The position numbers and the translations under genes were made by a program. A stretch of DNA of 60,103 nucleotides, the filler included, from Dugesia japonica (lineage: Eukaryota): NCBI GenBank assembly GCA_001938525.1. It is 5 parts of 5 records of this genome, joined end to end, with 100 filler letters (N's around TTAATTAATTAA, not from the genome) between each part and the next. Parts side by side here need not be neighbours in the genome. Positions count along the whole stretch, not along the records: positions 30,355 to 39,346 come from MQRL01636596.1; 4 more parts are not named here. One strand, written 5' to 3'. The first letter of the stretch is position 1; each line of letters opens with the position of its first letter. Shown piece after piece: positions 1 through 60,103 of this stretch. The notes below the pieces were generated by a model that saw only the letters and a list, made by a program, of their open reading frames with translations, made no database searches and was not told the DNA's origin.

Positions 1-48
<48 letters not shown>
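1..48. repeat. (TAA)n microsatellite abutting an LTR-like terminus
   Basis: Perfect TAA repeats, followed directly by TGTTGGGG at 49. Confidence 0.95.
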
Positions 49-50
<2 letters not shown>

Positions 51-460
51 TTGGGGTTCCACCTGAGTTGATGGTGAAAAGAAACACTGGCCCGGGAAAA
101 CGGCCCTCGGAGGACCCCTTCAAGAATTTTAATCTAGTCCTTAGTTAGATATTCAGTGCAGAGCGGTTGACTTCCAGCATTTATTTGAGGTTCACACTCG
201 TACACCTTTAGTTTTGGTTCCTATTTTCCCTTATTTTAATTATTAGATAATCAGACAAATGTCGACATTAATAGAATTTTATTTCACATTACAATTCCTC
301 CAGAGAACCCGGGTCTAGCCCTGAGTAGGATCTTCAGATATGAAGTTGAATACGGCATTGCCATCATTATCGTCCAAGTTGAGACAAAACACATTGCCTA
401 ACTGGCGGTACAGGTCGGCAATTTAGCATTTTAGAAAATCAACCTTTGGCTTGAGGAAGC
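49..460 (-). mobile_element. Terminal segment of a TGTTGGGG-ended LTR-like repeat family
   Basis: Starts TGTTGGGGTT. Colinear similarity to 23185-23590 (cggccctcgg..ccccttcaagaattt / cagccctcagg..cccgttcaagaattt; gcggttgact; ccttattttaa; acccggRtcta). Confidence 0.75.
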
Positions 461-1650
461 AGTTTGGTCTGATCCGCCACGTCACTCTGTTGCTTTACAA
501 TGACATCTAACTTTTAGATTAGTTTATTCAGTTGCGACAGGTGTTTCAGAAGGATGCGCTCGGTTTTCCACTTAATATGTCTCTTTAGCAATAGTTTGGT
601 GATTAAGCGGTGACAACGTCGCAAACTATTGGAAGCCTTATTCGTGGCCCTGAAAAGCAGAATGATAATTAGTATGATAACTATGACGTATTAGGATTAT
701 TTATTACAAGACGAAAAGATTTTTAAAATAAAAAAAACAGATAGAACAACGCGACCAACTTTATAATGTATTATTTGTATTTAAAACTTAACGACGAAAT
801 CTTTATCGTGAAGTTTGGATACCCTTATCCGCCATCAGAGGTTCAAGTGGCATGGCCTTCTTCATCTTAAGGACACCGTCAACCAGTTTATTCTCTCGGT
901 CTTGGTAGGACCGGAATATCTCGGTGAAGGATTCTATTTGGGATTTCCAAACCCATTCTTGGGCACGCAATGCCTCAGCCTCCTTTCTGAACGCGATGGG
1001 TTTTGTCTTATATCTTTTCACTTTGGCTTTGGCTGATGTGATATTGGCTTCCCAGCGTCTTTTTGCGAGACGATAGAGGTTAGAGGCCCCAGAATAAATC
1101 TTATTGATTGGATTGACTTGAATTGGAGAATAGGCGGGAAGATTGAAACACTTGAGCGTTCCTTCTCTGATTCGCTCTTTGGTCTAACAAGCTGAATTGT
1201 GGGGCTACATGTCGCCCATGGGTTTTATACGTGTAAAATGTTTGTTCTCTGATGTTAACTTTTATTGGACGTGGAGGAATTAGCACTCGCATAGGGGTTT
1301 CCTTTAAAAGAGCATTCTCATCGTGCAGATGCTTTACGGCCTTTTCCAAGTTTTGAATTTCGATCATATCTTGTTCCCTCACTAATTTTTGGTTTTGTTT
1401 ATCTTGAATTAAACAATTGATCTCCTGTAATTCGGATTTCATTATTGTTCTCCATGGTTTTCTCAAGCATTTTTATTTTCTTGCTCTGCCACTTGATCTC
1501 CGTTTCTAATTCTTTGATCTGATCTAGGTGCTTTTTTCGGATGAATGACAATTCTAGTTGTAATTGGTGGATTTTCTCTTTGGCTAAACATGCTTTATTT
1601 TTGTAGTTATCAGTTAATCCGCTTAATTTCACTTGACTGCTATTTACCAT
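290..1650 (-). pseudogene. Degenerate coiled-coil ORF inside the LTR-like repeat
   Basis: Overlapping, frameshifted ORFs 1399-1650, 1101-1466 and 803-1021 are rich in heptad-spaced L/I/E/K/Q. A C-terminal segment near 290-450 (..FNFISEDPTQG/LDPGSLEEL*) is conserved in the 23185 copy. Confidence 0.5.
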
Positions 1651-2439
1651 TATTAAATTGAAGTGAGTTATGTACTATATATGCCGAGTTAGTGTGTCTG
1701 AATATCCATACNNNNNNNNNNNNNNNNNNNNNNNNNNNNNNNNNNNNNNNNNNNNNNNNNNNNNNNNNNNNNNNNNNNNNNNNNNNNNNNNNNNNNNNNN
1801 NNNNNNNNNNNNNNNNNNNNNNNNNNNNNNNNNNNNNNNNNNNNNNNNNNNNNNNNNNNNNNNNNNNNNNNNNNNNNNCTGAACAAAATTGGTCTACGAG
1901 TAATATATTTAACACATATAACCATAATTATTATTCAATATCAATAATATATCAGATAAGAGTATTAGTACAACCAGAATAAAAGCTTACTAATTAATTT
2001 AATATCGGCTGCAACTGTAATGACTAGGCAAATTGGATGCTTCTGGTATTCGATTAATTGTGGAATTTTTCTCTACACAGTCTTTCCGTAATTTGATCAA
2101 ATATTTCCCTTCTGTAATTCGATTTAAATCCAATTAATGATTCTTTCTAAATTCGCGAGTTTACGTTTTTTGATATTTGGTTGAACCGATAAAAAAATTT
2201 TTCTTCAAATGTGCTAAGAATTGTTTTTCTAACTTGTACGGACAAAGTTAAAAAAAATTTTTTTTTTACTTATATTTTTCCTCTAATTTCTAATCTGGCA
2301 AAAAATNGGNCAAATTATTAGTCAAAAAATTGGATCATTTTGATCCGTTATTATTGTTATTATTATTTACTTTTATTATTTCAAAATCGGATCAATTTGA
2401 TCCAGTTATTTTCATTATTATTTTTATTATTGTTATTAT

Positions 2440-2445
2440 TATTTA

Positions 2446-2506
<61 letters not shown>
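2440..2506. repeat. (TTA)n microsatellite running into a gap
   Basis: Direct observation. Confidence 0.95.
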
Positions 2507-3654
2507 NNNNNNNNNNNNNNNNNNNNNNNNNNNNNNNNNNNNNNNNNNNNNNNNNNNNNNNNNNNNNNNNNNNNNNNNNNNNNNNNNNNNNNNNNNNNNN
2601 NNNNNNNNNNNNNNNNNNNNNNNNNNNNNNNNNNNNNNNNNNNNNNNNNNNNNNNNNNNNNNNNNNNNNNNNNNNNNNNNNATGAAAATAGCCAGCCAAC
2701 ACGAAAGTAGCCAGGATGCACGAGAAAAACTATAAAAAAAACTGCAGAAAAACTTAGTCAAAAAACTAACTTTTATCATGAAATATCAGTCTTAGAGAAC
2801 TACACTATCGTTCTAAAGCAAATTATCGAGAAAAACTTGTCTATCAATTGGTGATCACATATCTGCAGTATTCAAAGATTAACTCTAAAGAAAATTTGTC
2901 GCATTATTTTGGAGAATCATAAAGTAAGGCAGAATACCGAAAGTTATTTTTTGAAAAAAGTAAAATATTTTTTTTGTTATTCTGTAGTCATAAATAGGTT
3001 TTATCGTAGAAATATATATATAATAATTATTATTGATTATTTAACTTATCTTTAAATAAAAAAATGAGAAGGAAGGAAAATGAAAATAAAATCTATTATT
3101 AAAATTATAGTCTGACAACTCAAGTTACCTGAGATAATGTTTCCCAGTTTTACTTCCAAATCGAAATCTAATCTTTTCATAAGCCCATAATATATAAATG
3201 TGATATGGCTGGTAGTTTAGTCACTTCATTTGATTATCTGAGTGAATTCATATGCGATTATTGTCATTAATAAATTCAAGGTTGAAAAGAACTGTATCCG
3301 AATTAAATTTGAGAATTGCCNNNNNNNNNNNNNNNNNNNNNNNNNNNNNNNNNNNNNNNNNNNNNNNNNNNNNNNNNNNNNNNNNNNNNNNNNNNNNNNN
3401 NNNNNNNNNTACATTGGCCAATTCTCTCTGCTTGTGATGAATTGTAGCGGTTACAAACCAGCATATTATTAAATGTTTAAATAATTTGAGAATTATTGAT
3501 TAATTTGATATTGATAATTTTGTGTAGTTGCAAAGTGTAGTTGTGTAGTGGCAAATGGCAAATGAAACAATTGAAAATATGTGGAAATTCATGAAGGGAT
3601 ATTAGTATTTCAAAAATTGTTGTAAAACGTCGAAATAAACATTTTTAATTTACA

Positions 3655-3813
3655 GATGAGTTGGGTTTAAAAGAAAACCACATTAGAATGTGCGACAAGA
3701 ATCCGACAAGTTGTCCATATTCTGAAATGGGATGTAAAAACAATGAAGTGTTTAATGGAAAAATGAAAGATCATCTTTGTACAAGAGATTTACTATCACT
3801 AAATCATTATTAG
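3655..3813 (+). pseudogene. TRAF-type zinc-finger fragment
   Basis: Translates DELGLKENHIRMCDKNPTSCPYSEMGCKNNEVFNGKMKDHL (H-x3-C-x6-CPY-x3-GC...HL, TRAF/SIAH zinc-finger spacing). Preceded by a tttttaatttacag acceptor. A coiled-coil-like degenerate frame follows at about 3975-4160. Confidence 0.55.
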
Positions 3814-6800
3814 ATTTTATAATTTACAATACGAGATGGAATCAATCACGAATGACACTTATTATTATTATTTTGAATAAAAGTTTTAATGTCCATTTAA
3901 TATTAAATTATGACTTCATTAAGAATAAATCAATATGAACTAGGATTATTCTATAATATTAAATTTGCCTCATAGAAAACAATGTCAATCAATATGCAGA
4001 TGAAATCAATATCATAAGAGTAGTTAATGTATCAATTAATAAAGTATTAGAAAAGAAGGAAACAATTGAATCAAAATTATTAGATTTGAATAATTGCTTG
4101 TTTCGCGATGCTTCATTAGATAATCTGTTACCATTGATAAATGCAATTATTCATGAATAAATATTTAGGCTGTGAATTATATCGAGAATATTTAGAATCA
4201 GTAAAAGTCGAAAAGAATAAATCGAGACGAATCTTGAAGATTCCATTGGACAGAATTGTATTAATCAATAGAAAACTGTTTAAAAGATCTATTGTCTGGT
4301 AAAGTGATAAATAATATCGTTTAACATTCAAAAAGGGAAGAAATAATGAAAGCATTTGAAGGTAAAGATTTATTTGATATCAGATATGAAATGCTAGTAA
4401 TGTCACAGTGGAAAGTGTATCGAAGATTGATAAAAGTGACGATAGAAAAACCTATATGGCAAAAATAAATCCAAAGAAATTATTAAAACAATATCTAGAA
4501 AATTTCGGAATAAACACAAATGAATATTTGCTAGCAATAATTAATGAACTTGATTAATTTGACAATGTTTCAATAAATAATGAATGAAAAGTTAAATTTA
4601 GATGAATTGAAAATTTTTTGATGAGAACAAAAGCGATGAAAAGTATAGAAAGAGAATTATTTTGATGTAAAAACAGCAGAAAAATTTTTACGATTGTTTA
4701 GAATCGTTGTTTTGAAGAATTTTGAAGGATTTAATTATTCCAGAACTTGTATATGTTAATTTAGAAATTTTAATTCAGTGCCTTTCCTCCTCTGCTTCTT
4801 TAGTAGTCAAATTTGAACGATCTAGAAGAACTCCAGCATCTCGATTGTGCGGGTTTCGATAACGCTTAAAAACTGTACGGCGGGTTCTACGATTGAGGAG
4901 AATTTCCCATTATATATTCCACTGTAAAACTACATTAGTCTTTATTGTTAATAAATTGAATTAATATAATAATATAGTGTGGGAAACAACGAAAATCTAA
5001 CTGTGTAAATGCAACAAATGTGCTGAATTATTATTTATTTTAATAAAATTGCAATGAAATGTACGATATAGTTTTAAAAAGATGATTAGACTTCCTCGTC
5101 TATATCTACATCGAAATTCAAAGGGAACATCTCGACGAAACACTGCAAATCTGTCTCAATGGGGTGTTCCACCAACTCGGGGAACAGCAAGGGACTGATG
5201 AGCTGTCAGAAATGGGCGCGTTTTTGCTGGTTTAAAATCATACGCAATGTGCTTCTTAATTCTGCTTGCATGACCTAAAATATAGGGATTATTTAAGCAA
5301 AAAAAGTTATACGACAGTGGTTAAGATATCAGGTAGTACTTGTAATTTTAGCGCATAAAAGTGAAGGAGAGTGTTTAGAGAGTTCGCCTATTAGTGTAAA
5401 GACCGTTGTCGTGAGTGGAGTGATAATTATACGTTAAATTTAGGAATGACTGCATTCATAATTGTAGGTTCCTGGCTTATCTTGGTATAGTGGAGAATAT
5501 ATGTATTAATCATTCCAATCCCTGTTTATAATAATAACTAAAACCACTTAAACCTTCGACAGCGATACTATGATCATAATAGGGAACGTTCCAATCGTAA
5601 CCATTAATAAAATTAGCCCTAAATATCATGANNNNNNNNNNNNACTGATCGCCTTCATGATAATATCAATTACAATAGTCACCTCAACTTTTTTTGTAGT
5701 AAAGAACGAGGACGATAAAAATGGAATTTGCTGATGGTAATACTAACAATGGTGATACCCATAGCATTATCTATGACCTATTGATTATAATAGTAATAAT
5801 AATAGAAATTAAAGTGATCAAAATTAATTTTAACAACGATGTACATTTAAAGATAACACTTGTTGTTTACACAAATGGCAGGAACACTAACTTCACTTAG
5901 ATAAACAAAAAACATTAATAAATGGCACAATTCCTATTTATCATAATATTAAAGAGTTATTGCCGATACCCGTCGTGAGAAGAGAAATCATAGAGTGGTC
6001 CATCCGAAATCGAGTTTTAACATCAGTGATTAAATAGCATAGAGTATTGTGTTGGCCCGACTTTTACACTAAACAGTGTAGCATCCGTTTGATTATGACG
6101 ATATAATATTCTCGATAAATCAATGAAATTGTAGTACAATTTATAGCAGATAAATCCCAACATTATAATAGACTCGAATCATTCCCGATAGTTGAAGAAT
6201 TCATTTAGTGAAGAGTACAATTTACTCTCATGATCTCACACATCAGTGATATAGATAGATGTTAATGTGAGCTGTCGAGATTGACACACACTCTAGGCTG
6301 ACTAATTCGCTCCAAATCGATATACATGCATACTATGGATGTAACTGAATGGCAACTCCTTTTATTGTTACTATATTACCGAGTTCGATACACATAAGGA
6401 GAGATATTTTGAGTAGGTTTATTTAAATATAAATTACTGGCTTTACGGTGAATTTATCTCAGAAAAACAGCTAATGAGATACTAATCGTCATATATGCCA
6501 ACACTAACTAATTATGGAATCAGCGGTTGTCTTAGTTACTAGCCACACTGACTTTTCAAATTAATTTATTTGGACACATGAATTTATTTTATCAGTGTAT
6601 TTTATATTTATTAATTCAAATTATTATTTAATTTTACTTTAATACATCTACGCATAAATTAAACCGTAAACATTTTTATTATCATTGCAATACATAATTA
6701 TCTAACAACGTAAAATAACAAAACAATACTTACTGGCAAGCTTAGAATTTATGCAACGTTGAGATTTCCAAACAAAATTTGAAAAAATTTCGATTACACT

Positions 6801-7019
6801 TATTTGATAATTTCTCCTATTCAGTTTCTTCTTTAAATAGTAGAATATTTTTGCGAATTGGTAGAGTAACAAATAGAGGGCTAAAATTTCTAAATTTTTC
6901 CAAGTAAATTATTACTGTAGTATAGGGTTGATTTACTAGCAGAACTTAAAAAAGTTAAGTACTTTTCTTCTAAATTTCTAGGAGTTTATATACCTTTTCG
7001 CGTGCAGCCCGATTCTTAC

Positions 7020-7667
7020 CGTATTAGCGGTCTATTTTTGTTTTATGTTAGCCATTTCTGATTTGTGCCATTTGTCAAATTCTAAAATTTTCTGAAATTT
7101 TATGCTTTGTTATAGGTGCCTATTTTTGGAGCACCTTGTGATTTTTATTTCTTTGTTTTGCGTTTCTTCTGACCCCTTATTGGTCCATTCTTCAAATCCT
7201 TTTAACATTACTTCTGTTGCTGGTATGATATTCATGTCGGGACATTCTATTGCCCCGCATCATTTTCTCTTTAGATTTTCTTACTAGGATTTTTTATGAT
7301 CATCTAGAATAAAGATGTCTTACAAAAACTGATTTTTTGTCAATTATTCCTCTTTTTTGCAATAAATTAATTAATTTTTTCTTGTTAATTAATTATTATT
7401 TTTTTAACGGTAATTCGCTTGATCTTTCAATAAATTATAATTTCCTCTAATTATTTAGATTGATTTCAGCCTATATTTAATCCACTCCGTATTTTCTTTT
7501 TACATTTTGTATTTTTCTTCTTGCTTTTTCATCGGTAAAATCATTATAAATTTAACCAGATGCTAACTAATCATAATTAGTTTTTTCTCTTCAGCCCCTT
7601 CTTTATTATTTTATAATTTGGCCGCTTAGTTCTGATTTTCCTTTCCAACCAGTGTTTCACTCCAACA
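7020..7667 (-). mobile_element. Opposite terminal segment of the same LTR-like family
   Basis: Ends gtgtttcactccaaca. Colinear with 23600-24165 (ggtgcctattttt.gagcac; aaattaattaatttttt cttgttaatt; gtgtttcaccccaaca). Confidence 0.75.
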
Positions 7668-7672
7668 ACAAC

Positions 7673-7728
<56 letters not shown>
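7668..7728. repeat. (AAC)/(AAT)n microsatellite
   Basis: Direct observation; abuts the CCAACA terminus. Confidence 0.95.
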
Positions 7729-7956
7729 NNNNNNNNNNNNNNNNNNNNNNNNNNNNNNNNNNNNNNNNNNNNNNNNNNNNNNNNNNNNNNNNNNNNNNNN
7801 NNNNNNNNNNNNNNNNNNNNNNNNNNNNNNNNNNNNNNNNNNNNNNNNNNNNNNNNNNNNNNNNNNNNNNNNNNNNNNNNNNNNNNNNNNNNNNNNNNNN
7901 NNNNNNNNNNNNACTGGAATCAATCCAGTTTTTGGTTAACAAAAAATAATAATAAT

Positions 7957-8600
7957 TGTTGGGGTGAAAGACCCGATTACAGAAAAAAGTGTGATCCAAA
8001 CACGTGGTAACACGAAGAACTATATTATTGTAATATTCAATAATAATTATCAGCTCAATAATATTTAGAAATAAATAATTACAAGAACATCTGAGCTGTA
8101 ATAAGAGGATGAATATTGTTATAATAGTTTTAAGATAAAATAATTATGGTTAAAGATATTATATTTTATGATTAAAGAACAAGAAAAACATTATAATAAT
8201 TACTACGAAAATTAATGAAATAAATGAATTAATTTCATTTTGAAAAGAAATTTAATTACGAGAAAATCAGTTAAAGGGGAATATCTTCTCGTGAAAATCG
8301 GAGAAAGTCTGGGAAAGAAAATTCAGAAGATGAACGTCATGGGGGAATAGATTTTCATAACGATTAAACGTTAACATTATCAGAAGAATCAGTAAAAAAA
8401 GAAGTAAAAGATCAGGGCAACGAGGGGCCACAAAATAAACAGAAGATCAAGCATAAAAATATCATCACGTGGTCTAAAAATAGACACTAATAGAATAGCT
8501 AAAAATCTTGGAAAATTATCAATCGGCATCAATAAAATGTAAGAACCGAAAAACAAAAATAGCATGCCAATGATGGGTTTCGGAAGAAACCTATTTAAGC
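7957..8600 (+). mobile_element. Inverted copy of the LTR-like terminal segment
   Basis: Begins TGTTGGGGTGAAA (reverse complement of tttcaccccaaca). Contains the reverse-complement counterparts of 7020-7420 (gaaaatcagtt, ctaaaaatagacac). Confidence 0.65.
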
Positions 8601-9346
8601 TCTACGAAAATTGTTACAAAAAGTCAGTTTTTTTTCTAATTGTTAAGTGAAGTACTGCGTAAGTGGAAAAAGCTCGTGAACAAATTCGTGAGAAGTTTGG
8701 TAAGAAACTGAAATTACTAATCTGATAGTGAACCAATTCAGAAAAGTTAATTGTTAGAACCTAATGTTACCTTTGTTGTTCAACCCGCTGCAGAAAATTA
8801 ATTACAGTGACTATGATTATTTTATTTTTTATGATTTTCAGAATTTTAAATAAATATGTATCAATTTAGGACTTAATTTAATCGGTTAAAATATAATTCA
8901 CTATTATTAGTTGTTTATCAGACATTCATTTTTAGGAACTATTTCCATAATATATGCCNCTATAANCGTAACAAATATCACGCCAACTGATGGAAAANTA
9001 GTCTAAATATGAGTAATCTATTGATGATAGCTGAACGCAAATTCCATAATGACTCCATCAACATGATTATTTCCATTTACTTTTCAGACATATAGGAATA
9101 ATTTTACTTGTTTTGATTGCTTCTACGATTAGTAATTGGTAGCACCTTAACTTTCAGATATCATTATGATTGCCTGTATTAAAACTGTTATTCCTTGTTA
9201 TCGTTGTGTGGATTTTTTGGTTATTGAATTGTAACGTTTGTCTAGGGCTTTTTCTATTGATATCATAAATTAAGTATAGTTATTGATTTTCTTACTATCA
9301 ACCCATCTGGTTAATATTATTATTACTATTAATCTTATTATGATTG

Positions 9347-10600
9347 CAGTACTCGTAACAAGTCTGTTCACCCCTATAAAAATGCACCTTTTAATAAACA
9401 TTTCGATTAAGTTTAATTTAATTATTTAAATATTTAGTTATTGATAAACTATTTAAATAATTTAAGTTATTGTAATTTATTTTTAATTGATATATGTAAA
9501 ATAATGTAAAATGAAATGGTTTTAGAGCAATATAATGTCATCGTTATACTACGGAATGATGGAAAGTATTGGACAAATATAGGTCGTGAATTATGTGAGA
9601 AGTACAGCAAGACTGTGACAAAACGTGGAATGCAATATCTATGGAAGTAATATCGGAAAATGGGATCCGTGCGATGAGAAATGGCAGACAAACTATTGTT
9701 TTACCTTAAGCTTCACGAGCTATAACACGCATTTGCAAAGCCAATCGCTTATTATCTGTTCATAATATCNNNNNNNNNNNNNNNNNNNNNNNNNNNNNNN
9801 NNNNNNNNNNNNNNNNNNNNNNNNNNNNNNNNNNNAAGTACGGTTTTCTAAAATATTCAGCAATTAAGAAGTCATTTCAAATTGCATCAAAGTCTCAGAA
9901 GACTTTCCTGGGCCGTGACTTGCAGGAGTGGAGATGCAGATAAATGGGGAGATGTTGTATTCAGCGATGAGTGTATATTTCAGTCATATTCGTCATCAAG
10001 TAAATTATTGATTCGAAGAACCTCATTGGAAAATTACAATCCTACCTTTATCCAAGCAGTTATACGACATGGTCCATACAGACATGTGTGGGGCTGCTTC
10101 AACAGTAATGGCGTTGGACTTCTGAAAAGAATCAATGGAAATATGAATGCCGAGAAATATCAATAAAAGATACTTCATGATATAGACATAGTTGGTAAAT
10201 GCTTAGTCTTTCCAAAAGCAGCATTCGTTTTTCAAAATGATTTGGCTCCACCACATAACGCCAAAAGTACCCAGGCTTTCCTAAAAAATAAAAATATTGA
10301 TGTCTTACCCTAGCCAGGTAATTCTCATGACCTGAATCCCATAGAAAATATCTGGGTTATCCTTAAACGGAAAGTAAGACCAATGATACACAATTCTGCT
10401 GAAGAATTATGGAATGAGATTCCAAGCGAATGGTACAAACTTTCTCATAATCTATCCAGGAAAATTGTATTCTCGATGACAAAAAGATTAGAATTGCTCA
10501 AAAAATCAAAAGGACATCTTAATAAACATTAAGACTATCATGTATTTATTTATTTATTAAATTTCGTGGCTGAAAATATTCATTCCAATTAAAAGTTGTA
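9347..10600 (+). mobile_element. Tc1-family (DD34E) DNA transposon, degenerate
   Basis: Motifs WGDVVFSDECIF, VWGCFNSNGVG, FVFQNDLAPPHNAK, (W)PGNSHDLNPIENIW. TIR-like cagtactc...ttcacccc at 9347. In-frame stops. Confidence 0.9.
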
Positions 10601-10697
10601 TNNNNNNNNNNNNNNNNNNNNNNNNNNNNNNNNNNNNNNNNNNNNNNNNNNNNNNNNNNNNNNNNNNNNNNNNNNNNNNNNNNNNNNNNNNNNNNNN

Positions 10698-10757
<60 letters not shown>
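10698..10757. repeat. (TTA)n microsatellite
   Basis: Direct observation. Confidence 0.95.
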
Positions 10758-10760
<3 letters not shown>

Positions 10761-10866
10761 TTTATTATTTTCATCTCGAAATTTATTAAGACTTAGGATA
10801 ATATTATAAACATAACCCTTATTTGGCTTTACCCATATTATTTTTGTTATATCATTAATAAAATAA

Positions 10867-11253
10867 TTACGATTTAAAAATGTCAATTTTCCAAACAAGC
10901 CATGTGGTTTAGCACATAATTTTGTCAAGCGATACACCAATCCTTACAATAAATCTGCCGGCATCCTGGTTGATCGTTCAAACCTGACTCCAGAAAATGC
11001 AACAGATGAACGTCAGAGAAACGAACTGGAGCGGGAGACCTATCGAAATTGGACAGGTCCCAATCGTTACCAGGAAACTTTTTTCGCCACCACGACATCT
11101 TCGATAGATGAGAATGGTGTTCGCTACATCGCTCGAGAATGGCAAGTAGAGCCTTCCTCCATCCCGCTTTCTCTTGCTCACTCTCCTACTCCTTCGGAAA
11201 TGAGAGAGTTCATCGATGACATGTTATGGAGTATTAAGAGCACTGAGAACTAA
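10867..11253 (+). other. 128-codon stop-to-stop open frame of unknown family (no upstream ATG)
   Basis: LRFKNVNFPNKPCGLAHNFVKRYTNPYNKSAGILVDRSNLTPENA...DDMLWSIKSTEN*. GC-richer than its flanks. A 21-aa motif is shared with 4805-4867 (minus). Confidence 0.45.
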
Positions 11254-11623
11254 CCTTTTGTGCATTGGTATTTATCTAGTAATAAAATTATTGTACCTGT
11301 TAGCCAGTTGTAGTTTTATTTGTCGTTAGATTGAAATTTAAATCTTGAATAATGGTGTTCGTTAAACCTTATTCCATGTCTTCCTTTAGTGAATAACTCT
11401 CGGAGTCGGTCCATCGCTCCTACCAAAGCGTTACGTGAAGATAGTGAGGACATAGAGATGTCCTTGGATCTATACTGTGATATATTAAAATAATGATAAT
11501 ATTTAAATATATCTAAATTCAAATTATTGAATATTTAAAATATTAAAATGAATTTGATTTATTTTAATATTGCTATTTTATGAAATATAATTTTGACCTG
11601 GTAAATATCTTACTATTTAAATT

Positions 11624-13710
11624 ATGTTCAAAGAAAAGGAAACTAAGTTGTTCAAGTTCATAATGGACAATGAAAGCTCAGTCAATATTCGAGAACATCT
11701 AAAAAACGTCAAGGCCTTTATAAATTTATTCGATGCTTGTAGCATCACCACAGAAGAGAGAATTACTATATTTAGTAAATATTTTGACGACAACTTGACG
11801 AAGGAAATAAAATGTGATCCAAGCTGTGAAAGTACAAAGGTGGATATCGATTACTTGGAAAAACATCTTATCACTTTAATGGATGTTAAACCATCAAAAA
11901 TTAACCAAGCTATGATAATACTTGAATTAATGCAGTATCGAGGAGAAAAAATAACGGATTTTGCTAAGCGTATTCGTATGGAGAGCAGTGTTTTATCTGA
12001 CAAGAAAGACAAAAATCATGGTAAAAGCATTTATTAATGGCTTGTGACATTGACAATTGGCAAATGCACTAAAAATATTCGAACCAAAATCATTGGAAGA
12101 GGCTGTAGAAAGTATAAAAGATGAAAAACTTACAGATGTCTACGAAACGAATGAAAATGTATAATGTAATATGCGCCAAGAGAATGAAACTATAAAGAAT
12201 TTGAAAATTGAAATAGAAACTAAAGAATGAAATTTCCGAACTAAAGAGACACAATTAGAAATCTCGTGCACCAAATGTGTTTAATAAAAATAGGAATAAT
12301 AATGCACAAAGATCTGAAAAACCCTAAAAATGGATAACTATGGGTAGGCAAGAAACAAGAATATGTTTTACATGTGGTAAAAAGGCCATATAGCTAGAGA
12401 CTGCAATATCAAAAAATGTTTCAGGTGTGAGGGTGACCATCTTAAAAGAAACTGGAAACAAAAAGCAATCTAAGATACTATTACAAAAAGAAGAGCAAAC
12501 AGAATCCGTAATCAATGATGAACCAGAAGAAGAAGATCACATCGATGAAGTGAATACGATAAGTGAAAATAAACCATCTTGGAACACTCATTAATCTACT
12601 GAACTAATTAAAACGTTTAAACCGTTACTTGAAGATAAGTATGTCAATTTTATCGAAGGAAATCGAGCACGACCAAGACAAACACTTAGAAAATATGAAC
12701 TAACACTAATATCAATATCAATGCCAAAAAAAGCAAGAAATAAACCAATTGTTAAATGTCAGGTTGCAGGGATACCAGTAAAAACTATGTTTGACATGGG
12801 CGCTGATTTGAATGTTATAAGCCAGGAATTAGCCGAGCGTATCTGTAAAATGAACCCTGCTGTAAGAAATTTTAAATCTATAACAAAAGTAACATGCGCA
12901 AATGGTACAACAGAAGAATGTTTGGTGAATATACAATTAAATATGTCAATTAGACCTGTAATGACAGCACACGTGTTTGATATTATGCCGAATATATTTC
13001 CACATCTATATATTGGATTAAGAAACATGAAAAAATACGAAATAATAGTGGATGCAGAAGGGATGGAATAATAATACAGAATTTTAAGATTCCATTTATT
13101 TCAAAAACAGTTCTACCTGAGTCAATAAAAAACTAACACCGATCGCGTTAATGAGTTGTAATTCGGGATTCAGAAAAGCAGAGACTCGTGAGATTTATAA
13201 TGATAATCAATTTTATAGAATTCCGGTATCTGAAAATGTAGATGTAAGTGGAATTGGTGGATATTTTATCGAAGGCATGATAATAAACCACTCAGATCAG
13301 AAAATTACTTATGACACGAGTTAAGTATGGATTTTCACTGGAGATAAATAGAAAATGGCCGTGCGGAATCTTTTAGTAACAGATGGAATTACAATCGATA
13401 ATAATGAATACATGTGGGTAAGAATATATATGTTAGAAGGCGGATATAAAACTCTACATAGTGGAACTACACTCGAATATGTAGATTAGTTTAATCAAAA
13501 CGAAGAAGTGTTTGAAAAAGTATCACTTAGACAATTGTACTCTGAAAAACAAAGAACAGTGGAAGAAATTACAGACAATATACTGCAGAAAATTAAAAAT
13601 GATATGGAAGTTAAAAACAATTATTACGATTTGGTCAAAACATTAGCAATCCTTGAAAAGAATAAAGATGTATTTAGTCGATATAAGATGGATGTGGGTA
13701 AAACTGATGT
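11624..13710 (+). mobile_element. Ty3/Gypsy LTR retrotransposon gag-protease-(RT start), degenerate
   Basis: Gag-like ORF; frameshifted CCHC knuckle CFTCGKK(G)HIARDC at about 12363; aspartic protease FDMGADLNVIS; pre-RT KNKDVFS..KMDVGKT. Truncated by a linker. Confidence 0.85.
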
Positions 13711-13810
13711 NNNNNNNNNNNNNNNNNNNNNNNNNNNNNNNNNNNNNNNNNNNNTTAATTAATTAANNNNNNNNNNNNNNNNNNNNNNNNNNNNNNNNNN
13801 NNNNNNNNNN
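13711..13810. other. Artificial contig-joining linker
   Basis: 44 N + TTAATTAATTAA (stops in six frames) + 44 N. Confidence 0.9.
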
Positions 13811-13826
13811 AATTCTACTCGCGCAT

Positions 13827-13828
<2 letters not shown>

Positions 13829-13857
<29 letters not shown>
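13829..13857. repeat. (TA)n microsatellite
   Basis: Direct observation. Confidence 0.9.
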
Positions 13858-13860
<3 letters not shown>

Positions 13861-16111
13861 TTTTCACAATATCTATTAAAAAAATTTTTGTTTTTCAAAC
13901 GGAAAATATATTTCATTAATCATGACATTTTCATATTGTAACCAAGGTAAAACAAATGAATAATTTCCAATTTTCCCTAGATTTAACCATTTCCTTTAGG
14001 TATTTACTTACTTTATTTTTAAGAAGATAAAAAGTACATTTATTTATTCAATTAAGAAGGTTTATATTCAAGATTTTTTAAAAATTGATATTCATCTATA
14101 TTTATTCGTTTATTATGTTTATTGATTATTTTTTTTTGTGATTGCTAGTTGGAAGTTGACTTTGTAAATACAACCAAATTTTTTTGAATACATCAAAAAA
14201 AATTAAAAACAATTAAAATATTTTAATTTTGTTGATTATTCTAAAAATATTTTTTACAAAAAGCGTCTTAGTATATTAAATTCTTGATCATAAAAATGCA
14301 ATAAAATTTATATTTAATTTTTATATTTTATTTTAAACAACTAAAAATTTGAACACTTTGAAAAAAATTAGTATGAAATACTTTATTTTTTTAGAAGATG
14401 TTAAAACTAAGTTTATTCTTTTTTTAAAAAAACGATAAAAACAATTGAAAATTTCAAAATTATAGATAATTTTTTCCATAGACAATGGTTTTAAACTATA
14501 AGCGATTAAAATGTTTTGAAAAATATTACTTTATTTTTTACGTGAAATTAAGTAATTATTAAAGTTTATAAAATAACTCTTAAAATTTAATCGAAAATAA
14601 CGATTAATTATATTTTTAATCGTTAACTTTTTTAGAAAATTGTTATTTTCTTCAATATAATTCAGTACGTTTATAATATGAAAATTTGTGATTTAATTCA
14701 TTTAAATTTGTTTTAATTGCATTAATTAACGGATAATGAATATATTATTACAAACATTGGAAACTAGCAATTTATTTAATGAATAAAAATTAATATAAAA
14801 TAAAAAATTTCATTTCAAATTTAAAATAGTATTGTTCATGGTAATTTATGTCTAAACAGAACTATTGTGGGATGACCAGATATAATTTTACAGTTAAAAT
14901 AATTCATAAAAATGAGTAAAAAATTATTTGCTTAATTTAATTAAGTTATTTTTTCGAAACCATATGTCCACGAGCCATTTAACTTAAGTATATTAGTGCA
15001 ATATTTTGTTTTGAGTACAAGTTTAGAAATTTCTAAATAATTAAAATATTCTAATAATACTAATAAAAGACAAGCATGTGATTCTTTTTCAATAAATATC
15101 TGTTCATTTTGTATAATTTTGCAAAATATTAAAAATTATTTAATAAGAATAAAAATTCCGAACTAAAGAAATTACTTAAACCGTTCCTAAGTTTGCAACA
15201 GCTATTATATATTATTTTAATTTTTTAAAGTAAAAAAAAATTTTCTTGATTTAGAGTTTATTGAAATTATCCACTTAAAAAATTTTCAAATTGGAGATTG
15301 TTTTGAAATTTAACTGCTTAAGCGGGTTTATTCACTTAACCAACATTCACTTGACAACTATCGCTATTTCTGTGTGGAAAAAAACGAAACTGTCAGTTTT
15401 TTATCCACTTTACTTGGTTTGACGGTATAGATGCGTCTGTGTATTATATCTTTATTTAAGCCTCTAACGTATTTATGATTTTGATAATTTTAAGATTGAA
15501 TTATTTAATATCGTTAAATTGTAATAGAGTAATTTAATTACTATTTAAATATATTATATATGATGAGTTTACAGAAATTGCAAAGAGATCTATTAATATT
15601 ATTTGTTTTCTTCATTTCAATCAACTAAAATAAGACTTTTGATTCAATACTTTATTTAAAATACAAATAATGCTTTGAAATTCCTCTTGCTTTTTAAACG
15701 CTTCTTTCAAAACTTGCCTTTCCAAATTTATATGTTTAAATAATAATAAACTTAAACAAATTTGTTATATTTATTTAAAAATATATTTTACAAATATAAA
15801 ACTTTCGAATTAAAAATAACAAAACGATAAAATCTAACTATTAAACTTTTCACTAAATATTTACATTTAAAAACTTTTGTAAATAAATGTTTTTATAAAG
15901 TTTTTCAATTAAATTTCAAATATACATTTAAACATTTAAACTAATAAACATTGATTTGCATATAAACATTAAAACATTATTGTATTAAATTTTAAAAATA
16001 TTTACGAATTTTTAAAATTACCAAATAAAATAATCAATAAGAAATTTATCTAAAAAAGTCTACTAATAACTCTTATATTAGAGTCGCTTTTAATCACATT
16101 TAAATGTAGTT

Positions 16112-16501
16112 CAGTGGTTCTCAATCAAGGTGCTGTAGATATATCTCAAAGGAGTGTCGCGAGCTCGGCTAATTTTATTACTGAAAATTTATTAACTTCA
16201 TATTATATTAATTAATTGGTAATTTTTTATAATAATTTGAAAAAACAAAAACTTATGTCAATTGAGAATGAGTTAAGAGTTTGTTTGTCAAATACGCAAC
16301 CTAATATTAAGTAGATATGCAAAAATCATCACGATCAAATTTCACATTAATATATGTTAAATTAAATATTTTTATTAATTATTGAACATAAAAACTTGTT
16401 ATTTTCATAGTTGAAAACTTAATATAATAACGGCAGGGTATACCAAATTTTTCAAATTTTCCGTTCGGGTGCCACTATCTAAAAATGGTTAAGAACCATT
16501 G
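16112..16501 (+). mobile_element. Non-autonomous hAT (Buster/Charlie-type) element
   Basis: TIRs CAGTGGTTCTCAA / TTAAGAACCATTG. Perfect 8-bp TSD ATGTAGTT. Internal transposase C-terminus ENELRVCLSNTQPNI..HDQISH*. Confidence 0.9.
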
Positions 16502-17016
16502 ATGTAGTTAAAAATCCAAGTTAGACTATTAAGCAGGTTAAACCATGTTTATTGCATATAACATAAAAGAACAATAAATTAATTTCATATCTATTTCCAA
16601 TATTTTCGTAGTATTCAAAATCAACAAAATCAACTTTCAAAAATTAAACTTAAAACAAACCACATTCTCTCATACATACTTTTTATTTTTATTGAAAAAC
16701 AAATTATAAAATCAATATTTTAAACAAGCATTAATAAAAATTTAAAGAATTATCAAATTGCAAATGCAAAATATTTTCTCAGTAAAATGAAATATTCATC
16801 ATTAATAATTTCAAATTTGAAAACAAGAAAACGATTTTAATTCGATAATTGATTAATCGATTATATTATTAAGCATAAATTAATTCATGGCATTTAATAT
16901 ATAATATTGATGAAAATTATTTCAGTTACAATTTCAACACATTTACTTTAAATTTTTCCATTAAATTTTTAATTGAATATAATATAATTCCAACAATAAT
17001 AGATTTTAATACTTAC

Positions 17017-17484
17017 TTGAAAGCGATCTAAAGCAATTGCAGTAATGCTAATAGTGCTTACAAAGATGTTTGTACCCTGCAATAAGGCACTCAATTTACA
17101 CATTGGGTCCCCCAACACCCATTCTTGTTGACCAGATAATAATCGTATTAAATTAAATGGCTCGGTAAGTATACATAAAATCAAATCAGAGATGGCTAAA
17201 TTGACAATAAAAATATTTCTTGGACTTCTCATACTGCGACCGTGTACAACAGCGTATATAACAAGAGTACTGCCACAAGCTCCAAAAACCATTAAAGTTA
17301 CATAGATTGCGATCAAAATCCACAATACAGTACTACTTAAACTAAGTTGAGATTGCACTCGCATCTCTTCGAAAACAGCATCAAAACCAACACGGTTAGT
17401 TATATAAGCTGGATTACATCGGTGAAAATAAGATTGAAGATCTTTATAACTGTCGATAGGAATTGTACCACAGTCGTTTGTCAT
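17017..17484 (-). CDS. Neuropeptide Y/NPF-like rhodopsin-class GPCR, coding exon 1 (N-terminus, TM1-TM3)
   Basis: MRSPRNIFIVNLAISDLILC (TM2), WVLGDPMCK (ECL1/TM3), VSTISITAIALDRF (DRY-like). ATG at 17484; GT donor caa|gtaagt after 17017. Downstream exons were not found in this block. Confidence 0.88.
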
Positions 17485-18329
17485 GACTCCATTAAATATT
17501 TTCAAAAGTTGAAATTCAATAATAAAACAGACAATATTTCTGATTAATTTATGATTCGTTAACCAATCAAATTTAAATAATCGTTATTTAATATTAATGA
17601 GTAAACAAATTTATAACAAAGTTTAAGCTTATCATTTTTATTTTATCAAATTAAAACTGGTATCATTAATTTGTAATGGAAATATACGAAAGTTTTGAGA
17701 AATTTTAATTTCGAAACCTGAAATTTCTACTGATTTTTTGGAATTAAATTATTATTTTTTTGATTTTAATTAAATTAAATAAATGTTATCTTACATTTAA
17801 AAATGTTTTTATTACTTTTATTTTGACTTTTTTAATGCGTATGTTTGACTGACATAAGCACTGAATAAATTGTAAAATAAAAAAAAAGTACACTGAAAAA
17901 TCCAAATCCAGTGGGAAAATGGATAAATAAACATCAAACACAAATCTAGAAAGCAAGAATCAGGAAGAGAAATTAAAAATCAAAGAAACACAGGAATCAA
18001 ATATAACTAAAGAAAAAATAATTATGTTAGACAGTTTAATTGAATAAATAATAAAAGTAATCATAATACAATTTTAAATAAATCATATAATTTCCTTTAA
18101 TTTCTTGTTAGACATCCGAATGTTTCATAATTCTTTAAAATCAGCACCTAATAAAAATACAGCTGATTTTAAATTTTAATAATCATTGCTTTTAAGTTAT
18201 GTATTACATCATTCGGTTTGGTTTTAGTAAATAGATTTTGGTTTTAGCGTGATACCTTAATGTGTGAATCAAATTTTAATAATGGTTTTACTGCCGACCT
18301 CGCCGAAAATATTAATGTCATAACTTGCA

Positions 18330-19850
18330 ATCAGAAAAAAATGTTAGTCGAAGCCTTACAAAAGAAAGCTCAAGAATTAATTAATTTTCAAATTTAACGT
18401 TTAAGTGGCAGAAATACTGAATGAAGCCGAATGTTGATTATAGGATGAATTGAGATTGGAAAACCTTGTTTAACCCCTCTTTTTATTGGTAGATTTGGTG
18501 CGATTATTTTATCTGTTCACATGATTAAGTTGACGATTAATCAGTATAGATAAGCCTGATAATATTAACAAAAGCTGTATCAACTTCACAAAGGTTAAAT
18601 AAAGACCACAGATAATCATGTGGTACACTTCCGAAAGCGTCCTTTCAATCAAGCCAGGCAATAGCGATATGTTTCTGGTTTGAATACCTTGAATGTTCAA
18701 TAGCAGCTAAAAGAATAGAGTTGTGTTCAGCACAGCCCTCGTGCTTTGAGCCATCTTTCTAATTAATATGCAAGAGATAATTCATTTTCATTCACGCACT
18801 AAGGCGTTTTGTTAGAATAGAAATGAATATCTTGTAAATGACCGATAAAATTGCAATTAGTCTCCATGATGATATGTTGGTGTAGTAACTTTCTTTATAA
18901 AGTTTTGGAATAAGTACGGTCTTTAATGTTTTCCAATAGTTTGGGATATGCATTGTTTCAATAATTATGTTATAGAGGAATGTAATCAGTTTACACTCTG
19001 AATTAAGACATAAAAGATCTCTGTAGTGAACATTATCTAGTACAGAAAATGTGTTTTCGGCTATTTTAATGAGACGCAGAACCTCCTCGATTGACATCAG
19101 GTCAATACTAAGGCAAATTTTAGATATTTTGCAAAATTGAAGTATTGACTCCCAGGGCAATTTTCTATTAGGTTTGTTTTGAATAAAGTGATTAATGATG
19201 TCCTCGATTTTATGCAATTCTGAAAGTTTGTTGTCGTTCAGTATTTTATTAATGATCCGTTTCATATCAGTTAAAAATTTCGATCTTAATTTATGTTTGT
19301 TAGTATGATTTGGTTCAAATATATTTCCTAGATAGTTTGTGCCTTTAAATTTGGAATTTTTTCCAGAATTTTGTTGATTATCATATCAGGATTAATATTA
19401 CTTGCAAAAGGTAATAGTTTATCAATTTTCTGTATCTTTTCTTAAAGTGTGATTTTTCGTTGTTTACATGAGGAATTTAGCTTTGGATTTTCTTTTAATT
19501 GTATTTTATTTTCCTTAATAATGGTTAAAAGATCATTTATAGTATTACATATGATCCTCAGATTTACGTCAGTTAGAGGTCTATCTAGTGCAAAATATTT
19601 TATAAATGCACGCTTGAGAAGATTACTGAATAGTCCACATCCCCAAGTATCATGTGAGCAACGACCTATATTTTGGGCTTTATTGTTAGTTTCTCGAATT
19701 TTATTGGTTTTTCTGAGAAATTCTTTTCCAATATTGTGATGATCAATGTTGGTGTTGAGTGTAGTTGGATTAAGAAAATGATGCTCATCTATGTTGTAGT
19801 CGATTAGAACGAGAAATTCATGTAAGTTCAATAATCTTTATATTGCAAAA
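18330..19850 (-). mobile_element. Non-LTR retrotransposon reverse transcriptase remnant (R2/R4/NeSL-like)
   Basis: IPNYWKTLKTVLIPK..ISSWRLIAILSVIYKIF; GCAEHNSIL; AWL(D)..DAFGSVPHD; RGVKQGFPIS. Many stops and frameshifts. Confidence 0.8.
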
Positions 19851-21039
19851 ATAGTAGTAGAAGTATTGAGATCACTAACATTTCCAGTACAAAATTCTTT
19901 TGCATTTGTTATAGTCAGATTTAGATGACAATTGATTTGTTTTGTAATTATTTGTCATTTTCATCAATTTTGGGATAATTTCCAATTGCGTGTTGGATGA
20001 TTAAAAATTTGTTTCAATTCTTTTGAGAAATAAGTTAATTCAAGATGAATATGGATTCAACTAGCTTTTATTTTTATTTTGGATTGAGATTGTAAGAGCG
20101 AGAAAACCAGTAAAGAGTGAGCAGAGCACCGATAAATGAACACCCGTTCACAGCTTGCAGAATATTGATAACTAAACACAGTTAGCAGAACATTGTTGAC
20201 TGAAGGCTAGTGCGCAGTGGGCAGAGTATTTATGACTGAAGACATACAAAGAGTGAGTAAACCACTAAACGTGAAGACCCATGAAGAGTAAATTATCGTC
20301 TAAAGTAGTCAATACCACTCAAAAATAGATCGAATTGAATAAATTATCATCCTATATTTATGTTCCTCTGGGACTCCTAAATACAGTACATGTTTTTCTA
20401 TTTTACTTTTTATTAATAAGATTTGTTGATTTTTAACCGTGTTATTCGTACTCACCATAAATTTTCCTATTGAATAGTATCAATTTAAATAAAGTTTGAG
20501 TTACTTTTCATATTTTTGAAAAAAGTTAGCAAATTCGGGAGGACAGCTGTACATATTCATTAGGAAGCATTTTTCCGAGACGATATTTTAACTTCGCGCA
20601 GTCACTATTTCTTCCTGAGTAAAATAATACCTAATTTGAATTAATAGTTGTTTTCTGCGTACAGAGCTCTGATTTATTTTGGGTTAATATATTTGGAATC
20701 AGCAAAATATTCTTTATCAAATAAGCAATTTGTTGACATATTTTGAGACGGAAAATGTTTTTCGAAAAATTCTGGGGGAAAAAATGATCGCCGTAAAATT
20801 CTGAGTCCATGGATCTAAAGATATTTATATGTTATAAAAATTGAAAAAATTAATTTTTGGAATTTGGGATGTCCCGATTTCACATAAAATATTCTTTTAA
20901 AAAATTTTTAATTTTCATATTTTTAAAACAACATTGGTTGTTCATCCGGATTTTTACAAAATATTTTAAATCATCTTTTGAAAATTTGAAAATGTTAACG
21001 AATTCTACTTTTACCATGAATTTCCTTTGAATTCAACTC

Positions 21040-21320
21040 AAACTGTCCAGCCCGAGAAAGTTATTACTTAAATTCACAAAAAACTGACCCTTGTGAGTAA
21101 ATAATTAACCATAACCAGCTAAAAATCATCCAAAACCAAGCACCGTGATTAAAAAATGGACGAAGTTTATCCATGTTGAGGAAATAATTAACCGAATCAT
21201 CTAAATATTACTCAAACTCTCTATTCCCGAGGAAAAGTTTAATAGAACCTCCCAAAAAATTACCCAAATTAACCAATCCTGAAGAAATAATTGAACGAAA
21301 TTTCCTGAACCAACCAAAAA
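21040..21320. repeat. Degenerate minisatellite of about 50-70 bp units
   Basis: Recurrent gagRaaataattaacc...aaaYtaccaaa units. Confidence 0.35.
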
Positions 21321-21599
21321 TCAACCTCGTTTACACTCACTGAACAAATTTCTAACCAAAAAGCTAGAAAAAGCTTTTCACAACTAAAAAGACTTAAATT
21401 TAAAAATAATTTGCCAAACTTTTCAAAATTTGCTTAAAAGATATGTAATTGCACGTAATTGCATGAAAATACTGGTTTGGTGATGGTAAATACAGGATTT
21501 ATCTTTGTTCTTAAATTATATAATTCTTCGTAAATATGTCTGATCTTTTCATTGATTATTATATATTAAAATTATTCTTGAAATATTTTTTTTAATTAT

Positions 21600-24500
21600 T
21601 TAGAACATCAAATTATCACAAATGGAGAACCAATAAATACAAAGCCATAGAGACAACCAATGCATTTAGAGAATAAGATCGACGATGTTATCAAGAATTT
21701 GTTTGACGACATTATAAGGAAGCGTAAATTGCAATGGAACACTCCGTTAATATGTGTTTGGAAAAGAGAAAGGAAAGACATTAGATTATGTCTAGACTTT
21801 AAAAAACTGAATGTAATCACAGAAAGACAGGCCTTTATAATGCGTAATGTAAAAGAAATACTAGACGATTTGAGTGGTGCAAAATAGTTTAGTACTATTG
21901 ATCTGTGTAATGCATACTTTCAAGTTCCTTTACATAAAGATTCACAAGAGAAAACGGCATTTTCTACGAAAAATGGACAGTATTGTTTCACAAGAATGCC
22001 TTTCGGTATAGCTGCAGCACCTGGAACGTTNNNNNNNNNNNNNNNNNNNNNNNNNNNNNNNNNNNNNNNNNNNNNNNNNNNNNNNNNNNNNNNNNNNNNN
22101 NNNNNNNNNNNNNNNNNNNNNNNNNNNNNNNNNNNNNNNNNNNNNNNNNNNNNNNNNNNNNNNNNNNNNNNNNNNNNNNNNNNNNNNNNNNNNNNNNNNN
22201 NNNNNNNNNNNNNAGTAGAAGTCAAATTTTTAGGACACGTCATAGACAAGAATGGAGTCCGAACTGACCCAACAAAAATTAAAGCGATAAAAATTTTGGA
22301 AGACCTAAATGTGTGAAGAACTTGAGAAGCTTTTTGGAAATATGCAATTATTATAGACGATTTATCAATAATAACTCAAAGAAAGCTAGAAGCTTGGGAG
22401 AGCTATGTGGATGTAACAATAAAAAACTTTTATGGCCTGAAAATTGTGATAAATCTTTTAATAACATGAAAGAGGCATTAACAAAAGCACCGATATTGAG
22501 TTTTCAGATATCGTAAAGATGTTTGTACTAGATATAGATGCGAGTTTTGATGCCATAGGAGAAGGTTTATTGCAAATAGATGAAACAGATTTAGAACAAG
22601 TCATCGCATATTAGTCACATGCAATATCAGCTCATGAGAAATTATATTATATAACAAGAAAAGAATAATTGACTATTTACTATTTTTGTAATTATTTTAA
22701 ACAATATTTGTATTGGAAAATATTTTCAGTGAAAACAGATCACAAGGTGATAGCATTTATGTAAAAGACAAATAAGCCAATTACTTCGCAATTTCAAACT
22801 TGGATGAATTTTCTTAGTAGCCTAGATAATGTATTGGAATTTAGACAGGGCGCGAAACATACGAATGCAAATATGCTATCAGGAATAAATTTGAGTACAT
22901 GTGTACAATGCTTAACAGATCATAAGAATCTAAAGGAAGGAAACATAAAAACAAGAACAATTAATAGTATATCAGGTTCAGATACATATTAATGACAAAG
23001 TAACGTAAAAGAAATTGAATAGATAAAAATGATATAAAAAATGGAACATGTAAAAAGTTTCGATTAATAGAAGATATAATGAAAACGAAAGATGGTAAAA
23101 TAAAGATTTCATCAAAAAAGAAAATTCAGGTGGTAAAAATGCCTAGTTTATTGGTTCACACAGGCACGGAAAAAATGATAAATTTGTTGGGGTCTCACTT
23201 GAGTCGAATGTGGAGAAAATGGGCTAGGGGGAAAAGACAGCCCTCAGGGGTCCCGTTCAAGAATTTACCTAATGCTTCTTATTAGGTCTTTAATGTGAAG
23301 CGGTTGACTCCCAACGCTTATTTGGAGTACTCACTTACACATCTTTTTGTTCAGGTTCAAGATTTCCCCTTATTTTAACTTATTAACTATTTGTAACAAC
23401 AAAATCATAGGAAGAGTTTATTTTTCACCAATTTACAAGTAATTTAGAGCACCCGGATCTAACCCCTGTGTAGGCTCCCTATGCATGAAATCAAAGGCGG
23501 CCTCATCATCGTCACTGTTCCAGCGAACCCAGGTTACCTGTTGCAGTTGATTTGATAGGTTGGCAATGTACTGCTGTAAAAATTCGATCTGTTTCTATTT
23601 CTTTAAATAATTTCATAGTTTTCAGCTGCTTTATTGGTGCCTATTTTTAGAGCACAGGCTGACTTTTCCTTCTTTGTTTCATTTTTATTTTCTGGTTTAC
23701 CATTGGTTGAATCTTTAAACCCTTTTTTCGTACCCTTTTAATGTTGGTTACTTTTTCCCCTTGGGAAATTCAATTGCGCCGAATTATTCTGCATCCGAAT
23801 TTTCTTTCCCGATCTTCTTCTGACTTTCTTGAGCACAGATATTCTTCTTAAATTGATTTTTTATCAATTAATTTCTCTTTTTGAAAATAAATTAATTAAT
23901 TTTTTCTTGTTAATTTTACATTATATTTTCATAATAATTTCCCATTTTTAGATAATAAATTATAATTATTCGCCACTGGCTTATTAAAATATTCTTTTTT
24001 TATAATTTTTTCCCGGACCCTCTTCTAATTATTGATCCGCCAATTATTGATAAATTGATAATTATTATTGCTTGTTTTTAATTTTCCAAGACTTATTTCT
24101 TCTTGGCGCCCCAGTTTTGGGCCCCTGAAGATGATATCATCATTATCGAGTGTTTCACCCCAACAATAATAACCGTCTTTTCTTTAAATTTCAAATCTTC
24201 TAGATAATTATTATTTCTGATTATTGTTGGGATGTGGTTTATTTAATTAATTAACTAGATCCCAACCTCCCGTTGTTCTTAATTACCTATTTTAGAGACC
24301 CTGAACGTGTTGTCCCTATGATCGGTATTTCATTCCAACAAATTATTTAATATTTGAAAAATGAATATGATATGAAAAAAATTTAGAGAAACTGTGTTAG
24401 CAGTAATTAAAGAATATACAGCGTGCCAAATGAACAAAGTAACAGCAATCACAGCAAAGGAGGAAACTATAAAGACTAATGAACCATTTGAGAATATTTA

Positions 24501-24690
24501 TATAGATATTTGTGGACCATTCTAGGAAACCTTAGGAAGGAAAATAAGTGGCAGAATAGATAAAATTTAGCATTTTAGCTTTTAGGTTTAAAAGCTCTGG
24601 TTAAACAAGATATGGAGTCATTTAACAAAATAATCATGAAAAAATGGATCCTGAAATATGGTGCTTCAAAGGAGACATAAATAGATTGTT
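21600..24690 (+). mobile_element. Ty3/Gypsy pol remnant (RT-RNase H-integrase), interrupted by an insertion
   Basis: WNTPL..V.K..IRLCLDFKKLN; FSTIDLCNAYFQVPL..KTAFST..MPFG; VKFLGH; LRSFL..CNYYRRFI; FVLDIDAS; KTDHK; integrase H(T)GTEKM and PFENIYIDICGP. Confidence 0.9.
23185..24340 (-). mobile_element. Nested LTR-like insertion made of two TG..CA units (23185-24165 and 24225-24340) with a 4-bp TSD
   Basis: AATT|TGTTGGGG ... TTCCAACA|AATT. The host integrase sequence resumes after the insertion (GTEKMIN|YL). Confidence 0.8.
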
Positions 24691-24699
24691 GCTTTCTTA

Positions 24700-25200
24700 A
24701 CTTACCTCTTTTCGTCACATTCTTGTTGCATTTTACTTCAATACTATTTATTCGTGTCTCAGTTGATTTATTTTCTTTGCTTGTCAGCTGAAATCCAATA
24801 TGTTTCTCAAAATCCGTCCCACCTATTACCTCTGGATAAACCTTCTCGACTCTTATCTTCTCAATATGTCATCATTTGAATTTTAATAATAGTCTCTAAC
24901 ATTATCCCATTTGCACAATGTAGTCTTTCTCCTCCTTGTTTTAATTTCCCTTTCCTGCCATAAAACAATCTGAATTCATAGCATTGACCTATGCTTCTGT
25001 GTCTAAAATACACTTTAATATCCTTTTTTTGGAAAATTACCGTAATGCATGGTTTATCTTGAAATTTATTGTAAAATATTTTTACTACTAAATCAGAACT
25101 GTCAGCAAAGGCTTTTATAACACTATTCAATGTTGTGTTCAATGATTTAAATAATAAACTCAACTTTACATTCAATATTTTTATTTTTTTAACTTCATTT
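24700..25200 (-). mobile_element. Gypsy aspartic protease remnant in the opposite orientation
   Basis: Frameshifted LDTEA*VNAMNS (D-T-G-like), followed by LHCANG..LET and ..PEVIGGTDF. Confidence 0.6.
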
Positions 25201-27168
25201 TGTTTTATGCATACTTTAATTATAAACATAATTTGGTTTTCTTAAGTATTTTATGTCTAGTTCTCTTTCATCACAGTTTTATAAACAAAGTTACAAAAGT
25301 CGTCTACTTATAATAGAACAAAAATCTTGTGATTTTAGTAAAATTATTTCATTTTGTTTATTATGAAATAATAACAGAAAAGTTTTAAAATTTTATTTTT
25401 AAATTTGTGAAAAATATTATAATTATATATATTATAAACTTTAATTATGAATTACTTTTATTCTCAATTAAAAAAATATATTGAAGCTTTAGAAATTAAT
25501 AGTAATTATTTCAAGAAACCTAACAATATAATTTAGTAGCATGTTATTATAGCTTATTTTTGTTTTTTACTTTAAAAATGGATTAAACATTTTGTTTAAA
25601 CAAATAAATATAACTTTACAAAAATGATTTAAATTTCAAAATAGAATTTTGGTTACATAATTGAAAGAATCATTATCAGATGTATTTTTACTTGATTAAC
25701 TTTTACATATAATAGAAAGTTACATACAATACAATATATTAAAAACTATTTATTCTACCAATGTTATAAATTGCAAACCCTTATAAGTTCACAAAATGAA
25801 ATGAATAATTATCCTCAGGTATTTTATATTGTAGTTTCTTTCGTGATATCAAGAAATTTTTTCATTTTATTATTCTATGCCTTGATTTGAACATAAATAT
25901 GTTTTTAGAAATCAATAAGGCACCCAGCTTTTTATTAAATCACAATGTAGTAAAACAGATGACAAATTTTTAAGGTTATTTTATCATCCAGTAAGGCGAA
26001 AAAACGTTTACAGCTACAAGATTTTGCGTTTGAGTTAAAATTTTATTTAACCCATTAGCGCTCGCTATACACGTTTATGTGCACCTGATTGAAAGTCAAT
26101 CTTGTGTGTCTTATGATTATTATGAAAGTAATTAATTATTTTAACACTAGACTATAATAATGATTTATGAAAAATTTAATTTCCCAGTAGTGCATAAATA
26201 AATATCATTGTTTATGCTTTGTGTTGTGAATAGTGAACAGGGATGTATTTATATACCCCCTGAGAATGGAATAAATCCACACTGCGTGCCATTTACTCCC
26301 ACCCTGAGAGGCCCAACAATTTGATGAGCGCCATGGTTTCTTAACTCCATTTTTTATATATATTACGTGTATTAATATTATTTATATTATTGCCTCGATT
26401 TTATTTTCAAATAATCTATTTGCTAATATACACAAAAGCAAACAATACAGTTATTTAATAATGAATATATATAAATTTCTTAAATTAGAATAGGTCCAAC
26501 ATGTATAAGTGCCATTCTGCGTGCATAGATACCAACTTTGATCCGATAAAAAAAGAATTTTAATAATTTATAGATCCAATTTTAAAAATTTTATAACCAT
26601 TAAAACAAAAGATTATTTTTTATCACGAAAGCATATATAAATTTTTGCAGCAAGTCATCTCTTTCCGCGAGGGAAAGTGGGAAGCGGTATGGCAGTGCGC
26701 CACTATCTATCTACTTTCAACTAAATTAATGATGTTATCATTTTATCGTTAATGCTGCTCATGCTTCATTAAGTGTGAAGTTAATGGCGGCATTTTCCTT
26801 TGTTCTAGTTAGCCAATAATCACTTACTTATAACACATCAAAAAATTATATTTTAACAAGATGTTCTTGTTGCAATGTAGCAGCATAATATAATTCTGCA
26901 TGATTTGCATAAGCAAATATGTGTTAGTGCACATCATTTATGTCATCAATGGCTATGTTCTCCAAAATTATCATCCTGAATTCATAAATTGATGGCGCTT
27001 GGTTGCGAGGATGAGTATAATTAATTACCTCAGATATTCCGTTTGCAATTTTTGCTTCATCACACATTTGAAGTATATATCGAGACACCGTTGTATGGTT
27101 AATACCAAGTATTTCTTCAATCATTTCAGTTGTTTTATGTCAATATTTCGTCTGAAACGCGGTGAACC

Positions 27169-28850
27169 CAACGCCGGCTTAAGAGCAATGCAGACATGGC
27201 ACTTCTATAGGGTGCCACAATCAAGGGGTTGCAAATTGACCGCAATTTATTTTCACGTTTATTTAAATTATATTTAAAATATTTTGTGCTAATTTTTTTT
27301 AGTATTTAACATGAACTTGATTATAAAATGTTATAATTTACATTAAAAATGTGGACTAAATTTAATATGAATTTTTTTGTGATTTTTCGAGCATTTTCAA
27401 TCGGGATAAATTTAATATCTTACTTAATTGGTTTCAAATAGGTATAAATTTCTATTTAATTCAACTATCATTACATTTTCAGTTTCGTAATAAAATTTAA
27501 TGTAGAAAAACTAAAAATAACTTTAATTATAGATGAGAAAAAAAAACTATCTCGTGCTGAATATCGTGAGTAAAAAGTTTAAAAGGAGCAATTAAATGAT
27601 TATACGGATATCGGGAAATGACCAGAAAATACTGCACCAATAACCGATTTATTCGTTGAAAGTGGCCTTGTAAGAATTATAGATTATGATTTTTCTGTAT
27701 CCAGTGATAAAGGTGGAAATAAAAGAGTTTTTCACTGAAAACTATTTTAGAAAACTTCCTAATCAAGATAAATACAATCGCAACTGGTTAGTACAGTCAC
27801 AGACGTTTGTTTCTGTTATAAGTTGTTGTCCAAAAATAACTTTACATTGAATCAGCATGGCTTTAAGGAATGGAAAAACACTATTGGGAGATTGGATATG
27901 CATGAAACGAGTTCAGATAATTTGAATTGCTTCGAAACGTAGAATGATTTGATTAAATGAATTAACCAAGGATCAACAATAAATTCAATGCATCAAAAGC
28001 AAACGAACGAAAAGAAAATACATTGGAAAAGCGTTTTAAAAAAATGCATGTTTTCTTTAATTAAATTACGCGCTTCTCAAAATATTGCACTTTGAGACCA
28101 TTCGGATAAATTATTCAAACACGACAATAGAAAGTTTTTAAAAATCGCTGAGTTCTTGGCAAAGTTTGATCAGTAATGAAAAAACCTTTAAAACGAATAA
28201 AAAAATTAGGAAATATATCAGCACTATTTAGGAAAAATATTCAAAATGAAATTATACAGATTTTGGCCAAATCTTTTAAACAAAAGATAATAACTCTATT
28301 AAAAGCAATAAACATTATTCTCTGATTGTCTATTTTACACCGGATATATCGAACACTGTACAAATAACATTAATTGTACGTTTTATTCATTTTATAGTCT
28401 CCTGATCGAAATGGTAGTTTTGTTAATATCAATGAGCATTATTTGAGATTTGTAGATATTTACAGTAGTGCAGTAGCTGAAATAATTAAGAAAATTCTAG
28501 AAATTTTAAATGAATATGAAATATCTCTGTCTGATTTAAGACGTCAAGGTTACAATAACGGCATTTATTTGCGAGGAAAGCATAGTGGAGTGCAAAGCCG
28601 AATACTAACACTAAAGTTTAAAGCGCTTTTCGTACCTTGCTCCTCACATTCTTTGAATTTAGTTGGCTCTATAGAATCTGTAATTTTCTTCTATATTGTA
28701 CAACATCTGTACGTTTCTTTTCGTCCTCTTCACAAAACTGTAAATGGGCTGTCATTAAAAGGACTTTGTGAAACCAGATGGTCAAGTTTAATTGAAACAC
28801 TAAAACCAATTCGATTTCAATTAAAAGAAATTATAAATTTTTGTATTTTT
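27169..28850 (+). mobile_element. hAT (ZMYM1/Tip100-like, TTF-zinc finger/DUF4371) transposase remnant
   Basis: TIR-like CAACGCCGGCTTAA; RNWLV.S; GFKEWKN; YLGKNIQNEII; TPDIS..QITLIVRF; RQGYNNG..LRGKHSGVQ; FVPCSSHSLNL; LCETRWSS. Confidence 0.85.
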
Positions 28851-29299
28851 TAATCAGCTCTTAGTTTTGTAATATTTTACTCCAAGTAGTACGTATTTTG
28901 TTTTAATTTTTAAACTTATTTAACAGAAATTTGGTTTTTCTCTAGTATTATTTTTGATTATTTTATTATTATTATAGTATTATTTTAAAATTTGAAATCG
29001 TTGAAATGAAAATTTTTAAATGAATTTTGGAATTGTTTTATATCATCATAACAGATTTCTTTGTGAAAAAATTATAAATTTTTTTTTTAAAGTTTATTGT
29101 TTTAATTGTCTTTATTCAGACAAATTATAATGATTTATTCTAAAATTATAACACTCTCTTAGATGTTGTATCCAATTTCATAAGTTATAGAACAAATACG
29201 AAAGGAATTCAGAGAAATTATAACGTTCGTAGTTGTCACTTTCTAGTTGAAATTTCTTGTTTTCCAGTAAATAAAAATTTTAAATTTTATTTTTAAGAT

Positions 29300-30254
29300 T
29301 TTATGAGCTCATTATATAAATATAAATGTTTTTTATTCCTGATACCAAATTTTTATCGATTATGTAATTTTCACCTCATTTCACAACCATTCGTTATCTT
29401 TCCATCAAACTTTGAAGATTTTTCAGCAAGTTCCGATTTCATAGCATCTATGTTCGAGAATGATTTTTCAGGAAAAAAGCGAACAATGATCGAAAGAAAT
29501 AATAGTCAGATGGCGCACAATCAAATGAACATGGAGAATGGGGCATGAACACACATCTCATGTAGTGTAAGTTTCAAAAAGTCTTCTGTACTGCATGTGA
29601 ATTGGCGTTTTCTTGGTAAAATATCATCTTTTCGTTTATGACTAACAGCTACCAAAAGATTTAATTGTCAGCAGTAAAGGTCTCCATTAATGGTCTTACC
29701 CATCTAAATGAATAGTCGCCTTTAGTCTCATCATATCTACACAAAAGTCTTCGTCGGATGCAACCCTGGTTTGAAAGTATGTATTGGTACTTGGCCTGGA
29801 TATAACTATTAAATTTTTCTTTAAGACATTTTATACAACACTCATCCTCAATCACTATGAACTTCAAAAGGCTCAATAACGTGGCAAAGAAGTAAAAAAA
29901 TTGAAAATAGAAATTAGGATTTCTCTCTGAATTGGTGTTAATTCATTTGGCAGCTAAACAATGGTTTTCCAGACTTCACCAATCAGATGGATATGTTTTT
30001 GAACAGATGACTAACTAACTTTAAGAGTGATTTCTATTAATTCAATAATCAACTTCGAATCTTCTTCAACCAACTTTTGTAGACCATCATAGTAGTGGAA
30101 TAGTAGCACATCAAAACAAAGATCCCCGCCAAGGTTAATTGTTCTGAAATTTTAACGTCGAATGTCTAAGGTATGTTTAGGTATCTTCCATGAAAACCAT
30201 TAATTGGTCAATGTAATTTTTTTATTGAGTAACTTTTATTATGCTGTGTAATGT
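29300..30254 (-). mobile_element. mariner (DD34D) transposase remnant
   Basis: MPHSPCSFDCAPSDYYFFRSL (YSPDLAPSDY motif) at about 29490-29546; LLKFIVIEDE (IVTGDE motif). Truncated by a linker. Confidence 0.8.
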
Positions 30255-30354
30255 NNNNNNNNNNNNNNNNNNNNNNNNNNNNNNNNNNNNNNNNNNNNTT
30301 AATTAATTAANNNNNNNNNNNNNNNNNNNNNNNNNNNNNNNNNNNNNNNNNNNN
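30255..30354. other. Artificial contig-joining linker
   Basis: 44 N + TTAATTAATTAA + 44 N. Confidence 0.9.
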
Positions 30355-33300
30355 ACCTGTAGTACTTTCTAACAAATCTTTTAACACTCTTTTTACCTTC
30401 GCTGTAAGGTCTGTTTGATTACAATTCTGTGATGACACTGATTTAATGAATGCTGACTATCCACCTTGTTGATGGATCTATGGTTCAATCGTTCTCTGTA
30501 TAATTCCTGTCATCCGGAGCTGTCCTCCGTCTGGGAATTTTGCTGGTTTGTCCTTTGACAATGTGTATATAGCCTGGTGAAGTAGAAACGCTATGGTTAC
30601 TAGTGCTCTGTCTTTTGTAATTCCATAACGCAATAACTCGCATGCTACGCTTTCATCTTCTACTCTCGGTTTAATAGCACATCTCCATTTTGTCGATGGT
30701 ATTTTTATTAAAATCGGTNNNNNNNNNNNNNNNNNNNNNNNNNNNNNNNNNNNNNNNNNNNNNNNNNNNNNNNNNNNNNNNNNNNNNNNNNNNNNNNNNN
30801 NNNNNNNNNNNNNNNNNNNNNNNNNNNNNNNNNNNNNNNNNNNNNNNNNNNNNNNNNNNNNNNNNNNNNNNNNNNNNNNNNNNNNNNNNNNNNNNNNNNN
30901 NNNNNNNNNNNNNNNNNNNNNNNNNNNTCTGTCGGTTTAATTTGTATTCCGTTTTGATCATAACTGGGTTCGACACGTGGTCTGCCTCGTTTTCTGCGCT
31001 CTATCGATGTTTCTGCATCGCGTAATTCTCTTACTTCAAAATTATTTTCAAATGCTCTGCTGGGATTAATGACGTCTGTTGTATTCATTGGTTCTTGGCG
31101 TAAGAAATCAAACATGGGGTCGTCTTCTGTAATTATCTCGGTCGTTACAATTTCTTCAGCATCTAAATCTACATCATTTATATCTCTGTATGTTGGAGTT
31201 TTTTGTCTGGTTACTTCAGTTCTGCTTACTTTTGATTCTGGTTGCTCTACTTCTATGATTTCGATATCATCGTTTTCACTTGAGAGTCTGGATCTCCATG
31301 CTGTATGATCAAATATAGTTTCCTCTGGTTGGATACTTTCATAATTATCCTCTAAAAGTGCTGAATCTCCTCTACCAGTTGTATGGGTACTTGTTCTTTC
31401 CGGTGGATCAAAATTAGCTAACAATCGTTTAAATGATCGTATGGATTCGCCAGTACTTTGTTTTTCCGTTGACTTGATTTGAGTTTTAATATTTTCTGCT
31501 TCTGGTTTATTTCGTGAAGTGGCATATTTCTCTTTACGCTCGCTGCTCCTGGTTCTTATCGATGATTGAATTGGTTTGTCTTTTGCTCGAGTGCTACCTC
31601 TGCCGGTACTTGGTTGATCCTTTCTTGCGTTCTTACTTGGTTGATCTTTTCTTGTACTTGTACTTGGTTGATCATCTATTTCTATTATTTCCGGATCTTC
31701 ATCTTTTTTCTTTAACCAATGTTTTGGTGGTATAGGACGTACTGTAATTGCGTTTGGTCGTTTTGAGTTGAGTACTTGCATACCGATAATTTCATCATTT
31801 TGTATTGATCTACCTCGTAATTGGAAAAAATATGGTTCAACCCATGGTAATCTCTGCTTTATTTTCCCCATTCCTTTGTATGCCAATACTTCTATCTTTG
31901 AAGTTGCGCCAACAGGATCTGTTATTTTAAGTTCAAACTTTCTTGGAGGATCTTCTTCCATTTCCATTCTACGCCATTTCTTTATTAAATTTTCCAAATT
32001 TTCATGGAACCAATAATTTCCTTCTTTAAATATGTGGTTTCCTGAATCTCTTCACCATATGTTGATACTAAATCGTTGATTGCTTTTCGCAATGTCTCTC
32101 GTTTATGTGCTTTAATTTTATTGAATCGGTCAATGATTTTTCAGATATTTTTATCCTTCAAACTGTTAAAATGGTATAAAAGTGTTAACACGCTTCGAGC
32201 TAGCTTTTGATCCTGTGGCTGGTCCGATTCTGTTGTTTCATCTATTTCCTGTTGTGGGACTAACGTTTTCCCGTTAAGAGCTTCCATTACTCTATCACAA
32301 CTATCCTTTACTGATTTTAAAATGGCTGTTACTGTTCTTGGTGTAAAATATCGATCGGCTGTTTTCCTGCTTTCCATGTCTCCTCTTCTCCATACATAAA
32401 TGATACTAGTGCCTGGCCATATTCCCATATCAACTAAATTTTGATCCTCTACATATAAATCAAGTAAGTTCTCATTACTTACCGCTTCTACATCGTCTAA
32501 AGAGGTTAGTATTCCTTTAATTTCTTCCGAGTCTATATTGTATGTTTCAGCAGATTTTATTTGTAATTTTTGTTTACTAGTTCTTGATTCATCTTCGTCG
32601 CTTGATCCTTCTTCTAGATTATTTCTAATGTCATTCGTTGACTTTGTTGCTTGAGTTGTGCTTTGCAGCATGTTTATTGTTGCCATTGTAGTTGATATTT
32701 TTGGTTTAATTTCTGTTTCGAAGATATTTCATATATCGTCATTTATTTCTGATACGCTACGAATGCAAAATCGTTTCCACACCTCCGCTGGTATGTCGGG
32801 AAATTCATCGAGATGTATTAACCTGAGCCTTGTTTCTCCTCCAGGTCTTATTCCTGCATTACACAAATGTTTATTGCTGCAATCAATGTACACTAGATTC
32901 TAATTATTTCGAATAATGTATTCATCCAGTGGTTTGTTTAATGGTAATTTTCTTAATTCTCGTTTTAGACTACCTACTAAAACGGAGTCAAGCTGGATTC
33001 GTTGGCTTTCTTTTGCATATTTTTCCGTGATTCTGAATCCGCTGGGCCTGGTTATTGTAAATATTTTATGTCTGTAATCTTTTACTGAGGCTGCCCAATT
33101 TGATTTAACTGGTAATGCTAATGCATAGTGTCGGCATAATTACTCAATATTAAATAATAACTTCTTGTAAGTTTCTGTTGTTATCAAATTTCTCCATTGT
33201 TTGGCTTTTTCCTGTGCCAATGTAGCATTCATTATTTCTGGGGAATAATCTACAAATTTTCCTGCTTGTTTTGCGATTAGCATTTCTCTTTTATCCACTA

Positions 33301-33810
33301 CAGCTTCCATTTCTCTAACATCTTTTATCGGAATTTCATCTGGAATTATCACTCCTGGCCTAATATTAGGTTTGGCTACTTCTATAACTCTTTTTAAGAG
33401 TTCTTCCTTTAATTCTTTGCCCAGCTCCTGGGCTTTTTGCGTTTCCTCAATTACTATTTTTTGTATAAACCTCCACTATAAAGAGATCTTCTAAATGTTG
33501 TAGTATTTGCGTAATACTTCTGGATTCGTAGAAAGCCTGTAGTAGATTTCGCGATGAGTGGATTTTATCCCACTGAACCATTTTTATCGTGGTTATCTCC
33601 CCTGGTCTGATACCAAAGGTCGTAATATGAGCATTATCGTCATTCAGATTGATGACCGTTTGCCTTGTAATAGATGCATAATTTTGCAATGGCTTCAAGT
33701 GTTGGATTTTCTCTACCTTATTAGAGCTACCTTTTAAAGCTTGGTTTAATTCTTGATCTTGAAATAATTCGGATTCGGATTTACTTAAAGATCGGATAAT
33801 TCGTTTATTT
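30355..33810 (-). pseudogene. Degenerate, apparently intronless multidomain polyprotein (GIxPG repeats, low-complexity linker, AT-hook, Bcl-2-like domain); probable retroelement ORF
   Basis: ORFs 33447-33698, 33140-33352, 32141-32686 and 30708-31997 join through isolated stops and frameshifts into about 1100 codons. BH1/BH2-like motifs at 30442-30651. Confidence 0.7.
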
Positions 33811-34454
33811 GGTTGAGAATCCAGTGTAAAATCGATTTACAATCTATTAGATTCTGTTGTTGATGAATTTGTTATTTGTCGGTGAATTTGTGTTTTTGTT
33901 GTTTGAAAAATTTATTGATTTTAATGTCTATGAGTATTATTTTAGGGACACTAGCATTTTACCCCATTAAATATATAAATGAATAATCAATTAATACTTG
34001 CTTACCCGCTTCAGCCATTCTAATCGATCTTAATACTTCTTTTCTGTCATCATTTTTCATCAAATATTTTACGAGTTATTCAATTTCAACGGTTAAAATG
34101 ATTATTTTTGCCGTATTTAACTAGTTTTATTTCGATATATAATTAATATGCGTTCTTTTATAAATAATATAAGATACTATACTCGTCNNNNNNNNNNNNN
34201 NNNNNNTCATCCCGATGGATTGGAGAACGACACACTCGAACAAGGTGGAACAAGTCTATACCCGCCAGAAGGTAGTACACCTTGCCAAGCCAGTCGCTCC
34301 CAATCTTCCTTTCGAGACACTGAACCCTTCTGCCGATGATTGGACACTACGAAAGTCTCCAAGACCAGTCCACCAGGAGATCCTGCCCGACCTTGATCGC
34401 AATTTTCCGTGACATAGTCGCTTTCGCAGCTCCGTGAGCTCATAATTACCACAT

Positions 34455-35113
34455 GTGGTTTGCTGACCACACAAAATATAACAGTGGTTTGCTGACCACT
34501 AAAAAGGCCCAAAATGAGGATGGTTTGCTGACTACCTAGAATAATATAATGGGTACAATATCCGAAAAACAGTGATTTGCTGATCACTAATAATAGAATG
34601 GGTGGTTTGCCGACCACTAATAATTGAATTGGTGATTTGTTGATCACCAAGAATAATGGGGCCAAAATAATATAGTTATCATAATCATTTTCATAACTTA
34701 CTTCCTATTTTAACCATATTTTTTGTATTTTTTCTCTTTCTGCGCGCACTTTCATCTTTGCTTTAACACCTACCATCTACCTAATTCTGGTCACAGTTAT
34801 TAATAGCTCTTTCAACTGCTTTGATTGTGAGTTGATCAGACTCATCTCCACAGCCTTCCGAACCAAGGCTTTATTTCCTATGATCAAAACTAATGTGCGT
34901 TAAATGAAAAAGTTACCATTTCTTAAATCCACGCATGGTTTTTAGTCTGGGATCAATGCATCAGTCGGAGCTAACTTTATTTTATCCTAGTCTTATATTT
35001 TATTTTCATTTTTATCATATTTGATTTATCATCATTTTAATATCATGGGTACTATGCCCGAAAAACCGTGATTTACTGATCGCTAATAATAGAATGAGTG
35101 GTTTGCTGACCAC
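34455..35113 (+). repeat. Array of eight 16-bp palindromic units, consensus GTGRTTTGCTGAYCAC, with variable spacers
   Basis: Copies start at 34455, 34484, 34520, 34572, 34602, 34632, 35068 and 35098. Confidence 0.9.
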
Positions 35114-37499
35114 TAGAATAATAACAGTGGTAATCATGGCTCATAAATAACGATATATGTTCATTTCTATTTCTTCATATATTTGGTCGTATTTACTTTA
35201 TTTTCCTAATTACTGCTCCGACTCAACAATTTCATTCTTATTCCTATTTATCATTTATAATTCTTACTATCTATTTCTACATTGATCCCCATAAAGTNAT
35301 TGTAGCATTATTACTATCGTGAGTGAGTTTATTATTCGATTCATTTTTATTCAGAATTGCTATTTTTATTTTGAACATAATTTTACTTTTTTTTCATTTT
35401 ATCATATAATTTATTATTTTATTAATTCATATTTTATTACATACTCAATCAATAATCGTTGGATTGGAATGCTGGAATTTCTATCGTAGAATAAATGTAA
35501 AATTTCCTGAATATCAATTTATCAACATTAATAATTATTAAATTATAAATCCGAATTATCTTTGGTTATATATCTCGTAAATTAGTTTGAACAGTTTCAT
35601 TCAATATATCTTTTAAAACCATTACACCTTATTTATTTATGTTGTTTTAAATTGTACTTCAAAAGAAGCTCAAAAGTTATACATTTCGCACTCTAATTAG
35701 AGCTCTAGTTATTTTTGTACTTCTCAAAAGAAGCTCATTTAGTTAACCCTTAATNNNATCGTTCAGTTCAATTTTCTAGTTTATTTCGTCAATCCTAAAA
35801 TCCAGTTTTGTTAATTGTAAATCGCTTACAATTTTATCGTTTCTTGTAAAGTTTTGTTTAATTTTATTTATTATTCTCCAATTTCTTTTTTGATTATCAC
35901 CATCCAGTTTTCCATTTATTGTTGTTCGTTTTCTTATTTTGTTTCTTAGTTGATCACCAGTNNNNNNNNNNNNNNNNNNNNNNNNNNNNNNNNNNNNNNN
36001 NNNNNNNNNNNNNNNNNNNNNNNNNNNNNNNNNNNNNNNNNNNNNNNNNNNNNNNNNNNNNNNNNNNNNNNNNNNNNNNNNNNNNNNNNNNNNNNNNNNN
36101 NNNNNNNNNNNNNNNNNNNNNNNNNNNNNNNNNNNNNNNNNNNNNNNNNNNNNNNNNNNNNNNNNNNNNNNNNNNNNNNNNNNNNNNNNNNNNNNNNNNN
36201 NNNNNNNNNNNNNNNNTATTAATTCGTTTTAATATTTTAATATTCGTTTTATTTCCTCCGATTTTTTACGATTTAATATTTATTCGTTAATTATTTAAAT
36301 TATTAATTCGATTAATAATTTAATTTATATTTTAATTTTCTTCATTTCACAATCGCAATATTAATTCGTTTAATATCAAATATACCAAATCGTTTAATGT
36401 ATAAATTTATATTAATTCATTTAATATCTGAAATTTTCCTTTTGTTTTAATTTACCCAAATTACATTTTTATTTTTTAATGGTTTTAATATTAATTCGTT
36501 TAATATAATGAGAGTAGGTAAATGTGAGCGGATGACCGCACATCCCCCCACTGATCGATATATTGATTTTCGATATTGATTGATTTTTTTTGTTTTTTTG
36601 TTTAGAGTGCTGGGGAAGTGGAGGGAGGTGTGACATGCGCTCACATCAACCGCTTTTTGTAAATGCTCTTTTACACGGGAATTTCAAATTTTTTTGGTGG
36701 GAAATTTAAATTATTTTTTTCATGTTAGGATTATGGATTTTAATGGGTCTTTGAAAAATAAATATAAATTCATAAGTAAATATAATCTAAAAGGTTTCTA
36801 AGGGTTACAATTACTAGTTATCGCGTTTTTGTTGAAAAGAGTATTGCGAGGTTTTGTGGGATTTGGATGAAAGACGGTTTGAATGAACGAGAGTGAGTAG
36901 GGGTAGGTGATGGTGTCTGGTTTCGTTATTTTTTAGGTGATGATGTGTGTGTAAGTATATATTGAAAAACGATAAAACACATCCTTTAAGATTTTTGGGG
37001 TTCGATGGTAGATTTAATTTGGCCCTCAAAATTGGTCTATAGGTTGCTAAATGTAACTATGGACCAAAACGCACTTGAGGGTTGCAGTTATGGGTTAAAA
37101 TTAACTGTTAGTTACAGTGATAATTTTTCACATTTTTGTTAAAAACAGGGTAGTTATGTGAGTTTTAGTTGGATTTGGATGAATTTTGGTTTGAATGAAA
37201 GAGGGTGAGTTGGAATATGTGATGGTTTTGGTATTTGTTTACGTGATGGTGGTGGTGTGTGTTTAAGTATATATTGAAAAAAATGAAATTCGCAATATGT
37301 AGCTTTTGTTGCAAAAATGAATTTCAAATATATTTTTAGTGGTTTTATGAGATTAAAAATGATTAAACATGTGATTTGGGATTGTTTTGTGTTTCTCATG
37401 TGTTGCATTAATTAATATTTTAAATATTTCTTTATTTACTACTTATAAAATGAAAACTATTACAATACTAAACATTTATTGTTACAACATTTTAATTTT

Positions 37500-38750
37500 T
37501 CTTCTTTGTCTTCAGCTTTTTTTGTATTCCATAATTGTAAATCCATTATTTTTTTTAAGGTTTTCTACCGATTTCCCGTACAAGTTGTTGTTAACTAGTT
37601 TGTAATAATTTTTTTTCAAGTTCTGTATTACATTCTGCTCTTAATGTAGTGTTTGTTTCAATGTAATTTTCAAATACATGACCTTGAGTAAACCTTACCG
37701 CTCTATGGATCTCAGTCACCTTTACTCCCAAACTTATATATATATATATTTGTAGCAGTTTCCAGTGCAATACATGATTAGTTTTAGCGTAATTTGTTAA
37801 AATTAACTTTTAATTTTACTGCTTGGAGCGCTTTGCTGTTCTGCTGCTACTGGTATACCATTAAGATAATCATGAATTTCTAGTTGGATTATCATGTCTA
37901 CCTCCATGGTATACTCATCTGTTAATTTATCAAGATACAAACTTTTAAAATCTTTTAATACTTATTCTAAACCAGTATTTACCCACTCAAAGTCTTTAAA
38001 TTGTAATTTTTGGCTAAGAACCCATCCATACAGATTGTTAATATCAATATATTGTTATATCTGTGTTTTGACTGGTGGTGACACGATGTTTGTTAGCAAA
38101 TGTTAATCCACCCCTTATTCCACCTTCGAAAAAGGAATACATATCGTTGTCAATCAACAGTTCTATCGGTTCCTTCAATGACATCAAGGCTGATGCCAGC
38201 TCAAACCCGATATGCCAAAGAAATTTAATGGATCCAATTTATTGTGTGATATTAATTTTAATCTGAACTGTTGGAAAAGATCCACCAATAAATACACGTC
38301 CAGCTTCAAGTAAACAATCAAATAGTCCAGAAGGGTCTTACAATCTGTTATTCTCCACATTTCCAGTGCTTTTTCATACTCTTCATCTGTGATTTCATTC
38401 AATTTCAGTAGTGTGAGACATGACTGTTGTTTTTTTTTGTTGTTTCAACCCGAACTTGCAAACTGGTTGCATAATTATATGGAAATATCCCCTTTGACGT
38501 TGTTATTCTTCTATATAAACAAACAAATCGCCGTTTTAAAGTGTTGGTATTGTTTTTGCATCAACCTATTAATAATACTAACCAGAAATGCTTTTTTAAT
38601 AGTCACATTTTCGTATGTATTGACCGGCAGTCAGAAAGGGTTGCCGAGACTTGATTATATCTTTTATTGTTATTTAACCTTTGTTTTAGTGGTTCGCAAT
38701 GTATTTTCGGTTGAAAAGCACAAGTTTAGAAATAACAGCCTAATATAAAA
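37500..38750 (-). mobile_element. Polinton/Maverick protein-primed family-B DNA polymerase remnant
   Basis: KGIFPYNY; DYLIVYLKLDVYLLVDLFQQFR..LDP; FEGGIRGG; YIDINNLYGW; GYTMEVD; YYKLVNNNLYGKSVEN. Confidence 0.88.
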
Positions 38751-39346
38751 AAGTAGACTTTATGGAACATTAAAAGTGTAACTAAGTTTTTGAAATACAT
38801 TTTTTAATGAAAAAGAAATTTTCGAGTTACAAAGCTAATATTTTAACAAGACATTTTATCGAAAGATTTATCATAAATATGCTGTAAAACGATTTAATTG
38901 TATTTCATAATTTGGTAATTAGTATTTACATACATGATAGAATTTCAATGAAATAATGGAAAATGAATAAATTTAATTTTAAACATTTTATAACAAACAA
39001 CTATGGTTTATTATGATGTAACAATAAATTTAATTTATTTGCAATTAATAGAATGCAAATGAGTCAATTTTCAATTGTTATTAGTAATACATCTAAATTA
39101 TAAAATTTTGTTCAATAATTCGCATATTGAAATCAATAAGTAGTATCGTATAATTGCTCATATAAATACCCATAAAAATGCTAGCATGTATTAGTTTCTG
39201 CTTTGTGCAACCAATTAAATGAATGGAATAATTTAAACGTGACAAATTGGTGATTGGACTTTAAGTTTATCCATGTCTGCAATTTATCACAGCAAATATT
39301 TTAAATGTTAAAGATTTTCCAATTTGAAAATGAAAAAAATGTATAT

Positions 39347-39446
39347 NNNNNNNNNNNNNNNNNNNNNNNNNNNNNNNNNNNNNNNNNNNNTTAATTAATT
39401 AANNNNNNNNNNNNNNNNNNNNNNNNNNNNNNNNNNNNNNNNNNNN
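39347..39446. other. Artificial contig-joining linker
   Basis: 44 N + TTAATTAATTAA + 44 N. Confidence 0.9.
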
Positions 39447-40071
39447 AATAAACCAATGAAAAATATAATAGGTTCTTAATATGATGGGCAAGAAAATGGC
39501 TGCTTAAAATTGACAAAAGACAAAAAATCTAGAAATGTTTTTGTGCATAATTGAAAAATTTTATAACTAAAAAACATTTTGCTTGTTCTTATTGAATTAC
39601 TAACATCAATTATAAAGTGTATCAGTGCTATTAAAGCTAATGCTTTCCATCTTTATATTTTTTTGTTACTAAAGAAATGAAATCGACTGGATATTACAGA
39701 AATGGTAGACTTGAGACTGAAACTGACTAAATTGGATCGTAATATAAAATCTTTCCACAACAAGCATCAAGTACAATGGTCTCATTAAATTTTGTACACT
39801 AATCTAGATATGACCTCATATTGAATGTTGAAATTATTAAATAAATCTTACTTATAATTAAATTATTACAAAGAAATACTTTATGAAAATTATTTTTTAT
39901 TTGAATTTCTTCCTAAAACCCAAGTCCTGTATCTTGAACAAATTTTATTAGATTTCATTAATTGAATAATTCAATTTTTAAATATTAAATTATGTATATG
40001 TTACATAAGGGGGCATCATAATTCATTAGAGACTTGGATGGGGCGTAGTACAAAAAGGTTGATAAACACTC
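39447..40071 (+). mobile_element. 3' end of a hAT (Buster/SCAND3-like) transposon
   Basis: NRLDITE..DLRLKLTKL..NIK..HNKHQVQWSH*. Right TIR-like aaaaaggttgataaacact. Confidence 0.75.
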
Positions 40072-41221
40072 ATTTAGATTATTTGAAAAAATAGATTTAT
40101 TACATACTGTCATTATATTGCTGTAAATTCCTTATGAATTATTGATTATTATTTGTTTACAGTTATTATTTTAAATTCTTAGAATCTCTAAGCACAATTT
40201 AATATATAAATTACAATTGGATTTTTCTAACTCCAGAATTTATTTGTTAATTTTTGTTTTAATAATAAATCCCTGGAACATTCACTAGAAAATGAAATAT
40301 CGATTTTATTTCAGAAATTTAATTTAGAATAATTTTATATTTATTTTCAATTGGAAGAAAAGTTTGTAAGAGATTATTTTATATTTTTAGGAACATTCAC
40401 CGACAAATATTTCATATTTTATTGAATTTTATTTATATCTTTTCGGTTAATTTTTGAATTTAAACATTCAAAATTTATTTAGAGCTACAAGATAATACAG
40501 TAATGCAGCACAATTGTAATCATTGAATTTACTACTACTGACTGATTATAGTTATTTTAACAACAATTTGTAATTTTCACATATTTTTTACTCTATAATT
40601 TTTATGAAATTATTGATATCCAATTCGATTTTAATTTTTAAAATCAATATTAAAAATAAATAGGTTTTTTAAAAATTTCAATACATTTTTAATGTTTTAA
40701 TTTAAAAGAAATTTTGTGTTTTTTGATTTTTGATATTTTTTTTAAAAATTTTAAANTCTTTTATTTTAAAAAATCTCATATTTTTCATTTTTTCTAATGA
40801 TGACGAATGTTGATCTGTCAAAATATATCACAATAAAGTTTTGTTTTAAATGACGTTATTTATTTTTGACATGGCATCATTTTTTACAAATTTAATAATA
40901 AATTGTTGTGAATATTACTTTTCTTCTTTCTTTTCTTTCTTTTTATTTCAGTTTTACATATTTACTAAATTAATTTTTAAATTAAATTTTTTTTCATAAT
41001 TTAATTTTGAAATAAATATTTTCTTTCAACTAATAATTTATTTATTTCACTAAATATTTTTATTTTTTTTATCAGATTAAAATTCAAAATTTAAAGAAAT
41101 TATTAAAAAATTGCAAAATATTATTGCGTATTGAAATGCGAAAAATCATAAAAAATAATAATTTTTGCATCTATTTCTTATAGAATAATATGAGGTTTAA
41201 AAATAAAATAATGAATTTCTA

Positions 41222-41224
<3 letters not shown>

Positions 41225-41287
<63 letters not shown>

Positions 41288-41337
41288 NNNNNNNNNNNNN
41301 NNNNNNNNNNNNNNNNNNNNNNNNNNNNNNNNNNNNN

Positions 41338-41402
<65 letters not shown>
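41225..41402. repeat. (TTA)n microsatellite spanning a gap
   Basis: Direct observation. Confidence 0.95.
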
Positions 41403-41405
<3 letters not shown>

Positions 41406-42810
41406 ATATTTCATATCAACGCGTTAAGTTTACGGAACTTTATCTAAATTAGAAATTTTAATTTCATTAATATAATAAAAATTTCATATCAATAAATCAG
41501 AATGAATAATTTTGAATAAATTTCATCCGTCATGAAATCGTTATCACAATTTTTTTTAGAAAAATTCACAATATTTCTTATTATTATACACATTATCCTT
41601 ATTTTCATTATAAAATACTAAATATGCGATATACATAAGATGTACATTATCGACGGGAAAATACAGCAATTATTATTTTATTACAATAAATTGCATTTAA
41701 GTATTTATCCTCGAATACTAAATTTAATAAAATCAAACAAATGACAAACACAATAATTAAATTACATTTTATTAATGAGAAATGTAACCAAATCATGGAA
41801 AAAATAATAAAAAAATCGAAACTCAAACACAATACAAGAATAATATTTAAAACGCAAGCACCTTTGGGTAACCGAATACAACAAACCAAGACAGAACATT
41901 TGTGATAGTAGAAATATTTGCAATAAAAATATCAATTACAAATAACATGCACCTTATGTAAGGATACATATAATATTAATAATATTTAATAATAGTACAA
42001 ATTGAATCGAATAATATCATATTAATTTATGATTATTATAATTGAAAAAATTGATTAAAAATTTTAAATCTAAAAAAAAATAAAATACAACTAATAATTA
42101 AACTTCTAAAAGTTTTCCATTTAATTTACAAATTTTGAAATAAAATTTATAATTTAAATAAACCAATCAAATTTTAATAAAATATTAACAATTTTGTAAC
42201 AATGTTCTAATATCAATTAAATCTATCAAAAAGTCATCATATTCCTGTTGAAAATTTAAATATCTATAAAACAACAATTTAATTTGATTGAAACTACTTT
42301 ATTTTAATATAATTAATTAGACATTGAAATTATTTTCTTAAAAATTTACTAATAAATTTTTATTACTTAAACTTTAATACTTTATTTTCAATAATTTTCA
42401 ACAATATTACATATATAATAATTTATGTAATAATATAAAATTTTGAAAAAAACACTGATTGTTGTTATTTTGTCTAAATAAATTAATTTATAATTTTAAT
42501 TTTAGAATAAAAATGAACATCAAGTAAATCATTAAAAAATTTATTAAAAATTTTGACGAAATTTTTTTCTTCAATTCAAAATTTAAAAGTCATTCGTCGT
42601 ATACAAGTCACTATTATAACGTGAAATATATCTCAATTAATGTATTTTCTAATAATATATTCTATAACACAAATTTCTTAGAAGACGAGATATTTTGCGA
42701 GAAACTCTTATTAAAATCCTATTGGTTTTATTTTAAATATTTATCCTTTGTTTTACAATTACAATTATTGCGAGAATGATTGTTGGACATAACCATTGAT
42801 CGTTTTTCAG

Positions 42811-43014
42811 AATTCATTTAAAATAAAAGCTTCGATCAAAATTTTGTTTTTTTGTGGTATTTGATAACAATTCGATATTTCGGCTTTGTCTTCTTCAGGA
42901 ATTGACTTCTTTAGGAAAAGTCAATTCCATGAAGAAGACAAAGCCGAAATATCGAATTGTTATCAAATACCAAAAAAACAAAATTTTCATCGAAGCTTTT
43001 ATTTTAAATGAATT
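42811..43014. repeat. Near-perfect inverted repeat (arms of about 98 bp, 9-nt loop)
   Basis: aattcatttaaaataaaagcttcgat...ggaattgactt [ctttaggaa] aagtcaattcc...atcgaagcttttattttaaatgaatt. Confidence 0.9.
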
Positions 43015-44423
43015 AATCCTTTGCACAATAGATCGCCATAAAATAAATGTTTATTGTTTATCTTTAAAATAAATCTGCGCATTTAAGGTTATTAAATTTA
43101 GACCACAATTTCATATACGTGTAAAAATAGGAGTGTTATTTTATTACACCTTAAAAATGGAAGAAAATTTCGAATTAAGTGAGAGTGAAGATGAATTTAT
43201 TTTGAGTATGTATGGTGACAAAGAAAATGAAACTATATTAGAAGCAAGTAATAATCATAATTTTAGTGATAAAACTTGATAGGATACAGTGGAGATTGTT
43301 TCTTCGGTATCATACTATAAAGGAATATAAAATTTTGAAAAATTCACTGATTGTTGTTATTTTGTCTAAATAAATTAATTTATACACATAACTAAACATT
43401 TAAATGTCCATTTGCATGATAAAGTTTTTATTATATTTTTAATAAATTTTGTCTTAAACCTTGAATTTTTGCTTGAAATCACATAAAAATACGCTGAAAT
43501 AGTAATAGATCATACACGAAAAAACCGGAATACAAAGAGTCAATTTAAAAAATATAGAGAAGCGTTTTCTTCATACAAAAAACATGAAGAAATTTTAATT
43601 TAAAATTATAAAGCTAATAAAAATTATTTAGAAATAAAAAATCATTTTTACTAATAAACATTGATATATAAAGACAATATGAAAATTTGAAGATATATAA
43701 AAACTTTATTTTGGTTAACACATTTAACTTTTAATTTATATGGAGAGTCCAATTGATGAAACAATTGATGTTTTCATTTTTACAAAATTAAAATGTTATA
43801 AACCTAATAGTTTTAAATAAGTCCTGTGCAAATCTTAAAATACGTCCAAACAAAAAAATATAATAAATTATGAAATGTGGTATATAATATAGTAAAAACA
43901 TTATAAGAAAAAAGTTTTTAAAAATTTTTTATTAGCTTTTTTAATTTTAAGTTAATTTAATTTAAAGTTAATTTAAATTTAATTAATTAAAATTATTAAC
44001 CAGTAAAAATTGGTTAAATTAATTTTATTTATCAATATTGTTGATAAATTATCTGTAATTAATTAATTAATTATGATATGAATATTAATTTTCCAAATTT
44101 TGAGAGATTTTATTTATTTATTTTTCTATACAAAATTTTAGTTTCCTATTTCTAAATTTCAACAACAAGAGATAATATTTTGATGTTTAAGCCAACTTAA
44201 AATATAGAAATAGTTACAATCTTAACATCATAATTATTATTTTAAGAAATTTTAATTTTATCACCAAAATTTTCTAAATTACTATTTACAGTATAAAAAA
44301 TGTTACACAAATAAAATTTTTATTCTTGCTCTTATTGAATCACTATAAACCTTAAATTTATGTTAATTATAAATTATTCTCTTTTTCCTTGATAAAGATA
44401 TTTTTAATAAATAATTATATATA

Positions 44424-44680
44424 ACGGATATTACCAAATAGTATGACCAACTCAAATAATATGACCATAATCAAAAATTTTGGTCATACTATTTGAAATA
44501 GGATGACTCATCAAATAGTATGACCATAAAATATATACTTATTATTTGCTCCAATCTATATTCATGTTTGAATAACTTATAAAAATAATTTGTGTTGGGC
44601 CAAACTGATTAATTATCGAAATTTTAATTTTTTGATCACACCATTTAAATAGTTTGACTCATATTATTCGGTAATATTCG

Positions 44681-44681
<1 letters not shown>
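44424..44681. mobile_element. MITE with TIRs of about 25 bp and internal AAATAGTATGAC repeats, inserted at TA
   Basis: acggatattaccaaatagtatga / tcatattattcggtaatattcgt. Flanked by TA, with (TA)n at 44682-44720. Confidence 0.75.
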
Positions 44682-44722
<41 letters not shown>

Positions 44723-47700
44723 CAATTATATTTTGTTAATTATTTTTTTAAAAATTATTTCAGAAATCTATAGAATTTTCATTATACTGTTAAATTCAAA
44801 TCGATTATAGTTAACGAAAATAGAAACTGTCTTTCTCTGGGACTGTTTGAATATGCTAATTAAAGTGATCAGACCAAAAAAATTAAAAACCATGGTACTT
44901 CAAAATAAAAGTAATTAACTTAATTAATGTCGAGTCGATTGCTTAACTGAGTAGTTTGAATTTTCGTTTCATTTATAAATGTAAAAGAAAACTTTTATTT
45001 TCTTTGCTTAAATTCAAACCAAATCATTTAATACAACTTCTCAATAACAATTGAATATTTGATGTAATATTTCCAATAAATTATTTTTATTTCATTTAGC
45101 TATTTTGGAAGCAAATATCAATTGTTTTCCAATTCTTTTGAAAAATAAAAACTATACAAGGCTTAAAGAAATGTACATATGCATAAAATAACAATGAGGA
45201 ACATAAAATAAATCAACAATTACTGTTGTTTTCTCGTGCAGATTAAGTAGTAATTCAAATATGATATTTTGTGTTTCATATTCACATTTAAATAATTTCA
45301 ATGTTCTTTATCACCTTCAGTTTTAAAGTGTTTTCTTAAGAAAATCGTCTGAAGACAATTTCTATGATTATGATTATGATATGATGATGATTATATATTG
45401 TTTTCATAAAATTTTCCTAACATTTTCAATTATTCTTAACTGACGTAGTGATTGACTAAATAAGTGTTCTTGATAGATCACATGAGAAAAGTACTTTGAT
45501 ATTCAATATACTTTCAATTAAATAATTAAAATTAAGCTTCGAATTCCGTAATTTGTACAGCGTTTATAATCAAAAAAACTGAACAAATATAATTAAAAGA
45601 ATTTAAAAAATTTTAGTACTACGTGATATTAAGATATTTAATAATGTTAATTCATTCAGAATTGATTAAAATAGACAGTATTAAAATTGCTTCAATTTAT
45701 TTTATCACACTTCTTAAAAATTGAAGAGATGATAAAGAAATCCAACACCAACAGTTTAACTGATCTGTTATGGAATACCTAGCTGATATCAATTAAGAGA
45801 AATGTAATTAATCAATCAATATGATATTTTCACTTTTATTTTACATTCGCAATACTTAACCAAAAGAAAACTATAAATTTAAATTCGTATTTAAAGATTA
45901 AAGTTATGTAGATAAGGCTAGAAATTTTATAAATCAATTTTGGAAAGCAATTTTGAAAATAAAATTATTGCGAATTATTACAATAAAGATGATAAATATA
46001 TTTTTATTCTGAAATCGTATTGCCAGTTGATTATTGGATTTGAAAAATTAATATACAGCAGTCGTACTAATGATATAATAATTTCGCCTATTTAGAAAAA
46101 AAATATTTTTGAGTATTTTAATATTCAGCACTAATAATTATTATGGTTATATTTAATTGAAAAATTAAAATAATTTATATAATATATGTATTTATATTTG
46201 TGTCAGGTAATTCCTACATTTAATATATTCAACAGACATTTTCAAAAAAATTTTTAAAGGGGAGAAAAATTTGAATTAATGAAAATATATATTTGTATTT
46301 ATTCGATTTTTCTAAAATTCGATTTATCAACATTTAATATAAAAAATTATAATAGTAATTACTTAATAAAATTTAATTTAATCTATTGTTGCCTAAAATA
46401 AGAAAAATTCCAGACTTTAAAAAATATTTTAATTTTAATGTTCAATATCTATTGTAAATTTTTTTCAACTGTTTTTTGTTTTTTTCATATATCCGTTAAG
46501 TTATGCTTCACATGAGATAGTCGCATAATACTCAGACGTTTCCACAGATGAACGTAGATAAATATAACTCTACTATAGTTTTAAACGTGTTTTTATACAA
46601 TGGTACTTTGAACATGGTTATTCATTAAATTATCATGTTCATGGCTTTAATTAAATGTAACATATTAATGAAAATGTTTNNNNNNNNNNNNNNNNNNNNN
46701 NNNNNNNNNNNNNNNNNNNNNNNNNNNNNNNNNNNNNNNNNNNNNNNNNNNNNNNNNNNNNNNNNNNNNNNNNNNNNNNNNNNNNNNNNNNNNNNNNNNN
46801 NNNNNNNNNNNNNNNNNNNNNNNNNNNNNNNNNNNNNNNNNNNNNNNNNNNNNNNNNNNNNNNNNNNNNNGTTAACAAGTGAAACCTTATTACTTTACAT
46901 CATAAGTGAACACACAGTACAAAACACTATTGCTGTACGCAGATTTTATTTTATTTGTTTTTAATATTATATCATAGAAATGTACATCCCTTTTCCCCAT
47001 ATAATTTTTTGGGAGCCCTGAACTCTAGCTTATTTAACTTCCAGCACACTACTTTCAATTTCGAAAGAACTTCAATGACAAAATATATATTAATATTCAC
47101 TGATAATATTCATTTTATCTTTCCATCAATAGACACGATTTGTTGCAAATTTAAAGAATGTTATCACGGATTTTCAAGTAATATTTTACTAAATTGTATT
47201 ATTATTGTTAGCTTCATATAAATATTTGGCAATTTTTTTTAGATTTCTAATATTAAGTTCGATTAATCAATCTGTTTACAAATTAAAATATTAAATAAAT
47301 CTTCCAATCGAACATTAAAATTATTATTAATATAAAAATAACTTTTACACCATTGATTTACTTTATCTTCAAATTTTTTTTATAGTGATCAGAGTATGTT
47401 TAATTATACTAAATTAATTATCAAACTTGTACACGAAAATAAATTTTAGTTATAAATGTATAAATATATTAAACAACGAATCAAACGATTCTTCCCAACA
47501 AACAAAAACTAAATTAAATTTTTCAATGAATCTGAAATTTTTCATCCGTTGTAAATCTGAAATATATGAAGTTGTAACATTTGACAAAATATAATTTAAA
47601 ACTATTAGCAATTAGACGATAAATTCAAATGTTACTGGATGAATTTCGCGCCATGTTTGAAACTAAGAAAACGAAAGAAGCTAATAGCACTCATACAATA

Positions 47701-47756
47701 AAATATCAAAACAATGTCATTACGTTCGATAAATTGTTTATAATTAACATTTAAAA

Positions 47757-47856
47757 NNNNNNNNNNNNNNNNNNNNNNNNNNNNNNNNNNNNNNNNNNNN
47801 TTAATTAATTAANNNNNNNNNNNNNNNNNNNNNNNNNNNNNNNNNNNNNNNNNNNN
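47757..47856. other. Artificial contig-joining linker
   Basis: 44 N + TTAATTAATTAA + 44 N. Confidence 0.9.
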
Positions 47857-49835
47857 TTGTTTAAAAGTTATTACAATAAGCAACTCATCTCAAAATACTT
47901 AAGTATCGAACTTTTTTCCTAACACTATTAAAAATGAATTAATTTAACATATCTACATATTATGTTCGATATAAAATGTTAAAATTTATTCAGAATTTTA
48001 TGACAAATATCATTAACTAACTGCACACATCTGTTAAAAATTATTTTTACATTCCAATTTTTTTGTTATTTATTTTGCAGAAGTTTTAATTAAAATAAAT
48101 GTTAACAAATTATAATGAAATACTCAAATTTATTTTAATTCAATAATTATTAGGCCTTACAATCAAATATAACAATGAAAAATGTATCTAACAATCAAAT
48201 AATAATAATAATATATATAGACAAGTATATTTGCTATAATCCAGATTAACAATAATAACATGGCTGTAACTAAAATTACAATATGGTGTTTTAATTATAC
48301 AGATAATCTTTAATAAACATCAACCAAAAAAGGTTCACAGTGCCATCCATACTTTTAAACAGTATGCAATTAATAAAGCCAAAACCGGTTTTATAACGAT
48401 AAAAAAATTAAAGCAAACTGAAATCAAAATATTGTTTCCATGGTGTTATAGATTTCATCAACTCTAGATAAAACTCAACAACAATTGATGAAGAACACGA
48501 AGGAAAATCGAAAATGTTGCTTTAATTTATGCAAAATAACAACGAATTTCGTTTATAGTCAGTAAGTTGTTAAGTTTTAATAACGTCAATATGATCACGA
48601 TCATTAAGTTTTAAAGAATACATGAATCTATTAAATTTACCACGGATTAATCTATAGCTACCACAAAATAATCACTTGGGAAACATAGTAATAATCACAG
48701 ATATAAGTTTTCAAATAAAAATACAAATAGATTCAACGAAATAAAGCTTCACATTAACAAAATAATTAAAATGGGATAGAACACAGTTTTGATAAACATT
48801 ACGATTATAAACAATAATGATATTACAGATACATTTAAAAAAATCATAGTCAAAATAATAATGATAATAAATCCAATTAATTCAATCGTTCTCAAATGGA
48901 ATAATATCTAAATCTAAAAAATAAAAGCCAATTAATAAATTTATAGTAAAATTTAAGTTGTATATACATCCAAAACATTCGATTTTTCCATTAACCAGAT
49001 GAAAAATTATTTTAATAGAAATTGTGTAAAATAGTGAGATTAAAAAAAGAAATAATATAATTAAGAATATTGGCTGTATTTAATTTAAACACAATTCCTT
49101 CAATATTTAAAAAACATTTTAGTGTTTAAACTAAAGTTCAAATAACCTAGATGAGTAAAACTATAAATAATCAAAAAGAACAAAGAAAATCTTCTTAACT
49201 AATGATAACAGTTATTGGCTTTTTAAAGGTTCATTTTCTTCTTAACCCATATATAAACCTACCGCTCTTTTAAAAGGACATCTAAAATTCGCGACATATT
49301 AATTAGTAAAAGCAATTAATGAGACAGCATAATATACTAAGTTCAATATCTATACGAAACTGTAACATTTTTTGTCATTTTTTAAAACTATTTTAAAATT
49401 TCTGCACAATCGATTATATTTTTACAGAAAAACAGTTTTTTTTAAAATATGTTTTAGATTTGAATGGGTAAAAAATAATCAACCGAATTCTGGGAAGCTT
49501 AACAATAAGAATTGGTTGTTTATAGTGAGAAATAGAAATTTAAAAAACAAGTTTATTGAAGAGTTAAGCTAGATGAAATCTAAAAGGCTAAAAAGAGTAG
49601 TATTATATTTTCTGTATTCAATTTAAGTGAGAATAATAAATGTAAAAATGTTTTCCAAAAATACTGAATATTGAAAAAAAATCACCCAGATTTAATTTCA
49701 ACTAAAACAAACATTATTTAATCAATCATGGAGAAAATGAAATTAATTATATTAAAAACTTTTCAAAATATTTAATAGTAAATTTATTACAGAACAAGAA
49801 TATCTTACATGTGCACGAAATGTCTGAATAATTAT

Positions 49836-52800
49836 TTATTGATCATCGGAACCTGAAAATGAAATTGAAATAAAAATTTGAATTAATGACTGTAAGCGCA
49901 GTTGATTTTTCAAAATAACTTTATTTAAAAAAAACGAGTAGTGTAACGACATCAAAATAGAAATAGAAAAGTGTCATCTTTAAGACATGTAGCCGCACAA
50001 CAAAAACACTCCATCAATACTTCAATCTAACCTGACGACATGCATCCTGTAGACAATTGCTCAGAAAGAGACGTTAAGTCATCGAATGGTTGGGAAACTC
50101 TAACTAAAGTGCTACCAGTTGTTGTAGTCAATGTGGTTGAATCTGTAGAATGACAACTCATTTGCATTATTGATGAACTCATTGAAGTAGTTCGGGATGA
50201 AGACGTCAACAAATCAATAGCAAGCCCAGCAGCAGAGTCTGAATCAATTTGTTGTAAAGACTCAGCTCTTTGAGATGTGTATATCACAGAACATTGTTGA
50301 CTAGAGCCATTACTAGTCATAGAATGCGTTTCGCTAAAATCCAGTAATTCATCAATAATTGCAGTTTCTTTCACTGGACTAATATCATCTATACTTGGAG
50401 ATTTAGTCATAAATGTGAATTGAGACTTTTCTTCAATTAAATCATCCTCTAATCGTTCAAATTCTTTCAATGAAGATGATGAATTAGAATCATCAAAATG
50501 ACAAAACCTTTGCTTTTTGCGACATTTCTCAATTTGATCCGAATCCAATTTTAAATCAGATAAAATTTCAGGAGATTTATCAAAAGATTCTGTACACTCT
50601 ATTATAGGTGATAAAGGTACAAGATCTAAATCGTCTCCATTGGTGGTTAAAATCAAACCAACATTTGGGTCTTCCGCTTGAAGTGACAATGATAAAGAAG
50701 GCGGTTCTTTACCGATCCGATTCCCAATATCATTATAATTTAAAAAATAATCACAGTCATCAATTAATGGAGAATCGGGTTCTAAAACTGGACTAAGATC
50801 ATCATCAAATGTGTCATTATTAGATTTATTTTGCTGAATAATACAATTAACAGAATCGGTAATAATTTTCTCCACTAATTCTTCAGCAATAATAAGAATA
50901 ATTTCAGTATTTTTGGCAGATTCAATAATTGATTCAACGATATTATCAGATTTAACAACAATATTTGCAAATTTAATAACGCCATCAATTAATTCAGAGA
51001 CTAACACATCAATATTTGATTCATCAGAAAGATTATATGATTTAATGTCATTATTGACTGTAGATGTCTCAATATTATCTTGTATATGATTTATTTTCTT
51101 ATAATTATGACCTTCTTCAGACTGATCAGGCGATTCTACTGTTTCCAAATCACAACTCAACGCTGCTGGCATACATGAATTGTGTCTACTATTATCTAAA
51201 AGTGGTAAGATTCCAGGGATTTTTGTAGGAAAATCTGTAAGCATTTCTTCTTTTAAACACTCAATTTGATGAGAATAATCCTCTTCTAATTCTTGATCAC
51301 TGTCATTTGGAAGTGAAGTATGGTCACTGCCCAGAGGTTTATACAAATTATCACAAGTAGGATTAGACGGTGAATCTAATTTTTCATGCGGCCATTGTTC
51401 ATTTAATAACAAAGTTTTAAAAGAAGTGACTTGTTCATCAACGTGTTGTCGTTTGCTAGAAAGCAAGTCGTCAGGATCGATCTTTAAAGCTGAGGAGGTT
51501 ACAGAGAAACAACACGGATTTTGATTAAAAGATTCTGAAAAAGCTGTCAATAAAAATACCTTACTCAAAAATCATCGTAAAAAGATAATACAATAACAAG
51601 TTAAATCAATTTTAATAAAATAAACGAACTAAAATATTGAATATTATAAATGAAAAACATATTATAGCTAAATATTAAGCAGCGCTAAGCAAAGAAGCAA
51701 TAATCCTATAACAACCTAATTTACTAAAATTGAAAATTTCCCCATTTTCTATATCATCTTTGTCTTCGAAATTAAAATCACATTCCGATGATGATTCAGA
51801 AGAAAATACTAAATTATCAGAAGATTGGAATCTGTAAACATTTAATTGACCTTTGATTAAAAAATTATCAGCCACAATTTTTTCCGTTTGAATGAATTCT
51901 ATATTTTCTCTTTTTAATGACAAATGCTTTTCTGATATTGTTGGTGCGTTACATGTATGGTCAAATATCGTCTTGATATTTAATTGACAATAATTAGTTA
52001 AATTTTTAGGTTTTTGAGTCAATTTATAAATAGATTCTTCCATTGAAATGCGTGCACAAAGATGAGACTTTTGATTTTCGTTGTCATCACTATGTAGGCA
52101 ATTATTATGGGAAAATGCACTATTAACTTCTAAATCAATGACATTTGATCTTAATTTATTTGAAATTATGTCATATTTATTTCGACGATTAATAATTGTA
52201 ACAGGTGTCGTGCTTTGAAATTCAGGACTACTAGGGTGCTTGTAAACAGGTATATTGACTTTAGAATTAAAACTGAAATGGGAGTCACTATCACTGAGGC
52301 AATTAAAATCATCATCGGTATCGGAAGCATGTGCTTTGATTTTAAATTCAGTGAAGCTTGGCGATAAATTACTCACGTGAGAACTCGATATTTTCGTATC
52401 ACACGTTCCTAACATTTTAAATAAAATAAATGTAAATTTATACATAAAGATGCCTCAAAAATAATAAATAACTGTTCAAATTTCAATTTTTTTTTATCAG
52501 AATATTAAAAATCGCAAAATACAATAAGTTTCAAAAACTGAACTTTTTATCAGAAAAAATTAAGAAAGATCACAATAAAAAAATAATGATAACAACATAC
52601 AATTTACAAAAAAGCGAAGGAAGTAAAGAAAATTTACATTTTATAAACGTAGAATTTCTGTTTTTTAAAAATTAATTTTGTTTTACACAGTAAAAATAAA
52701 AATATAAAAGAAATAATTTTTAAATTTAAAGTAATTCAAATTTTATAAAGGATTTGCGGAAAGAATGTTTCATAAACCAAACATTCTTTAAATCACAAAG

Positions 52801-55800
52801 AAACCCTTAGATAAAACAAAGTGTTCACATAGTATTATATAGTAAATAAAATAATTATTTAATTAAGCAGCATTTATACAGATGGCCTAAAATTATTTAA
52901 ACATACATGTGGATTATCTTCAATCGGAAAATTCAATTTTTATAATTATCCAAAAGAATTAGATAAAAAATATAATTATACTTCAATACATTAAAAATAT
53001 ATTTCGCAGTTAATTTTAATTTTTAAAAAAAAATATTTTGTCTAAAAATACAACAGTAAATATTTTATTTTTATTTAAAAAAACAAATTTCTGATTTTCG
53101 AAATCTAATTTAACTAAGAAGTAAGGCCTATAGAATATATACTGTCAATGTCATTAAGCGACGGATCCGTGAATCTAGCCTCCTATTTTCACAATTACCA
53201 AATAAATTTATTACGTCATCATTTATAACACCGATTTCCCTATCGATATTTAATCATGCTAAATCTAACAATCTTATTTTATTTCTTGAGTCTAATCTTT
53301 TTAAGCATAAGAAACTTCTTTCCAAACAAGCAATCAAAATTAATGGATAACAATGAAAATGTTATTGCATAAATACCCTCGTCAAGATAAACAAGTATTT
53401 CTTCCAAAGTTAAGGATAGAGAAGCTTCAGATTGAATGGATTACTTCAATAATAAATTTAGTTCAGTGGTCTTCAAATTGTGTGCCACGGCACACAAAGA
53501 AATAAAGTATTTTAACAATTTTTTAAATTATTATGTTGATATTTGGTATCTTTTAGGATTCCAAAGGTATTTGCGCTTAAAAATTTTAGTGTGCCGTCAG
53601 AAATTTTTATCGTTTAGATGTGCTGTGACAGAAAAAGGCTTTCCTACCACTGATTTAGTTCATAACTTATATTCATGTGGGTAGCTATTCCATATCGTTT
53701 TATCATTATTGGCGAAAAAGACTAATATTTTCGAAAATCCTGCCACACGGAGGCGATGTCAAATTGACATTATCAATTATACTAATTTAATGATTATTGT
53801 CAATTTATTCAGTTATTCTGGATAATATCTGATTTTATTTCAAATGTGTACACATTTTCGGAGAGAGGAAATAATAAAAAATTCGAAATTATTTAAAACT
53901 TGTAATTGTGTAGGTGTTATACGGATTCTTGTTTACAAATACTTTTGTGAAAATAAAGTAATTATATATTATTAATTATGTATTAAGATAATTATTTTCT
54001 AATTTATTTCCTGATTTTTTACTGTTGTAAACTATATTTAGAAATAATAAAATTTAAAAATGAAAAGAAAATATGAATACCAATTGGCAAGTTTGCATTT
54101 TCAGACTTCTTTTCGAAATCTAACATAGATTTAATGAATTTCAATTTTAATTTAGAAAAATACTTACCACAAAGAATATGATCATCGTTCGGTGTAGATG
54201 GAGGTGAGTAAGGTTGATCTGGCTTGAATTCTGCGTAAGTATCTCTCACTAGAAAATTAGATATTTATTCTCATATTTTTCTGAAAATTTAAAATATACA
54301 TTTATGACTTTTAATATTAACTTCGAATTGATCATCTTCATCTGGTGTATGATCCAAAACATAGGGAAGTGATGAATTTTCTAGAACAATAACATCTGGC
54401 TTTTTCACTTTTTCAGCAGTAATTTCTTCCTCTGAGACAGAACCTGAAAAAAATTAATTATTATATTCTTTATAAAGAAAGTCTACTATCATCAAATGTT
54501 TCATGTAAAATTTGAGGTTTAGGTAATATTTCATCCAATTGATTGATTAAATTGATAAAAGCGTCGGTTTTTTGTTTGGTTAAATTTTCATCATCTTCTT
54601 CTGTTCTTAAAATTGATCCTGGTTTTAAAATAGGAACGATTAGGGAATCATCTCCTAAAAATTATTGTTATCAATTTGAATATAAAAAAATTAACAAACC
54701 GTCGTCGGCATAATCAGATGCCTGAATATCATTTTCTCTTTGAGAGGCTGTGTCATCACCAACTTCAACAACCATAGATTCATCTACTGATCCAGTTTTA
54801 TCAGTGTTTAAATGATTTACATCTACTATATATATTTATTTATTATTCATTTTTAATATTCATACCGTCATGTTTTCCTATTGCTTTTAATGCCAGTCTT
54901 TTTTCATCTTCATCTGTAACAATTGATGAAAATATCACGCAATTTTTTACCACATCGTCCCGATCAATTTCACGTAACGCATTTTCTAATTCATTTCCTA
55001 AATTATAATATATATCTCATAACACAATAATAATCACAAGCTATATATTATCTAGATTTAATGAATATTAAAAACACTGAAAGCCATTTCAATATACAGA
55101 ATATCTGTTAACTTCAGATACAATATTTAATTTAATAAAGTTCTGATTATGTAATCAATTATGCAATCTCTCCAATAAATCAAATTAATTAAAAACATTC
55201 AATAAAGATTAAGACCAGCGTGAACATTAATTTTTGGATTAATTGACCTAATCATGAATGTTTCACACATAACTCTCTCTCAATAATCTGATAACTGATT
55301 ACCAATAATCATTATGTTCAGCCTTATAACTTCCACTACCAACTCGACGATGCTCCTGAATTCTAATACAGAGATGACGGAAAGCCTATCCAATGTATGT
55401 GGCATTACGCCCCTAACATTCATACTTATAAGTACGATCAGAACACAATTGAATTGGTGTTTTAGACTTATTACTAAACATATTTATGATTTTATAAGAT
55501 TGAGAAACAATTTTAAATTCAGAGTAATTTCTATATTTTAACAACCCACTCTTAAATTGTTTAAATCCTTCTGAACATGGAATAGTTAATACGTAGCTAA
55601 ACTTATCTATCTTATCTGGGTCTGTGATAACACTTTCACAATTTAAATTATTATTAACATTATTATTGACATCTTTAATTTCATTATTATTTTTATAAAC
55701 GATATTATCAATTGTTTCACAATTTAATTTCTCCACAATTGATTTACAATAACCATTTTTATTTAGTAAAGAAATTAAACAAGACATCAAATATGAAGAG

Positions 55801-58800
55801 GAAAGAGTCCACGATCTATTCAACAGTCCTTTAATAATTTTGCACTTGTAACGAGATTCACAAAAACTGAAAGGAGATGTATACAAACCTGTATCGGTTG
55901 GTTTGTGATAAACCTCTGTTTCATCATGTTTGGATTTTCTTTCTATTAATATGTCAAGGATAGAAAATTTTTATTAAAAAAAATTGCCGTTTTCTTCGAT
56001 TATTTAATGAATGGTTATTACGTAATAAAACATGTAGATAATACAAAAATTGTATATTACCAGATAAATCTCCTTTTTTAGCTCTCCACAAGATCAATAA
56101 GGCATATGCTGCATCTTGGTCGGTAGAATTATTTCTGATATTTTCTAAATCATCAGGATTAGTAATTCCTAGAACAATTGCAAGTTTTTCCCAATCTCCT
56201 CCAATTTGTTCGGCGATTGAATGTAAATCAAATTCAGATTTAGCAATTTTATCGGTGCAAATACCTAAAGAAAAATACGTCATAAATAACACGAAACTCA
56301 AGATTACATATTTAAATTTTGTAATACACAATAAATTCTAACATTACACAAAATTAGTTACTATTTTTGATCTAAACATTTTCTTGAGTGCCTCATTGAT
56401 ATCGATTTTTAAAGCGTATTAAAAAGAACTATTCAACGTGACAAGAAATTAAATAACAAACAAACTAAATGTTTGTATCATAAATATTATAAAAATAGTT
56501 AGCAACATATTCCTTTTGTAGCATTTATTTTAATTTTTGAGAGTTTATAATATAAACTGTATTTTAAAAAAAAATAGAATTTTTCGTTTAATTGAAATTA
56601 ATCAATATCCAAGATAAAATATGTATAAATTACTTGGTTTAATAAATTCTCCTGTTTTAATTTTCTTTCTTCGAAGAGTATCTGATACTGGATAAATTTC
56701 ATTTGGCAAACAAATCTCAAGCGTTGTAATTGGCTTTTGAACTGCAGTGGTACCAAGTACATTTCTAAAGTGAAGAATTATTAATTTTTTATAGCTTAAA
56801 GATTAATACTAAAATATTTTTCAATGAGAACAAATCTAATGTAATCAAACTAAAAATTATAATTTAATGATGTCAAGAAATGTAATGTTTTTCTTATTCT
56901 AACATGAATTGAAAATTATTTGTAACTTAGTCACATCTCTTCAATATTTGAAATTTTACAAATTTAACACCACTGAAATTATGAATTATAAAACTGTAAA
57001 TGGAAGTAAATAAAAGAGATTATCGGAAAACATTAAATATATTTTAATTTAGATCAAATTCTAAGTATTTTTCGAAATGTATAAATTTGTCAATTTTATG
57101 AAAAAATGTCATTATTATCTATAACAAGGGTAGTCGACATTTTTAAACCTACAACTCACCTTAGTAATATTTTTAGTGGTAAAATTTTAAAAAAGAATCT
57201 TAATTTTAGAACGACCGAAAAGCATTCTTAATTTTAGGATGGATGTTTGTGAAAATATACGGTAAATCTCATCATTATACTATTTATACATTCATGTTTA
57301 TTTTTTAACACAATGTATAAAGTAAAATTGATTTGATTCATTTCTACATGTAAATAACTTCTGAAATAATAATTCCACCGTTCAATAAAGAAACTTGAAT
57401 CGTTCTGATCTATAGTCTAGTTTTCACAGGAATAATAATGCCCAAATTCCACAGAGTACTCGTTTTTACTCAAATTTTTCAAACAATGTAGACATTTATA
57501 ATATAATTGTTTCTCAAAAACAAAAATCGTTGGGTACATAAGTTTTTAAAAATATTTACCCAGAACCCAATCCTTGATTTCTTTGATGAAGGAGAATTGC
57601 CAATTTTCCTTTGGGTTCTTGTTGAGTATCTTTAACACGAACCAAGAAGCTGATTCTATTTTCATTTAATGCTTCAACAGTCATACTTAATTGATCGCCA
57701 GTTTTAGTAACAGGCACAAGATTACCAGCTGTTTCGATCCAATGAGGACGATTGTGTAAAACCTAAAATGAAAATTTATTGCACTGATATAAAAATTAAT
57801 TGAATTTTAATAATGATAATTATTTCTAGAGAAATTGTCAGATTTAACCATTATTCTCATTTTTAATTTTTTTGACAGTATATTTTTATGGCTTTATAAA
57901 AATACACATATCCCCCGATTTGCATGGTATTTTATTTACACGATTTCTCTTTTACACGGCTTTTAAAAAAAATTAAATTTAGTCATTTTTTAGTCTACTC
58001 CAAATTTCATTTTTTTTTGTTTTCTTATTTGGAATTTTTAAAATTTCATATTCACTGGTGATAAACAATTATTGGGTAATCATTTTCTACAAAATGACCC
58101 CAATATGGAACAAGTTAGTCTATTTCAGCGAGATATTAATAAATACTTAATTCAATATGATGAGGTCTAAAAAGATATGACCAAAAACCAAACACAATTG
58201 TTAATTACGGATTTCATTACCAAGTATCGCAGATCTGAGATTGTTTCTAATTCATCGAACATCGAACTTAAATCGCGTCAAGTACTATCGAGTGATAAAA
58301 GTGACACCATGCCAAATAGGAAGAAAAGAATTATAGCCTACGAAAGTGATAACAGTAATTAAATTTTCAGTTAAATTTTTGGAATTTATACTTTTTGTTT
58401 CTATATGTAAAATTAATTACATAAATATACCTTTATATTTTTGTTATTTTATGAATAGACATGTTATTTTTGCTTTATTTTACGTTGAAATAAATAACGG
58501 AATTATGCACATTTTAGTTGGTTTCCGATTTACGCGGTTTTACGAATAAAAATCTACGATTTCGATATGCATGATTTTCTAAGAAATCTGTCTTCAGTTT
58601 AAATTGGAGGATATGAGTATTACCATTTTATCTCTATAAAAATTAGTTCTTAATTTAATTTGAAAAAAGCTCCATGGATTTGCTTAATCTATTAAAATTA
58701 TAAAATTTCTAATCTAATTTTAACTGAAAATGTTTACAGTTCAAATATAAATTAGCAGTAATTAAAAATTATAACTTAATACTTGTTCTTAATCACATAG

Positions 58801-59750
58801 TAAATTTTATTTATAAATATAAAGTATATTTTAAAATTTTCATTCACAATTAACAAATTTAATTAAATTGGCTACAAATAGAAATATAATCAATTTATTC
58901 GTCATATATCTACCCAATAATAATTTCATTAACTCCAAAAATATAAAATTTCTCACTTCAACTAAAGGTCCACTAGCAATTAGTTGGAAATTTTCTTGGC
59001 ATTCCAATGTTTTATCGACAGAATCGTCAGTTAATCCAAGAATACGAAATTGTGCTTCCTCTTTATCATGTCTTCTTCCATAAACAACGAACTGACCCAT
59101 ATAAGGCACTACAGTAGACTCCCGATAAACATTTGTAGCCATTTCAGCAACTCCTTGAACATTTGGACAATCAATAAGCCACAATCTATGCATAATTATT
59201 ATTCAAATTTAACGGATAAAATAATTCTACCTTGCAGAAACGGTTGTAGTAAATGACACACAATCTTTATGGAATGATAATGGTGTTGATCCAGTAATGT
59301 CTTCCCAAACTGCAGGTGCACTTCCACCAGTGATGCTACAAAGTAATCTCAAACTAGGTGTACCACTACTATTGGGATCATTTATCATTCCTTTATTCGA
59401 CGTTTTTGGCAATGGGACTGTTAGAGTGATAGGTTTGTGAAATTTGCGTCTTCTGGGTTCAATACTAATAATAGGACTACATGCTACTCTATTTCCAAGT
59501 AATCTTGTAACGATTTCTGTTGGTATTTCATGAGCTTGAATGCCAACTCTTGTTTTCTTTAAAAGAGCTCCTTCGGGAAATACAGCCTGAACTTGAGGTA
59601 CAACAGAAGAACTCATAACAACACCTTCAGGACCAATTAAAGCGACTTCTTGTCTGATTCTAGTAATTAATGCAAAATATTGCGGCAAATCTGATGTTAA
59701 AATTCTTTGAATTCTATTTGCTCTGACTTCCTCATTAGTCATTAATTTTT
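49836..59750 (-). CDS. ank: Ankyrin (Ank2/unc-44-like), 3' part: ZU5, UPA, death domain and long C-terminal tail; the 5' ankyrin repeats lie beyond the window
   Basis: Phase-consistent GT-AG exons: 59231-59750, 58957-59185, 57560-57762, 56634-56764, 56061-56264, 54866-54997, 54700-54822 (or 54825), 54487-54654, 54300-54443, 54168-54248, then 52408 down to about 51715 (or stop 51675) and/or 51543-50032, and 49836-49852. Motifs [82 protein letters not shown]. Confidence 0.92.
50032..51543 (-). CDS. Large acidic Ser/Thr-rich exon, probably an ankyrin long-isoform tail
   Basis: About 500 codons open in roughly 70% AT DNA. Phase-1 acceptor ttattgacag, compatible with the upstream ankyrin exon. 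Donor tcag|gttag joins to GSDDQ* at 49836-49852. Confidence 0.7.
51675..52408 (-). CDS. Second large Ser/Asp-rich exon, probably an alternative or additional ankyrin tail exon
   Basis: About 245 open codons; phase-1 acceptor aaatgttag|ga. Confidence 0.6.
53464..53652. mobile_element. hAT (Buster/Charlie-type) MITE in an ankyrin intron
   Basis: CAGTGGT...ACCACTG termini; perfect 8-bp TSD ATTTAGTT. Confidence 0.85.
55200..55950 (-). mobile_element. Penelope-like element fragment (RT C-terminus plus GIY-YIG endonuclease)
   Basis: [23 protein letters not shown]; L.KNGY; YKYEC*G.NATYIG*AFRHL.IRIQEH; [13 protein letters not shown]. Confidence 0.85.
56061..56264 (-). CDS. ank: Ankyrin death-domain exon (first part)
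   Basis: [21 protein letters not shown]...ALLILW; continues in 54866-54997 ([17 protein letters not shown]). Confidence 0.9.
57905..58617 (+). mobile_element. Tigger/pogo-like non-autonomous element in an ankyrin intron
   Basis: TA|cacatatcccccgattt ... aaattggaggatatgag|TA TIRs. Internal QTQLLITDF (pogo/Tigger C-terminal QxxITDF motif). Confidence 0.7.
59231..59750 (-). CDS. ank: Ankyrin exon, ZU5-ZU5 spectrin-binding region
   Basis: [13 protein letters not shown]-type motif; ttttag acceptor and gtag donor. Confidence 0.95.
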
Positions 59751-60103
59751 CTAAAATTATTTTAGAAATGTTAAATTCAAAACTGAATTAAAATTAAATA
59801 AACAAGAATAGTCAAATAATGAATATTTCTCATGTTACCTTAATATTTATTTTAATTAAGAAAATTAGCTAGAATACACTTGTCATGTAAGAATATAAAA
59901 TAAAAACAAAATAGCCCAATAAATATGTGAAAAACAATAGTTGATTTTTAGTAAAATTAAATAATGCAATTTAAAATAAAATGTAATATATTTCAAAATT
60001 TTTAGTAATATCTAATATTCAGTATAATTGTTTAAATCTTCGTTTGAATAATATAGACCAAATAATCTCTAATTTTTCATTTGTCTGTTGATAACGGTTG
60101 ATA

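Follow-up and report, generated by a model that had tools for sequence, protein, structure and literature searches.

The stretch of Dugesia japonica DNA analysed here (the window; 60,103 nucleotides, filler included) probably contains a copy, decayed and cut short by gaps, of a Ty3/gypsy retrotransposon of Burro type (GAG-ENV-POL), with a polyprotein in which a diverged Bcl-2-like domain lies behind predicted ubiquitin-like modules. The window shows neither Gag nor Env nor Pol, so membership of the element in the Burro group is something that we infer. The window's copy is unable to make the whole domain because of two stops in it, and it is about 4% diverged from most copies; the others are open at both stops.

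The Bcl-2-like segment is a 364-base island between an assembly gap (209 N, 30719–30927), which separates it from the upstream frame, and an artificial scaffold linker (N44-12 base-N44, 30255–30354), where the sequence of the element ends. We take the island to be continuous with the upstream frame across the gap. Its minus-strand frame (30717–30355) reads as the first-pass annotation had quoted it, with two TAG codons at 30480–30478 and 30459–30457. The putative Bcl-2 core, running from BH1 to BH2 (30448–30654, minus strand; predicted helices 4–8), is broken by these two stops; it is suggested by profile, by hhalign and by a low-confidence helix pattern. Within it, a BH1-like motif (30586–30639, minus strand; profiles and other copies) has two codons unlike those of nearly all other copies, and a BH2-like motif (30448–30480, minus strand; translation, profile and other copies) holds both premature stops. 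After BH2 the translation is open until the contig end cuts it (30355–30447, minus strand): these 31 residues contain no membrane anchor (the best 19-residue hydropathy is 1.0 and the last windows are negative), the sequence ending at the linker, and neither BH3 nor BH4 is seen in the segment. The domain had initially been placed at the distal end of a polyprotein; since the frame has not closed when it reaches the scaffold linker that marks the contig end, this position is an effect of the assembly. Identical N44-12 base-N44 linkers occur four times in the window (13711–13810, 30255–30354, 39347–39446 and 47757–47856), and genomic adjacency of the sequences flanking each of them is not implied.

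Natural Bcl-2 segments were gathered with a short BH1 pattern (three viral and 28 metagenome loci), and all five reference loci that were checked belong to PF00452. The resulting Bcl-2 profile comprises 25 distinct segments from the 31 loci; six rows were dropped (L013 and L014, which are not Bcl-2-like, L015, which is without an in-frame match, and three duplicates). Because the reference set was picked by a BH1 pattern, its invariant BH1 columns are partly so by construction. Both TAG stops of the segment were read through as X (X80 and X87), and they fall on the two invariant BH2 columns of the profile; the first-pass annotation had placed them where the BH2 tryptophans belong. A Bcl-2-like spacing of BH1 and BH2 had also been proposed, and the second BH2 column lies 50 residues from the BH1 arginine (47–50 in 25 out of 25 references), so that the segment has both motifs in order and at the spacing of the family.

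The 25-segment profile gives the segment 5.7 bits (pairwise E 9e-4), which none of 2000 shuffles reached (best 4.7), and against a profile of the BH1–BH2 core it scores 6.8 bits, which one out of 5000 shuffles attains. hhalign aligns the segment to the Bcl-2 profile over 68 columns (P 0.0012, probability 19.5; identity about 22% to one reference segment in its output), and the segment ranks first among 36 natural stretches of the element's own frames. These scores understate the match, because both X residues are scored neutrally. When the window was scanned blindly, the segment came 6th among 2400 tiles with the 25-segment profile (E 3.8) and 3rd among 2400 tiles with the core profile (E 2.3), neither of which is significant; the higher-scoring tiles are unrelated and come from the region of a ZU5 exon. 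The proposed check against Pfam (PF00452) gave no family at E≤1 or E≤10 for the segment with X at both stops, a result that covers the broken copy only. A PDB sequence search gave no matches at E≤10, a protein database search gave 79 longer candidates and one of near length (none scored), and a search of representatives gave one match, a tandem-repeat translation and not a homologue. The single-sequence model of the segment (pLDDT 37.5) is too poor for use; its helices (22–30, 35–56, 71–77, 89–95 and 101–119) come in an order compatible with helices 4–8. The identity first proposed is thus upheld by the targeted profile, the spacing, the shuffles and the other copies (below), whereas its signal is weak, is not significant in the blind scan and finds nothing in the Pfam and PDB searches. 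On these comparisons of sequence, the segment is probably a real, diverged Bcl-2 core (BH1–BH2).

Parts of the stretch are present in 20 public runs from nine studies. With other copies aligned to the segment at 80% likeness, 1869 contigs of run X1 and 237 contigs of run X8 align on the 364 bases, the depth giving no copy number; RNA run X22 has 22 reads on the segment, none of them at least 95% alike, and run X21 has no reads there. High repetition extends over the whole of 30928–36000: three runs supply 14610, 7646 and 1375 contigs for it, and a fourth supplies 213 RNA reads from relatives. A multicopy mobile repeat, and not a single-copy spliced host gene, had been expected from the first reading, and the 1869 and 237 contigs on the segment together with the 14610 on the 5 kb upstream bear this out; a high-copy dispersed repeat is also a Burro-type trait (1869, 237, 14610 and 7646 contigs aligned).

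At the two stop-codon sites, another letter is found in 313138.8 out of 313138.8 and 225778.2 out of 225885.8 of the X1 depth, in all of the X8 depth, and in four out of four and seven out of seven X22 RNA reads. Both stops are private to the window's copy, because nearly all depth shows another letter there. Copies lacking tryptophan at these positions had been named in advance as evidence against the Bcl-2 reading, and no such evidence emerged: the stops are absent from the other copies in X1, X8 and X22. Eight places of the segment differ from the window in at least 99% of the X1 depth, and four of the eight lie, by hand reading, in codons of invariant BH1 or BH2 columns. At all four of these the other copies agree with the Bcl-2 profile (again by hand reading). 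This agreement, in which the BH1 columns are partly invariant by construction, is the strongest evidence that the sequences offer for a Bcl-2 identity. Two of the invariant BH1 columns are missed by the window's copy and matched in other copies; part of the BH1 divergence therefore is decay of the window's copy, because other copies match the profile there. The suggestion that the diverged BH1 is a feature shared with viral mimics is not supported, as other copies, read by hand, follow the Bcl-2 profile at these two invariant columns. The transcribed relatives are not all intact: six out of 11 X22 reads at one place have a one-base deletion.

Over about 5000 places of the element, the window's copy differs from most others at 215 (4.3%). 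An A+T content of about 73% and the domain order suggest a planarian host. Targeted hypermutation is not supported as the origin of both stops: the transition classes (50, 43, 28 and 22), like the mixed neighbouring bases at the 11 sites listed, are what ordinary decay would give. Some other copies lack a span of about 497 bases, between 34595 and 35093. No related loci were confirmed in viral contigs or metagenomes, and Rfam gave no matches between 29000 and 40000.

Upstream of the island (all on the minus strand), a broken intronless frame extends from about 34060, where there is a possible start, to the N gap. It consists of a decayed coding stretch with several frame segments, in-frame stops and apparent frame changes (31991–34060) and of an open frame with a low-complexity linker (30928–32051); the start region has three stops in 92 codons. 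A basic motif just before the gap (30975–30998, minus strand) is one that, by eye, we take to be AT-hook-like. Ahead of the frame start (33785–34060 on the minus strand, and upstream) lies about 2 kb of repeated non-coding DNA without a Gag motif. This highly repeated, apparently non-coding part (34061–36000, minus strand) contains short tandem repeats and may be a leader or LTR-like. Short repeats of 27–34 bases are found both in the leader (34455–35131) and in the linker (31606–31673). The upstream sequence is interrupted by N gaps at 34188–34206 and 35962–36216. The six frames of the window, in which the copy is decayed and carries N gaps, show neither a Gag knuckle nor a protease, RT or GPY/F motif.

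Three repeated modules are found in this frame, all on the minus strand. Module 1 (33564–33830) is a paralogue of module 2 (32807–33067; blastp E 9e-7, among four sequences), and module 3 (32378–32620) resembles module 1 over the C-terminal half of module 3 (blastp E 0.004); a possible fourth ubiquitin-like module, seen by eye only, lies at 31719–31946. Module 2 is predicted to be ubiquitin-like (beta-grasp): its model (pLDDT 49) has a strand–helix–strand order like that of ubiquitin, and in a fold search against 48161 chains about 30 of the 50 matches listed, judged in part by their titles, belong to ubiquitin-like or beta-grasp chains. The best match is to a PB1 domain (Z 4.0, rmsd 3.2, 63 aligned) and is weak, none of the matches reaching Z≥5. 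A ubiquitin profile was made from 72 distinct viral-contig segments (a segment was obtained from 103 out of 120 loci); with this profile, which is narrow, none of the four modules scored above shuffles. Pfam found no meaningful family in the upstream frames, PDB sequence searches with the modules gave chance-level matches only, and the Atlas gave no usable match for two upstream stretches. A regex chance test (none out of 200 simulated windows) was post hoc and carries little weight. The model of module 2 weakly suggests that the modules are ubiquitin-shaped; the sequence tests for ubiquitin likeness were negative.

Other features of the window were noted along the way. Decayed frames at about 37500–38750 (minus strand) have motifs that, by eye, resemble those of a Polinton/Maverick-type protein-primed DNA polymerase B. 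A decayed fragment at about 29400–29800 (minus strand) resembles, by eye, the C-terminus of a mariner/Tc1 transposase. A rhodopsin-family GPCR coding stretch lies at 16969–17583 (minus strand; Pfam 7tm_1, E 2e-21), and a 514-codon acidic, serine-rich open frame without a Pfam family lies at 50027–51571 (minus strand). A ZU5 domain exon (59227–59787, minus strand; Pfam E 1e-5) is followed downstream by an exon that is death-domain-like by eye (about 56100–56350, minus strand), and the two are likely to belong to a host ankyrin gene.

A similar cargo has been described before. In Burro-2, -3 and -4 a BCL2-like motif has been noted that follows a Ubi2/SUMO-like domain and precedes Env, the order in Burro elements being Ubi2/SUMO-like, BCL2, Env and protease (PMC6431247; this paper cites Grohme 2018 and Jurka 2007 for Burro / GYPSM1). 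The same paper suggests that Burro-type elements meddle with host apoptosis and describes a Dugesia tigrina element with accessory upstream frames. Novelty, which the first-pass annotation had wanted checked, can thus not be claimed for the Bcl-2 cargo, as the motif in Burro-2, -3 and -4 is already published (PMC6431247). Like the giant Burro / GYPSM1 elements of Schmidtea mediterranea and relatives, the element in the window has a BCL2-like motif in an intronless polyprotein, a predicted ubiquitin/SUMO-like domain upstream, a very high copy number and decayed copies. The two differ, in a comparison by published description only, in that there are three to four repeated modules here versus one. 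Unlike in Burro / GYPSM1, no Gag or CCHC knuckles are seen upstream here, and Env, protease and RT are not present in the window's sequence; whereas the Burro1 polyprotein is Gag-first, the frame here apparently starts near 34060, with non-coding DNA before it.

Other known systems are related to this element in part. According to the accessible part of PMC13465017, which credits Lee et al. 2026, Burro1 protects stem cells from apoptosis via a BIR/RING region. The element described here resembles Burro1 with this B-IAP module (as far as that part describes it) in being a planarian retrotransposon with an anti-apoptotic module, the function of ours being predicted; it differs in that the module of Burro1 is BIR/RING, not Bcl-2. 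Six GAG-ENV-POL elements of S. mediterranea, Smed_errantivirus_1-6, are described in the accessible part of PMC13524379; in the material at hand from that source, 'Bcl' is absent from the main text and a Bcl-2 domain goes without mention in seven supplements. Our element, as a putative Burro-type copy, would be like these Platyhelminthes GAG-ENV-POL errantiviruses, as there described, in being an Env-bearing planarian gypsy element, and Burro places BCL2 ahead of Env in such an order. With the Bcl-2 family itself (PF00452; PMC7022251, accessible part) the segment shares BH1 followed by BH2 at the same spacing and a hydrophobic helix after BH1, whereas its BH1 is partly diverged, no BH3, BH4 or anchor is seen, and it is embedded in a polyprotein. 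The accessible parts of PMC9210306, PMC13238120, PMC11410931 and PMC8532177 add nothing further on the domain. No functional test of the Burro Bcl-2-like domain was found in the literature searched (Grohme 2018 and Lee 2026 lie outside it).

In working copies, to judge from the published layout, the domain would be an internal part of the polyprotein, followed by Env and protease, and processing would likely release it or leave it membrane-tethered. As a pro-survival decoy it may bind the BH3 motifs of pro-death proteins of the host and so keep the expressing cell alive. We regard this role, for which the argument is by analogy with the Bcl-2 family (PMC7022251, accessible part), as evenly balanced between holding and failing. 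With the reported IAP module of Burro1 as the first anti-death arm, the Bcl-2 domain would then form a second.

The main rival to a BH3 decoy is a Bcl-2 fold with a role outside the BH3 groove, either as an innate-signalling decoy (compare some poxviral Bcl-2-fold proteins) or as a spacer ahead of Env, which we consider possible although it has clearly less than an even claim. Part of BH1 is off the family motif at positions without a listed difference in the DNA runs, no BH3 or BH4 is seen, and the accessible part of PMC7022251 describes viral Bcl-2 homologues that have lost BH motifs and ones whose roles are non-apoptotic and lie outside the groove; however, the other copies keep the tested invariant BH1 and BH2 columns, as is expected under selection on core and groove.

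A different architecture would follow if the element were a Gag-less, non-autonomous Burro derivative or an accessory frame, in which ubiquitin-like modules and Bcl-2 have their own start and are mobilised in trans. The absence of a Gag motif upstream, the roughly 2 kb of repeated non-coding DNA directly before the frame and the accessory upstream frames of the Dugesia tigrina element (PMC6431247) would all agree with it. Nevertheless we consider it unlikely: with three stops in 92 codons at the start and N gaps at 34188–34206 and 35962–36216, Gag may be deleted, hidden or unrecognised, and the sequence beyond the Bcl-2 part is missing. In the boldest version, a Gag-less, self-starting frame under selection in a high-copy planarian element would combine a Bcl-2 domain with an AT-hook and three to four ubiquitin-like modules. 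It would add a mitochondrial anti-death arm to the published IAP arm, so that the element, in the manner of large DNA viruses, blocks apoptosis at an upstream and at a downstream step; this we hold to be more doubtful still.

That the Bcl-2 likeness is a chance one, the segment being some helical part of a repeat protein, appears quite improbable. The low scores, the unrelated ZU5-region tiles that score above the segment and the empty library searches would be expected of a chance match, but both motifs are in register with the spacing of the family, shuffles were beaten, the other copies fit the profile at four out of four invariant columns at which they are unlike the window's copy, and the same cargo has been published for such elements (PMC6431247). 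Least credible of all is that a single-copy Bcl-2 gene of the host, lying beside the repeat, supplied the segment as an exon or as a processed pseudogene. The assembly gap between the segment and the upstream frame leaves room for this, but the segment matches the upstream stretch in its high repetition, and its divergence well exceeds that of the 25 reference Bcl-2 segments.

The reading we prefer therefore is a decayed Burro-type copy with a Bcl-2-like domain in its polyprotein. As a discovery it has little weight, since the cargo is published and the window's copy is broken. If the domain does block cell death, however, this would be a retrotransposon with two independent anti-apoptotic devices, which could shape stem-cell survival and regeneration.

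Follow-up and report, generated by a model that had tools for sequence, protein, structure and literature searches.

Results

A long, decayed reading frame at a scaffold end

The window analysed here, i.e., the whole stretch of 60,103 nt of Dugesia japonica DNA, holds five scaffolds joined by four occurrences of an artificial linker (N44-TTAATTAATTAA-N44). One of these linkers, at 30255..30354, cuts through an element whose coding part sits at the left end of scaffold 30355-39346. On the minus strand, a decayed long reading frame (30355..33836) runs through six stops, two frameshifts and a 209-N gap. Between 33836 and 30355, its 1,098 readable codons contain 6 stops against 82 expected from the base composition (Poisson P ~1e-27), and each of the six plain frames of the same span contains 43-93. 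The near-open minus-strand frame was thereby confirmed as genuine, as had been claimed in a preliminary description of an intronless frame of about 1100 codons with few stops and frameshifts. That description had joined five frames; a joined multi-segment frame is indeed present, but four segments were counted, namely, 33836-33450, with a frameshift near 33460; 33475 to ~32050, with stops at 33142, 32902, 32731 and 32143 and a frameshift near 32050; 32051-30930, followed by the gap at 30719-30927; and 30717-30355, with stops at 30480 and 30459. The phase across the gap is uninformative because the gap length is an estimate. The true start of the frame may lie further upstream than 33836, and at 30355 the frame is open, with neither a stop nor an anchor after its Bcl-2-like part. 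The coordinate at which the coding block had been said to end is correct, but the linker found there is an assembly artefact joining scaffolds.

Putative domains and motifs encoded by the frame

All features of the frame lie on the minus strand. Module M1 (33450..33836) ends in GIRPG followed by two predicted helices, is homologous to M2 (see below) and is likely ubiquitin-like. A charged, probably helical spacer without a Pfam family (33062..33475) separates it from M2 (32699..33061), which also carries GIRPG, contains two stops and is a likely ubiquitin-like beta-grasp module. After an acidic S/T linker follows the shorter M3 (32276..32590), with GIWPG. The motif GI[RW]PG thus occurs three times, closing three homologous modules of 100-125 residues. 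Alignment scores were 103 for M1-M2 and 62 for M1-M3 (0/1000 shuffles as high for either) and 46 for M2-M3 (2/1000 shuffles as high); with tblastn within the window, M1 matched M2 at an E of about 1e-5. The GIxPG repeats noted earlier are therefore three homologous modules with shuffle support, whose sequences, taken as a set of three, weakly suggest a ubiquitin-like nature. The modules have no terminal di-glycine.

Further downstream, a possible SUMO/Rad60-like domain was noticed by eye (31740..31945), a label given by a pattern that we presume to be diagnostic; the stretch had no match in the Pfam or PDB sequence searches and no similarity to M1-M3. The KDQPS repeats of the preliminary description were recovered as a 27-nt tandem repeat of 2.5 copies (31606..31673), reading DDQPS/KDQPS/KDQPS, within a charged P/S/T linker, and another copy of the family is 54 nt shorter here, in frame. 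A single KRGRPR motif (30975..30992) may be an AT-hook core, which we take its RGRP core to be, or a nuclear localisation signal. One such core is thus present, as the AT-hook claimed earlier, but Pfam returns nothing for it.

The last recognisable part of the frame is a Bcl-2-like stretch (30430..30660) with two stops, picked out by eye from ELLRYGITKDRALVTIAF and IHQQGG, which we take to be BH1-like and BH2-like motifs, respectively. No transmembrane anchor occurs between this stretch and the scaffold end. In Foldseek, BCL2 ranked first of 54 matches but with an E of 2.0, and Bcl-2/Bcl-xL made up 4 of the 36 matches listed; no Bcl-2 chain was among the 50 VIA matches listed. The Bcl-2-like domain claimed earlier thus holds as a motif resemblance, but the stretch had 0 matches in the Pfam and PDB sequence searches. 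Across the whole frame, these searches returned 0 relevant Pfam matches, 0 PDB sequence matches and no domain label above threshold, and the structure models had a pLDDT of 37.5 and 40. The labels Bcl-2, SUMO-like and AT-hook accordingly denote motif resemblance only.

An LTR-like edge and a structured leader

Upstream of the frame, the depth edge and a motif scan point to an LTR-like 5' end (35962..36645, minus strand), starting with TGTCAC (36635) or TGTGAG (36645), both of which we take to be LTR-like starts. The depth edge near 36640 is sharp and coincides with TGTCACACC (36635) or TGTGAG (36645) on the minus strand. The other end of the putative LTR is likely hidden in the N gap 35962-36216. 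The putative LTR is ~0.7 kb long, is no greater in depth than the interior and has no second copy within the window. The first 150 nt of the element (36491-36640, minus strand) fold strongly via an internal inverted repeat (z -4.3, 25 shuffles). Just outside the edge lies a low-abundance 170-nt direct repeat (36804-37281; 74% alike, ~310 nt apart).

A leader of ~2.1 kb connects the LTR-like end to the frame. Directly after the N gap, it contains a PBS-like TGGTGATC (35948..35959, minus strand), which at 35959 matches a listed tRNA end at 8/12 nt and shares 8 nt with the PBS of a Macrostomum GAG-ENV-POL element. The motif is ambiguous, since an identical 11-mer forms an arm of the hairpin unit 34628-34651. 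This unit belongs to an array of eight short hairpins (34451..35117, minus strand) of the form GTGRT-C(A/G)(G/A)(C/T)AA-AYCAC, with both-side changes in the stem. Pairing was found in 87.5% of 56 cells, with 7 both-side changes (0/500 shuffles as high), and the number of covarying pairs was not above that of the shuffles (172/500); the units are related by duplication, and the covariation is to be read as a lead. Its six-letter loop is conserved, the stem changes on both sides between G-C and A-U, and in one unit a PBS-like arm is paired with a tRNA-3'-end-like arm. The same region contains two blocks 496 nt apart that are 87% alike, and the stretch between them is absent from many other copies. 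Closer to the frame, a GC-rich block (~50%, in an otherwise AT-rich leader; 34207..34443, minus strand) contains a 78-codon ATG frame and/or a long predicted stem; it had no Pfam or Rfam match, and 34207-34660 folds better than 100/100 shuffles (z -3.7).

A very high-copy repeat family

The stretch is part of a very high-copy repeat family. Contigs falling on it numbered 20,202 of 10,004,874 in X1, 9,183 of 9,204,652 in X4, 10,868 of 10,231,477 in X6, 1,929 of 8,630,611 in X10, 2,307 of 22,321,871 in X16 and 3,305 of 30,583,802 in X8, the runs compared being four DNA or unlabelled, one guessed to be RNA and one labelled organism C. Related DNA is thus also present in X10 and X16, which are labelled as two other organisms. 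Family copies are mostly 90-99% alike. In X6, summed depth was 57,000-132,000 where the bins of the frame are free of gaps and 15,000-88,000 across 33955-36654; it fell to 448 just past 36654 and to 25 and 14.5 at 38755-39346, the single-copy flank. Summed depth is not a copy number, and the ratio of element to flank is several thousand. The locus hence clearly departs from a single-copy state, which the preliminary description had named as contrary to its reading, and its remark that no standard host-gene architecture is present agrees with the very high copy number. A host multidomain gene at a single-copy locus was considered as well and is made very unlikely by a depth 3-4 orders of magnitude above the flank. 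In X1, 52 records extend past the ends of the compared stretch; sequence searches found no longer relative.

A dead copy of a family frame with a sign of selection

The present copy is a dead, broken fragment. Four of its six stops each include a listed place at which >99% of the depth differs from it; the remaining two stops and the second frameshift are not among the places listed, and at the first frameshift other copies differ in length. Among the listed places, 42 are private to the present copy, of which the 4 within stops were skipped; 10 of the other 38 changes are synonymous, near the 21% of random change. Between lineages (the diverged RNA run or organism C versus the family), 8/12 listed places are synonymous and 10/12 fall on third positions. 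The two synonymous shares, 8/12 and 10/38, differ with a Fisher p of 0.017 in a small, tool-chosen sample restricted to places listed in the depth tables, with 526 and 506 further rows beyond the listing. One other copy shows in-frame changes in linker length (54 nt; 39 nt replaced by 3), and the other listed skips, of 80, 128 and 542 nt, are out of frame. As four of the stops are private and the between-lineage changes are mostly synonymous, the family gene appears to be under selection while the present copy is dead.

Gag, retroelement enzymes and other features of the window

The four frame segments contain 0 CX2CX4HX4C and 0 CX2C motifs, Pfam gave no gag family in the frame or upstream of it, and the minus strand of the leader offers no ATG frame longer than the one of 78 codons. 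Gag may be very divergent or positioned elsewhere; a gag beyond the contig end, as previously proposed, may be one option among several. Neither env, protease, RT, RNase H or integrase nor a second LTR or a target-site duplication was seen on the scaffold, which ends at 30355; a pol in the PR-RT-RH-IN order of Ty3/gypsy elements would lie beyond that end.

On other scaffolds, decayed LTR-retrotransposon pieces lie at 10867-13710 and 21888-22375 (both plus strand; aspartic protease E 6e-7, RT E 1.5e-8) and have no link to the Ub/BCL2-like frame. On the scaffold of the Ub/BCL2-like frame, a decayed piece at 37750-38760 (minus strand), within a medium-abundance repeat, looks by eye like a protein-primed DNA polymerase B (Polinton-like); Pfam gives no confirmation. 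On another scaffold, at 16972-17583 (minus strand), lies an exon of a neuropeptide Y/F receptor (GPCR), for which Schmidtea mediterranea NPYR-6 is 87% identical (E 5e-80) and the next match 45%; judged by this identity, it is likely the NPYR-6 orthologue, which points to a planarian host different from S. mediterranea and presumably of dugesiid type. Exons of an ankyrin gene (ZU5, UPA and death domain) occupy 50030-59787 (minus strand), along with two long acidic open frames, 514 and 259 codons in length, which may form a giant C-terminal exon.

Discussion

Taken together, the locus is a dead copy of a very abundant planarian repeat. It is probably the 5' end of a giant Ty3/gypsy retrotransposon of the Burro-like kind, comprising the LTR, the 2.1-kb leader and the first gene. 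The earlier reading as the N-terminal part of a giant LTR-retrotransposon polyprotein gains from the abundance, the LTR-like 5' edge and the order of ubiquitin-like before BCL2-like parts, but Gag was found neither in the frame nor upstream of it.

The class itself is already known: giant planarian retroelements that carry ubiquitin-like and BCL2-like cargo have appeared in the literature from 2018-2019 onwards. According to the available text of PMC6431247, which cites Grohme et al. 2018 and Jurka 2007, Burro/GYPSM1 elements, giant Ty3/gypsy LTR retrotransposons of dugesiid planarians, occur in thousands of copies and have an ORF1 of 4,873-5,140 aa in the order Gag, CCHC, MATH, Ubi2/SUMO-like, BCL2, env, PR, dUTPase, RT, RH and IN, starting with Gag and 2-3 CCHC knuckles in both species described, and with MATH in S. 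mediterranea. The same text reports that an accessory ORF lies upstream in D. tigrina, that the elements contain internal tandem repeats, and that fragments in D. japonica are decayed by stops and frameshifts. Compared by description, the present fragment resembles these elements in its planarian host, high copy number, long multidomain frame, putative Ub/SUMO-like part ahead of a putative BCL2-like part, internal tandem repeats and copies decayed by stops and frameshifts. It differs in that the frame opens with three tandem GIxPG modules and has no match to Gag, CCHC or MATH, and in a putative LTR of only ~0.7 kb. It is not assignable as a Burro member, because an N-terminal Gag was looked for and not found and env/pol, like most of the total length of over 20 kb expected of the group, would lie beyond the scaffold end; by analogy, the fragment may work like the Ub-BCL2 section of Burro ORF1. 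Nine flatworm GAG-ENV-POL errantiviruses with HSV/gB-type Env, described in the available part of PMC13524379, are also gypsy elements with env within the gag-pol order, and include the Macrostomum element whose PBS shares 8 nt of TGGTGATC; the main text of that paper gives 0 matches for BCL, ubiquitin or Burro.

Given the missing Gag, a non-autonomous derivative may be considered, i.e., a Burro-like element that lost Gag and perhaps pol, kept the LTR, leader and Ub/BCL2 gene, and is mobilised in trans. No Gag precedes the Ub/BCL2 part, unlike in the published ORF1, the family is very abundant while its frame shows selection, and the leader hairpins could be cis signals. However, the scaffold ends before the frame closes, as it would if env came next, and autonomous elements with upstream accessory ORFs are already known; we therefore regard such a derivative as improbable. 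The orientation of the element could also be the reverse. Because the two ends of an LTR are inverted repeats, the motif at 36635 could belong to either of them and might close a 3' LTR on its right side (reading GGTGTGACA) in a plus-strand element. The gene would then be an accessory ORF in antisense, placed behind pol or within a long LTR that bears genes. This appears quite unlikely, given that the plus strand of the scaffold outside the N gaps has no polypurine tract (at least 11 bases with at least 4 G), the PBS-like motif is on the minus strand, and the order Ub-then-BCL2 is that of the sense Burro ORF1. Just as slight is the chance that the frame is a cargo gene of another large mobile element (Polinton/Maverick, another DNA transposon, or a Penelope- or DIRS-like element): no retroelement enzyme was seen on the scaffold, which ends at 30355, and the decayed polB-like fragment lies 1.2 kb upstream, but depth falls ~60-fold towards that piece, so that the two are separate repeats, and the TG start, the leader and the order of the domains agree with Burro. 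A processed pseudogene, or a paralogue in decay, of a multidomain host gene would account for the lack of introns and the host origin of Bcl-2-like and Ub-like domains, but is very improbable, as the depth is 3-4 orders of magnitude over the flank even in 2.8 kb of non-coding upstream DNA and a search of 1.84 billion representatives gave no homolog for the 496-residue middle part.

For the preferred reading, as the 5' end of a Burro-like retrotransposon, the following mechanism can be proposed. The transcript would start in the LTR and run through the leader, whose hairpin array may offer repeated signals for docking or packaging. The first gene would encode host-interaction domains and not a capsid. 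Its tandem ubiquitin/SUMO-like domains may act as an adaptor or decoy, the basic AT-hook/NLS could serve an AT-rich genome, and the Bcl-2-like domain would bind pro-death partners and so keep the carrier stem cell alive. The frame would continue into env-protease-RT-RNaseH-integrase as in Burro ORF1, and the protease of the element itself would cut the domains free; since the modules lack a terminal di-glycine, host ubiquitin proteases are less likely to do so. A more specific proposal, which we put forward tentatively and consider doubtful, is that of a multi-thousand-copy lineage in which Gag was replaced or displaced by a triplicated ubiquitin-like module, together with a SUMO-like domain, an AT-hook and a Bcl-2 homologue under purifying selection, giving a Bcl-2 anti-death strategy beside the Burro1 IAP, with covarying leader hairpins that combine a PBS-like arm and a tRNA-end-like arm.

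There is a precedent for an anti-apoptotic role of a planarian retrotransposon protein: in the available text of PMC13465017 (citing Lee et al., Dev Cell 2026), the Burro1 B-IAP (RING+BIR) protects stem cells from apoptosis. B-IAP is an IAP acting on caspases, whereas the putative domain here is Bcl-2-like. Burro transcripts are under PIWI control, as stated in the part of PMC8532177 available, and the available parts of PMC11410931 and PMC13238120 provide general background only. Within this known class, the layout with no front Gag and three tandem Ub-like modules is possibly new, and also new here is the indication that a frame with a Bcl-2-like part is under selection across lineages. If a Bcl-2-like protein is indeed selected in such an abundant family, it would allow host-transposon mutualism in regeneration to be tested directly a second time, beside the Burro1 IAP.

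Follow-up and report, generated by a model that had tools for sequence, protein, structure and literature searches.

Planarian Burro elements are the largest LTR retrotransposons described and may be proviruses; they carry SUMO-like and BCL2-like domains along with tandem repeats, and decaying fragments of them occur in Dugesia japonica (PMC6431247). Burro1 has been reported to support stem cells in regeneration (as cited in PMC13465017). The Burro literature that we searched gives no account of hairpins such as those described below, although Grohme 2018, Lee 2026 (Dev Cell), or the supplements may annotate the leader, and the literature searched gives none of how such long Burro RNA gets chosen for packaging or translation; within its available sections, the Burro review marks tandem repeats and mentions no hairpins (PMC6431247). 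In retroviruses, long-range RNA pairing is used in packaging, namely the U5-AUG duplex of HIV-1 and the U5-gag interactions of MMTV and FIV (PMC13736810, in part). Structured leaders and repeat arrays are already known in LTR elements as a kind.

Here, we describe an array of eight short dyad units in an AT-rich 60,103-nt stretch of the D. japonica genome, filler included (hereafter, the window; assembly GCA_001938525.1). The pattern GTGRT-TTGCTG-AYCAC (up to three mismatches) has eight matches in the window, a number reached in 0 of 100 shuffles where 0.73 would be expected. All of them fall within 34455-35113 and make up the array of eight 16-nt hairpins that an earlier note on this DNA had described (Table 1). 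A covariance model of the eight units revealed no ninth in the window, the next plus-strand match having an E value of 0.94. The spacers are, in order, 13, 20, 36, 14, 14, 420, and 14 nt, the first five exactly as reported before, and four of the seven start-to-start distances are 29-30 bp. The last two units lie in a re-duplication, also correctly recognized earlier (34542-34619 and 35038-35115, 88% alike). A second small hairpin motif, GGGTA-CTA-TGCCC, adjoins units 4 and 7 (34551-34563 and 35047-35059; pairing probability of 0.9 predicted on the plus strand), and loose read ends suggest its tandem repetition in the RNA relative described below. Rfam gave 0 matches in the window (best E of 2.4 in 34300-35500, below the gathering threshold), two-unit pattern scans of viral and metagenome contigs gave 0 matches, and no locus related to the array was found in viral contigs. 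A 23-nt scan returned two loci, which were rejected: each is a lone chance match where a fungal-type transporter gene begins (GC content of 52%, otherwise unlike the window). RUNX, CRP, and papillomavirus E2 sites, compared by eye, were also set aside, as they leave the GTGAT form and the polarity of the units unexplained.

Table 1. Coordinates of the array, the predicted enclosing helix, and the adjoining frame in the window
Feature	Position	Strand	Remarks
Unit 1	34455..34470	-	Pattern match; sense GUGGU-CAGCAA-ACCAC; outer pair A-T in RNA relative
Unit 2	34484..34499	-	Pattern match; stem perfect
Unit 3	34520..34535	-	Outer pair A.C on plus (G.U on minus), A-T in RNA relative; G.T at 34533 private
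Unit 4	34572..34587	-	Pattern match; GTGAT/ATCAC type
Unit 5	34602..34617	-	Pattern match; loop change at 34611 private to window insertion
Unit 6	34632..34647	-	GTGAT/ATCAC type; 8-bp extended stem; loop change at 34640 private
Unit 7	35068..35083	-	Decayed twin of unit 4; C.T closing mismatch
Unit 8	35098..35113	-	Twin of unit 5
Second copy of 34542-34619	35038..35115		88% alike; holds GGGTA-CTA-TGCCC at 35047-35059 plus units 7-8
Helix 5' arm	35127..35143	-	Predicted; pair probability 0.94-0.99
Helix 3' arm	34435..34452	-	Predicted; contains ATG 34443-34441
78-codon frame from ATG 34443	34207..34443	-	Likely start of broken polyprotein frame
Rest of broken frame	30358..34187	-	In-frame stops, frame switches, one assembly gap

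The stems of the units vary while remaining paired. Aligned as a 7-pair helix, the eight units are paired in 48 of 56 cells, and seven cells are changed on both sides, a number found in 0 of 500 shuffles, although this control overstates covariation because the units are related by duplication. The joint arm change GTGAT...ATCAC, noted previously for 34572 and 34632, was confirmed and is present in unit 7 as well, so that changes at stem position 4 are symmetric in three of three units; this double change probably counts as a single event that was spread by duplication. The closing pairs of units 1-8 read TA, AT, GC, AT, GT, GC, CT, and AT on the plus strand. The closing pair thus takes three Watson-Crick forms; the C.T mismatch of unit 7 had been passed over earlier. 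The loop is nearly constant when judged by identity among units 1-6 (89%, versus 27% for the closing pair and 34% for the left flank), although TTGCTG itself occurs in only 5 of 8 units, with two of the three changes private to the window. A constant loop on a stem whose end varies but stays paired is typical of hairpin-binding proteins.

A diverged relative seen in poly(A) RNA adds further paired changes. Units 1-4 are covered by 15, 13, and 21 poly(A) reads in three samples, 48 of the 49 reads being less than 90% alike to the window; the three paired runs come from one study and are of low depth, and as their reads run in both directions across the array, we infer rather than observe the sense strand of the array RNA. 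The relative has T at 34470 (29/29 reads) and, immediately before the arm of unit 1 on its 5' side, A (19/19 reads, 7 as a substitution and 12 as an insertion, read here as one sequence), which together change the outer pair of unit 1 from G-C to A-T. It also has T at 34535 (24/25 reads), which pairs with A34520 to make the outer pair of unit 3 A-T. On the sense strand, the outer pair is G-C, G.U, or A-U, depending on the unit and the copy, and the loops are unchanged in the main read class. Counter-evidence comes from one RNA run, in which a stem change at 34497 (4/11 reads) and a loop change at 34530 (4/8 reads) were found, with two starts each. At least three double changes out of eight independent substitutions arose in 52-249 of 200,000 toy simulations, the model of which does not include template switching. 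The earlier proposal of selection on the stem is thus supported, and covariation is stronger than had been claimed; the array is a real and probably selected cis-element within a decayed element copy. Over 34430-34665, the poly(A)-read variants are absent from the run X2 contigs and may represent a rare expressed subfamily or another strain.

Comparison with other genomic copies separates what belongs to the repeat from what belongs to this insertion. In two contig runs (one of them presumably DNA), 5,424 and 13,087 contigs align over 32000-35960, most of them 90-99% alike, figures that are not copy counts. The array and the open reading frame (ORF) both lie in this one high-copy repeat, bearing out the linkage to the element that the earlier note wanted checked by co-occurrence. 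The contigs of run X2 differ from the window at 34533 in 270165.6 of 270254.6 depth (99.97%), at 34611 in 229511.6 of 229526.7 (99.99%), and at 34640 in 354304.3 of 356571.8 (99.4%). Private decay of the window insertion thus accounts for the G.T pair of unit 3 at 34533 and for two of the three loop changes, those at 34611 and 34640. Depth about doubles over 34574-34597, where the duplicate copy fits too, and the contig comparison has no variant at 34579 or 34586; the changes of unit 7, including its G.T (twin position 34586), are therefore probably private, although an absent variant is weak evidence, that at 34640 appearing in one listing and missing from another. A34520, for which neither contigs nor RNA reads give a variant, appears to be common to the copies and forms a G.U pair on the minus strand. 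Of the 96 sites in units, 3 carry private changes, as do 4 of the 140 sites elsewhere, whereas shared polymorphisms (10-95%) fall on 0 of 96 and 8 of 140, respectively (Fisher p of 0.023, which overstates the difference, since a single linked variant likely underlies four of the eight polymorphic sites and the duplicate may be the source of two others).

The array is predicted to be closed by a 17-bp helix, 35143-35127 with 34452-34435, in the minus-strand fold of 34400-35170. Its arms reach -23.5 kcal/mol on the minus strand versus -19.3 kcal/mol on the plus strand, and none of 2,000 shuffled flank pairs was as stable on either strand. The helix is continuous, with a G.U pair, on the minus strand, and 12 of its 17 pairs lie outside the unit motif. 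The RNA relative differs at 34449, in the 3' arm, in 19/19 reads; the partner base near 35130 falls outside the best 40 of 546 variants listed. In the global minus-strand fold, local hairpins with a probability above 0.5 are predicted only at units 1, 4, and 6, while units 2/8 and 3/5 pair together; near-identical unit arms would permit many pairing registers, possibly also between two RNAs.

The 3' arm would cover the likely start codon of the element. The frame opened by ATG 34443 is the best of three (+0.7 versus -9.8 and -16.9), though weak in absolute terms, and past a 19-N gap one frame runs on to 33840 with 5 stops in 114 codons, versus 14 and 14 in the others. Based on these coding signals, ATG 34443 is likely where the reading frame starts, at a distance from unit 1 of 12 nt and not of the 0.7 kb or so that the earlier note gave for a Bcl-2-bearing ORF; the nearest long stop-free frame starts 0.6 kb away (33836). 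The units themselves do not qualify as coding sequence: one stop-free frame with a score of +7.7 crosses units 1-6, but it lacks any ATG ahead of 34443, the units stand in different frames (periods of 29 and 52), and the spacers of other copies contain indels of 1 and 2 nt. As in the leaders of HIV-1, MMTV, and FIV, a long-range helix would here close a stem-loop domain and hide a start codon, and the MLV hairpins SL-C and SL-D (GACG) likewise repeat one common loop (PMC13736810, in part). However, the array packs eight near-identical hairpins, which arose in tandem, into a domain of 0.7 kb, whereas retroviruses have two to four distinct ones (same excerpts), and the 5' helix arm here is not tied to a U5. 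The 5' TIPIRT of Ty1 is likewise a structured LTR-retrotransposon 5' RNA serving translation and packaging, but it combines a pseudoknot with two complementary loops, whereas the loops of the array are identical and not complementary (PMC5454406, in part); no 6-nt sequence complementary to the loop, CAGCAA, is present on the sense strand within 30000-36000.

Downstream of the likely start, the frame is broken. On the minus strand at 32378-33770, three repeats of ~70 residues with a G-I-x-P-G motif look ubiquitin-like by eye. At ~30640-30445, about 3.8 kb from the array, there are motifs that look BH1/BH2-like by eye; the earlier Bcl-2 label has no Pfam or PDB match behind it. Neither these nor the ubiquitin/SUMO-like parts of the frame gave a Pfam, PDB, or protein-homologue match, blanks that are no evidence of novelty. 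Protein searches including Atlas found no homologue of the frame, profiles of its internal repeats against PDB sequences reached a best E of 0.27, and its single-sequence fold (pLDDT of 44.6) matched nothing. No Gag-CCHC, env, PR, RT, RH, or IN was found in 30358-34443; as the fragment is bounded by assembly gaps, such Gag/RT-type domains may sit in unassembled parts. No LTR was identified, there being no second copy in the window, nor was any zinc knuckle or primer-binding site found there. CA-(0-3)-TGG occurs in the window only at 34455, 34516, and 36553, the first of which is not kept in the RNA relative, and a primer-binding site at 34451 is not supported, its TGG being gone in 19/19 RNA reads. 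At 35950-35961, against an assembly gap, lies a half-site resembling unit 6 (TTGATCACCA), the minus strand of which opens with TGG in a primer-site-like manner.

With Burro/GYPSM1, the element in the window shares a planarian host, high copy number, internal tandem repeats, decayed copies with stops and frameshifts, and a long polyprotein-like frame in which, in the window, ubiquitin/SUMO-like and BCL2-like motifs are seen by eye (PMC6431247, in part). The host is planarian, an NPYR-6-like GPCR in the window being 87% identical to that of Schmidtea mediterranea and 50% to the next match listed, and the numbers of contigs over 32000-35960 indicate the high copy number. Unlike in Burro/GYPSM1, no Gag, CCHC, MATH, BIR, env, PR, RT, IN, or LTR was identified beside the array. 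Given the host, the copy number, the domain-like motifs, and their match to the Burro descriptions, it is likely that the array-bearing repeat is a Burro-type giant Ty3/gypsy retrotransposon.

The G-T pairs had been taken to favor the plus strand, a claim that fails. Although G-T pairs are present in the units at 34520 and 35068, the former (34533) is private and the latter probably so, and the A.C pair of unit 3 had been omitted; moreover, the non-Watson-Crick pairs common to copies split evenly, the unit 3 outer pair favoring the minus strand and the unit 5 closing pair, G.T in 28% of contig depth, favoring the plus strand. Any C-to-T change on the plus strand also creates a G.T pair there. 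Folding is divided as well: the enclosing helix is better on the minus strand, whereas single hairpins are more stable on the plus strand by 0.2-2.7 kcal/mol in the six best-paired units (owing to an extra U.G pair), and the whole-region z-score is -3.44 on the plus versus -1.78 on the minus strand (20 shuffles). At 35387, a long poly-T (median of 64) precedes the site in four reads of run X21, and AATAAA occurs at 35415 on the minus strand. A minus-strand RNA may have its poly(A) end at this site, which would then resemble the R/U5 border of an LTR; internal priming could also account for it, given how rich in T the stretch is.

We tentatively read the array as Gag-binding stem-loops in a structured 5' leader with a translation/packaging switch, a model in which our confidence falls somewhat short of even. 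Under this model, Gag made by the element itself would bind the eight predicted stem-loops, which share one constant loop, and the predicted long-range helix spanning the likely initiation codon would decide whether the RNA is translated or packaged. The constancy of the loop, the variable yet paired stem, the free spacers, the position before the start, and the helix across that codon are all in keeping with a retroelement leader. Among known systems, the array would come closest in its working to retroviral packaging leaders that a U5-AUG-type duplex closes. The fuller proposal, that this is the packaging signal of 30-kb Burro elements, with an array of eight stem-loops grown in tandem, multivalent Gag loading, and closure by the start-codon helix, is possible but doubtful.

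The same sense-strand RNA hairpins could instead bind a host RNA-binding protein that acts in translation, export, or stability of a very long transcript and not in packaging. The structural evidence is equal to that for Gag binding, no Gag is seen in the adjacent frame, the array stops 12 nt short of the likely start codon, and, with many upstream ATGs in the leader, scanning would need help; nevertheless, there is no Rfam family match, and the start-codon helix fits a retroviral packaging switch (PMC13736810, in part), so that we regard a host ligand as unlikely. It also seems improbable that the units act in double-stranded DNA, as dyad sites (GTGRT-N6-AYCAC) for a dimeric protein in an enhancer, insulator, or anti-silencing array. 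The layout does resemble the Drosophila gypsy insulator, in which 12 Su(Hw) sites form short conserved cores among variable AT-rich spacers in a gypsy-type 5' UTR (PMC2374998, in part): in the array, too, variable AT-rich spacers separate conserved cores upstream of the ORF, a spacing of 29-30 bp is about three helical turns, and folding does not settle the strand. However, Su(Hw) sites are non-palindromic and function at the DNA level, whereas the array cores are dyads with paired changes, and the unit core lacks the TGCATA of the Su(Hw) consensus YRYTGCATAYYY (PMC2374998, in part). Furthermore, dimer half-sites need no joint change, yet stem position 4 changed symmetrically every time, the closing pair varies but stays paired, and the outer pairs of the relative are matched; the asymmetric 6-nt center is conserved as much as the arms, and the 17-bp enclosing helix would be left unexplained.

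Alternatively, the array could be a neutral palindromic minisatellite, one whose symmetry is maintained by template switching and which slippage and conversion homogenize. Template switching can fix stem pairing in a single event, without selection (PMC8794818, in part), a single origin suffices for the GTGAT form, units 7-8 are plain duplication, and Burro elements carry tandem repeats (PMC6431247, in part). Template switching cannot, however, explain a constant loop alongside diverged spacers, 12 of the 17 enclosing-helix pairs lie outside the unit motif, and shared polymorphisms avoid the units while private changes do not (weak evidence); neutrality is accordingly quite unlikely in our judgment. 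Action of the hairpins on the plus strand, as antisense RNA or as single-stranded cDNA in reverse transcription, would draw on the U.G pair and tetraloop that they gain there, the z-score, and the G.T closing pair of unit 5. Against this, the 34533 wobble is private decay, the minus strand carries both the ORF and the possible poly(A) end, and the plus-strand form of the enclosing helix is weaker by 4 kcal/mol, which makes plus-strand action very improbable. If the fuller Burro proposal is correct, the array would represent a multivalent means of selecting one of the longest known retroelement RNAs. The compact, covarying leader, with its defined loop and its predicted helix over the likely start codon, offers a direct target for probing and CLIP.

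Elsewhere in the window, the four gaps at 13711, 30255, 39347, and 47757 (44 N, 12 nt, and 44 N each) are scaffolding linkers and not biology. A decayed fragment at 37590-38444 (minus strand) resembles a Polinton-type DNA polymerase B by eye, with no significant Pfam match. At 11624-13071 lies part of a different Ty3/gypsy element, which gave an aspartyl protease match. Host genes are represented by an NPYR-6-like receptor exon (16969-17505) and by ankyrin-like exons with ZU5, UPA, and death domains (55954-59742, minus strand).
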